Assembly (NCBI GenBank): GCA_049314435.1
Contig: JBMOFD010000001.1
Span: 1-58,262, forward strand
Origin: Chlamydiia bacterium
GTDB lineage: Bacteria; Chlamydiota; Chlamydiia; Chlamydiales; JBMOFD01
Length of the DNA: 58,262 nucleotides
Direction: 5' to 3'
The notes below the pieces were generated by a model that saw only the letters and a program-made list of their open reading frames with translations, was not told the DNA's origin and made no database searches. Both the position numbers and the translations under genes were made by a program. Each line of letters begins with the position of its first letter. Positions within the stretch are counted from its first letter, which is position 1. This document shows, piece after piece, positions 1 through 58,262 of the stretch.

Positions 1-9232: not shown

Positions 9233-10318
9233 GTGCCTCTATGCATCCTACCGTGTCGCATCTTTCCACCCACCAGCTACGATCCCCAGTCAAAAGATCC
9301 CAAAGAGCAGGCTGCTTCTCTCGACGACCTTGACCTACTCTGGCCATTGCTTGAAAAGGACCTGCGAGCTTCTTGGGAAAGAGAGGCTCTTGCGACCCAA
9401 GCGACCAAACCCGCACGTCATGGTCAGGAGCTGACGGAGGATCCTTGTACACGGGAGAAAGGCTCTTCTTCCACAGAGACTCAAATGCCTCAGGACCCAT
9501 TTGTAGACGCCTTAGCACGTATCCGTTCAACCCTCCTCTCTAACGAAGCCGAGGTGTTCGCCCTACTCAATCCGTTCGGCGTCCTTGAGAGTCTGACCGT
9601 CCAAGACAAGGGGCCTCGATGGGTCGACGATGGCAATGGCCTGCTGCCACCCGTTCTCACTCAACGCGTCCACGCCCTCTCCTTGTCGCGCTATACCTCC
9701 AAGGCGTGGACTCCAGGTGCCATCACGAACGCACTCGTGACTGTAGCCCGGCATCGCCGTGCGGAACGACTGGTAGCCAATGCCACGTCGTTTGCCTTCA
9801 CACAATTTCGAGCTTCCTTCGAACACCTGGGATGGCCCTGCAAGAAGATAGGCTCATGCCGTAAACGTCAGCTGGCCGGTTCGACAGGGACGAGCCGCAA
9901 GAACTCAGTGAATCGTATCTCCTATCGCGTTCTCGACGCCGTGTTGGGCAGTCCTGCCCTCCCCCCCCATTTCACCAAGGGTCCCTGTGACAGCACCCAA
10001 ACCTTGGTCGATCGCCTATTTGCATTCCACTGGTGCCACAAGAAAGAGCGTCGTGTCGACTCGACACCATCAAGGAAACGAGAGAGAGATCCGCAGCTTC
10101 CTTCCAACGATGAACCGCCGCAAAAGAGGCGTCGCTTGGAAAACATCTCCAACGATGCCCATGCCACATTCGACACCGAACCCGAACTCCCTCCGTTCGA
10201 ACCATTGGGGAGCAACCCATGGCCACGAGCCGCTCATTGGACAAGGGTGAGCCATGCTGTACGCAAGGCACTGCAGGAGAAGTTGAACAAGACGCCGGGC
10301 TCGCCACCAGCCAGCTAG
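9233..10318 (+). CDS. hypothetical protein with a eukaryote-type bipartite nuclear localisation signal
   Basis: GTG start with AAGGAG 6 nt upstream. No signal peptide. C-terminal SRKRERDPQLPSNDEPPQKRRRLEN (about 10072..10140). No other recognisable domain. Confidence 0.55.
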   Translation: MPLCILPCRIFPPTSYDPQSKDPKEQAASLDDLDLLWPLLEKDLRASWEREALATQATKPARHGQELTEDPCTREKGSSSTETQMPQDPFVDALARIRSTLLSNEAEVFALLNPFGVLESLTVQDKGPRWVDDGNGLLPPVLTQRVHALSLSRYTSKAWTPGAITNALVTVARHRRAERLVANATSFAFTQFRASFEHLGWPCKKIGSCRKRQLAGSTGTSRKNSVNRISYRVLDAVLGSPALPPHFTKGPCDSTQTLVDRLFAFHWCHKKERRVDSTPSRKRERDPQLPSNDEPPQKRRRLENISNDAHATFDTEPELPPFEPLGSNPWPRAAHWTRVSHAVRKALQEKLNKTPGSPPAS

Positions 10319-10440
10319 CCCGGCCACTCTCCGAATGCCAAATTCATATCATTTATAATTTCGAAACAACCAACACTAACAGAAAAATACACCACTCCGT
10401 AAAATCACTGAGCAACTATTTTGACCAATAGAAAAAAGTA

Positions 10441-13400
10441 ATGAGCTGTTCCTCCATCACCCCTCGTTTGATCCATGTGCCCTATCAAGCGACTCTCGAT
10501 GAGTCCAGGGGATCATCAGAGACCTCCCCAGTTACCATGGGATCAGCAGGCCGTGTAGATCAGCTCTCTCAAGAGTCGTCGATCAACGGGCATACGTCGT
10601 CACCTCAGATAGTCGAGGACGAAGCAGAGTCGCCAGCCAAGCAGAGGTACCTCGGCGGAGTTCTGAAGCGTCGCCTGTCTGTGCTATTGCAGCCTGGTAC
10701 CCTAGATGAGTCTGCTCTGCGGGCTCTTGTATGGCTTCTACAGCCACTAGCTGACCATCCGCTAGCTCCTGATGTTCTTAAAGAGGCATTTGGTAGGCAT
10801 GCTATCCTTAAAAAGGAAGAGCATGACGAGGCCCTTTCGTCTCTGGCAGAGGGTGTGAAATCCCTCATGGCACAGGGCAACTCGCCTCTCCACAGCCTGC
10901 TAGACTTGCTTCTCGCTAATCCCCTCCGAGTCCACTGTCCAGATGCCTTTGGCAGCGCCGCATGGAATGCTTGCCCTTCAAGCGTGGCATCCTCGCCGAT
11001 CTGGGAGCTGCTTCTCAACGAACTCGAGACGGAGTGGCTGAAAGGGAACGACCTTACGGCTTGGAAAACGGCTTCATGGATCCTTTCTCAACAACCTCAT
11101 TCCTCCCCGGGCTGGGTACTTCGCCTAGCCATTGGGTATCTGCAAGGCAGGTCATCTGAACAAGAGGCGACGCCGGTCTGGCCAACGAAGCTGCCACATC
11201 TGGAAGAGTTGACGCCCTTCTTGCAACGAGTGTCGCTCACATCGGACTCTCCCCTCCACGACTTGAGCCGCGTTCTAGTCGAAAAGGCTCCGCACCTTCT
11301 GCCTTCATGGCACCATGCGCTGCGTCACGCTGCTACCCATGCCGAAGCGCCAGCTGAAACTCTGGGGCGGCTACCACAAGCCCTATCAGATGCGCTTCCG
11401 CAGCTTGTACAACAGGACGCGGAGAGTCTAACGAAAGCTCAGAGAGGTCTTCGCAGGTTGCTCAACCCTCAACATCTCGAGGACATGACCACGACGGGAC
11501 TACTAGAGATCTTACAATCGATTGGCATGCATGCGCCTTTCGCCCACCTCAGTCGACCAGTGTGGGAGACACTCTACCTACGTGAGTTCTCTAGAGAGGA
11601 GGCTCTTCAGCTCTTTTCTATCCTCCATATGCTCCCCAATCTAGGGACCGAATCTCCGATTCTCCTGCGCCTGACAGAGGTTCTCTCTTCCGCCTTTGAG
11701 GGGCTTTGTGAGCCCCTACAAATCTGGGCTGCACTACGCCAAGTGCATAGCGCTTTACACCCCGCACGAAGCGACCGAGGTCCACGGACATTGGAACATG
11801 TGCTGCAGGCTCTACGCGTGGTGTGGTCAGCCCATGCTGAGAACAAATCCCTGGCCAAAGCCAGTTGGCAGCTGGCAGTGAACCTAGTTCGAAACCAGCA
11901 GACGCCCATGTCTCCGCAATGGATGGTTCGTTTAGGTATCGAAGCGGCGCTGCTGGGCACTGAAGCGGAATGGCAAGCTGCGTGCACCGCATTGGGATTG
12001 GATGAGGCTGCGCACTGCGCGCCGTCGGGCGGTGACGTTCAAGCGACCTTGACAACTTGGGGATACGCCCTACTGAAGGCACATTCCGAGCTACTCCCCT
12101 TCTGGTGCCAAGAGCTCTCTGCACTGGATCCGACCTCGCCCTGCCTAGCTGTTCGAGTGGCTGTTGCTGAGAGATTTCCCAGCGCGGTAGGGGGAGCATC
12201 ATGGCCATGGCTGGCGCAGATGCTTCCTGAGCTGCCGTGGGAAGACCTCCCCATGCGTCACCTCATCCACACACTACAAGCGTTGAGCCATGTGGCTTGG
12301 GAACCGAAGTGGTACGCGAACAAGCGCAGCCGCTGGACACCGGTGATTGAGGCGAGTCAACCTCTATGGCTCTCCATGGCCGGACGCATGTCACAGGTCA
12401 CACACGATGAGCTGTTGGCAGTTCTTCGTTTTCTCCCCATGATGCAGCGAGTCGAGGCATCGCATGCAGATAGAATAGCGGAGGTGTGGGTACAAGCATG
12501 TCAGGCTGGCAGACCAAGCGACGTCGCTTTTCGGTTACATGAGGTGATGACGCGACTCATCGAGAGAGCTCCTCATCTCATGGGCTCATGGGCCCGCGCC
12601 ATCCGCAAACAAGCTGGTGCTGGAGAGGCCACTAGCCTACGAGAGGGCTGTCAGAAATACGTGGGAAACTTGCTTCAGGCATGTTGGAAGGAATTCCATA
12701 AGCCAGCCAAGAGCGCTCCTACCGACGAACAGCTCCATGGGTGCAAGGAACTACAGAGGATCGTCTCCCTGGATGGCATGATGGGCCAAGATCTGCTGCA
12801 GTGGAGAGCCCTCCTCTTTACGGATACGGCTGACACATGTCCGTTAGAATGGGACCTGGTTGAGAGACTATCCGAACGGAGAGTCTTCTCAGAGCTGCCC
12901 GACGATGTCAGGCAGACGCTCATCCGACGGGTGATGCTCTACACCCACCTCGATGACTATCGCAGGTCCTCCCTGAAGATTCTCATGCAGTTGGTCCAAC
13001 CACCACATGTTCACCGGCTCCCTGCTCCTCAGGACCTCCAACATATCGAGGCTCTATGCATAAGCTGGCTGCTGCCAGAACATCTCTCGCTGCGTGCGCT
13101 CTTTTCTGAAAGGGGCGAGCCTCCAGCGGATCTCGGCATGCAAGCTCTGGCTACTGAGTGGTTCTTGATGACCATCGATTGGATCCCTCGACCTTTGGAT
13201 CGAGGCCTAGAGCTCCTATCCGTGGCTCAGACCCATGCGCGGCTACCACCAGATAAGCTCCTCAGCTTGTTTGGCCGACTGATCCAGAGTGCTACACCAG
13301 CCACACACCGGACGGAGGCCGGAGAGAGCCCAGATCTTCTTGATCTTTCGACCGATCTAGAAGGAACCCTAGCTCCCCTCTATCCAGAACTCGATGCAGG

Positions 13401-15591
13401 GATCGCTCGCTGCAACATCAACGAACGTTTGCATTGGATCGAACAGGGATTCGTTCTGCACCCTTCCTGCGGCTGGCGCTGGCTAGAACAACTGATGGAA
13501 GTACGAGGCTACATCTCCTCCCCTACTCAAAAGGAAGAGAGCGAGCTTAAGCAACGGCTAGGATCAGCCTTCAAGGTGGAACAAGACGCTTCAGGAATCA
13601 GAAGAATCCCCATTCCGGCAGCGGCTGAGCTCCTACTCCTGAGCGGGGGAATTTGGCTGCCTGAATCCTTTGAACAAGAGGGCGCTCTGCTCGATGCTCT
13701 GTCCTCCACAGCACGTGGACAACTCTCTCCTCAAGCTGTCTCGACCCGCCTGGAGACCATACTACGCAAGGCCTGCAGCTCTCCTCTTGAGACCCAAACG
13801 AGCCTGACCGAGCGTTTTCTATCCCTACAGGATGCATTGTGGCGGCTGTCGACCAATCGCGAGCCATTCATTCGGTGGTGGACCACTCTACGACTCATCC
13901 TCGTCTTTCAGGAATACTGCGGAGATACACAGCCTCTGGTCGAGTTCGTTCATGAAATTTCCTCCTACGAATTTGGCTATTTGCAGGACGTGACACCTTT
14001 AAGGCCTTTCATACAATGGCTACGGCAAAACCCTGCGATTCTCCAGCGCCTTCAATCGGAGGGAATCATCCCATCGCGCTTTAGAGCTCAGATCCTTCGT
14101 AATATCTCCTGCGTCTACCTGGGGGTGAATGAGGAAGCGAGCAGTAACGACAGTGATAGCGGAGAAGATGTTTCACGACTCCGAAGACCTGATCCTCTCG
14201 ATCCGCTCCTCGATGTTCTGCTCGAACTCTATGTCAAACATGACGGGCGGGGCACTGACGAGGCTATCGGGAACTTTCGGGCGACTGTGGGCCGGCGAGC
14301 GATCTTGGGCGCGCCTCTTTCCAAAGAGATAGCCCCCCTATTCAAAAGGGGATGCCTGCACATCGTGGAGCAAATATACATGGAGTGGGAAGAAGCGGCG
14401 GCTGCCTACGACTGCGCCGCTGAGCGCCTTCCACCTCAGCCCGCATCACACAGCGATGGGTGTGGCCCCAGCGACTATCGGGTGACCTGGGTTGCCCAGA
14501 TCATCGCCTCGCATCTCCTCAAACCAAAAGCATCACAAGCAAGCCGCTCTACACAGTCGCCATCTGCAAATGCAACGTCGCCGCTCTGTGGCCAGGGCTC
14601 AATGAGGTCCAAGAGCGCAGAAGCTCTCCATGAGGGTCTCACCTTCGCTCGACTACAACCATGGCTACGTCGGCTCCTCCAGCTGAACCCATCCAACTTC
14701 TGGGATCCGGTCTTCCAGGATGCCCTACTAACCTTGAGTCATCAGGCCCTTGAAGGAGAGGATGTTGAGTCCTCAAAATCGCTCGCACGCATCCTAAAAT
14801 CAGCCCTATCCGTCAAGCGTGACCCCACTCCCGACCACATGGCTCAATTTAGGCAGATGCAGATGGCCTTTGCTAGATTGATGGTCCATATACAGATGCT
14901 AGACCCATCGTTTGCACCCGAAGAATCACTCCGTAGTCCTCTTCTCAATACCGTTCTTCTTGGCTGCCAAGATGATGATCTCTTCCGAACGGCACTCGAA
15001 CTGGGACGCAACCAGCGCCTATCAGCTGCCCATCACTTATTGGAGTCGGAAGATTGGATCGATTCGTTCATTCGGGCTCTCTACAATAAAATCCACTGTC
15101 AGCAGCCACTGAACGACACAGAAAGAGCATCATTAGCCGCGGCTCTCATCATCCGCGCTGAGCCCAGAGGTCAACAAGGGATCGACATTCAACGATGGGC
15201 TGCGATCTCATCTGTAGTGGGACTCTTAGAGGACCAGGTCCTCCAGGATCCCCAAGCCCATGTTTTACGTTTGACTGACCTCCTCAAACAGGTCCTGACT
15301 AGTCTGTCGTTCTATGGCAACCTCGTGCACTCGCTGCCTCTCTCTCCGATAGAAAAAAGCGAGCGCAGTGCATCAGCTCTCGACTATTTCTCCTCGATCT
15401 TCACCGGAGGAGGAGGAAAGATGCTCCCCCTGGTCCCAGACTTTACAGACAACCCACTACCAGAGGTGTTCGAGATGGGGCATACCCTATGGCAGAAGCT
15501 CATGAGAAGATCCGACAACGCGGCACTAGTTGCGACTCTCTCCATACGATCCGGAAGAGCTCTCGTGTTAGACACCTCACCCGATGCATAA
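10441..15591 (+). CDS. giant hypothetical protein (1,716 aa), paralog A; alpha-helical repeat architecture
   Basis: Uninterrupted 5.1-kb ORF after an AT-rich intergenic region. Ser/Thr-rich N-terminus without a signal peptide. Clearly collinear with the next gene, for example ALVWLLQPLADHP, GWVLRLAIGYLQ, REFSREEALQLFSILHMLP, ALHPARSDRGPRTLEHVL and LAKASWQLAVNL. Confidence 0.8.
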   Translation: MSCSSITPRLIHVPYQATLDESRGSSETSPVTMGSAGRVDQLSQESSINGHTSSPQIVEDEAESPAKQRYLGGVLKRRLSVLLQPGTLDESALRALVWLLQPLADHPLAPDVLKEAFGRHAILKKEEHDEALSSLAEGVKSLMAQGNSPLHSLLDLLLANPLRVHCPDAFGSAAWNACPSSVASSPIWELLLNELETEWLKGNDLTAWKTASWILSQQPHSSPGWVLRLAIGYLQGRSSEQEATPVWPTKLPHLEELTPFLQRVSLTSDSPLHDLSRVLVEKAPHLLPSWHHALRHAATHAEAPAETLGRLPQALSDALPQLVQQDAESLTKAQRGLRRLLNPQHLEDMTTTGLLEILQSIGMHAPFAHLSRPVWETLYLREFSREEALQLFSILHMLPNLGTESPILLRLTEVLSSAFEGLCEPLQIWAALRQVHSALHPARSDRGPRTLEHVLQALRVVWSAHAENKSLAKASWQLAVNLVRNQQTPMSPQWMVRLGIEAALLGTEAEWQAACTALGLDEAAHCAPSGGDVQATLTTWGYALLKAHSELLPFWCQELSALDPTSPCLAVRVAVAERFPSAVGGASWPWLAQMLPELPWEDLPMRHLIHTLQALSHVAWEPKWYANKRSRWTPVIEASQPLWLSMAGRMSQVTHDELLAVLRFLPMMQRVEASHADRIAEVWVQACQAGRPSDVAFRLHEVMTRLIERAPHLMGSWARAIRKQAGAGEATSLREGCQKYVGNLLQACWKEFHKPAKSAPTDEQLHGCKELQRIVSLDGMMGQDLLQWRALLFTDTADTCPLEWDLVERLSERRVFSELPDDVRQTLIRRVMLYTHLDDYRRSSLKILMQLVQPPHVHRLPAPQDLQHIEALCISWLLPEHLSLRALFSERGEPPADLGMQALATEWFLMTIDWIPRPLDRGLELLSVAQTHARLPPDKLLSLFGRLIQSATPATHRTEAGESPDLLDLSTDLEGTLAPLYPELDAGIARCNINERLHWIEQGFVLHPSCGWRWLEQLMEVRGYISSPTQKEESELKQRLGSAFKVEQDASGIRRIPIPAAAELLLLSGGIWLPESFEQEGALLDALSSTARGQLSPQAVSTRLETILRKACSSPLETQTSLTERFLSLQDALWRLSTNREPFIRWWTTLRLILVFQEYCGDTQPLVEFVHEISSYEFGYLQDVTPLRPFIQWLRQNPAILQRLQSEGIIPSRFRAQILRNISCVYLGVNEEASSNDSDSGEDVSRLRRPDPLDPLLDVLLELYVKHDGRGTDEAIGNFRATVGRRAILGAPLSKEIAPLFKRGCLHIVEQIYMEWEEAAAAYDCAAERLPPQPASHSDGCGPSDYRVTWVAQIIASHLLKPKASQASRSTQSPSANATSPLCGQGSMRSKSAEALHEGLTFARLQPWLRRLLQLNPSNFWDPVFQDALLTLSHQALEGEDVESSKSLARILKSALSVKRDPTPDHMAQFRQMQMAFARLMVHIQMLDPSFAPEESLRSPLLNTVLLGCQDDDLFRTALELGRNQRLSAAHHLLESEDWIDSFIRALYNKIHCQQPLNDTERASLAAALIIRAEPRGQQGIDIQRWAAISSVVGLLEDQVLQDPQAHVLRLTDLLKQVLTSLSFYGNLVHSLPLSPIEKSERSASALDYFSSIFTGGGGKMLPLVPDFTDNPLPEVFEMGHTLWQKLMRRSDNAALVATLSIRSGRALVLDTSPDA

Positions 15592-15749
15592 GCCAGGACT
15601 CGCTCCTTCTAAACATGGCGCTGGTCTCCTCACAGCGCCCCTTCAGATCATTTACAGTTAGACTGGACAACATTTCTATACTACACAAATGGAGTCGCGC
15701 ATAAACTAAATCGGCAAAATTATTTCCTTATTCATGGTTCAAGCAAACG

Positions 15750-18700
15750 ATGCGCTGCTCCCCCACCACTCAGTCAGTAGGTTGTTCCCATCACCTGATC
15801 ACCCATGAATCTAGGGCATCATCGGGGCTGTCTCACGAGGTCCTTGAGCAAGAGGAACAGGTAGATCAGCCCACCACAATGGCTGCAGCACCTGAGCTGG
15901 AGTTGTTGACCGGACAGCGGAGCTGTGGCCAGCGACTGACACGCCTCGTTGAAGCTCTTCTACCCTCTATTGAACCGAATGAAGACGCCTACCGCGCCCT
16001 TGTATGGCTGCTACAGCCTATCGCTGGCCATCCGGAACTTCCGAACGCCTTGCGACAACTCCTTGATCGGAGTCCTTCACCAGAAGGGACAGAGAGGGAT
16101 GCTGCTCCCTCTTCTCCCGCAAAGGGGGCGAAATCTCTGCTGGTCTGGGGGAACTCCGAGCTGCATTCGCTGATCGAGATGCTGCTCGAATATCCTGCCA
16201 ATACCACATGCTGGGGTGCCTCCGGGATGGAACCATGGGATGCTCCCATCGACGGCAACCCATCCAGACCTGCCTGGGAGATGGTCTTCAACAAGCTCGA
16301 GTCGGTATGGCTGGAGTCGGATGAAGACGCTCAGATTGCATGGGAGCTGGCATCGTGGGTCATTGCAAAGCACCCTCAGCCTTCGCCAGCCTGGGTGCTT
16401 CGTCTTGCAATCGGGTATCTGCAACTCAGCTCGTTCATCCCAGCGAAGCCGCCTATCTGGCCTACCAGTTCACCACTTCTCCAAGAACTCACTCCTCTCC
16501 TCTTGAAGGTCGCGCACACGTCCGCCTCTCCTCTCGAAGGGTTCAGCCTTGTCCTTGCCAGGGAAGCCCCGGATCTCCTCCCCTGGTGGCACTACGCACT
16601 CAGGGAGTCGACCAGACATTGTGAATCCTGCGCTGCAGCACTGGAGAATTTGACCCAGGCACTGTCGGAGGGGCTCTCTCCTCAAGGGATGGCCGATCCT
16701 CAGAGTTTGACTGGCTCTTTGATGGCCATAAGCAACATCAATCACCCTTGCCATCTAGAGGCCGCCACAGCGGAGCTCATCGAGCTCCTCACATCGCTCA
16801 GTATGCATGCGCAGTTCGGAGACCTCTGTCGACCCGTATGGGAGGAGCTCTCGACACGTGAGTTTTCCAAAGAAGAGGCTCTTCAGCTCTTCTCTCTCCT
16901 CCATACGCTACCCGATGTAAGCATCGATTCTTGTGCCCTTAAACGGCTGGCAGAGCTTCTTTCTAAGGCCTTTGGAGGGCTAACCGATCCCATGCAAATC
17001 TGGGTCGTGTTGCGTCAGCTACACATGGCCCTGCACCCGACACGAAGTGATCGAGGTCCACGTTCTCTAGAGCATGTTTTGGATGGCCTATGGATCTTAT
17101 GGACGGCTAAGCCGGGATCGTTGGCCAAGGCGAGTTGGCAGCTTGCTGCCAACCTGACACGCGCTCGATCCATTCCCGCTTCTTCTCCTTGGATGACGCG
17201 CCTCGATGTGGGAGCTGTACTCCTAGGCACTCAGGCGGAGTGGCTAGCCGTCTGTACGTCACGCCAACAGAATCTATCTGAGCAGCCGATCATCCCAGGT
17301 GGCTCTCAGCTCGACACCTTAGTGGCGTGGGGATGCGATATGGTGCGTCAGCAGTCCGAGCATCTACCTGCATGGTGCCAAGCGCTTTCGGATCATGCAG
17401 AGGGCTATCCGATCTGCCGCGATGTGCTGCTTCAGGTGGCTCGAGCATTTCGTCTAACGATGGAGCGAGCAGCTATAGGATGGAGCGCTAAGGTGCTTGC
17501 TACGCTCCCTTGGCATGGCACCGACGCACCCACACTGCTCGACATGCTAGATCTCATGGCGGCTCGACATATTCCTCAGAGGTTTGCTGGCAGCACACGA
17601 TTGCTTTGGGAAGCTCTTGCCGACCAGGACATCTCCTATGAGCAGCTCCAACAAGCTCTCACCCATCTACACGTAATGCCCCCCTTGGGTGCTACCGCCT
17701 CTCAACGTCTAAGCCAGAGCTGGATACGAGCCTGTTCAGCGAACAAGGCCAAGGAGTTTGCACAACGCCTACGCGAGGTGATGATCCAGTGCATCGACCA
17801 AGCACCCCATATGATGAAGGCGTGGATCGCGGCCATTCAATCCCAGACGACAAATCCAGCACAATCCCTACAGGATGGCTCTAAGCGCTGTCTGATCGAT
17901 CTCTTTGGCATCCTTTCATCGGTCAAGAAGCCTAGCCAAGCTCTCTTTGAGGCAGGTAGGGAGCTACAGCATGTCACCCAACTCTATGGTCTCATGAGCC
18001 ACGACCTCTTGCGCTGGAGAGCGTTTCTCTTTTGCGAGGGCTCTGGGCCAGATCCTCTGGAGTGGGCAATCTTCGAAACCTGGCTCAAGACCCCAGGTCT
18101 CTTTGGCCAATTTTCAGACGAGAACAAGGCCTCGCTGATCCACCGAGCAACCCTTTATATCGACTCTGATCAGCGAGGTCAGCAGCTGTTGGCACTGAAG
18201 GCTTTGCTCCCCATGCTCGATCCGGCGCGTGTCAAACTCCTCCCAGCCCGTCAGCTTCAGCGGGTAGAGGCTCTATGCTCGGGCCTTCTCCTCCTCATAC
18301 AACCACCCAGTGATGCGCTGGTGGCCTCAGCAGAGGGAGGACGCCTGACAAGTGCGGAGGCACAACGGCTAGCCGCTGAGTGGTTCATCCTGACGGTCGA
18401 TGTCGTGCCACGCAGTGCAGCCAGAAGCATCAGTCTGCTTGAAAGAGCACATGCAGCCATCCAACTGCCTCCGGATAGGCTGCTCAGCCTTTGCCAAACA
18501 TGTCTACAATCGGCTGAGCCCTCTAAAGACCTTCAAGATGCCCTACGCCTGTTCATGCCGCAGCTGGACCAAGCTCTTGCCACCCGCAGTTTTTCCGAGC
18601 ACCTGAGTTGGGTCGACATCGGTCTCCGTGTGGACCCACCAAGTGGGTGGCACTGGCTAGCCGATCTCGCTGTCAGCCTGACCACACTATGGACCCTTGA

Positions 18701-26591: not shown

Positions 26592-29500
26592 ATGACTTCG
26601 AATCCTCTGGATCCCCTTAAGGGGGTTGGGCCACCCGATGCCGCAGGGTCATCTCCTCATGAGGAGCGGCCACCACCACTCGTTCGGGAGGCCCTGCGAC
26701 AGATCTCTGAGGATTTTGCCGCCGCGACGCAGCAATCCACCCCAATGCGAGGGAAGGCCACAGACCAACCTCAGGAAGGAGCCCCTCTTTCGACGACTCA
26801 GGCGGCCACCCAGGAACTAGGGCGGCGCCTATTGCCCCCCCCTTCAGCTACCCATCTGGAAGCCAATTCTTCTATCGCTACAGGGAAGATCAATCTGAGC
26901 TTAACGGACGAGGAATTTTCAGCTCTGCACATCCTCGAAGAAGTGTCTCAACAGCTCCCACCTCCAAGCAACCTGGATGCCTCCGCCTCACTGCTATGGC
27001 TGGGTGACCGCGCTGGCGGTGCCGCGCTCAGTGCTCTTGCTGATAACCCCTCAGGTAGACACTCCTTTCCATCGCTCTCTCGCCTCTTTGATGGAGCTCT
27101 TGGTGTGGCCGATGAACTGCAACTCTGGGAATCACCAGAAACGAGCCAGACACGCATCAGGCTCAAAGCAGCTCAAGACTCTCTGTCCCCAACGGGAGCC
27201 TCCGCGCTATTCATGGCCAGGCGGAAATTTAGATTTAAGGGATTCCAGGAATGGCTGCGCCAGATCAGCACAGCGACTCAACCTAATGCTCCGCCCAAGC
27301 AGAAGAACCTCAGATGTCTGATCGATCGAGAGGCTCTGTATGTAAGGCGTGACCTTGAGCAAAGGGCTCATCTCAACCCAAGCGCTACCTTCACTCGAGA
27401 CGTCTATGCCGCGCTTCCTCAGGAGCTGACATTGGCTTTACAGATACCAGCCGAGCATCGAGGCGTTCCTCTAGCTTATGCCTTTGACCATCCTGGTGTA
27501 GCCGGTCACGCCGTCGTGGTGGAATGGAGCTCCGATGCCAAGAGCCTCACGATATGGAACTCGGGAGCCGGTGCGGAGCCAGCGAACGATGGCAAAGTCC
27601 ATCCCGCGGTTGTCTGGCGATTCCCCGACGAACAGGCTGCTCATTTGGCTGCGCTCTTCCTAGAGCTCTATGAGGTGGATGCCCGTATCAATCTCTCCGC
27701 CCTCCTGGAGGCGATAGGAGCATCAAAGGAGCTCCTCCCCGCAGAACCCTGCAAGCCACAGCGAGGCCCCACCTGCGTGGCTAAGTCCTGGGCTTATTAC
27801 CTCAAAGCCTTTCCTGCAGCCAAAGAGCAACAAACCGAAGTCGATCTCATCAATGCCCTCGTCGATGCGATGGCCGTAGCAACCTTACGTTCTGTGGAGG
27901 GCGCAGAGGCACTCTCCCGCAAGGACCTTGCCACCCTCACGCACTTTGCACGGTATCAAGCAGGCTATCGCTATGGCAAATACCATGGACAGTATCCCCT
28001 TCCCCCTGGACCAACGCCAGCGACCTTCCGCCGTCTTGCTCTGGAGATAGCTGAGCGAGGACTCGCTCCAGAGCCCGTGGAAGCACGCTCCTCTGTCCCC
28101 CTCCTCCCCAAGATGAATGCCCCTGTAGTCATCAGCGTGTACGAACAGAGGGCAGTCAGCCACTTAGGCGGAGCAAACCCTCCCGCTACCTTCGTCATGC
28201 GTCTACCCACAGGGGAACGCTATTCAAGAGACTCCCATGAGGGCGCGCAATCCGTTGCAGACGGCCTCAAGGACTCGCTGCGCTTCCAACTCTCCACTGA
28301 AGAAACACGCAATCTGTGGGAGTTTCTTCTGCAAGATCCCGACGCCACTCGTGAATATCTCTTTAGACACTCCCCTGATACAGGGATCGGCCAACCAGTC
28401 AAATCAGCCACCTTGGAATGGCCCTATTTGGTCCAGCCCAGCGATCCTCTGGGAGTCGCCTTGGGCGCTTTGTCACGATGGGCACCCATATTTGCCGCTC
28501 TCAACAAGCTCTCCCAGGAGGATCAATCCACACTCACCCCAGGCCTTGTGGAAGGTATGCGGACGCTCCTTCCTCTCAAAACCATCGCCTCTCCCAATCA
28601 AGAGGGTCAGGAAGCGATCCTCAAAATCATTCAATTGCTAGTCCCAGGGTATGAAGACACGCCTGTACCAGCAGCGGCTTTAGCCCCTCCAAGCCCGGAA
28701 GTGCACAAGCCATCTCCCCAGACGCTGGGATCGGTCGCTCGATTATTCATCCGGATCCGCCAGGCAATTGCGTCACTGGGGACTAGCTCTCGGAGTGATC
28801 CACCTCCCTCTGGCGCTCCAAAGATCGACGAACGGGTTGAAACATCACTGAATGGCATCCATGACCTTGCTGTTGCCTTCATAGGAGAAAACAGCGCAGC
28901 CATCCAAGCGGCATGCAGGAGGCATCCTAGCGAGGCCCTAAGCGGCAATGTACTCAGCGTTGACTTTTCTGCCGACAACCTACGCACGCTTGATCTCTAC
29001 AGTCTCGACCAAATTTTGAGGTTTGCCTGCGAGCATCTCTATGCCGCACAGGTTGAGTTTACCGGCAGAGCGAGCCCCCAGGCCGCCCCATGCTGGGCTC
29101 TCTGCTGCCTTACGGCCGTGGGCATCGCTACGGAACAAGCCCTACGTCATGACCCGTTCCCCGTTAACATGCACATGGCGAGAGAGGCTCCTGACACTTA
29201 TGAGTTGATTCCAAAGCGCTCACACTGGATCTCCTACGATCAAGAGGCTCCTAGTCCAGGCGTACCCGATAGTCTGCAGACTCGTTCAAGGCTAGCTGAA
29301 ACCCTAGCCGGTCTGAGCGCATTCAAATTCTTTGGACGGACTCAGCCTATAGCAGGGCACGCTAGCGGGTCTTCTGAGCTGCGTCTTGACGGCGAAGCAG
29401 ATCGACATTGGACCGGCATAGGCATCCAAGAGACGTTCGGATTGGAATCCCTTGTACAGTGGCTCTCCGACCCAATCAACATCACGCCTGCTAATCTATG

Positions 29501-32500
29501 TACGCTAGCAAGCTACTGTGATCCACTCAAGGGAATGCCTGAGGCTATTCCAAAATTGCATCCAGTCCTTCGCCTCGCTCCAGAACTCTGGAAGGCTTTT
29601 CTCAAACAGGTGGTCGGGAAATTTCAGGACGCGCCAACCGTGAACTTCCTTAGAAGTATTGCTATGGTCGCGTGGACATTCGACATTGCAGGGCTGCGTG
29701 ATTTGGAGCCACCGAGCTCATCTGCTGGAGAGATACGCGCAGTGTGGTCACAGGCGCTTGAAGACCTTTCAGCTTGCCTAGAGCAGCGAGGAGGCCTGCA
29801 GACCGATGCAGCCGACGCCCTTCTGTTGATGGCCACATGTATCCATGGCTCAGATCCGATGCAGTGGTCTGGGATGGACTCCGAGGCCACCGACCAGATC
29901 CCACCTCTTCTTGAGCGCATCTTCAAAATCTATAACGTGGATGTCGCTCAACCCGACGGAAACCGCCTCATACTCAGCATGATGCATCGCGAACGCCTCA
30001 ATCTGTGCCTAGCCCTCGAGCAGAAGCGTAGAACCGCGGGTGTTACAAATCCGGACACGATCGACCTAGGCGATGGAAGCTTCTTTCTCCTGCCCATTGC
30101 GACTCGCAAAAAGGACTACTTTGCCAACCCACGAGCCTACTCCATCAGCACTCACCACGAGCTCGTCGAATGGGCGCACAAGCGGGAAAAGCAAATGCTA
30201 GCCTCACCGGGCTCCCTCGAGATCATCCTGGACCCGTGGCTCTCCCTGTGCTACAAGACCGGCGGCTGTACCCTTGAACTGGCGACACCGGAGGGTAGTC
30301 TCCTTCCTCGACTGAGCATGGAGCTGTCCGACGAGAAGCTCAAGGAGCTCCTGTCCATGGGAAGCCAGGAGCCATCCACAGCGGGCTCGAGAATGAACAT
30401 GCTCACCAGTGGCGCCTACTTGGGGGCATGCCCACTGTACCCATACCAGGGAGAATCGAGCGATCTAGCTCAGGACATCCGTCAACTCCTCCGCATTCCT
30501 GCCCGTCGACCCGTCATCGCCTCTACGAGTGGAACAAGCAAGCAAGAGCCCTCCTCTTCCAGATCAGCCGGCTCCTCCCTCGGTCTCGGGCGAGTTAGCT
30601 TGGCTCCACCTAAGACTGGTCTTCGGGTTGATGCGTTCTCACTACACTACCTCCGCCCTTATGACGCCTCGCTTGACTTTAGCATCAGGATTTCTCCTGG
30701 GCCAAACGGGGCGGCGCCGATTGAAAGCAGAGCCTTCGTTGAGCCTGGAGGCTCCCCCAGAAAACTCACACAGGTATTCGACTTCCAAGGCCTTCGCATC
30801 GCCGAGCTGGAGCCTGGAGAGGGCTATTCTTTTGTGATCCCTGAGCTCACAGTACAGGGCACAGCATTGCGATTAGGGGGCCATTGGTCAGGCGGAGATC
30901 TTCATCTTGTGACACAGGATGGCTGGGAACTCGACTGGTCCATGCGCGATCGGCTGCCTCTTGTTCTTCGTAACCTTGTCCATGAGGACGACCAGATCGC
31001 CATTCCTATCCGGCGCGGCGACCGCGTGGGCATCCTGTACGGATCCAAAACGGGCGAGTGCGTTCTCCTAGAGGCACATCCGATCACACAGGAGGTTGTC
31101 CCTCTGCATGACCTCGCGCACGATGCCGCGGTGGCCTTTCTAGCCTCCATCCATCGCAACCCGGACCTCGCCCTACAAATGGCTCCGTACCTACGTGGGG
31201 ACCCCGATCTAAGAGAATCGCTGGGCAAAAAACTCAAGGAGGTCTGCGCGGAGCTTCGCCAAGGTCATGGGCTTCTCGTGACGCAGATCATTAAGGCCCT
31301 CGAGCCTCCGCCGCCAGTCAGCTGGAGCGAAGCCAACCGCACTGCGATGCCCCTCCCCCCACAGAGAGCTGTAATCCCGAGCGGCTTTGAATCCTGTCTG
31401 CAGGCGCTCCAACAACCGCAATCGGACGTTCTGGCCGATCGACTGCACTCTCTCTCCAACGAGGTGGGTCTGCTCCACGGCAAAGCGATACAAGAGATCG
31501 AATCCTGGTGGAACGAGCTGCCCTCCGCAGTGCAGGCTCGCCTTAAGTTCAAAACAACGGCCAATTTGGTTGGCTCTCTTCTGCACCTGTGGGTGCAAGC
31601 TGAGCAAGCACAGTCCCTCGTAGTGTACCAAAATCTGTTTGGGCAAGTGTCTCATGTAGGGAGTCAGCCTCTTCCAGAAGCACTGGCAGACCTACATCGG
31701 CGCCTCAGCAACTTGGCCAGTCTGAGCGTGCAGAAACAACTCCTGAACAGGATTTCGCGTTTCGATCTCGCTGCGAACCGGGAGCTCATCTTTAAGGAGC
31801 TACGCGCCGTAGAGAGCCGCCTGCTAGGTGGCGAACGCACTCCAGGAGCTCGCGCTCTACTCGTTCTGGAGTGGCTGCGAGATATACGGGCCTACCCCCA
31901 TCAAGTGGAGATGCTTCAAGCTCTCTGCGATCCGCAGGCGCCCTCTCGGCTGATTGAAATCCCGCCCGGCGGAGGAAAGACCTCTCTCCTCTTGATCGCC
32001 ACGGCCCTGGAAGCCGCATCTCGTGAACGAGCCAGGACTAGTGATCCCCATCCAACGTTAATCGTATTCCCAGATGCTCTTGAATCGGATATGAGACGTC
32101 AGGCTATGGTGCAGGGAATGGAACTGTTAGGAGAGCCGCTTCCTACGGCACCACCGAATAGTCTAGAGAAACCCGAGAACCTGATAGCAGCTGCCATGGA
32201 GTGTGCTCGTAGGGGGCTGCCTCTTCTACTGACCAGTAGTCAATTGCGCCTCACGCAGGGCTTTGCAGCGTATTTAGCCCTTGAACGCGACCAACACCAA
32301 GATGATGCGGGTGCGATGAAGACCTTCCTTGGGTCGATCGTCCTCGTCGATGAGGGAGACCAGAACCTCGACCCCTCCCGCAGCTTCAATATCGAGGTCG
32401 GGGCAGAAGAACCTCTTAGAGAGTCCACAGTGGCCGCTACCTGCCAGCTCATGGATGCTCACGGCGCCCTGCGCTCCTTTGATCTGTCGAAGAAGGAGGA

Positions 32501-35099
32501 ATGCCAAGCGGCGCTCCAGCTATGCCAAGAGGTCCTACCGAGCACGCTCTACTCGAACGAGGAGAAGCACATATTGACCCATGTGGCCCTAGGACTCTGG
32601 AGCAGAACGGAAACTGACACCTGGATCACCGCACTTGGGATGCCGCTGCCAACAGAAGCCAAGATTGACCAATGCCTCCGGAAGAGTGGATCGACACCCG
32701 AACACCATGCAGCAGCTGAGGAGCTTGCCGCTTTGGCCACCATGATCAGGAAATCGATCCCCTCTCTTCAACAGATGAAGTATGGGAGGGACTATGGACC
32801 CGCTTCAGAAACTTCTCTTTCTATCGTCCCCTATCGGGCAGCTAACTGGCCCTCAGATGAAAAGTACATCGACCCATGCCTCATCGCCACAGTCTCCTTT
32901 AACGGATGGCTACAACCCGCATTTTGGACGGCTCCTAGAGTGGAACTTCTCCATCATCAGCTGGTGGATCTCAAGAATAACCCATGGATCACAGCTCTCT
33001 TTCAGGAACTCCCTGCTCTCAGCAGTGGCCCGGGACCATTGCAGACCATCCTAGCCAATCCCTCCAACCAGAAGCTGCGCGCCAAGATGGCGGCACTCCT
33101 CTTACAGACTGAAGCAAGAACGGGCGCACGCCGCATCTCCATTCCTGCAGCGGCTCTGGCCTCCACCTGTTCTAAGTGCATTGCGGTAACCGGCACGGCA
33201 GCCCCCTCCTCTACGCTACCCTTCGGACTGCACCGCGGCGTAGAGCAGCCGGCCTCTCAGATTCAAGAGCGCATGGAGCAACTCTTAGAGCAGTGCCCTG
33301 TCCGAGTTCTACCCACAGGCAATGCATCTCTCACCGACCGCACCTTGCAGATGGCCCGTAACGAATCAGCTTTGAAGCCGCAGTTCTTTCTGGACCCGAC
33401 TGGCAGCCTCATCGATAGAGACGTAGACCGTGCAGTTGACACTCTGTGCGAGATCAACCGCTCAAACGACCCCATGCGTCTTGAGTGGGTCTTGGAGAAA
33501 AAGCACAACTACCCAGTTATGAACCACCGCGATGCACATGGTCAGCTCCACTCGATTCCCAACCTGGCGGCCCTAGCTGGTGAGCAGAAGGTCGCTGTCT
33601 TCGGGCAGGCTCAGTGTCGCGGCACCGATCTGCCCAGAACCAAGGGCGAGATCGCTTGGCTTCTGCTTGGCAACGCCACGGCTGACCTAGGGGCCCGCGA
33701 CTACATTCAGGCCGCCCTGCGCATGAGAGGACTAGAGGATAAGGAACAGGCTCTGGTCCTCATCATGGAGGAGTCTCTCAAACGGGAGCTCGAACACAGT
33801 GGCCCGGGGCTGACCCTCAACCAAGGTTTCCTCCGTCATGCTCAGCAAATCGACAAGGCACGAGACCCGCTCAAGCAGATTGCCATCCTAGATGCAGACC
33901 TGTGCACCTTCGATCTGCTCTTGGCCATGAACGCCCTCTTTTCGGGCGACCCCGCACTCAGGCAAGATCCCTGTGTCAGAGAGATCATCATCGATAGCCC
34001 CGTTCCCCAGCTTTCTAAGATGGTCGAGGCCGATCGAAAGGAATCCTTGAAGAGCCAGTTCAGTCGACAGGTCACTCGACGATTGGATCGCCTGCAGACG
34101 ATCCTAGACGGTAGATCGCTCTCCCCAGAACTCACGAAGCGCTTCGAAGAGATCAGACAAGGCTTGGAGCACTGGAAAAGCTGGCTGCAAACACTCCCCC
34201 TCGAGCAGGAACGTATCCAACCCGAGAAGGTCCAAACAGAACGAGTCCTTGCCACCGCCTCAGAAGTCGCACAGGAGACGGCAACAGAAGCCGAACTCCT
34301 CCTGGAGCGCGAAATCGAGCGCGAGCTAGAGCTCTCTAGATCGGCTCACGAACTGGAAGACCTGTCTCACTACCCCAGGCTTTCTCGGTCGATCCGATCC
34401 TGCGAAGAACTTGCCGGCTTGGTAGGAACACCGGCGCCCTTCGAGATCTCGAGGGTAGACCGTTGCGATGAGATCTTAGGATCTATCCTGCAACGAGCGA
34501 ATCCTGCAGGGGACGTCCCTCGTCTAACCCCTGCCCAGCAGCTCCAAGCCCTAAAGAAATCACTGGTTGAGGAATTGAAGCCATTCCACTTTTCACCAGC
34601 CTCTCAATTCCTGTTTTGCACAGACAAAGGTGAACTTCCGGACCTGATCTCCCTCAGTAGCACGAAACGTCCCAACCCTTACCTCTTCTGGCTACGCGAC
34701 TGTGCGGGTCTGGTGCATGTCGCTGTCCTCGGTCCCTATGAGGCATCGGCCCTTCTTGAAACGGACAACGACTCCTTAAAACGTCTGTCAGAGTCTGGCC
34801 AACTTATGGTCACCCAAATTACGGGGACCCCGATGTCGACGCCCTTTAATCCCCTCCTCACCCCGGAGGCCCTGAATCAGTGGCGGGCAGAAATTGCCCA
34901 CCATCAGCAAGACCTCATACGGATGCGAGCGCTGTATGGCGATCTTACCCTTCGCCAAGATCCTCTAGCCCTTGACTTTCTGTGCGAGCACCCCATGTGG
35001 CGACAAATGCTTCTCGCTAATTTTACAGACAAAGAAGCGATGGCCAGCATCCTCACGGCCCTTATGATGCGTTCACGCAAAATCCGGCTCCCCGACTAG
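26592..35099 (+). CDS. giant multidomain protein (2,835 aa) with an SF2/SecA-like P-loop ATPase core
   Basis: Uninterrupted 8.5-kb ORF with a disordered N-terminus and no signal peptide. Ordered helicase-like motifs: YPHQ...PPGGGKTS (31968..31985), VLVDEGDQ (32340..32363), VTGTA (about 33186..33200), CRGTD (33615..33629) and QAALRMRG (33708..33731). Confidence 0.85.
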   Translation: MTSNPLDPLKGVGPPDAAGSSPHEERPPPLVREALRQISEDFAAATQQSTPMRGKATDQPQEGAPLSTTQAATQELGRRLLPPPSATHLEANSSIATGKINLSLTDEEFSALHILEEVSQQLPPPSNLDASASLLWLGDRAGGAALSALADNPSGRHSFPSLSRLFDGALGVADELQLWESPETSQTRIRLKAAQDSLSPTGASALFMARRKFRFKGFQEWLRQISTATQPNAPPKQKNLRCLIDREALYVRRDLEQRAHLNPSATFTRDVYAALPQELTLALQIPAEHRGVPLAYAFDHPGVAGHAVVVEWSSDAKSLTIWNSGAGAEPANDGKVHPAVVWRFPDEQAAHLAALFLELYEVDARINLSALLEAIGASKELLPAEPCKPQRGPTCVAKSWAYYLKAFPAAKEQQTEVDLINALVDAMAVATLRSVEGAEALSRKDLATLTHFARYQAGYRYGKYHGQYPLPPGPTPATFRRLALEIAERGLAPEPVEARSSVPLLPKMNAPVVISVYEQRAVSHLGGANPPATFVMRLPTGERYSRDSHEGAQSVADGLKDSLRFQLSTEETRNLWEFLLQDPDATREYLFRHSPDTGIGQPVKSATLEWPYLVQPSDPLGVALGALSRWAPIFAALNKLSQEDQSTLTPGLVEGMRTLLPLKTIASPNQEGQEAILKIIQLLVPGYEDTPVPAAALAPPSPEVHKPSPQTLGSVARLFIRIRQAIASLGTSSRSDPPPSGAPKIDERVETSLNGIHDLAVAFIGENSAAIQAACRRHPSEALSGNVLSVDFSADNLRTLDLYSLDQILRFACEHLYAAQVEFTGRASPQAAPCWALCCLTAVGIATEQALRHDPFPVNMHMAREAPDTYELIPKRSHWISYDQEAPSPGVPDSLQTRSRLAETLAGLSAFKFFGRTQPIAGHASGSSELRLDGEADRHWTGIGIQETFGLESLVQWLSDPINITPANLCTLASYCDPLKGMPEAIPKLHPVLRLAPELWKAFLKQVVGKFQDAPTVNFLRSIAMVAWTFDIAGLRDLEPPSSSAGEIRAVWSQALEDLSACLEQRGGLQTDAADALLLMATCIHGSDPMQWSGMDSEATDQIPPLLERIFKIYNVDVAQPDGNRLILSMMHRERLNLCLALEQKRRTAGVTNPDTIDLGDGSFFLLPIATRKKDYFANPRAYSISTHHELVEWAHKREKQMLASPGSLEIILDPWLSLCYKTGGCTLELATPEGSLLPRLSMELSDEKLKELLSMGSQEPSTAGSRMNMLTSGAYLGACPLYPYQGESSDLAQDIRQLLRIPARRPVIASTSGTSKQEPSSSRSAGSSLGLGRVSLAPPKTGLRVDAFSLHYLRPYDASLDFSIRISPGPNGAAPIESRAFVEPGGSPRKLTQVFDFQGLRIAELEPGEGYSFVIPELTVQGTALRLGGHWSGGDLHLVTQDGWELDWSMRDRLPLVLRNLVHEDDQIAIPIRRGDRVGILYGSKTGECVLLEAHPITQEVVPLHDLAHDAAVAFLASIHRNPDLALQMAPYLRGDPDLRESLGKKLKEVCAELRQGHGLLVTQIIKALEPPPPVSWSEANRTAMPLPPQRAVIPSGFESCLQALQQPQSDVLADRLHSLSNEVGLLHGKAIQEIESWWNELPSAVQARLKFKTTANLVGSLLHLWVQAEQAQSLVVYQNLFGQVSHVGSQPLPEALADLHRRLSNLASLSVQKQLLNRISRFDLAANRELIFKELRAVESRLLGGERTPGARALLVLEWLRDIRAYPHQVEMLQALCDPQAPSRLIEIPPGGGKTSLLLIATALEAASRERARTSDPHPTLIVFPDALESDMRRQAMVQGMELLGEPLPTAPPNSLEKPENLIAAAMECARRGLPLLLTSSQLRLTQGFAAYLALERDQHQDDAGAMKTFLGSIVLVDEGDQNLDPSRSFNIEVGAEEPLRESTVAATCQLMDAHGALRSFDLSKKEECQAALQLCQEVLPSTLYSNEEKHILTHVALGLWSRTETDTWITALGMPLPTEAKIDQCLRKSGSTPEHHAAAEELAALATMIRKSIPSLQQMKYGRDYGPASETSLSIVPYRAANWPSDEKYIDPCLIATVSFNGWLQPAFWTAPRVELLHHQLVDLKNNPWITALFQELPALSSGPGPLQTILANPSNQKLRAKMAALLLQTEARTGARRISIPAAALASTCSKCIAVTGTAAPSSTLPFGLHRGVEQPASQIQERMEQLLEQCPVRVLPTGNASLTDRTLQMARNESALKPQFFLDPTGSLIDRDVDRAVDTLCEINRSNDPMRLEWVLEKKHNYPVMNHRDAHGQLHSIPNLAALAGEQKVAVFGQAQCRGTDLPRTKGEIAWLLLGNATADLGARDYIQAALRMRGLEDKEQALVLIMEESLKRELEHSGPGLTLNQGFLRHAQQIDKARDPLKQIAILDADLCTFDLLLAMNALFSGDPALRQDPCVREIIIDSPVPQLSKMVEADRKESLKSQFSRQVTRRLDRLQTILDGRSLSPELTKRFEEIRQGLEHWKSWLQTLPLEQERIQPEKVQTERVLATASEVAQETATEAELLLEREIERELELSRSAHELEDLSHYPRLSRSIRSCEELAGLVGTPAPFEISRVDRCDEILGSILQRANPAGDVPRLTPAQQLQALKKSLVEELKPFHFSPASQFLFCTDKGELPDLISLSSTKRPNPYLFWLRDCAGLVHVAVLGPYEASALLETDNDSLKRLSESGQLMVTQITGTPMSTPFNPLLTPEALNQWRAEIAHHQQDLIRMRALYGDLTLRQDPLALDFLCEHPMWRQMLLANFTDKEAMASILTALMMRSRKIRLPD

Positions 35100-35130
35100 C
35101 AGTCTCTGTCTGCGGATTTTTCGTTGCGTA

Positions 35131-35186
35131 GGCGGAGCTCCACTTCGGGCCTCAGCTGGAGGACTGCCGTCCTCCAGACCTCCTGA
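35131..35186. repeat. REP-like double-hairpin intergenic element, copy C
   Basis: GGCGGAGCTCCACTTCGGGCCTCAGCTGGAGGACTGCCGTCCTCCAGACCTCCTGA. Lies between the convergent 2,835-aa gene and smc. Confidence 0.7.
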
Positions 35187-35196
35187 ATGGGAGGTA

Positions 35197-38100
35197 TTAG
35201 ACTCCCACTGTATCCAACATCTCTAGCTGTGGCTCAGCTTCTGCAAAGTCCAAGGCCAACACGGTGCTGACCCCCTTCTCCTGCATCGAGACGCCCAGTA
35301 ATAGATCGGCTGCGGCCATCGTCCTCTTGTTGTGGGTGATGAGGAGGAACTGCGTCGAGTGCATGTAGCGCTCTAAGAGACGGAGGAATCGTTCGACGTT
35401 CGCATCATCCAGCGCAGCATCCATCTCATCCAAGAGGCAGAAGGGAGCAGGCTTGGTCTCGAACATCGCAAAGAGCAGCGCCATGGCCGTCAGGCTGCGC
35501 TCCCCTCCACTCAGCAACTGGAGGATCTTCGTGTGCTTCCCTGGCGGTTGCGCAAAGATCTCGATCCCCGCCTCTAGCAAGTCCCCACCATCAGTGAGCT
35601 TTAGATCGGCTGTGCCCCCTTCGAACAGAAGCGAGAAGTTACGCTGGAAGTGCCCGCGGATCTCCTCAAAGCTGTCTTTAAAGAGCTTCCGACTTGCCAC
35701 CTCAAGAGATTGGAGCTCATCTTGGAGCTGCTTCTCCGACTCCGTCACATCATGCAACTGCTGAGCGAGGAAACGGTGTCTTTCACCCACTCTCTCTAGC
35801 TCCTCGATAGCCCCTAGGTGGATGTCTTTAGCCTGCTCCAGCTGCTGGCGCAGCTCTCGCACCTCTTTTTCAGCGTGGCTGATCCCCTCTTGCAGCGCCA
35901 CCTCAGCACTGATCTCGGCAAGAGGCTCAAAGAAGCGCTGAGTGTAGTCATGTGCCAGCTGAGTAAGAGTCTCCTGCAGAGCTGCTGTTTGCTGTTCGAT
36001 CTGCTGACGCTGTGTCTGCGCGTGCCGCAGCTGTTGACCTCCGTGCACTAAGACTTGCTCCGCCTGATGAGCCTGCTCTCTCAGCTGCTCCAGCTGACGA
36101 GCGACCTCTTTGGCCTGCTGCTGAACCACCACGAGCTGATGCTGGAGCTTTTCCATCTCTTCCAGGGTTGCGGCTGCGTCTTTTTCCGCCCGTTGAGAAG
36201 CTTGCTCCTCGTCTTGAACACGCTGACCCAACATCACGATCTGCTGTCGAGATTCCTCCTGCTGTACTTGGAGGAGTTGCTGTCGGTTGAGCCTCTGCGC
36301 CTGCTCTAGTCGTCCCTGCTGAGACTCCTGCTCAATCCGGTGCCATTGTTCTTGTGCCGCCTGGTACTTGGACCTGCCCTGCTCAGCCGCCGCCTGTACG
36401 GACTCGCGTTTCACCCCAAGTGCCTGCACCAGCTCTTGCTGCTGAGCCGCCTGGCTACGGTGCTCTTCTACACTCTTCTGTCTCTGCTCTCGCTGGCTGA
36501 CCAACGAGCCAAGCTCCTGCTGGAAGGAGATCTCCTGCTGAGCCATCTGCTCCAACCGCAGCCGCAGCTGCTGCTCAGCCATCGTTCCTTCAACATACCG
36601 GATGTCCAGGCGACGCACCTCTCGATCGGCGAGCTGACGACGCTGCTCTGCGTCCGCCTCAGCATGCCGCGCCAGACGCAAACGTTCCTCTGCACCCCCG
36701 ACTTGCTCATTCACCGTCTTCAACTGCAGCGTCAGCGCTTGCAAACGCGCCTGATGCAACAGAGGGTCCCCAGAGGAGCCCGCGCCGCACCAAACAAGCC
36801 CAGCCGGAGTACGCACCCAGCCATCCAACGTAGCTACCCATCCTGAAGCCGCTAAGAGACGAGTACTCTCCACCAGGTCCAGTCCCTGTAGGAGCGGCGC
36901 CAGCAAAGGCTGTCCCCCTAACAAGGCATCGCAGCTGTCGGAAAGCTCTCCAGCACCAGGTGCATAGAGCACGAGATCGGTGAGCTGTTGCGTACGTGCG
37001 AAGGCAAACGCCGCCCGCAGGGCCTCCTCATCTCGACAAAGGAGAGCGGCATTGGCTCGGCCTAGGGCCGATGCCAATAGCCGCTCCGTCCCTGGATGGA
37101 CCTCTACATGGTCCAGCAATCTGGAGACCTTCCCATGAAGTGGGCTTCCTTTGCGTTGAGCCTCTTGCAAAAGGGCCTGCGCGCCCTGGCCTAACGACTG
37201 GCCCTCTTCCACCCACTGCTGCACCAGCTGATGCTGACTTTGCAGCGAGGTCTGCTCACTCGTAAGGCGCTGCCACTCCTGGACACAGGCCTCACTCGCT
37301 TGTCGCAGCTGCGTCCACTCCCGATCACACGCTTCGAGGGTTGCCTTCGCGGCAGCCACCTGAGCGCGCGTCTCCTGTAGCTGCTTCTCGCGTTCGCGAT
37401 GCTGCTGGCGGAGAGCTTCCCTCTCCTCTGACTGCTGCTCCATCCGCTGCTGGAGCTGTCCCGCTCGGTCCTGAAGACGCTGCGTCTCTGTGTGCTGGCG
37501 CTCCACCTCAACGGAGAGCTGTTGTAGCAGGTGGACCGCCTGACGCTCCTCTTGCCAGCACGCTTCGAGCTGCTGACGCAGCGCTTGTTCGTGCTCCTGA
37601 GCCTCGCGATAGGACTCCTGCACCATCTTCAGAAGTTGATGCTGTGCAGAGTCCCCCTCTTGGATGGAGACCTCCATCCCCTGTAGCTCGACCAGCTCGT
37701 GAGCCCACTGCTCGATGCGCACTTCAATGCGCTCCTGGTCTGTTTTGAGACGCAGCTGCCTCTGATGCCCTTCCTCACGCTGTCTCTGCAACATCCTGAG
37801 AGAGGCTCGCAGTCCTTCCAGTTTCTGCTCAGCCTGATGCTGGGCTAGACGTTCGGCATCCCACGAGGCCTGCGCCTGACGTACCCTCTCCTGAGACTGG
37901 ATCAGCTCCTGTTGCTGCTGTTGTTGCAGCTCAGCGCCACCTTGCAGCTGGTCCTGTAGCTGAGCACCCTGACGTTCCAGATTGAGCTTCTTGTGGAGGA
38001 CAGTCTGGTACCGATAGTGGAAGATCCCTCGTTCCAGGCGATCAGCACGATCCTTTTGCTCCCGGAACTTACGGGCTGCTGCTGCCTGACGCTCCAACAC

Positions 38101-38709
38101 GGAGACCTGCTGGGCCACTTCCTTGTGGATGTCTTGGAGCCGCTCCAAGTGGGTGTGGTTCTCCTCGAGCTTGCGCAAGGTCTCCTTACGGCGCTCCTTG
38201 AAGCGGCTGATCCCGGCGATCTCTTCAAAAATGCCTCTACGCTCAGCAGGCGATGCCTGCAGGAGCTGGTCCACACGTCCCTGCTCAAAGACGCTGAATG
38301 CTTGGCGACCAAGACCAGAGTCCCAGAGAAGAGCTTGGATGTCTTTCAGACGCACAGGCTGGTCATTGAGCCTGAATTCAGAGTCGCCAGATCGGTACAC
38401 GCGTCTGGTGATGGAGAGCTCATCGTAAGCCACTGGGAGGATCCCCTGCACGTCGGCCAAGGTGACCGTGACTTCAGCAAATTGCATAGGCTTCTGCTTT
38501 TCGCTGCCTGCAAAGATGACGTCCTGCATCTTCTCGCCGCGGAGAGCACGGGCATTGGGTTCTCCGAGTACCCAGCGGAAAGCATCCACAAGGTTGGACT
38601 TCCCACATCCATTCGGCCCCACAATGGCCGTTAGGGCATCGGAGAAGCGTAAGACCGTCGTTTTTGCAAAGGACTTAAAACCCTGAATTTTGAGGGATAC
38701 GAGGCGCAT
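35197..38709 (-). CDS. smc: chromosome segregation protein SMC
   Basis: N-terminal head LKIQGFKSFAKTT...IVGPNGCGKSNLVDAFRWVLGE. Long Gln/Glu-rich coiled coils. C-terminal signature LSGGERSLTAMALLFA and Walker B FCLLDEMDAALD. Confidence 0.95.
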   Translation of the reverse strand: MRLVSLKIQGFKSFAKTTVLRFSDALTAIVGPNGCGKSNLVDAFRWVLGEPNARALRGEKMQDVIFAGSEKQKPMQFAEVTVTLADVQGILPVAYDELSITRRVYRSGDSEFRLNDQPVRLKDIQALLWDSGLGRQAFSVFEQGRVDQLLQASPAERRGIFEEIAGISRFKERRKETLRKLEENHTHLERLQDIHKEVAQQVSVLERQAAAARKFREQKDRADRLERGIFHYRYQTVLHKKLNLERQGAQLQDQLQGGAELQQQQQQELIQSQERVRQAQASWDAERLAQHQAEQKLEGLRASLRMLQRQREEGHQRQLRLKTDQERIEVRIEQWAHELVELQGMEVSIQEGDSAQHQLLKMVQESYREAQEHEQALRQQLEACWQEERQAVHLLQQLSVEVERQHTETQRLQDRAGQLQQRMEQQSEEREALRQQHREREKQLQETRAQVAAAKATLEACDREWTQLRQASEACVQEWQRLTSEQTSLQSQHQLVQQWVEEGQSLGQGAQALLQEAQRKGSPLHGKVSRLLDHVEVHPGTERLLASALGRANAALLCRDEEALRAAFAFARTQQLTDLVLYAPGAGELSDSCDALLGGQPLLAPLLQGLDLVESTRLLAASGWVATLDGWVRTPAGLVWCGAGSSGDPLLHQARLQALTLQLKTVNEQVGGAEERLRLARHAEADAEQRRQLADREVRRLDIRYVEGTMAEQQLRLRLEQMAQQEISFQQELGSLVSQREQRQKSVEEHRSQAAQQQELVQALGVKRESVQAAAEQGRSKYQAAQEQWHRIEQESQQGRLEQAQRLNRQQLLQVQQEESRQQIVMLGQRVQDEEQASQRAEKDAAATLEEMEKLQHQLVVVQQQAKEVARQLEQLREQAHQAEQVLVHGGQQLRHAQTQRQQIEQQTAALQETLTQLAHDYTQRFFEPLAEISAEVALQEGISHAEKEVRELRQQLEQAKDIHLGAIEELERVGERHRFLAQQLHDVTESEKQLQDELQSLEVASRKLFKDSFEEIRGHFQRNFSLLFEGGTADLKLTDGGDLLEAGIEIFAQPPGKHTKILQLLSGGERSLTAMALLFAMFETKPAPFCLLDEMDAALDDANVERFLRLLERYMHSTQFLLITHNKRTMAAADLLLGVSMQEKGVSTVLALDFAEAEPQLEMLDTVGV

Positions 38710-38866
38710 AGAGACTCCAAAGACGGCTCACGATGATGGGAATCCCTCCCACTGGAGTCAAGAGGATCTAGAACTGATGGTCTAGTTGAGCTGATCAATG
38801 GGGAAAATGATAGACTTGCTACTTGGATGCAGGGTGGAAGTCTCCACGCAGAGACGGTGAATTTTT

Positions 38867-39355
38867 ATGGAAACAGCAGTGTCGGTGCTTGATGTGGCAG
38901 CTTACATTTTGGGTAAGTTCCAGGGTATGGGTAAGCCGGTGACCGCCATGAAGCTACAGAAGCTGGTCTATTACTCTCAGGCCTGGTCGCTGGTGTGGGA
39001 TGAAACTCCGCTGTTCTCTGAGAGAATCTTTGCCTGGGCAAATGGTCCTGTAGTTCCGGCCCTATACGAGAAGCACAGAGGAGAGTTTCATCTGACCTGC
39101 ATCTCCGGCGGGAATAGCGAACGATTGTCAACCAATCAGCAAGATACCGTAGATCAGGTCCTGGAGACCTATGGGGATAGGACGGCTCAATGGCTTAGCG
39201 ATCTAAGTCATCTAGAGCTGCCCTGGAAACAGGCCCGAGGGAATTTAAGTGACGGCGAGCGCGGGGAACAGGAAATTTCGCTTGCCTCCATGGAAGAGTA
39301 CTACGCCGGACTCATGCCCGACGATGGTCTAGATAGCGTTGCGACTACGGTTTGA
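38867..39355 (+). CDS. Panacea-domain (DUF4065, SocA/GepA-like) protein, putative antitoxin
   Basis: LDVAAYILGKF...MKLQKLVYYSQAWSLVWDETPLF...WANGPVVPALY is the typical DUF4065 N-terminal pattern. Confidence 0.75.
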   Translation: METAVSVLDVAAYILGKFQGMGKPVTAMKLQKLVYYSQAWSLVWDETPLFSERIFAWANGPVVPALYEKHRGEFHLTCISGGNSERLSTNQQDTVDQVLETYGDRTAQWLSDLSHLELPWKQARGNLSDGERGEQEISLASMEEYYAGLMPDDGLDSVATTV

Positions 39356-39370
39356 TCCCGAGTTCGCACC

Positions 39371-39825
39371 ATGGGTAAACCTCTCGGAAATGTTGCCAGC
39401 AAGAACCCTCAAGTTCCCTTTGAGCCTGGAGGCGGTAAGCAACCGCGCATTCAGGAACGACCGGCAGATGAGACAAATAAGCCGATTTTCGACTTCTCCT
39501 CGATGGACCTGGGTGGACCATTCGGCTGGGACAAATTAGAGCCTGTCCATCTGCCGTGGGTCTTCACCATGCTGTTTGAGTGCAACGTAAGACATGGCAA
39601 GAGCTACGAGACCAAAAGTCTCACTCTCCGCAGGGATCTGGGCTGTCCCGTGATGCTCACAGGAGACTGGCCGCTCTGGAACTCGACGACTGTGCCGACA
39701 GCCTGTTTTCTCTGAGAATCACGAAACAGCAAAGAGTGTGGGGGATCAAGGCAAACGCCATCCTCCATATATTGTGGTGGGATCCCTATCACCTGGTCTA
39801 TCCAACCAATCGCACGAACAACTGA
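39371..39825 (+). pseudogene. frameshifted partner gene of the Panacea protein (putative toxin remnant)
   Basis: The reading frame from ATG 39371 (16 nt after the Panacea stop) must switch frame near 39583..39592 to continue into TWQELRDQKSHS...LFSLRITKQQRVWGIKANAILHILWWDPYHLVYP. I recognise that C-terminus as a recurrent small-protein family from TA-like gene pairs, but cannot name it. The two halves are ORFs 39371..39715 and 39580..39825. Confidence 0.5.
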
Positions 39826-39837
39826 GAAGCCTCAGCG

Positions 39838-39874
39838 GCGCACACAACCTATCAAAATGATAGGTTTTGTGCGC
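39838..39874. terminator. long imperfect hairpin in the convergent junction
   Basis: GCGCACACAACCTATC-AAAAT-GATAGGTTTTGTGCGC: 16-bp stem with one mismatch. Confidence 0.5.
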
Positions 39875-39934
39875 AACACCGATGGCAATTTCTCAGGCCG
39901 GCATAGGCCCTATCGTTGTTGTAGGACGAACGGC

Positions 39935-39970
39935 AAAGAAAAAAGGCAAACGACCTCACGGCCATTTGCC
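39935..39970 (-). terminator. rho-independent terminator downstream of clpP
   Basis: Minus strand reads GGCAAATGGCCGTGAGGTCGTTTGCC followed by TTTTTTCTTT, 30 nt after the clpP stop. Confidence 0.65.
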
Positions 39971-39999
39971 CCTCACATACGGACTCACATCACTGCGGA

Positions 40000-40602
40000 T
40001 TAGCCGCCTAGTTGCGCGTAGGAGTTGACGACCCCGTCTAGGAGACCGAAGTCCAGCGCTTCCTGCGCACTCATCCAGGTATCGCGATCGATCGCACGAT
40101 CGATCGTCTCAAAATCCTTCCCAGTGGCCTTGACGTAGAGATCCACGAGGAGCTTACGCGTCTTCAAGATCTCTTTCGCCTGGATCTCCAAGTCCGTAGC
40201 TTGTCCTTGGATCACTCCGTGGATACTAGGTTGGTGGATCATGATGCGAGCATAGGGCGTCGCAAAACGACGACCTGGTGCTGCTGCTAGTGAGAGGATC
40301 GATCCCATGGAGGCGGCAAGACCAGTCACCACAGTCGTCACCGGAGAGGTGATCATCTTGATCTGATCCCACAGTGCCAGCCCTGCATCCACAGACCCGC
40401 CGGGGCTATTGATGATCAGGGTAATGGGCTTACCAGGATCTATCGACTCCATGTACCAGAGCCGGCGGATCGCTTCAGCGACCGACTCGCTGCTCACGGC
40501 ATCCGAAAAGAAGAGCCGACGAGCCTTGATCATCGCCCAGTCGATCTCATCGTCGAGCTGCTTGGGCTTCTGGGGGGCATTCTCTTCTGCCATCATGAAC
40601 AT
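40000..40602 (-). CDS. clpP: ATP-dependent Clp protease proteolytic subunit
   Basis: [18 protein letters not shown]...[17 protein letters not shown]...IMIHQP carries the catalytic Ser and His contexts. The start overlaps the glyA stop. Confidence 0.95.
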
Positions 40603-42095
40603 ACGGATATGGCCTCACTTAAAGGAATCTCAGGATAAAGGGGAAAACGATGCATCAGATCCAGCACACGAGCTCGGACCGCTTGGCATGCCGCCTGCGG
40701 CACACGCACAGCAGCCTTCTGCGGAGCCTCGTCGGGCTTGGGCTTCTTCTCAGCCGCACGTAGGACCGTCACGATCAGCTCGGCAAGCTCGCCCATCTCA
40801 GTCGTGCCCATACCCAACGTAGTCACCGCAGGAGTGCCCATGCGGATCCCAGAACCATGAAGTGGCCCCATCGGATCGGAAGGGATGCTATTGCGATTGA
40901 CAGTCAGACCACACTCGCGCAGCGCCATCTCGGCTTGCCGACCTGTTAGCCCGAATGAGTTCGCTACCTGCATCATCACGAGATGGTTGTCAGTCCCACC
41001 TGTCACAAGCTCAACGCCGTGACTCCGCAGGGACTCCGCCAATGCGCGAGCATTCTCTAGAATCTTGGCTGCGTAATCCTTGAATGAGGGCCTTAGAGCC
41101 TCTTCAAAGGCCACAGCTTTAGCAGCCATCACTTGAGGCAAAGGACCACCCAGAACTAGAGGACATCCCCGGTCGATCGTCTCTTTCCATGCACTCTTAC
41201 ACAGGATCAGGCCACCACGAGGACCTCTCAAGGTCTTATGCGTTGTCGAAGTGATGATGTCGGCATAAGGTATGGGGTTCTCTTCCCCATGGAAGACGCC
41301 CCCTGCCACAAGCCCTGCAAAGTGCGCCATGTCTACGAGGAGTGTAGCGCCCACCATATCGGCGATTTCACGCATCTTCGCGAAGTTCAGCCGACGTGGA
41401 TAGCTCGAGTACCCCGCGATCAGCAGAAGAGGCTTCTCACGAAGAACATGCTCACGAAGACGGTCATAGTCTAGCCACCCTGTCGTCGGATCGACTCCAT
41501 AGGAGACCGACCGCATCATCTTGCTGCTAAAACTGTGTCGGTAGCCGTGCGTCAGATGCCCACCCGAATCAAGGGCCATGCCCATCATCGTCTGCTGCAT
41601 CATCTTCATGCGCACCGACTCGTACTCTTCGGGAGTCAGGGCATCGACCGACTTCTTACCCAGGCGCTCGATCTCGGGCTGCTGAATCCGTTGGATCAGT
41701 ACGCTCCAGTAGGCCACCATATTGGCGTCGGCCCCGCTGTGGGGCTGCACATAGGCGTGCTCACACTGAAAGAGCTGCTTCGCCAAGCTGACCGCACGGC
41801 CCTCTAGCTGATCCACCTGCTCGCAACCGGCATAGAATCGCTTGCCTACTACGCCTTCGGCGTATTTGTCGGTAAGCCAATTCCCCATGGAGAGCATCAC
41901 TGGCATGGAACAGAAGTTCTCGCTGGCAATGAGCTTCACATGAGTGCGCTGAGCGATCAACTCATCGATGATCGCACGAGCTACCTCTGGGGAGGTCTCA
42001 GCAATCACATCCAACCCGGCCAAAGAGGCAATGGCCGCACGGCTACGCTCTCCTGGTGGGGTGTTGTTTAAGTAGGCGTCTAGAAGGGAGGGCAC
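40593..42095 (-). CDS. glyA: serine hydroxymethyltransferase
   Basis: [27 protein letters not shown] and the PLP-lysine motif [16 protein letters not shown] place the start at the in-frame GTG at 42095 ([11 protein letters not shown]). The tracked 645-aa ORF has no internal Met in that stretch and its extension overlaps the upstream kinase gene. This gives about 500 aa, typical for GlyA. Confidence 0.92.
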
Positions 42096-42169
42096 GGGGA
42101 AGGCAGGACCTCTGGGGTTCAAAAGGGTTATTCTGCCAGACGCTCCCAATCCAGGCGAGTCTCCTTCAG

Positions 42170-42220
42170 CGGGGCGTTGCCCCGCGCCCCACTGGAGGAC
42201 GCTGTGCTCCAGACCTCCTA
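42170..42220. repeat. REP-like intergenic element, copy D (degenerate)
   Basis: GGGGCGTTGCCCCGC hairpin, then CTGGAGGACGCTGTGCTCCAGACCTCCT. Same orientation and same AGACCTCCT tail as copies A-C. Lies between the kinase gene and glyA. Confidence 0.5.
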
Positions 42221-43318
42221 TCTGAGAGGAAGATCTCGAAAAATCACCTGCTCCGCTAGCCACTTGGCAAAGCCCGAACGAGTGAGCGACTCCCCCGTCA
42301 TCACGTAGGAGCTTGCATAGGCGCAGGCTAGGCCTAATAGGGCCTCTCCCTGCAAGCCATAGGCTAGACCAGCCAAAAGCCCGGCATTGAAGTGATCTCC
42401 CGCTCCAGTCAACGTCATGGGGCTGCCGAGATCTGGGACTGCCATAGACAGAGTCGTCCCCTGGGTCTGAAGAACTGTACCCCTGCGGCTGTGTAGAACG
42501 AGATGCGCATGAGGAAGCACCTTCGCACACTGCGTACTGAGCTCTTCCAAGTTAGCTTCACTGCGCGGGCTTCCCGCTAGGCTAGCCACGGCCATCGCTT
42601 CCTTCCGATTGAGGCCCACCCACAAAGGACCGGGCCACTCTTTCAGTAGACGAACCGCCTGTTCTAGTGCCTTAAGACCACGCCGACTCGGATCGGCCAG
42701 ATCGATGAACATCGGACACAAAGGTGGTTTGAGATCTCTCAGATGCGCCCAAAGGTCTTCCATCCATGGCGTCATCGTCCAGTTCACCCAAGCCATTAGA
42801 GACACCTGGTCTAGGAGTGTAGCCCAGGTAGCGGTCTGCAGGCGCTGATTCACCTCGGGCAGGGTGAGGGTGGCCAACTCTCTCGGCTCACCCAACATGA
42901 TCTTCCCGTTGGTGAACTCGAGAGCCAAGGTACTCCCTGGATCGCCTATGGTGTGTAGATCGATGGGTAGACCAGCAAGGGAAGAAGCCAGCATGGGCAC
43001 AGACTGAGGCCACCCCAAGGTGCTGACGAGTGTCGTGGGAAGCCCTAGCTTGGCCGCTCCTCTAGCAAGGAGAGGGGCATTGCCGCCAAGACGCTCTTCA
43101 CGCACCTGGAGGCCATAACCAGAGGAGTGATCCGGGCTGACCGAACCAAGGAAGTCACGTATGGTCTCGTAGCAAATGGGAGGAGTCCCCTCTCGCTCGA
43201 CCACCCTGACCACGCGGTCGATGAATCCATCGCAACCAACCAGGAGACGGCCCTGAGGTGCCGCTTCTAGAACTTTAAGAACCCTATCTACCCAGGGAAT
43301 TGAGGACGAATCGTGCAC
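42218..43318 (-). CDS. PfkB/ribokinase-superfamily sugar kinase
   Basis: C-terminal signature LTGAGDHFNAGLLAGL plus GGNAPLLARGAAKLG near the N-terminus. Substrate unknown. Confidence 0.7.
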   Translation of the reverse strand: MHDSSSIPWVDRVLKVLEAAPQGRLLVGCDGFIDRVVRVVEREGTPPICYETIRDFLGSVSPDHSSGYGLQVREERLGGNAPLLARGAAKLGLPTTLVSTLGWPQSVPMLASSLAGLPIDLHTIGDPGSTLALEFTNGKIMLGEPRELATLTLPEVNQRLQTATWATLLDQVSLMAWVNWTMTPWMEDLWAHLRDLKPPLCPMFIDLADPSRRGLKALEQAVRLLKEWPGPLWVGLNRKEAMAVASLAGSPRSEANLEELSTQCAKVLPHAHLVLHSRRGTVLQTQGTTLSMAVPDLGSPMTLTGAGDHFNAGLLAGLAYGLQGEALLGLACAYASSYVMTGESLTRSGFAKWLAEQVIFRDLPLR

Positions 43319-43581
43319 GTCTCTCCATGGAAGAGGCGGTGGTTTGGGCCCTCTTCATATGTTTGATCATTGATCAGGACTTTGAACTCACAATCTGTGG
43401 GAACGGTCGCTCTAGTTTCCCAAACCCAGGTCCCCAGGCCACGCTGCTTCATCGAAGCACCCTCTCCCCATTGAAGACCTGCACCCTGACCACGCAGAGT
43501 GAGCTTCTGGCCAGGCGCCAGCTGCACCTGCGCTACCACACGAGTCCGCGAGGCTCCGGTCAGCCAATTCCAAAGACCCAT
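43288..43581 (-). CDS. small beta-sandwich protein resembling a starch/glycogen-binding module (CBM20-like)
   Basis: GQKLTLRGQGAGLQWGEG...LGTWVWE...CEFKVLINDQTYEEGPNHRL resembles the G..LGxW...W...EFK....WE.G.N pattern. Overlaps the kinase start by 31 nt. Confidence 0.4.
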   Translation of the reverse strand: MGLWNWLTGASRTRVVAQVQLAPGQKLTLRGQGAGLQWGEGASMKQRGLGTWVWETRATVPTDCEFKVLINDQTYEEGPNHRLFHGETCTIRPQFPG

Positions 43582-43749
43582 ATCGATACTTCCTCATCTT
43601 CCATGCAAGAGCTCCGACCCATGGTCAGACTCTTCGTTGATTTCATCAAACCGAGCAGCACCATTACTCAGCAAGGACTAACTTGCCAAAAGAGCATCTC
43701 TAATGCCTCTCGATGCAGTAGGGAGAGCCGCCGCGCGCGACCATACGAC

Positions 43750-44250
43750 TCATGCTGGCTGCAAACCCTTCACGATGGCCACCAGCCGAGCAGACCAATC
43801 AGCCACCAAACGGCTGCCCTGGATGGCGTTCAACGGCACAGGATTGGACTGCGCTGACTGAGAGTCATCCCTCGAGAGCAGCATAGGAGACGCTCCGCTT
43901 ACGTCGTGGCCGGCCGACCATTCTGATGGCGAGGCTTGTTCCAGATATCCTGAGACCAGAGCCGCACTCGCATCCAGACTCCCATCCAGACTCTCATCGA
44001 CGCCAGATAGAGCCAACAGCGACTTGTCCGATGGCTTCGGATGCGGAGTCATGAACCTCGAGACACCCCCATCACCACAGCTGGAACAGCTGCACGATGA
44101 CACCAGCACACGTGTGCTGGAGGGAAACTCCAAACTGAGAGATCTCACCACCCTGCAAGATCTCTCCCGAAGCGACTGTTTAGCAAGGTTCGGTAGATCT
44201 TGGCATGAAGGAGCGCGCGTATGCACCTCAGGGGCACGTGTGATCGACAC
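43750..44250 (-). CDS. hypothetical Ser-rich protein (weak call)
   Basis: 166-aa ORF placed 7 nt downstream of the gcvH stop on the same strand. No motif. Competing plus-strand ORFs overlap it. Confidence 0.3.
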   Translation of the reverse strand: MSITRAPEVHTRAPSCQDLPNLAKQSLRERSCRVVRSLSLEFPSSTRVLVSSCSCSSCGDGGVSRFMTPHPKPSDKSLLALSGVDESLDGSLDASAALVSGYLEQASPSEWSAGHDVSGASPMLLSRDDSQSAQSNPVPLNAIQGSRLVADWSARLVAIVKGLQPA

Positions 44251-44256
44251 CTGTCC

Positions 44257-44607
44257 TCAAGAGCTCAACGCTAAAGACCGCCAGCTGGACAATGGCACAG
44301 GCTCTTTGAAGCGCACCTTGAGCAGCCAGGCAATCCCCTCTGGATCCTGCTGTAGCAGCGTCGGTGAAGCCATCACCTGAGGGTTGACCTCCAAGACCAC
44401 GCAGGCGGCGGGCGCCAGAAGATCCACCGCTGCCTTGAGGCTCTCAAGAACGATCATCTCCTGCCCAGCCTGTAGCTGATCGCCTACCTGAACCGTTCCG
44501 ACATAGACGATCTCTCCCAGTTCGAGCTGAGCGGCTTTGGTGAGACCAAAGGTCCCCTCGTCGCCTTGCAGCTCGATCCATTCCTGAGTCTCTGTGACAT
44601 AGCGCAT
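44257..44607 (-). CDS. gcvH: glycine cleavage system H / lipoyl-carrier protein
   Basis: EWIELQGDEGTFGLTKAAQLELGEIVYV...GQEMIVLESLKAAVDLLAPA carries the lipoyl-lysine context ES(L/V)KA. The start at ATG 44607 lies 7 nt after the upstream gene's stop. Confidence 0.85.
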   Translation of the reverse strand: MRYVTETQEWIELQGDEGTFGLTKAAQLELGEIVYVGTVQVGDQLQAGQEMIVLESLKAAVDLLAPAACVVLEVNPQVMASPTLLQQDPEGIAWLLKVRFKEPVPLSSWRSLALSS

Positions 44608-44614
44608 GAGAAGC

Positions 44615-46798
44615 CTAGGATGTAGGGGCCGCAGGGACTGCGGCCTCTTCATGCAGCAATTCTCTTGCCAGACCCAATTTGGTCTTGGTGAGGAGAGACT
44701 GCACACTGGGGTGATCCACCTTCAACGTGGTGGCGATCTGCTCACGTTCCAGCACCTGCACACGCTGCACAACACCCTGAACCAACTGAGGTAGAGACCA
44801 CTCCCCTTCTGCTAGCTGGAACGCCATATGTTGAGGATTCTGCTCCCTTAGGATCTCCTCGTCTTTCGACTGAGGGCTGAACTGCGAAGCGAGGAACTCC
44901 TGTTCAGGAGGCGTCATGAGCGCCGCTGCCAGGCGATACCGCACCAGATCATCGATCTCGGTGGGCACTTCACTCATCTGACGACTTAAGTATTCACGAG
45001 TGCCATCGCAGACCTTCTGGATGCGGCGCTGCACCAGAACGGGTCGCACGTCCTGATAAAGACGAGCTGTGCGTTCCTTGAAGAGGTCGGGATCCCCCTG
45101 CACCTGCAGAGTCTTGTAGTCCTCGCGCAGACGTCGATCGGCATAGATGGCCAAACCACCCTGACGACGAGCCACCTCAAAGGTCACCACATGAGGAGCT
45201 CCTCGAGCCTCACAGCCCTCCACGCGATAGACCCACCGCTGACCAGCAACCGATGTGCTCGGCACACCCTGGTCGATCCAACCAAGCACCTGGTCCGCCT
45301 GAGGGAAATCAGGAAGAGCGGTCGCTAACGCCGCCTTGCAGAGTTCCCAATCAAACTCCTCCGTCTTCGCTTCGGCTAAAGCTTCTTCGATGAGTTCAGA
45401 GTGTTCCTTCAGCCATGCCTCCCGAGCAAGCTGATCGGCTTGCTGCGAGCCAGCAGCGACAAGCTCCTCTAGAAGAGGAGCTCGCTGTGCAGGATCGACC
45501 CCCTCCTGACCAGCCAATGCACGCACACGTGCACAAAGAAGGGGCCAGCCCTCTTCACTCAACTGCCACAAGACCATCTCGTGCATCGGAAACTGCGTTG
45601 CCACCTGATGGCGATCGACCCGGCGTAACGTCAGATGAACGGGCTGAGCGACCAGCTCCGGCGCCCTGCGCTGGACCTGCTCGACAGTTAGCAGCTCAGA
45701 CGGCAGCTGGAAAGGTTCTTCACGCTTACGCCCAATCGCCTCAAAATAGGCCTCCAGCTGCCAGAGATCCTCTGCTGACTGCAGTGCAACCGGAGCCGAT
45801 CGCACCTGCACATGAGCCTTCTCGGAAGCTTGTTCTAGAGCTACCATCACGGCATCACGCAAGGAGCGATCCTGCTCTACGGACTTCTGTAGATGCTGCT
45901 GCATCCATGCTTCAAAGAGCATGACCTGCTGCCAGGCCTCGACCGCCTTGCCTTCTGGTATGCCCAAGGAGCCGATCACATGATGCAGCGCCTCACGGGG
46001 TTCGATCCCCTGTGCAGAGAGCGGAGCCAAAGCGTGCAACCAGGTCTGTCGCACCTCAACAGGTGTGACAGAGAGCCCTTCACGGGTAGCCTGATGGGCG
46101 CCCTCAAGAACGAGGCGGACGCACCCTTCCACGAACTGAGCACCATACCAGTCTTCGAGACTGCGGTGACCAAACAGCCGCAGATCGATACGCTCGAGGG
46201 CTTCATCATGAGGTACACCCGCTTGTCTCTCCATGTAGGCTAGCATCTGCTGTGTGAGCGCAGATGGCACCTTACGGGCCGCCTGCAGCATGCTGCGCTG
46301 ATGCTGGAGGAATCCCTCTCCATCAAGTGGGGACTCTTCCGCAATCAGGGTGGGCAGTTCTGGAGCAAAGGTTCCCCATACCGCTTTGACACCCACCGAC
46401 TTTTGCCTGGGATGCTGATAGGGCCGGTACTGACGCTGCCGCTCAGCGATCTTTTGCCACTCCTGAGAAAGATCCCCTGAAGCTTTTGCGAGCACGGCAG
46501 GAGCTAACCCACCACCAATGATCTCCTCGCTGATCACACCCGTGTTCACCAGGTTAGGCATTCCATGGTGTCCTCGGCCACTCTCTGTAGAGGCCTCTGC
46601 CGCGAGCATGCGGCGAACGGCTTCTTTAAGAGAGGACCTCACAGGAGTTCCATCGGCCAAAACAAAGACGATCGGATCCTCAGAGGAGGGATCGCCTATG
46701 ATCTGGTTATAGACCCCATAAAAGGAGAAGGAGAAGGCAGTCACCACTGCGATCGTCCCCATGAAAAATTTCTGATGGCGCTTGAAGAATCGAAACAT
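44615..46798 (-). CDS. membrane-anchored periplasmic protein, PpiD/SurA-chaperone-like (no clear PPIase motif seen)
   Basis: N-terminal MFRFFKRHQKFFMGTIAVVTAFSFSFYGVY anchor followed by a long soluble region, which is PpiD-like topology. I prefer the ATG at 46798, 8 nt after the proS stop. Confidence 0.45.
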   Translation of the reverse strand: MFRFFKRHQKFFMGTIAVVTAFSFSFYGVYNQIIGDPSSEDPIVFVLADGTPVRSSLKEAVRRMLAAEASTESGRGHHGMPNLVNTGVISEEIIGGGLAPAVLAKASGDLSQEWQKIAERQRQYRPYQHPRQKSVGVKAVWGTFAPELPTLIAEESPLDGEGFLQHQRSMLQAARKVPSALTQQMLAYMERQAGVPHDEALERIDLRLFGHRSLEDWYGAQFVEGCVRLVLEGAHQATREGLSVTPVEVRQTWLHALAPLSAQGIEPREALHHVIGSLGIPEGKAVEAWQQVMLFEAWMQQHLQKSVEQDRSLRDAVMVALEQASEKAHVQVRSAPVALQSAEDLWQLEAYFEAIGRKREEPFQLPSELLTVEQVQRRAPELVAQPVHLTLRRVDRHQVATQFPMHEMVLWQLSEEGWPLLCARVRALAGQEGVDPAQRAPLLEELVAAGSQQADQLAREAWLKEHSELIEEALAEAKTEEFDWELCKAALATALPDFPQADQVLGWIDQGVPSTSVAGQRWVYRVEGCEARGAPHVVTFEVARRQGGLAIYADRRLREDYKTLQVQGDPDLFKERTARLYQDVRPVLVQRRIQKVCDGTREYLSRQMSEVPTEIDDLVRYRLAAALMTPPEQEFLASQFSPQSKDEEILREQNPQHMAFQLAEGEWSLPQLVQGVVQRVQVLEREQIATTLKVDHPSVQSLLTKTKLGLARELLHEEAAVPAAPTS

Positions 46799-46805
46799 CG
46801 CGGTC

Positions 46806-48335
46806 CTAATAGCTCTTAGCAAAGACCACGCGCTGAGCGCTGGGCTTTCCGGTGAAGATACACGTTCCCGACTCTTTTGACAGGTCCATTGGAATGCAGC
46901 GGATGGTGACGTTCAGATCATCCTTGACCTGGCGTTCGATCGCAGGGTCTCCACACCAGTGCGCCAAGGCAAATCCGCCATGGATCTCCGGCTTTTCACT
47001 GTTTTGCGGTGTGAAAAAGGCGTAGAACTCTTCCTTGCTATCGATAATCCGCATGTGCTCATTGCGGAAGGCGAGAGCCTTATCAAAGAGCCTCTGCTGC
47101 AGCTCTTCCAAGATCTTGGGCGCCGTTGTGATGAACTCCTGCCGCTCGATCTCCCGAGCCTGCTGCATCGCATCACGCACGCGTACCATCACCGTGCCCT
47201 TCTCCAGGTCGCGGATCCCGATCTCCACCTGGATCGGCATGCCATGTTTCACCCAGTCCCAGCGCTTCTCCCCACCACCCATGTCTCGCTTGTCGATCTC
47301 GACTACCAGATGTCCCTTGTGGTAGGGGCGCTCGCGCAGCTCCTTCGCTAACTGCTCAGCCGCTGCCATCACGCGTTCACTTGTCTCTTCGCGCAATACG
47401 GGGATGATCACGATGTGAGTCGGAGCGATCTTGGGCGGAAGCACACAGCCATCATCATCGGAGTGCACCATCACGAGGCAGCCGACGAGTCGCGTCGTTA
47501 CACCCCAACTCGTGGTCCATGCCAGGCAGTTGTCCCCGTTTTGGGCTCTGTAGGTGATGTCAAACGCTCGACTAAAGTTCTGTCCGAGGAAGTGGCTTGT
47601 ACCACCCTGGAGCGCCTTCTTGTCCTGCATCATCGCTTCGAACGTGTAGGTGTTCACTGCACCAGGGAACCTCTCCGACTCCGTCTTCTCTCCACGCACC
47701 ACGGGAATGGCTAGCACGTTCTGCACAAACTCCACGTAGGTGTTCAGCATCAGAAGTGTCTCTTCAACGGCTTCCTCACGGCTCGCGTGGGCCGTATGGC
47801 CCTCCTGCCAGAGGAACTCAGAGGTCCTCAGGAAGAGTCGCGTTCTCATCTCCCAGCGCACTACGTTCGCCCACTGGTTAATCAATAGTGGTAGATCTCG
47901 ATAGGACTGGATCCACTGCGCAAACATCGTCCCGATGATCGTCTCTGAGGTAGGACGTACAATCAGGGGTTCCTCAAGGGGACCTGCTGGAACGAGTTCG
48001 CCCTTGGCGTTGGATTCCAAGCGATGGTGCGTGACCACCGCGCACTCTTTCGCGAAGCCCTCAACATGCTGAGCCTCTTTTTGCAAAAAGGAGATCGGGA
48101 TGAAGAGAGGGAAGTAGGCGTTCTTGTGGCCCGTTGCCTTGATCCGCTGATCCAGCTCCGCCACCATGTTCTCCCAAATGGCGTAACCCCACGGCTTGAT
48201 CACCATGCAGCCGCGTACCGGGGAGGACTCGGCGAGGTCCGCCGCTTTGATGACCTGTTGGTACCACTCTGGGTAGTCTTCCTGACGCGTCGGAGAGATA
48301 GCAGTCCGCGCCTTCAACGCTTGTTTTGACATCAC
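46806..48335 (-). CDS. proS: proline--tRNA ligase (short, archaeal/eukaryote-like type)
   Basis: YPEWYQQVIKAADLAE..PVRGCMVIKPWGYAIWE, class II motifs (FRDE-equivalent VRWEMRTRLFLRTSEFLWQEGHTAH and GGTSHFLGQNF) and the C-terminal ...RVVFAKSY. Confidence 0.92.
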   Translation of the reverse strand: MMSKQALKARTAISPTRQEDYPEWYQQVIKAADLAESSPVRGCMVIKPWGYAIWENMVAELDQRIKATGHKNAYFPLFIPISFLQKEAQHVEGFAKECAVVTHHRLESNAKGELVPAGPLEEPLIVRPTSETIIGTMFAQWIQSYRDLPLLINQWANVVRWEMRTRLFLRTSEFLWQEGHTAHASREEAVEETLLMLNTYVEFVQNVLAIPVVRGEKTESERFPGAVNTYTFEAMMQDKKALQGGTSHFLGQNFSRAFDITYRAQNGDNCLAWTTSWGVTTRLVGCLVMVHSDDDGCVLPPKIAPTHIVIIPVLREETSERVMAAAEQLAKELRERPYHKGHLVVEIDKRDMGGGEKRWDWVKHGMPIQVEIGIRDLEKGTVMVRVRDAMQQAREIERQEFITTAPKILEELQQRLFDKALAFRNEHMRIIDSKEEFYAFFTPQNSEKPEIHGGFALAHWCGDPAIERQVKDDLNVTIRCIPMDLSKESGTCIFTGKPSAQRVVFAKSY

Positions 48336-48338
48336 ACT

Positions 48339-49088
48339 TTATTGGGTTACGGGCTGAATGGGTAAGGGATCTGGGCTAAGCGCCTCGCTAAGGGAGATCT
48401 GCAGAGCCTGACGTAATCGTTCTCGCAGCTCTGACAGAGCTGCGTGGTCCGCCTCACCGAGCAGAGAGCCTCCATGGGCTCGCATCTGCTCAACAAGGCG
48501 ATCATCTTTCGCACATCGGGTCAGGAGCTCTTCAGGTGCCGACCTCAGGGCGATCGAGATCTGATAGAGCAATCCCTTGCGCGTGATCCTCAGGGCCGGC
48601 CCCGCCACCTTACGTCCATCCCAGAGGAGGTCCCATCGGGTAGGCGCCGCCATACAAAAGCGAGCGAGTCTGGGATTAGGGGCCTCGACTGAGGCCGAGG
48701 CCAACTCGGCTCGATCGCTTCCTATGACTGCATTGAGGGCGCGAGCTACGGCACTGTTCAACCAGGTGTAGTTGGCATCGGGTTGCCGAGAGAAACGCGG
48801 ATGGTCAGCGGGCACCACAAGAGAGAAGCTAAAGTCTTCCACGTGGAACATCACGCCACCACCGGTAGGACGACGGGCCACATCGACACCCAGGGATCGA
48901 CATGCTTCTAGATCCAGCAGCTCTTGAGGCTGCACCAAAACACCATAGGTACAGGCCATGGAGCGCCAAGAAAAGAGATGCAGGATGGGCAGCTTGAGAT
49001 TAGGCAGGCTCGCCAGCAACCCTTCCGCAAGGGACATATTCTCGGCTGCAGCAGCAGCTCCTGTATCGACTACGCGCATCATAGACAC
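48339..49088 (-). CDS. lipoate-protein ligase / octanoyltransferase family protein (BPL_LplA_LipB)
   Basis: VDVARRPTGGGVMFHVEDFSFSLVVP and DGRKVAGPALRITRKG (catalytic lysine context). Confidence 0.8.
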   Translation of the reverse strand: MSMMRVVDTGAAAAAENMSLAEGLLASLPNLKLPILHLFSWRSMACTYGVLVQPQELLDLEACRSLGVDVARRPTGGGVMFHVEDFSFSLVVPADHPRFSRQPDANYTWLNSAVARALNAVIGSDRAELASASVEAPNPRLARFCMAAPTRWDLLWDGRKVAGPALRITRKGLLYQISIALRSAPEELLTRCAKDDRLVEQMRAHGGSLLGEADHAALSELRERLRQALQISLSEALSPDPLPIQPVTQ

Positions 49089-49176
49089 CGCAGCAAGGAT
49101 ACCATGGTCTCTGCCTTGGCGGCTATGCTTCCCTGAGGTGGAAAGAGAGAAAACCGATGAGATTTTCTTTCAAAAC

Positions 49177-50445
49177 CTACCAGGAGATCGCCTCGCAAAA
49201 GGTCTCGAAGGACTCTGGCGGGTCGGTCACCTGACCATCCGCCGGCTTCTCCTTCGGCTGGAAGATCTCCAGCATCTCCTTGATCTCCCTCAATCCTCTC
49301 AATAGCGCCTCCAAATGCTGCAGCCGCTCTTGCCGCGTCTCGTTGGCGAAATCGCGCATAGCCTGTAGGGCCCTTTCCCCCGCTTGGCACACCTCATCAC
49401 GCTGAGCCGTGGCAGTACGCAGCTGCTCCTGAACATAGACGTGCTCCAGCCCCATGATCTCGATCTCTCCTAGAACGTTCTGCAGCCGCACCTCGGCCGA
49501 GGCATACTCGCTCTGACAGTCCGCGAGCGCCATGGCCACGCAGTTTTTGATACCACTATGAATCTGTTCACGATGCTCGTCGCTCACTGGGGTGTCGAGA
49601 GATGTGTACCCCGAGAGCACATCAATGAGCTCCTTGAAGAGCTCTTTGAAGGGGTTCCTTTTCTGTGTCGTCTCTTCCTGTGCGGTCCGCTGTCTGAGCC
49701 CCTCAATGGAAGGCAGATCCTCCCAGTCCTCACTGCTTTCTGGTGATGATCGCGCTCCTCCTTCCTGGGTCCACGGCCGACTGACCTCTCTCATCTCCTC
49801 CATCGCGCCGTGATAGGCGCTCATCTGTGCATCGTAGTCGCGACCCAGTGCGGACATCTCACGATGTGTCATGCTTGTGACAGAAAGGCCCAGATCCTGC
49901 AGTGCATGGAGAGCGATATACTGTTGGTTCAGCTCAACCAATTGCTGACTTAGGCCCTCTCGTTCTTGCATCTTCTTAGCGACCTGACCATCCACCCGAC
50001 CCAGGTGTCCCATAATCCTACCCATAGCCGCCTCTATATCCCCAGGCTGCCTCACATGAACACGCTGCCTGGGCACCTCGGAAGAAGAAGCACCCACCTC
50101 TTGGCTCTCTTCCGACTGAGGCGGTCTGAGACCATATTTCTCCTCGATGCGTTGAAGCTCCTTGCCGAGAGATTTCCGTCCTCTTAAGAAGTCTTCGGCC
50201 CGGGCGCGCACACGATCTAAAGCCGCTTGATCTCCCACTCGCCATCCTAGCCGATAGAACTGATGGACCATCCACTGTGCGAACTGTTGGATGTGCTGCC
50301 AGCATCCGTGCGAGGCGGTGGGTCGAACCCAGAGCCGATCTCCGGACCAGACGGTGAGCAGCGGCTGGCGATCAGCTGCCTCCAACATGCGGTACCGTTC
50401 GATCGTCGCCACATTTTCGAAAAAAACTACTCCGTTCATGTCCAC
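49177..50445 (-). CDS. hypothetical coiled-coil protein (422 aa)
   Basis: Long ORF at the head of the lplA-proS operon direction. No signal peptide and no recognisable domain. Confidence 0.55.
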   Translation of the reverse strand: MDMNGVVFFENVATIERYRMLEAADRQPLLTVWSGDRLWVRPTASHGCWQHIQQFAQWMVHQFYRLGWRVGDQAALDRVRARAEDFLRGRKSLGKELQRIEEKYGLRPPQSEESQEVGASSSEVPRQRVHVRQPGDIEAAMGRIMGHLGRVDGQVAKKMQEREGLSQQLVELNQQYIALHALQDLGLSVTSMTHREMSALGRDYDAQMSAYHGAMEEMREVSRPWTQEGGARSSPESSEDWEDLPSIEGLRQRTAQEETTQKRNPFKELFKELIDVLSGYTSLDTPVSDEHREQIHSGIKNCVAMALADCQSEYASAEVRLQNVLGEIEIMGLEHVYVQEQLRTATAQRDEVCQAGERALQAMRDFANETRQERLQHLEALLRGLREIKEMLEIFQPKEKPADGQVTDPPESFETFCEAISW

Positions 50446-50567
50446 CCGGCCTGCTGGCTGGATAGGTTACGAAAGGTCGGCGATTTCTAGATATGGCTCT
50501 TGCGAGGTTAGGAGGAGGATTTGGGCTCGTGATGAAGGGCCTCTTGGTTATGGCGGACGGACAGGAA

Positions 50568-50597
50568 CTTGCACATAACTTATAAAAATTATAAGTT
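50568..50597 (+). promoter_or_regulatory. putative promoter and inverted-repeat operator of the abiE locus
   Basis: TTGCAC (50568..50573), 16 nt, TATAAG (50590..50595). This overlaps the inverted repeat AACTTATAA-AAA-TTATAAGTT (50577..50597), 6 nt upstream of the AbiEi ATG. Confidence 0.4.
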
Positions 50598-50603
50598 TGG
50601 TAC

Positions 50604-51200
50604 ATGAGCAACAGAGATCGTCTGTTTGATATAGCGGACCGCCAACAGGGCTACTTTACCAGGGAGCAGGCTATTGCCTGCGGCTACCGGGATCCCAATT
50701 TTGCGTACTATGTGTCGTCTGGAGAGTGGACTAAGGAATATCGCGGCATCTATCGTCTGACCCGCTATCCCATGACCCAGTCTCCCGATCTGGTCACCTG
50801 GAGCCTCTGGAGTCGAGGGCGCAGCGAGAGCACTCAGGGCGTGATATCTCACGACACGGCCCTCACCATCTATGGCCTATCAGACATCAATCCTGCCAAA
50901 ATACATATGACCGTTCCGACCAAATTCCGCAGGCGATCACCGATCCCAGAAATACTCGTTCTGCATCGAGCCGATCTGTCTCAAAAGGACTATCATGAGC
51001 AGCAGGGGTACTGGATGACGACGCCTCTAAGAACATTGCTGGATATTGCCGCAGAGGGACGTCTTGCCGAGGACCTCATAACCCAGGCGGTCCGGGAAGC
51101 CATATCACAAGGAATGGTGCTGCGAACGGCATTGGAGAATATTGACTCTACTGAGGCTAAGCGACTTATGAGATTACTAGATGGACCGAAAATTCGATAA
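50604..51200 (+). CDS. AbiEi-family type IV toxin-antitoxin antitoxin / transcriptional regulator
   Basis: LFDIADRQQGYFTREQAIACGY...SSGEW...RGIYRL and ISHDTALTIYGL are typical of AbiEi_4. Overlaps the next gene by 20 nt. Confidence 0.8.
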   Translation: MSNRDRLFDIADRQQGYFTREQAIACGYRDPNFAYYVSSGEWTKEYRGIYRLTRYPMTQSPDLVTWSLWSRGRSESTQGVISHDTALTIYGLSDINPAKIHMTVPTKFRRRSPIPEILVLHRADLSQKDYHEQQGYWMTTPLRTLLDIAAEGRLAEDLITQAVREAISQGMVLRTALENIDSTEAKRLMRLLDGPKIR

Positions 51201-52068
51201 CGCTAACGACTTTAGAAAAAGTCTGGAGATGCGGCTAAAAAACTATGCGCGAGCCTCCAACATCGATTTGATCCGTGTGCAGCGAGCGGTGGCCTTTGAA
51301 CGACTACTGGCTCGGCTCTTTGCTCTCGACGATCCAATGTTCCTTCTAAAAGGCGGCTACGCCATGGAGCTTCGAGTAGTACAACCAAGAGCCACGCGCG
51401 ATGTAGACCTGACCTGCTTAGCTAGAGCTCGATCCACCGGCGAATATCTAACCCAGACGATTCTATCGGAGCTCCGGCGTTTGGCCGATCTTCCGATGGA
51501 TGATCATTTTGTATTTCGTATCGGAGAGGCGAAGCACGATCTCGAGAACGCTCCCTATGGAGGAGCACGATATCCCGTCACCGCGATGTTAGCCGGACGC
51601 CCGTTCATCCAGTTTCAGTTGGATGTCGGTGCGGATTCAGTGGTTGCCACGCCTGAACGGCTGCCAGGAAAAGGCTGGTTGGGATTTTGAGGGCTTCCAA
51701 CACCAGTTTTTACGGGCATCTCCATTGAACAACAGTTCGCCGAGAAGATTCATGCCTATACCTTACCTCGTTCCTCAGGCCAAAACACCCGAGTAAAAGA
51801 CCTGGTCGACCTTGTTCTGCTGGTTCGCATCAAAACCCTCAGTCCAGAAGAGCTCCACCGAACTCTACTGGCGGTGTTTTCACTGCGACGTACGCACTCA
51901 ATACCAACTGAATTGGCTCCGCCTCCAGATAGTTGGAACACTCCGTTTGCAGACCTCGCCGCTGAGTGCGGCCTGTCTATGACCGTAGACGAGGCCTTTT
52001 CTGAGATCGCCGAGGTGCACAGGATCGTTGTCCTTGCGGGACAAGAGGCAGAACCTGTCCTACGATAG
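51181..52068 (+). pseudogene. AbiEii/AbiGii nucleotidyltransferase toxin interrupted by one in-frame TGA
   Basis: N-terminal FLLKGGYAMELR...RATRDVDL. TGA at 51688..51690. The same frame stays open to 52068 and encodes the expected C-terminus (IEQQFAEKIHAY...TRVKDLVDLVLL). I translated 51691..52068 by eye and found no further stops. Confidence 0.75.
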
Positions 52069-52146
52069 GCTGCAAAGAAGGCTCTGAAGGAAATGGCAGC
52101 CAATGGCATCAGAAAAATACCACGGTGTTTGAAATGTTGCTGTACG

Positions 52147-52527
52147 AAAGGCCGGGAGGATATTAAGCCGGATTCTGTCCGCGCCCATTACAGGCACGTG
52201 GCCATCATTCCTCTTGGGAGAGTGTCGCCACTCTCCTCCAGCGATGTTCGGGGCGAATGCGGAAGCACATTGACCGCCCGTACTCTTGCTTCGGATAGGG
52301 TTTGCCGCAGACCCTCTCTCAAGGATCCGGCCTCCTCCTAAAGGAGGCGTTTCAGCCTGTCTGCTTCTTGCGAAGCAGCGGACTACTTGCTGTTGCACTT
52401 TCCGTAGCCTTCAAGCGCTGCAAGCAGCGCCCTCGGCCCCCAGTCTTTCACTGGTATCCCTTCCTGCGAAGTCCAGACTTTCCTCTGCAACCTGACGGTC
52501 ACAGCGATCGCCTCTCCTCCCGGCTTC
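52147..52527 (-). ncRNA. rnpB: RNase P RNA, bacterial type A
   Basis: Minus strand reads GAAGCCGGGAGGA...GAGGAAAGTCTGGAC...AGGGATACCAGTGAAAGACTGGGG...GGAAAGTGCAACAG...GGCAAACCC...ACAGAATCCGGCTTA...TCCTCCCGGCCTT. This matches the conserved CR-I, CR-IV and CR-V blocks of E. coli M1 RNA, with a P1 stem closing the 5' and 3' ends. End coordinates are good to within a few nt. Confidence 0.88.
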
Positions 52528-52545
52528 TCGTACAGCAAACGAAAC

Positions 52546-53316
52546 TTATGAGCTTGCCGCGGTCGTACGGCGACGGCGTTTCTTCGCTGTAGCCCCAGCA
52601 TCTTCAACCGCTGGCTCTTCCCAGAAGAGAATGCGGCTGCAATGTTCACAGAAGACCAGACGATCTCCCTTGCGGACCAAGTTCTCATGCTGAGGCGTCA
52701 GCACAATATGGCATCCAGCACAGGAGCGATTCTCAATGGGAACGACCACCCGATCGCGCTTATTATGAAGTAATTTTTCATAGATCCCCAGGAGATCACG
52801 CGGAGCATCCTTCACAAGAGCCTCGCGCTGACCAAGGAGCTCTCGTCCCTCCTGATTGAGTCGACGCACGCTCTCTTCGATCTCAGCTTCTAATACTTCG
52901 CTGTTCTCTGCCGAGGCTTGCATGCTCTTCTTGATCTTCTCGAGGATCTCTTCCTCAACAGTGATACGGTCAAGCAGTTCACTCAGTGCTGTTTCCTGAG
53001 ACTGGCGGTCGCGTTCTGCTCCGTTGATCTCCGAAGTGATAGCACTGAACTCTTCGGCCTTTTTCAGAGAGAGCTGCTGGCTCTCCAGACGCTTAATCTT
53101 GGCCGCGACCTCTTGGATGCGAGCCTCTCCCTGATTCCCCTGCCTCTTGAGGTCCGAGATCTCTAGCTCTTTTGCCGCTAGCTGATGACGAAGCTCCTCA
53201 CGAAGACCGCGAATGCTCTCGACCTCTTGCTGACGATCGCGCTTAAGCCTCATCAGGCGGATCATCTTCATATCTAGATCTTGGATCTCGAGAATCGCCT
53301 TGAGAATGTCCAACAT
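52546..53316 (-). CDS. COG1579 zinc-ribbon / coiled-coil protein (Chlamydia CT398-type)
   Basis: Coiled-coil body, then the C4 zinc ribbon CAGCHIVLTPQ...VFCEHCSRILF and a basic tail KKRRRR. I prefer the start at ATG 53316 (MLDILKAILEIQDLD). Confidence 0.8.
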   Translation of the reverse strand: MLDILKAILEIQDLDMKMIRLMRLKRDRQQEVESIRGLREELRHQLAAKELEISDLKRQGNQGEARIQEVAAKIKRLESQQLSLKKAEEFSAITSEINGAERDRQSQETALSELLDRITVEEEILEKIKKSMQASAENSEVLEAEIEESVRRLNQEGRELLGQREALVKDAPRDLLGIYEKLLHNKRDRVVVPIENRSCAGCHIVLTPQHENLVRKGDRLVFCEHCSRILFWEEPAVEDAGATAKKRRRRTTAASS

Positions 53317-53481
53317 GCCGTACCCCGGGGAAGACGAATGCTCAAAGCATACGTCGTTACGAGAAAAAATCAAGCCATTTTGGACCGGAAGGGGTTAACA
53401 CTCAAGGCCGAAAATCGAGTTCTTTCTCGAAGAGATCCTCTGGTCTCCCTTTAGAAGGTGACCCAACCAAGATCGAGCAGG

Positions 53482-56400
53482 CTATTCTTTTGAGCTGGCC
53501 GCTGCGGCTTCTGACGATCGAGCCACTTGGTCGCACAAGACGCCAACTGTATGGCCCAGAACATCAACCCATTTTTTCACAAAGTGTGCTTGATAGTGGT
53601 TCCATACCGATTGAATTCTCGATCGCACCTCCTCAAGGGTGGAGTCTTGTGACAGTTCATATTCCTGAAAGAGACGAGACCGGATGATCGAGGGTTGATC
53701 CGGCGTGGAAATCTGCGGATCCATATTCAGAACTTCAGAGAGACTCAGCGCCGTCCGCCAGCCACGCTGCAGTTCCTTCACAAGGCTCTGTTCAAGAGTG
53801 GCCATGGGCATGGTCAGGTATCGAGACACCTGCTTGATGATGGCCTGAGCGGCCTGCAAGGCCTTTAGATGTTCACCGTATCCATTCCGAAGGCCCAGCT
53901 GTACCAGTCGGTGTCCCACTGTACATGAGGCTTCATCCCAGTTGAGCTCCTCTCCCCTTCGACTGGCGGATCGCATGTGAATGAGCAGGAGGAGCTGCTC
54001 GATCATGATCGACAGCTCCTCGAGCAACTCCGTAGCAAGAAGGGGTTTCAGGCCCAAGAGCTCAGACCGATCTTGATTCCACAAGGCTGCCCACGTCTCA
54101 TATCTTTGATGTGCTGACTGAAGTCGTCGGCCGCACTCGGCCCTCCTATCATTTCCCTTTGAGGGCGAAGCCGTCTCGCTCTCTATATCAGGGAGAGGCC
54201 AGTTCGGTAGGGCGAATGATGTAACCACAGACTCCCTTCTTGGGAGAGCCAACTCCAGATGTCCCTGTTGGGCGACCACGCAGTAGGCGCGCAGACCATG
54301 TGGATGGTCCCGCGACTCTGCGCAGTATTCCATCCACAGGCTCTCTGCAGCCTGCATGACATCCATGGATAATTTATGGGCCCGATCGACGTCTCCATTA
54401 AGCCGCTCATAGCGGCCCTCTCCAACCGCCCTACGTAAGGAATCATGGCCCGAGCAGAGGCTTCTGATCTTAGGGCCTGCCTGTCCAAGCGTCGTCTCCG
54501 ATAGCAGCGGTTTTGCCGTATCGAATCGCTCGAGAAGGTCGTGCCCACTGTTTTCCTCTCTTACACGGGCAGAGGGTCCAGTCAGAATATTCTCAAGAAT
54601 AAGAGCCGAAACCATGCGCAGACGACGAACAATGAAGGGAGCTGCAAGCTTTCGGTCCGATGAGGACTTCCATGTCTGGTGGAGGCTCTGACAGACCGAC
54701 AGCCTCCTGAGGCCATACCAGAGCTCCATCGCCTGCCTTGCCACACCTCCGCTAGGCCTCTTGCCTATTGTGGTGCTGATCAACTCTCCTAGCATTAGAT
54801 CGCTCAGCGAGAGATCATGGGCAAGAGGCGAACCCAGCCTGGAGGCATCAACAACTAGTTTTTGAGACGCCTCGACCTGTTTAGGCTCTTTTTCCTCTAG
54901 AACCTCATCCATATGGGAGGATGTCGATCCAGACGTCCGCGTACGCGATCCAGAGGCTTTGCGCTTTGACTGAGTAGCCACCGGTGAAGTCTGCTTGTCA
55001 AGCCAACCCCGGGACACATCGGCCTCCCGACTGCCCTGCAACCACTCCAAAGCAACAGGAGCAGTCATACGTATCATGAGGATGGCCAGCTGACCCGCCC
55101 TGACCTGATGGTGGGCAACCGAATAGCTCTCAACCTGCGCTAAGGCCGGCAATCGACAGTTCACGAATTGTCGCAGTCCTGCCTCCACTTCCGGGGACAT
55201 GCACAATTTCGGAGCGCCCTTCAACATCACATCCAGCCATTGGCTCTTCGCTTCCAGTAGGATGTCGAGGATCGAGGCCCAGGCTTCTCTAAACGAGGCG
55301 TCCACCTCCTCAGCCCCCCAGGCCTCAGAGACTCGCAGCGCGATGTCAACCCATTCGCCCAATTGACATAGAGTGCCTGAACAGGAGCGGTCTCCTCGAT
55401 AGATAGCCCCACCAGCCCTGTAGGGAAGAGGCTCATCCAAAAGCTCGCAGAAGGTAGCCATCCACTCAAACAGGTCTGCCTTACGCACATGTTCTAATTT
55501 TTCCATGAGCCTCATCATGACATGCGTCCGATCACGCATCAGCATCATGAATAGATGCATGGAGGCCCCAAAGTCGACACCCCGTTTAGACATGGAGGGA
55601 GAGGAGGGCGACGCCCCCTTAAGATGAGCCGGGCTTCCTGTCGAACGCCGGGAGCGAGGGGAATCCGCCGGGGAGCGAGGACTGGCCGGAGATCGGCGTC
55701 CTCGAGATACCGCCTCGAGTGGGAGTTGACCTAATCCATGGGTCTCCCGAGGCATGTTTTCCTCCATCTCACCCCAGAGCCGCGACCATGTTCGGTAGAG
55801 CGCCAACAGGGGCTCCCTCGAATCCAGATCACAGTTGGCGATCTGCTCCTCAAGCTGGATGTGCCATCGAGTCCATGCGATGGCAAATTGAAGCAGGCGT
55901 GCCGACTGCTCCTGCTCCTCGGCGGCAAGGTGCACCTCGGCCTCGCCGAGACGGCTTACAATACCGGCTAGAGGCAAGTCCATGACCGAGGCATCGTCTA
56001 TCTTCCACCAACTTGCAATGGAGACGGGATCGCCATCGACCACCTCATGCATCAATCTAGGTCTGGCAATCTGCTCGAGGGCGGTCTGCACCGGCTCCAG
56101 GACGGAATAGGACTCCAGATAGTCCATTGTAGCCTGGATGCCCTCCTCCAAATAGAGGAGGGCATGTTGCACAGGGATCAGCATTCCCCCCAGATAGGCA
56201 ATTTGCTGATAGGCCGCAGCCGCGGCTGGAGACAAGGATGCGATATCTAGTGCGTGGATAGATTGCTGCTTAGAAAATGCCCTAAAAGCCTCGAGTTGAT
56301 CCCTCAACACATAGAGCTCTCCTAAAATACCCCTTGATATCCTCACAAGGCGCTCTTGGCCGGCAAGGGACGTCTCATCGCTGTTCACAAGAAAATAGAA

Positions 56401-58262: not shown

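Follow-up and report, generated by a model that had tools for sequence, protein, structure and literature searches.

The window, that is, the whole 58,262-nucleotide stretch of DNA analysed here, comes from an uncultured freshwater chlamydia and contains two giant open reading frames in tandem, preceded on the same strand by a smaller one.

9233..10318, + strand: o361, 361 residues, an orphan immediately 5' of A that belongs with it to one lineage-specific block
10441..15591, + strand: paralog A, 1716 residues, predicted all-alpha, without signal peptide or membrane segment
15750..20720, + strand: paralog B, 1656 residues

The boundaries and shared strand of the two large frames, first proposed in a preliminary description made from the sequence alone, were confirmed exactly. 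The same description had called A and B collinear yet diverged, and a pairwise alignment agrees, BLASTP giving 32% identity over 1648 columns (E = 0). Identity is 40-57% at residues 100-600 and 15-25% past residue 1000. The N-terminal half, which holds a duplicated module (see below), is tryptophan-rich and conserved between the paralogs, and the C-terminal half is strongly diverged; 72% of tryptophans are kept between A and B, compared with 35% for all residues overall. A and B are genuine protein-coding genes and tandem paralogs, diverged copies of one protein.

Selection on the pair was assessed against the orthologs in a sister strain, L001, assembled independently from another sample. The dN/dS values for A and B are 0.26-0.37 (0.26-0.30 for A and 0.37 for the first 299 codons of B), three to five times that of the neighbouring TPR gene (0.077). 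All 120-codon windows of A lie below 1, with windowed values against the L001 ortholog ranging from 0.11 to 0.70. Judged by these substitution rates, A and B are fast-evolving and under purifying but relaxed selection. The dN/dS between A and B themselves, which the preliminary description had proposed as a further check, could be computed but carries no information, dS being saturated at about 2.0. It might be supposed that the frames are non-functional, whether because they are decaying pseudogenes, arose by chance or reflect a chimeric assembly: their homologs are limited to the one sister strain, their GC3 (0.57-0.60) is below that of the contig's housekeeping genes (0.65-0.72), and a search for sequencing runs turned up DNA runs only. 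This idea is effectively refuted by two unbroken frames of about 5 kb, by the dN/dS seen in every window, by the identical gene order in L001, by the retained tryptophans and by uniform sequencing depth, an independent Logan assembly carrying A, B and der on one contig at 17.8x, equal to the upstream flank. An apparent split of A in L001, considered as pseudogenisation, turned out to be a 10-N scaffold gap with no frameshift. The GC content of A and B matches the contig, so that nothing suggests a recent foreign origin.

Each protein had also been described as built from an internally repeated helical module. The repeat is real and statistically supported, but it is a single two-copy duplication of ~265 residues rather than a many-copy array. 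In A it pairs residues ~185-451 with 452-760, about one third of the protein.

10993..11793, + strand: internal repeat copy I of A, residues 185-451, holding APHLLPSWHHALR (nt 11287-11325) and CEPLQIWAALRQ (nt 11710-11745)
11794..12720, + strand: internal repeat copy II of A, residues 452-760, holding HSELLPFWCQELS (nt 12082-12120) and APHLMGSWARAIR (nt 12568-12606)
16266..17933, + strand: B's counterpart of both copies, residues ~173-440 and 441-728 (coordinates transferred through the A/B alignment), holding APDLLPWWHYALR, SEHLPAWCQALS and APHMMKAWIAAIQ

Profile-profile comparison was needed to see the duplication, because a BLASTP self-comparison of A showed no internal repeat. Aligned with hhalign, copies I and II of A score 43.1 (E 1.5e-5, probability 79%), compared with 14.3±2.7 (maximum 23.4) for column shuffles and 12-18 for other parts of the protein. 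The three motifs by which the repeat was originally noticed are indeed found at A residues 283, 548 and 710 (nt 11287, 12082 and 12568), with counterparts at 273, ~536 and 685 in B. Within the duplication, motif 283 lines up with motif 548. Motif 710 pairs with a fourth site near residue 424 (CEPLQIWAALRQ), absent from the preliminary description, and its likeness to motif 283 is marginal (E 0.005-0.04, z 4.1). When sub-units of A are compared, u1 pairs with u3 (z 5.4) and u2 with u4 (z 7.9); a ~130-residue sub-repeat in four copies was rejected, as u1-u2 and u3-u4 give z≤0.5. Nothing in A past residue 760 joins the repeat. Smith-Waterman comparisons within B and across the paralogs give z 7.9 for B2-B3 and z 8.1 for A2-B3. 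The internal duplication is thus present in both paralogs and is therefore older than the gene duplication.

No catalytic motif or named family had been recognised by eye, and Pfam, NCBIfam and PADLOC likewise detect none in A or B. Pfam hmmscan (E≤0.1) and NCBIfam gave no family for either protein, HEAT/ARM included; PADLOC models of anti-phage defence match neither A, B nor o361; and a PDB sequence profile search returned a sole, spurious match of 57 residues (E 0.039). The helical nature of the proteins is borne out by prediction: two low-confidence AlphaFold models (pLDDT 61.8 and 54.5, pTM about 0.4) are wholly helical, with helices of 10-18 residues. For either half of A, Foldseek ranks HEAT/ARM solenoids highest, among them transportin-3, CRM1, SF3B1, CAND1, importin-alpha and beta-catenin. 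Those to karyopherins and CAND1 reach E about 1e-4 at TM 0.13-0.21 with these low-confidence query models, and those to the C-terminal part fall short of significance (E≥0.015, TM at most 0.36). Taken together, the Foldseek matches have TM 0.13-0.36 and rmsd 12-35 Å from models of pLDDT 54-62, and TM values in that range therefore point to a local helical-hairpin likeness and to no specific fold. From the models we infer that A and B may consist over their whole length of stacked alpha-helical hairpins, in the manner of a HEAT/ARM solenoid, the likeness being a generic one. Karyopherins, CAND1, SF3B1, importin-alpha and beta-catenin are, like predicted A, long arrays of short paired helices. 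Unlike them, A and B have a detectable unit of ~265 residues in two copies, as opposed to ~40 residues in many, and no HEAT/ARM profile match at E≤0.1. Neither profile nor structure searches assign the pair to a well-known housekeeping family.

Size, helical repeats, missing signal peptide and duplication had been called typical of effector or scaffold families in intracellular bacteria, which fits the placement of the host in Chlamydiota, an obligately intracellular phylum. A match to CdsZ scoring over the cut-off and a match to the chlamydia-specific family TIGR03076 both point to that phylum, and the best matches of Der are almost all chlamydial MAGs, at 55-63% identity. By these markers the host genome is a member of Chlamydiota. 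The GC content of the contig, 56.5%, is unusually high for a chlamydia, the reported range for chlamydial MAGs being 25.9-49.8%.

The sole relative found for the pair is that of the sister strain, L001/P0003. A word-indexed search of 5.8 billion clusters, with A, the C-terminal alignment or o361 as query, retrieved only window proteins or L001 orthologs, and when 1.84 billion representatives were searched exhaustively by phmmer, with residues 1-1200 of A as query, P0003 alone was retrieved. There was no match in a profile scan of GTDB species genome contigs with the A/B alignment or in two scans of JGI metagenome contigs, and an exact look-up of A in an assembly index gave no record. An A+B HMM was also compared with all ORFs of 68 loci, among them the 10 kb around der from ~60 chlamydial MAGs, and matched L001 alone. 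The A/B family is restricted to one high-GC freshwater chlamydial lineage. Two other giant orphans of the window (2835 and 1395 residues) were considered as possible relatives and proved unrelated.

A and B lie downstream of, and on the same strand as, a gspD-TPR gene pair, with der on their other side. The secretin is of GspD type, is unusually large and scores 349.5 bits against TIGR02517, for which the cut-off is 351.35. The TPR gene accompanies the secretin in other chlamydiae, and the two are kept beside der in more than 30 chlamydial MAG loci without an A/B-like gene. In the six MAG loci that share the window's orientation, the interval between TPR and der contains a YidD-like ORF (6/6) and usually a SulP-like ORF (5/6); in the window it is made up of o361, A and B. 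The o361-A-B block occupies a variable site between secretin/TPR and der. Large ORFs beside der in other loci were examined as diverged equivalents of A and B and rejected, being SNF2 helicases, secretins and an ankyrin-patatin protein.

The non-coding DNA before each paralog had been noted as AT-rich and lacking a Shine-Dalgarno sequence, and both points hold.

10319..10440, + strand: spacer upstream of A, 36% GC, probably A's promoter and 5' leader
15592..15749, + strand: A-B spacer, 44% GC, with a hairpin (15617-15639) and a conserved 3' half

Both are well below the GC content of the contig, and no Shine-Dalgarno match is found in either; the same holds for most genes in the window, so this absence does not set A and B apart. 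The final 61 bp 5' of A's ATG differ from L001 at one base, compared with a coding identity of 90-93%. A sigma-70-like match at 10376-10405 is weak and not beyond chance, and in run X1 a two-allele bubble spans 10284-10411. The hairpin (GGCGCTG...CAGCGCC) lies just 3' of A's stop and is kept in L001 with one G-U pair; having no T-run behind it, it is not a canonical terminator. The conserved 3' half of this spacer is probably B's promoter and leader. Scans for such signals gave counts near chance, with 3 promoter-like matches (4.7±2.5 in shuffled sequence) and 13 terminator-like ones (8.3±3.1).

A signal peptide was reported missing from both proteins, and hydropathy analysis finds neither that nor a membrane helix in A or B. 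Their N-termini are polar, with no hydrophobic stretch in the first 70 residues of the kind expected of a Sec or Tat signal peptide, and the 19-residue Kyte-Doolittle mean reaches a maximum of 1.43 in both, in isolated single segments that are internal. The proximity of a GspD-type secretin, within 2.3 kb and on the same strand, raises the question of whether a type II secretion system exports A and B or includes them as components. This is barely tenable: type II substrates need Sec or Tat and A and B have no N-terminal hydrophobic segment, they match no Gsp component family, and the secretin is conserved elsewhere without either of them.

Features compatible with a different route are seen at the extreme N-terminus.

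10441..10650, + strand: N-terminal region of A (~70 residues), M-x-C-S start, then a conserved ESRxSS; candidate secretion signal

When A, A', B and B' are aligned, residues 1-19 are seen to be rich in Ser, Thr, Pro and Cys and to include no acidic residue, a rule-of-thumb criterion for a type III signal. The N-terminal region of A is modelled at pLDDT <50 and has the highest dN/dS of the protein, 0.57-0.70. A dedicated chaperone gene adjoining a type III substrate is common, though not obligatory; there is none beside A and B, the only + strand ORFs of at least 100 residues between 9056 and 21143 being o361, A and B. No type III apparatus gene lies within the window. The type III system is part of the chlamydial core genome, and environmental chlamydiae have large, poorly understood accessory genomes that are thought to encode host adaptation (PMC8242063).

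A and B could instead be cytoplasmic scaffolds that are not secreted and have no direct contact with the host, serving development, cell division or nucleoid organisation, or acting as accessories to the large secretin. Their position between gspD-TPR and der, immediately after the former and on the same strand, would suit such a role, as would purifying selection over their whole length, a GC content like that of the contig, the lack of a neighbouring chaperone gene and a candidate secretion signal that satisfies only a rule of thumb. Yet the secretin/TPR/der neighbourhood is found in more than 30 chlamydial MAGs without them, so they are not a conserved secretin partner. Furthermore, it is rare for a core cellular scaffold to be limited to a single species-level lineage, or to evolve 3-5 times faster than the genes around it, and A and B each have a conserved AT-rich upstream region of their own. 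We consider a purely cytoplasmic role unlikely, albeit one to be taken seriously.

The explanation that we favour, with somewhat less than even confidence, is that A and B are lineage-specific, non-enzymatic binding scaffolds, type III-exported into the eukaryotic host. An ancestral gene would have duplicated an internal segment of ~265 residues; a tandem duplication of the whole gene would have followed, long before the lineage parted from L001, and both copies would have been retained since under purifying but relaxed selection. The products would have a short flexible N-terminus, a conserved N-terminal half and a diverged C-terminal half. After export through the type III secretion system of the chlamydia, the conserved half may provide a shared interaction or targeting function and the divergent C-terminal halves may engage different host partners. 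The effector label is plausible given the context, and it is from that context that we infer secretion and host binding. Against this explanation, a dN/dS of 0.3 would also suit any weakly constrained cytoplasmic protein.

Several known systems invite comparison with A and B as putative effectors. The giant Dot/Icm effectors SdhA, SdhB and SidH of Legionella pneumophila are likewise paralogs, each longer than 1,400 residues and made by an intracellular bacterium. They resemble one another mainly over the N-terminal ~700 residues and are divergent beyond (PMC10624908), a pattern that the identities of A and B along their length repeat. The Legionella family differs in phylum and in using type IV secretion with a C-terminal signal, where A and B presumably use type III with an N-terminal one; SidH binds tRNA/EF-Tu. 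Sequence homology to SdhA, SidH or SdhB is absent from both the exhaustive search (A residues 1-1200) and the PDB sequence search, and, with a low-confidence query model, the best 50 Foldseek matches listed (26 with E≤0.001) do not include 8QFS, the structure of SidH. To our knowledge, the Legionella paralogs do not form a tandem pair. Some Chlamydia species have lymphostatin/LifA-like large cytotoxin paralogs, which are very large, tandemly duplicated and lineage-variable. Those cytotoxins contain glycosyltransferase and cysteine-protease domains, of which Pfam and NCBIfam detect none in A and B, and are roughly twice as large as these. Chlamydial Inc proteins and other type III effectors are lineage-specific, fast-evolving, often paralogous and without a Sec signal. 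A and B differ from Inc proteins in lacking the defining bilobed hydrophobic domain (about 40-60 residues), and in Pfam they match none of the known chlamydial effector families, such as DUF582.

The third member of the block, o361, matches no Pfam, NCBIfam or PADLOC family and has as its sole homolog the L001 ortholog (93% identity, dN/dS 0.34). It carries a bipartite-NLS-like stretch, SRKRERDPQLPSNDEPPQKRRRLE (RKRER-x15-KRRRL). A long shot, which we consider highly improbable, is that o361-A-B is a host nuclear-transport module, with A and B as karyopherin-type HEAT solenoid mimics and o361 as their nucleus-targeted partner. If true, this chlamydia would hijack or rewire nuclear import/export in its protist host. 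In a more modest version, A and B would be the founding members of a family of giant effectors that is new in sequence and perhaps in fold, about 15 billion proteins having yielded no relative.

On present evidence A and B constitute an orphan family, and since such a family offers no testable biochemical activity, their practical value is as an entry in a candidate list rather than as a discovery. The pair is also a clean example of how an accessory gene originates, through internal duplication, then tandem gene duplication, then asymmetric divergence. If secreted, A and B would make up a new family of giant effectors in an unusual high-GC chlamydial lineage.

The 58,262-bp contig, which the window covers in its entirety and which has a GC content of 56.5%, carries two neighbouring giant paralogs, A and B, lying directly downstream of an orphan gene, o361 (361 aa). 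The two long ORFs fall exactly where the preliminary description had placed them.

9233-10318, plus strand: o361, orphan, listed with a GTG start, true start uncertain
10441-15591, plus strand: A, ORF of 1716 aa
15750-20720, plus strand: B, ORF of 1656 aa

A and B are indeed collinear yet diverged, BLASTP aligning them at 32% identity across 1648 columns (E = 0). Identity is uneven, at 40-57% for A residues 100-600 and 15-25% past residue 1000, and B lacks any equivalent of an ~80-residue segment of A (about 1017-1095). Tryptophan content is high (2.7%), with 34 of 47 tryptophan positions kept between A and B as against 35% identity overall.

The one relative that an exhaustive HMMER search brought up, P0003 (84% identity), is encoded on L001, an 8.2-kb ENA metagenome contig from a sister strain. 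The only homologue of o361 is likewise its L001 ortholog; o361 also contains SRKRERDPQLPSNDEPPQKRRRLE, which resembles a classical bipartite nuclear localisation signal. Gene order on L001, TPR-o361-A-B, is that of the window. The split of A in L001 is only apparent, a run of ten N marking a scaffold gap. Between window and L001, Nei-Gojobori dN/dS is 0.077 for the TPR gene, 0.34 for o361, 0.26-0.30 for A and 0.37 for B, A and B evolving several times faster than the neighbouring TPR gene. In A and B it is below 1 in all 120-codon windows, with a minimum of 0.11 where the paralogs are most alike and a maximum of 0.57-0.70 in the first about 120 residues. The dN/dS of A against B is uninformative because dS (about 2.0) is saturated. 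In an independent Logan assembly of X1, a freshwater metagenome run, 10382-22500 lies in one 29.7-kb contig at 17.8x, and the upstream flank has equal depth. A and B are real genes under selection, in the same genome as their neighbours; that they are non-functional is very unlikely. At 10284-10411 the X1 Logan contigs split into two alleles, at 5.2x and 7.6x, with six base differences in the spacer upstream of A; three variant bases agree with the L001 strain, and the sample seems to contain a pair of strains.

An internally repeated module had also been proposed, marked by a conserved helix end; the three quoted motifs fall at residues 283, 548 and 710 of A, and B has equivalent sites. BLASTP self-comparison gave no internal repeat. 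Profile-profile self-comparison of the A/B alignment gave a single off-diagonal alignment, A 452-759 against 189-469 (266 columns, E 7e-5). The non-overlapping halves 185-451 and 452-760 scored 43.1 (E 1.5e-5, probability 79%), far above every control: column-shuffled profiles (14.3±2.7, maximum 23.4), the reversed profile (17.3) and seven further windows of 300 residues taken from this protein (12-18). Each copy was then cut in two. Since u1 pairs with u3 (z 5.4) and u2 with u4 (z 7.9), and u1-u2 and u3-u4 find no support as repeat pairs in this sub-unit comparison, the repeat is one duplication of ~265 aa, in two copies, and not a modular array. Motifs 283 and 548 are homologous positions; motif 710 pairs with a previously unlisted site at about 424 (CEPLQIWAALRQ), and its likeness to motif 283 is marginal (E 0.005-0.04). 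Because pairwise tests give the same relationships inside B and between the paralogs, the internal duplication is older than the gene duplication.

Neither protein matches a Pfam, NCBIfam or PADLOC family or, by sequence, the PDB. Neither has a hydrophobic segment of membrane length or a hydrophobic N-terminus, in keeping with the reported lack of a signal peptide. AlphaFold2 models, built from alignments of three sequences each, are fully helical and made of short helices (A 70-1020, pLDDT 61.8, pTM 0.39; A 1091-1716, pLDDT 54.5). The top Foldseek matches of the former are the HEAT/ARM solenoids transportin-3, CRM1, SF3B1 and CAND1 (E about 1e-4); those of the latter, CAND1, SF3B1 and importin-alpha, are not significant, and TM-scores over both models are only 0.13-0.36. 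The models support a predicted generic alpha-solenoid architecture, nothing more specific.

The flanking genes are as follows.

2383-8193, plus strand: GspD-type secretin, 1936 aa, with an N0 domain and seven Secretin_N stretches
8063-9055, plus strand: TPR gene, 3' of the secretin
21144-22487: der
22585-26292, minus strand: SNF2-family helicase, 1235 aa, downstream of der but not on its strand

The secretin scores 349.5 bits against TIGR02517 (cut-off 351.35) and is unusually large, its orthologs having 1200-1570 aa. One of the secretin and TPR starts is probably mis-set, since the ORFs as listed overlap by 131 bp. Involvement of A and B in type II secretion is very unlikely. Secretin and TPR orthologs adjoin der in more than 30 fetched chlamydial MAG loci, and an A/B HMM had no match in the fetched chlamydial der loci. 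Six loci sharing the window's orientation have TPR-der intervals of 2.5-4.5 kb, containing a small YidD-like ORF (all six) and a SulP-like ORF (five); the window's interval is 12 kb and carries o361, A and B. Large ORFs near der elsewhere, considered as A/B equivalents, are SNF2 helicases, secretins or an ankyrin-patatin protein. The o361-A-B block thus occupies a variable site and is specific to its lineage. With a GC content equal to the contig's, it does not look like a recent import; its GC3 is 0.57-0.60, as in the other window orphans, housekeeping genes being higher (0.65-0.72). In most other chlamydial loci the SNF2 helicase ortholog is found upstream of der and shares its strand, pointing to a local rearrangement in the window's lineage. 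Lineage-specific genes may have settled repeatedly at the TPR-der site. Two ORFs from other chlamydial MAG loci are of note.

L003 6128-8176, plus strand: ORF at the TPR-der site, 683 aa, Ser-rich N-terminus
L050 (Chlamydiales) 4722-9647, plus strand: patatin-ankyrin protein, 1642 aa, directly upstream of der

The latter, with a patatin phospholipase domain and about 12 ankyrin-repeat matches, looks like an effector-type protein.

The rest of the contig bears on its source.

26592-35099, plus strand: 2835-aa ORF, no Pfam or NCBIfam match, negligible PADLOC match, no relation to A or B
44615-46822, minus strand: ORF matching the chlamydia-specific TIGR03076
52148-52523, minus strand: bacterial class A RNase P RNA (207.5 bits), the sole Rfam match at gathering threshold
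52546-53373, minus strand: CdsZ match above the curated cut-off
53482-57669, minus strand: 1395-aa ORF, no family match, adjoining the CdsZ gene

An ARAGORN scan of the 58 kb for tRNA genes was negative. The five family-less ORFs (o361, A, B and those of 2835 and 1395 aa), all with GC3 of 0.57-0.60, make up ~41% of the contig. Der is 55-63% identical to the Der proteins of dozens of Chlamydiota MAGs, with no closer match and 63% for the best GTDB species genome; the source is, by this measure, an uncultured chlamydia with no sequenced close relative in GTDB. The GC content of 56.5% exceeds the range reported for chlamydial MAGs, 25.9-49.8% (PMC8242063), and with the best Der identity suggests an unsampled high-GC chlamydial lineage of fresh water.

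As had been remarked, AT-rich spacers without a Shine-Dalgarno match precede both A (122 bp, 36% GC) and B (158 bp, 44% GC); most window genes likewise lack such a match. The last 61 bp before A's ATG differ from L001 at one base, as against 7-10% in coding DNA; the A-B spacer shows comparable conservation in its 3' half and has a 7-bp hairpin just behind the stop codon of A. A and B probably each have their own promoter; a consensus promoter scan gave a weak match only (10376-10405).

Because A and B are confined to a single lineage of an obligately intracellular phylum, duplicated, faster-evolving than their neighbour and devoid of Sec signals, we infer, with a confidence a little short of even, that they are type III secreted, host-interacting, non-enzymatic helical scaffolds. 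The type III system is part of the chlamydial core genome (PMC8242063). The N-termini of A, B and their L001 orthologs are polar, acid-free through position 19 and share a conserved M-x-C-S, features compatible with a candidate type III signal. No chaperone gene lies beside A and B, and no type III apparatus gene in the window; a lineage-specific scaffold that stays unsecreted is the main, somewhat less likely, alternative. The effector or scaffold interpretation of the preliminary description is reasonable but provisional. In having a conserved N-terminal half and a divergent C-terminal half, A and B parallel the giant helical Legionella effectors SdhA, SdhB and SidH (PMC10624908); they have no homology to that family. 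A and B are a new sequence family of a well-known kind, that of orphan helical proteins in intracellular bacteria.

Follow-up and report, generated by a model that had tools for sequence, protein, structure and literature searches.

A 2,835-residue protein from a probably chlamydial genome is a divergent relative of giant-virus DUF3638 proteins, with a predicted thiol-hydrolase site and an SF2-type ATPase module

A giant gene with five relatives

The window, a 58,262-nucleotide stretch of DNA, contains a gene for a protein of 2,835 amino acids. Searches of Pfam, NCBIfam, PDB sequences and PADLOC gave nothing above threshold, and with Pfam the protein itself had no match at E ≤ 1. The initial annotation, made from the DNA alone, had proposed an SF2/SecA-like ATPase core and a possible His-Asn-Gln-Cys protease signature; the open reading frame and all the motifs it had named lie where it had placed them (Table 1). 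A 29.7-kb Logan contig carries an identical copy of the protein, and the GC content of the gene equals that of its flanks.

An exhaustive search of 1.84 billion representative proteins returned only five relatives, of 2,650-2,897 amino acids and with 22-31% identity, and the resulting set of six proteins could be aligned over the full length, where they share 22-24% identity. Across these homologues 192 of the 2,835 positions (6.8%) are invariant, a set that takes in the four predicted protease residues and the residues of all the ATPase motifs. The chance that four residues named beforehand are all invariant is ∼2e-5. Of the 69 His residues only His306 is invariant, and of the 38 Cys residues only Cys395 and one other are. 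The one relative that bears an organism label comes from a Chlamydiia MAG, and the SNF2 gene next door has its full-length relatives mostly in Chlamydiota MAGs. The giant is thus probably of chlamydial origin, on the basis of one MAG label and of neighbour-gene similarity of at most 42%. No conserved synteny was observed among four homologue loci. One homologue has a weak N-terminal LRR match, and one homologue gene adjoins a USP-type DUB-like gene.

The gene is located between a SNF2 helicase gene (22585..26292, − strand) and a convergent smc gene, and its flanking genes are of housekeeping type, with no defence island. Relatives of the giant protein were found near the SNF2 gene in none of 80 other loci. 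The divergent arrangement with the helicase across 299 bp (26293-26591) agrees with the coordinates. The "SWIM" label given to that helicase is not supported, as neither a Pfam match at E ≤ 0.001 nor a CxCx(6-25)CxH match was obtained. The REP-like element reported in the spacer is real and recurs after the stop codon of the giant gene: the two copies share 91% identity over 55 bp, a pattern search gave 2 matches where 0 were expected, and a third, degenerate copy lies near 22517-22565.

Table 1. Features of the giant gene and of its flanks (positions in the window)
Feature	Coordinates	Strand	Evidence and remarks
REP-like ∼65-bp hairpin-containing element, upstream copy	26396..26460	+	blastn, alignment; fold z-score -2.8
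Complete gene for the 2,835-aa protein (P0001)	26592..35099	+	ORF list, translation; ATG start
Low-complexity N-terminus, aa 1-115, Pro/Ser/Ala/Gln-rich, poorly conserved, without hydrophobic signal	26592..26936	+	Composition, hydrophobicity, conservation
Thiol-hydrolase-like domain, aa ∼125-470	26964..28001	+	Alignments; among the protein's conservation peaks
His306 codon, predicted general base, in GHAVVVEW	27507..27509	+	Invariant; hhalign pairs it with papain His159
Asn323 codon, predicted third triad member, in WNSGAG (N-x-G-x-G)	27558..27560	+	Invariant, bacterial and viral
Gln390 codon, predicted oxyanion-hole residue, in KPQRGPTC	27759..27761	+	Invariant; pairs with papain Gln19
Cys395 codon, predicted nucleophile, in KPQRGPTC	27774..27776	+	Invariant, including viral relatives; pairs with papain Cys25
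Middle region, aa 471-1754, long, weakly conserved, with small conserved islands	28002..31853	+	Alignment, conservation profile
ATPase module, SF2-type, DUF3638/DUF3645-like, aa 1755-2395	31854..33776	+	Invariant motifs, hhalign
YPHQ, Q-motif-like, aa 1768	31893..31904	+	Q1771 invariant; aligned to giant-virus block
GGGKT, Walker A / motif I, aa 1793	31968..31982	+	Invariant; pairs with SNF2 GLGKT and viral MGEGKS
DEGD, Walker B / motif II, aa 1920, then ...DP..S..N	32349..32360	+	D1920, E1921, D1923 invariant
DUF3645-like block YGP...VPY..A.WPS...F/Y.DP, aa 2066-2100, in insertion	32787..32891	+	Alignment
TGTA, motif III, aa 2200	33189..33200	+	G2201 and T2202 invariant; pairs with SNF2 LTGTP
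QAQCRGTD, motif V, eight invariant residues in a row	33606..33629	+	Pairs with viral DQtHItGiD
QAALRMRG, motif VI, aa 2373	33708..33731	+	Q2373, R2377, R2379, G2380 invariant; alignment
C-terminal region, aa 2396-2835	33777..35096	+	Composition, alignment
REP-like element, downstream direct copy, between stop codon and smc	35132..35196	+	blastn

The description of the first 100 residues as Pro/Ser/Gln-rich was borne out by the composition, which shows enrichment in Pro, Ser, Ala and Gln. As had also been noted, there is no signal peptide by hydrophobicity scan, and no transmembrane segment was detected (maximum Kyte-Doolittle mean of 1.47 in 19-residue windows). We can only infer that the low-complexity region might act as a secretion signal. 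The middle region contains conserved islands such as E947-T-x-G-L and G1444-W...L1455-P, and the C-terminal region has a Glu-rich stretch (aa ∼2500-2600) and a moderately conserved terminal part; library searches found no family match for either region.

The ATPase module and the DUF3638/DUF3645 giants

In all six homologues the motifs Q, I, Ia, II, III, V and VI are invariant and in canonical order. Between motifs II and III there is a family-specific insertion of ∼280 amino acids. It carries the DUF3645-like block, in which G2069, P2070, V2079-P-Y, A2084, W2086-P and D2094-P are invariant and whose VPY lies ∼160 amino acids after Walker B. The module was compared by hhalign with a SNF2 profile of 79 sequences (the window protein and 78 relatives, mostly chlamydial). 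The N-lobe matched with an E value of 2e-5 (probability 77%) and the C-half with 4.2e-4, whereas the reversed and 20 column-shuffled controls all gave E ≥ 0.025. DEGD aligned with viral DEVDEISDPLKSQLN and with SNF2 motif II, and QAALRMRG with viral aQGifRmRN and SNF2 QAtDRvHRIGQ; RGTD within motif V is at aa 2343 (33618-33629). The proposed SF2-type core is thereby upheld, with invariant ordered motifs and both lobes matching the SNF2 profile beyond the controls, and a relationship of the module to SF2 ATPases is supported at the level of motif and profile alignment.

The module resembles SF2 ATPases (SNF2/Swi2, DEAD-box, Cas3, SecA) in having ordered motifs across two lobes, but differs in the 280-residue insertion with its DUF3645-like block, and no accessory domain of a named SF2 family was detected in the giant protein. 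Pfam helicase families gave no match at even E 10. The AlphaFold model of the module is poor (pLDDT 56.4, pTM 0.35), and its Foldseek matches, nearly all of them to SF2 helicases (at the top DinG, Dicer-2, Hef, RIG-I, Dbp5, UvrB and PriA), were weak, with E ≥ 0.02. A known anti-phage defence protein was also considered and rejected: the sole PADLOC match covered positions 16-66 of 836 of Cas3g (E 0.0012) and was limited to the P-loop.

The comparison with DUF3638/DUF3645-type proteins suggested in the initial annotation pointed to the right family, as judged from sub-threshold Pfam matches, a Foldseek lead and full-length profile comparison. Pfam DUF3638 (PF12340) recurred below threshold in four of the six members (best score 16.5 bits, E 0.0054), and DUF3645 (PF12359) matched the equivalent block of P0003 (13.3 bits, E 0.054); these scores are well under the gathering cut-offs of 31 and 25 bits, respectively. 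A family consensus sequence scored no better than the members. Among viral structures, the first-ranking Foldseek match of the N-domain model was a Hokovirus DUF3638 protein (E 0.12), and no match reached E 0.001 with the models of either the N-domain or the ATPase.

The bacterial family was then aligned by hhalign with viral giants, including Hokovirus_2_216 (ARF10689.1; UniRef A0A1V0SG42; 2,574 aa), which is publicly named "DUF3638 domain-containing protein". Over the full length, five collinear local matches were obtained, all within ∼100 positions of the main diagonal: the P-loop (E 0.0021), motifs V-VI (0.062), His-Asn (0.18), the DUF3645 block (0.42) and Walker B (0.9). Reversed and shuffled controls gave a single match, with E 0.96. 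With sub-alignments the ATPase matched the giant-virus proteins with E 2.9e-4 and the N-domain with E 0.0071. Over all the hhalign comparisons, those with SNF2 and SecA included, individual probabilities were low, from <1% to 77%. The DUF3645-like block aligned with viral aVPf...tPs.kSEfSD. The P-loop is at aa 1793 of 2,835 here and at 1622-1849 in viral ORFs of 2,577-3,036 amino acids that are complete or N-terminally complete.

The two groups thus share a similar size (2,600-3,000 aa) and an N-domain with H...N-x-G-x-G...Q-x4-C, followed ∼1,300-1,600 residues downstream of the Cys by the P-loop. They also share a Walker B of the form DE.D...DP..S..N, then a VPY/F...PS...F.D block, and G-[TI]-D and Q..x.R.R in motifs V and VI. 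They differ in that similarity beyond the motif blocks is very low, in the P-loop (viral GEGKS, bacterial GGGKT) and in their hosts, which are a eukaryote or AT-rich virus in one case and a GC-rich (57%) bacterium in the other. Taken at sequence level, these comparisons show that the 2,835-residue protein is related, though divergent, to the giant-virus DUF3638 proteins. In the literature that we found, DUF3638 and DUF3645 appear only as domain labels, and one discussion calls DUF3638 widespread in eukaryotes, with its mechanism undefined.

The His-Asn-Gln-Cys domain

The invariant residues of the N-terminal domain are W136-x-x-D139-R-x-G-G, H306, N323-x-G-x-G, Q390-R, C395-x-A-K and A422-L-x-D. 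The His-to-Asn spacing is 17 in the 2,835-residue protein and 17-25 across the bacterial and viral family, and the Q-x4-C spacing is identical in 9 of 9 proteins (six bacterial and three from giant viruses). The signature H...N-x-G-x-G...Q-x4-C is kept in the three giant-virus DUF3638 proteins. The bacterial and giant-virus N-domains have almost no sequence in common; invariant between them are only the H, N, Q and C, the two Gly of N-x-G-x-G and a single Glu. Hence the His-Asn-Gln-Cys signature, first put forward as weak pattern matching, proved far stronger than that as far as its residues are concerned, but the CE-clan fold attached to it could not be verified.

Clan CE includes the Ulp1/SENP family C48, ChlaDub1/2, ElaD/SseL, adenain, C79 and C5. 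The catalytic order of the clan (His, Asp/Asn, Gln, Cys) is matched by H306, N323, Q390 and C395, and in Ulp1 and SENP1 the His-to-Asn spacing is also 17. Further likenesses are a His predicted to start a hydrophobic strand, an acid or amide residue that would end the next one, P-Q...G-S-x-C ahead of a helix, an Asn-to-Gln interval of variable length, and an upstream W-x-x-D reminiscent of WLND. However, Ulp1, SENP1, SENP8 and NopD have HW where the giant family has H-A, H-R or H-L, clan CE has Q-x5-C in place of Q-x4-C, and the N-domain sits inside a 2,835-residue ATPase-containing protein. Against a C48 profile of five verified sequences (Ulp1 and SENP1 were checked against 1EUV and 2IYC) hhalign gave E 0.57 and 0.65, against SENP1 alone 0.5 and against ElaD 0.52. 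Pfam Peptidase_C48, C5, C55 and C57 had no match at E ≤ 10, and when C48 blocks were slid over the sequence, neither the Asn nor the Cys site stood out.

The AlphaFold model of the domain is poor (mean pLDDT 57.6, and <50 at the putative catalytic residues, where confidence is lowest). In this low-confidence model the Cys begins a helix that follows a beta-sheet bearing the His and the Asn, a topology in keeping with the CE fold, in which the catalytic His and Asp lie on a central sheet packed against the Cys helix. The Foldseek comparison with peptidases that had been proposed gave no peptidase match in the PDB or BFVD. The Ulp1/ChlaDub reading is therefore not verified, in view of the poor model, the Foldseek result, the C48 E values (0.57-0.65) and the missing HW. 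Because the AlphaFold models are poor and the Ulp1/SENP profile tests failed, a CE or papain fold of the domain is unproven.

With a verified papain/cathepsin profile (papain 1KHP, cathepsin L 2XU3, cathepsin B 3K9M), the best two local hhalign matches of the N-domain were to the His159-Asn175 block (E 0.011) and to the Gln19-Cys25 block (E 0.46). Both catalytic blocks of family C1 are recognizable, as H-A-V-x-x-V..., h-h-h-N-x-G/W-G and Q-x-x-G-S-C-x-A. The order, however, is Q-C...H-N in papain and H-N...Q-C in the giant family, as if circularly permuted, and the giant protein has no overall similarity to papain, no signal peptide, no propeptide and no such disulfide pattern. Permuting the N-domain query did not raise the papain score. 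Membership in papain family C1 (clan CA) was rejected, the catalytic order being wrong and the two blocks matching separately and non-collinearly; the similarity to the papain blocks, read from alignment, is marginal.

Proposed function, alternatives and significance

On balance we favour, with moderate confidence, the reading of the gene product as a divergent DUF3638-family giant of chlamydial origin in which a thiol hydrolase is coupled to an SF2-type motor, and which probably acts on the host. The N-terminal thiol hydrolase (aa ∼125-470) would have a papain-type catalytic set, circularly permuted into the order of clan CE: Cys395 as nucleophile at the start of a helix, His306 and Asn323 on neighbouring beta-strands, and Gln390 forming the oxyanion hole. 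The two-lobed SF2-type ATPase (aa ∼1755-2395) would use K1796 of Walker A, D1920/E1921 of Walker B, TGT of motif III, RGTD of motif V and R2377/R2379 of motif VI. For secretion, substrate and the coupling of the two modules, what follows is entirely our inference. Driven by ATP hydrolysis, the protein would move on a polymer (nucleic acid or polypeptide) or remodel it. The thiol domain would cut an (iso)peptide or thioester bond either in this substrate or in a partner, with ubiquitin-like conjugates as the first candidates. The protein might be secreted and then act in the host cytosol, like other eukaryote-derived effectors of chlamydia-like bacteria. The absence of conserved synteny, the USP-type DUB-like neighbour, the LRR match and the lack of a transmembrane segment or signal peptide point to a stand-alone, host-directed gene. 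Clan CE enzymes serve as effectors in Chlamydia and in chlamydia-like bacteria (PMC10643670).

The chemistry could be another one. Acyltransferases, deamidases and transglutaminases likewise combine papain-like or related folds with a Cys-His-Asp/Asn triad, and the site might be catalytic and belong, instead of to a ubiquitin-like-specific protease, to an acyl- or acetyltransferase (YopJ branch of clan CE, NAT), a deamidase or a transglutaminase, with the ATPase delivering or positioning the target. In SnCE1, a CE-clan enzyme of Simkania, the Trp after the His is required (W191A is inactive), and 4 of 5 Simkania CE-clan proteins were without DUB or probe activity (PMC10643670); the giant family has no Trp at that place, which would fit such an alternative. 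Yet a Gln five positions ahead of the Cys, invariant here, is how proteases classically build their oxyanion hole, and the motifs HAV..., N-x-G-W-G and Q..GSC fit family C1 peptidases best, so that we regard a different chemistry as unlikely. Many pseudo-enzymes retain parts of motifs, and the four residues might instead be structural or ligand-binding in a non-enzymatic recognition module, as could be argued from the fact that no peptidase matched significantly, by profile or by fold, and from a block-sliding test that was unspecific for the Asn and Cys sites. This appears quite improbable when, of all residues, it is the H, N, Q and C with the G-x-G and one Glu that alone are invariant between bacterial and giant-virus domains, when the Q-x4-C spacing is fixed and no other His is invariant in 2,835 residues, and when the motif pair maps onto both papain catalytic blocks.

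Other alternatives concern the motor. Conflict systems often contain giant ATPase-protease fusions, and the protein might stay in the bacterium and work there on nucleic acid, as a helicase or translocase, either in chromosome maintenance with SNF2 and SMC or in an anti-phage/conflict system with a protease effector. The alignment of the ATPase with SNF2 and Cas3-like P-loop regions, the place of the gene between a SNF2 helicase gene and smc, and the absence of a recognisable secretion signal speak for this. We nevertheless consider it unlikely: the neighbourhood is conserved in 0 of 4 homologue loci, none of the 80 other SNF2 loci has a relative nearby, PADLOC yields a P-loop-level match to Cas3g alone, and the flanks are housekeeping genes. 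Moreover, the only detectable outside relatives are proteins of eukaryotic viruses, the literature describes DUF3638 as eukaryotic, and this pattern of relatives is what genes passed between intracellular parasites of protists typically show. That the motor moves polypeptides in the manner of SecA is highly improbable. The resemblance is confined to motif wording and insertion position: motifs I, III, V and VI read like those of E. coli SecA (E-x-x-x-G-x-GKT, TGTA, x-RGTD, R-x-x-x-Q...R), and the motif II-III interval, in which SecA holds its preprotein cross-linking domain, is expanded in both (182 residues from DEVD to TGTA in SecA). The SecA-specific likeness read into the gene at the outset was not demonstrated, however: hhalign against E. 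coli SecA paired 15 columns at the P-loop (E 0.096, probability 0.6%), a weak test given a single-sequence template, SecA_DEAD and other SecA Pfam families were absent from all members at E ≤ 10, SecA was missing from the 50 best Foldseek matches, and motifs V and VI are 30 residues apart, against 64 in SecA.

If the site is indeed that of a thiol hydrolase coupled to a motor, a wider conjecture follows, which we offer only tentatively and hold to be possible rather than probable. The N-terminal H...N-x-G-x-G...Q-x4-C domain may define a family of circularly permuted papain-like thiol hydrolases not recognised before, and may be the catalytic part so far missing from all DUF3638/DUF3645 giants, which would make the whole family (iso)peptidases driven by ATP. 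The family would then have been taken from eukaryotes, by a direct or an indirect route, both by chlamydia-like bacteria and by giant viruses, as a means of manipulating a pathway specific to eukaryotes; ubiquitin-like conjugation is the first candidate.

DUF3638/DUF3645 giants were previously described from eukaryotes and giant viruses, and a bacterial member is now added. DUF3638/DUF3645 gains a testable function from the conserved His-Asn-Gln-Cys in bacterial and viral members, since this common set is a concrete hypothesis that can be addressed by mutation. The protein was missed by every standard annotation library, and an exhaustive search followed by profile-profile comparison can place such orphans. 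The finding would add one more gene family to those that chlamydia-like bacteria share with giant viruses, which like them live inside eukaryotic cells, and it marks the giant gene, from a deep chlamydial lineage, as a candidate for a host-directed effector.

Setting of the giant gene

The ORF for the 2,835-aa protein (the giant) is uninterrupted, lies divergently to an SNF2-family helicase gene at a distance of 299 bp, and converges with smc. The surrounding genes are housekeeping genes (der, yidD, the SNF2 helicase gene, smc, clpP, glyA, proS and lplA), and the GC content of the giant gene (0.56-0.59) equals that of its flanks. Each motif listed in the initial annotation was found at the residue and nucleotide position assigned to it, and Pro, Ser, Ala and Gln are indeed abundant in the N-terminal 100 residues. 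Hydrophobicity stayed below the transmembrane level in every 19-residue stretch of the giant. The neighbouring helicase had been labelled SWIM-SNF2; its domains are SNF2-rel_dom and Helicase_C, and the SWIM part was unconfirmed, with no Pfam SWIM match at E≤0.001 and no CxCx(6-25)CxH pattern.

The REP-like element reported between the two divergent genes is real: it spans ∼65 bp and contains a strong hairpin with a 9-bp stem, CTGGAGGAC-TGCC-GTCCTCCAG. A direct copy (91% identity) lies directly past the stop codon of the giant gene, so that two copies flank it, and a third, degenerate copy is located in the interval that separates the 3′ end of der from that of the SNF2 gene. The element could be REP- or MITE-like, a terminator, or a trace of the insertion of the giant gene.

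Several other features of the window were recorded. Two adjacent giant ORFs downstream of the giant secretin gene are mutual paralogues (31% identity over ∼1,600 aa) without a Pfam or PADLOC match; paralogy of the 2,835-aa protein with the window's other giant ORFs was rejected, as no similarity was found. The secretin is unusually long, with a long uncharacterised stretch between its domains. The SocA/Panacea antitoxin-like gene and the small ORF that follows it after 15 bp, beside smc and clpP, are a possible toxin-antitoxin pair. The RNase P RNA is usable for phylogenetic placement. The serine hydroxymethyltransferase (SHMT) ORF, listed from a GTG, overlaps the next ORF, and residues 312-586 give its best Pfam SHMT stretch; its true start probably lies further downstream.

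Coordinates of the giant gene and of other features (in the window unless a locus is named)
Feature	Position	Strand	Description
AAA_14/DUF4143 ATPase gene	944-2248	+	
Secretin gene	2383-8193	+	1,936 aa; GspD N0, four Secretin_N repeats, C-terminal Secretin domain
Giant paralogue 1	10441-15591	+	1,716 aa
Giant paralogue 2	15750-20720	+	1,656 aa
REP-like element, third copy	∼22517-22565		
SNF2-family helicase gene	22585-26292	-	
REP-like element	26396-26460		
Giant gene	26592-35099	+	2,835 codons
REP-like element, direct copy	35132-35196		
smc	35197-38709	-	
SocA/Panacea antitoxin-like gene	38867-39355	+	E 6e-18
Small ORF	39371-39715	+	114 aa, no family match
SHMT-domain ORF	40593-42530	-	645 aa as listed
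ORF overlapping the SHMT ORF	42218-43318		
Large ORF	44615-46822	-	735 aa, no Pfam or PADLOC match
RNase P RNA, bacterial class A	52148-52523	-	207.5 bits, full length
Large ORF	53482-57669	-	1,395 aa, no Pfam or PADLOC match
USP-type (PF00443) match beside P0004	L084 4237-5568; also L085 119-1450	- (L084)	443 aa, E 7e-6

Homologues and the DUF3638/DUF3645 family

Searches with the whole giant gave nothing in Pfam at E≤1 apart from a chance DUF717 match, and no match in NCBIfam or among PDB sequences. A word-indexed protein search with the whole giant, with the family alignment or with its ATPase part returned the query itself or nothing; the same protein was found in this way on a 29.7-kb Logan contig. 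When residues 1640-2835 were searched exhaustively with phmmer against 1.84 billion representative proteins, five relatives of 2,650-2,897 aa (28-31% identity) were recovered, and nothing else was credible. One, MFZ4099662.1 at NCBI, comes from a 'Chlamydiia bacterium' MAG, and the other four from JGI or Logan assemblies. Pattern scans with the family alignment added no members from GTDB species representatives, JGI metagenomes or IMG/VR; the 23 loci from another metagenome scan, which used a DNA pattern of the family P-loop, were all unrelated, as were the five phage loci from a viral scan for a motif VI wording. Searched as a profile against the PDB, the family alignment yielded chance matches only, and family consensus sequences performed no better against Pfam than single members. 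In one homologue (P0002, 'Chlamydiia bacterium'), residues ∼154-230 belong to an N-terminal extension that is missing from the other members and matches leucine-rich repeats weakly (E 0.002-0.02).

An end-to-end alignment of the six proteins shows 22-24% identity, with 192 positions (6.8%) invariant and conservation peaks at residues 301-400, 1751-1850, 2051-2100 and 2301-2400. The ATPase motifs are invariant without exception: Q1771, G1793-G-G-K-T, D1920-E-x-D, G2201-T, Q2339-A-Q-C-R-G-T-D and Q2373-A-A-x-R-x-R-G. The protease signature that the initial annotation had picked from one sequence is likewise fully conserved, since His306, Asn323, Gln390 and Cys395 are all invariant; the chance of this for four residues named beforehand is ∼2e-5. 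His306 is the only invariant residue among 69 His, and Cys395 is one of only two among 38 Cys, the other being in motif V.

When the six ATPase segments were scanned singly against Pfam at E≤10, four families were matched in total, among them DUF3638 and its usual partner DUF3645. Four of the six members matched DUF3638 (best E 0.0054), in each case over the Q motif and P-loop at profile positions 18-85; DUF3645 had one match (E 0.054), which falls on the invariant block YGP...VPY..A.WPS...FSDP. Independently of the ATPase region, a Foldseek search of predicted viral structures with the N-terminal domain model placed 'DUF3638 domain-containing protein [Hokovirus HKV1]' at the top (E 0.12, 261 columns); Foldseek results here and below are hints only, because both AlphaFold runs, each on a six-sequence alignment, were low-confidence. 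The pattern MGEGK[ST]..V[IV].P, which we take to be the DUF3638 P-loop wording, was used to search DNA and led to giant ORFs on AT-rich giant-virus contigs (L096, 3,036 aa; L098; L099, 2,577 aa; L100; L103). The L099 ORF is exactly Hokovirus_2_216 (UniRef A0A1V0SG42), named a DUF3638 domain-containing protein by its source.

Full-length hhalign of the bacterial family against the viral giants gave five local matches, all collinear and none more than ∼100 positions off the main diagonal. They are the Q motif and P-loop (E 0.0021), motifs V-VI (E 0.062), the His-Asn block (E 0.18), the DUF3645 block (E 0.42) and Walker B, DE.D...DP..S..N (E 0.9). Reversed and block-shuffled controls gave a single match at E 0.96. 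Domain-level comparisons scored better, with E 2.9e-4 for the ATPase and 0.0071 for the N-terminal domain. The comparison with DUF3638/DUF3645 suggested at the outset pointed to the true family, and four lines of evidence converge on it. The most economical reading of these alignments is whole-length homology between the bacterial family and the DUF3638 giants.

Single giant-virus genomes carry several DUF3638 giants, as seen at loci L098, L099, L100 and L103: L098 and L100 are contigs of one GVMAG (GVMAG-M-3300023179-139), and Hokovirus has at least two (A0A1V0SG42 and A0A1V0SG94). The family has therefore expanded in Klosneuvirus-like viruses.

The ATPase module and the N-terminal domain

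The ATPase module was compared with an SNF2 profile of 79 mostly chlamydial sequences (the SNF2 protein of the window plus relatives from fetched loci). Motifs I, Ia and II of the N-lobe aligned at E 3.5e-4 (2e-5, probability 77%, in a trimmed version), and the C-terminal half aligned separately over motifs III to VI at E 4.2e-4; controls (reversed, and 20 with shuffled columns) all stayed at E≥0.025. For residues 1735-2425, AlphaFold gave a poor model (pLDDT 56.4) from a six-sequence alignment, and nearly all of the model's Foldseek matches were SF2 helicases (DinG, Dicer-2, Hef, RIG-I, Dbp5, UvrB and PriA; all E≥0.02). Motif conservation and the alignment of both lobes therefore support a two-lobed SF2-type ATPase, in agreement with the initial annotation. 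A specific relationship to SecA was not supported. Hhalign against E. coli SecA covered 15 P-loop columns only (E 0.096), no SecA Pfam family was matched by any of the six ATPase segments, the top 50 Foldseek matches did not include SecA, and the fetched loci yielded no SecA that could serve as profile material. What is left is the motif wording (TGTA, RGTD and R-x3-Q) and the long stretch inserted between motifs II and III, at the position where SecA has its preprotein cross-linking domain.

In the N-terminal domain, an alignment of the six bacterial and three giant-virus proteins retains as invariant only the His, Asn-x-Gly-x-Gly, the Gln, the Cys and one Glu. The Q-x4-C spacing is fixed in all nine, with 17-25 residues from His to Asn and 89-144 from His to Cys. 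The His strand, Asn motif and Gln-Cys motif read GHAVVVEW, LTIWNSGAGA and KPQRGPTC in the window protein, GHLVGVYY, IITNSGQGV and PQKSGSC in Hokovirus, and THAIGLYF, YVINTGAGA and LQTMGNC in L096.

The initial annotation had tentatively read this signature as that of a CE-clan (Ulp1/ChlaDub-type) protease. Clan CE enzymes carry their catalytic residues in this order, His, Asn, Gln, Cys, and the window protein shares its His-to-Asn spacing of 17 with Ulp1 and SENP1 (checked residue-wise against 1EUV and 2IYC). However, a Trp follows the catalytic His in every C48 sequence used, and SnCE1, a CE-clan enzyme of Simkania, requires it (PMC10643670); the family lacks this Trp. Hhalign against ElaD, SENP1 and a verified five-sequence C48 profile was non-significant throughout (E 0.5-0.65). 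When C48 blocks were slid along the family, a test that is only partly specific, the expected sites ranked fifth for the His block and third for the PQ block, and outside the top five for the Asp and Cys blocks. The signature is real and conserved in bacterial and viral members, but the CE fold was not established. The AlphaFold model (pLDDT 57.6) shows the expected topology, with His and Asn on β-strands followed by Cys at a helix N-terminus, but has its lowest confidence at those residues, and it retrieved nothing from the PDB by Foldseek.

The best sequence match of the domain was to papain-family enzymes. When the nine-sequence profile was compared with one built from verified papain, cathepsin L and cathepsin B sequences, the two best-scoring local alignments fell on the His159-Asn175 block (E 0.011) and, in swapped order, on the Gln19-Cys25 block (E 0.46); circular permutation of the N-terminal domain alignment did not improve the papain score. 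A caspase-like (clan CD) His...Cys dyad was rejected: the His begins, and does not end, a hydrophobic strand, no Gly follows it, and the Cys has no hydrophobic strand before it. Because the papain blocks match in swapped order, the domain is best described, whatever its clan, as a circularly permuted papain-type catalytic set.

Genomic context and predicted function

The homologues share no conserved neighbourhood. P0003 is surrounded by DUF4116 proteins and a HepT/MNT pair, P0005 adjoins an autotransporter, and P0006 has MsrB/HAD genes on one side and a P-type ATPase on the other. P0004 is divergent to a gene with a USP-type match of 26.2 bits (cut-off 23.9) that covers only the His-box part of the PF00443 profile; its product is a candidate second deubiquitinase-like effector in that genome. 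An AAA_14/DUF4143 ATPase gene like that of the window lies ∼850 bp downstream of P0003, on an unrelated metagenome contig, and this recurrence may be a coincidence or reflect a shared mobile gene. Full-length relatives of the neighbouring SNF2 protein come mostly from Chlamydiota MAGs (identity ≤42%), so that a deep chlamydial lineage is the most likely source of the window, and no relative of the giant was found near SNF2 in 80 SNF2-bearing loci. Conserved synteny with SNF2 or SMC was rejected, being absent from these and the homologue loci, as was a role as a defence-system component, PADLOC giving a Cas3g match at the P-loop only. A stand-alone gene, and not an operon component or defence-island gene, fits these observations.

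At the level of sequence, three properties of the giant are established: i) an SF2-type ATP-binding/hydrolysis site with all motifs, ii) the conserved Cys, His, Asn and Gln, and iii) DUF3638 homology. Cys395 is predicted to attack a carbonyl, with His306 as the base, Asn323 orienting the His and Gln390 steadying the oxyanion; the domain may alternatively have transferase or deamidase chemistry. The ATPase would use the hydrolysis of ATP to move along a polymer or to remodel it, and both activities would share one target. We propose that the giant would be exported to the host cytosol, because its N-terminus is unstructured and lacks a Sec signal, the likely chlamydial origin of the bacterium makes an intracellular life probable, and the only outside relatives found for the giant are proteins of viruses that infect eukaryotes. 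Ubiquitin-like conjugates would be the first substrate candidates, because CE-clan, USP, OTU and other deubiquitinase effectors are abundant in chlamydia-like bacteria (PMC10643670).

Since the Pfam gathering thresholds were missed, the family of the giant is a new divergent bacterial branch of a known, functionally uncharacterised family. The portions of the literature consulted treat DUF3638 as no more than a domain label, or describe its mechanism as undefined. Among the new leads, the most useful is the His-Asn-Gln-Cys set, whose conservation crosses kingdoms.
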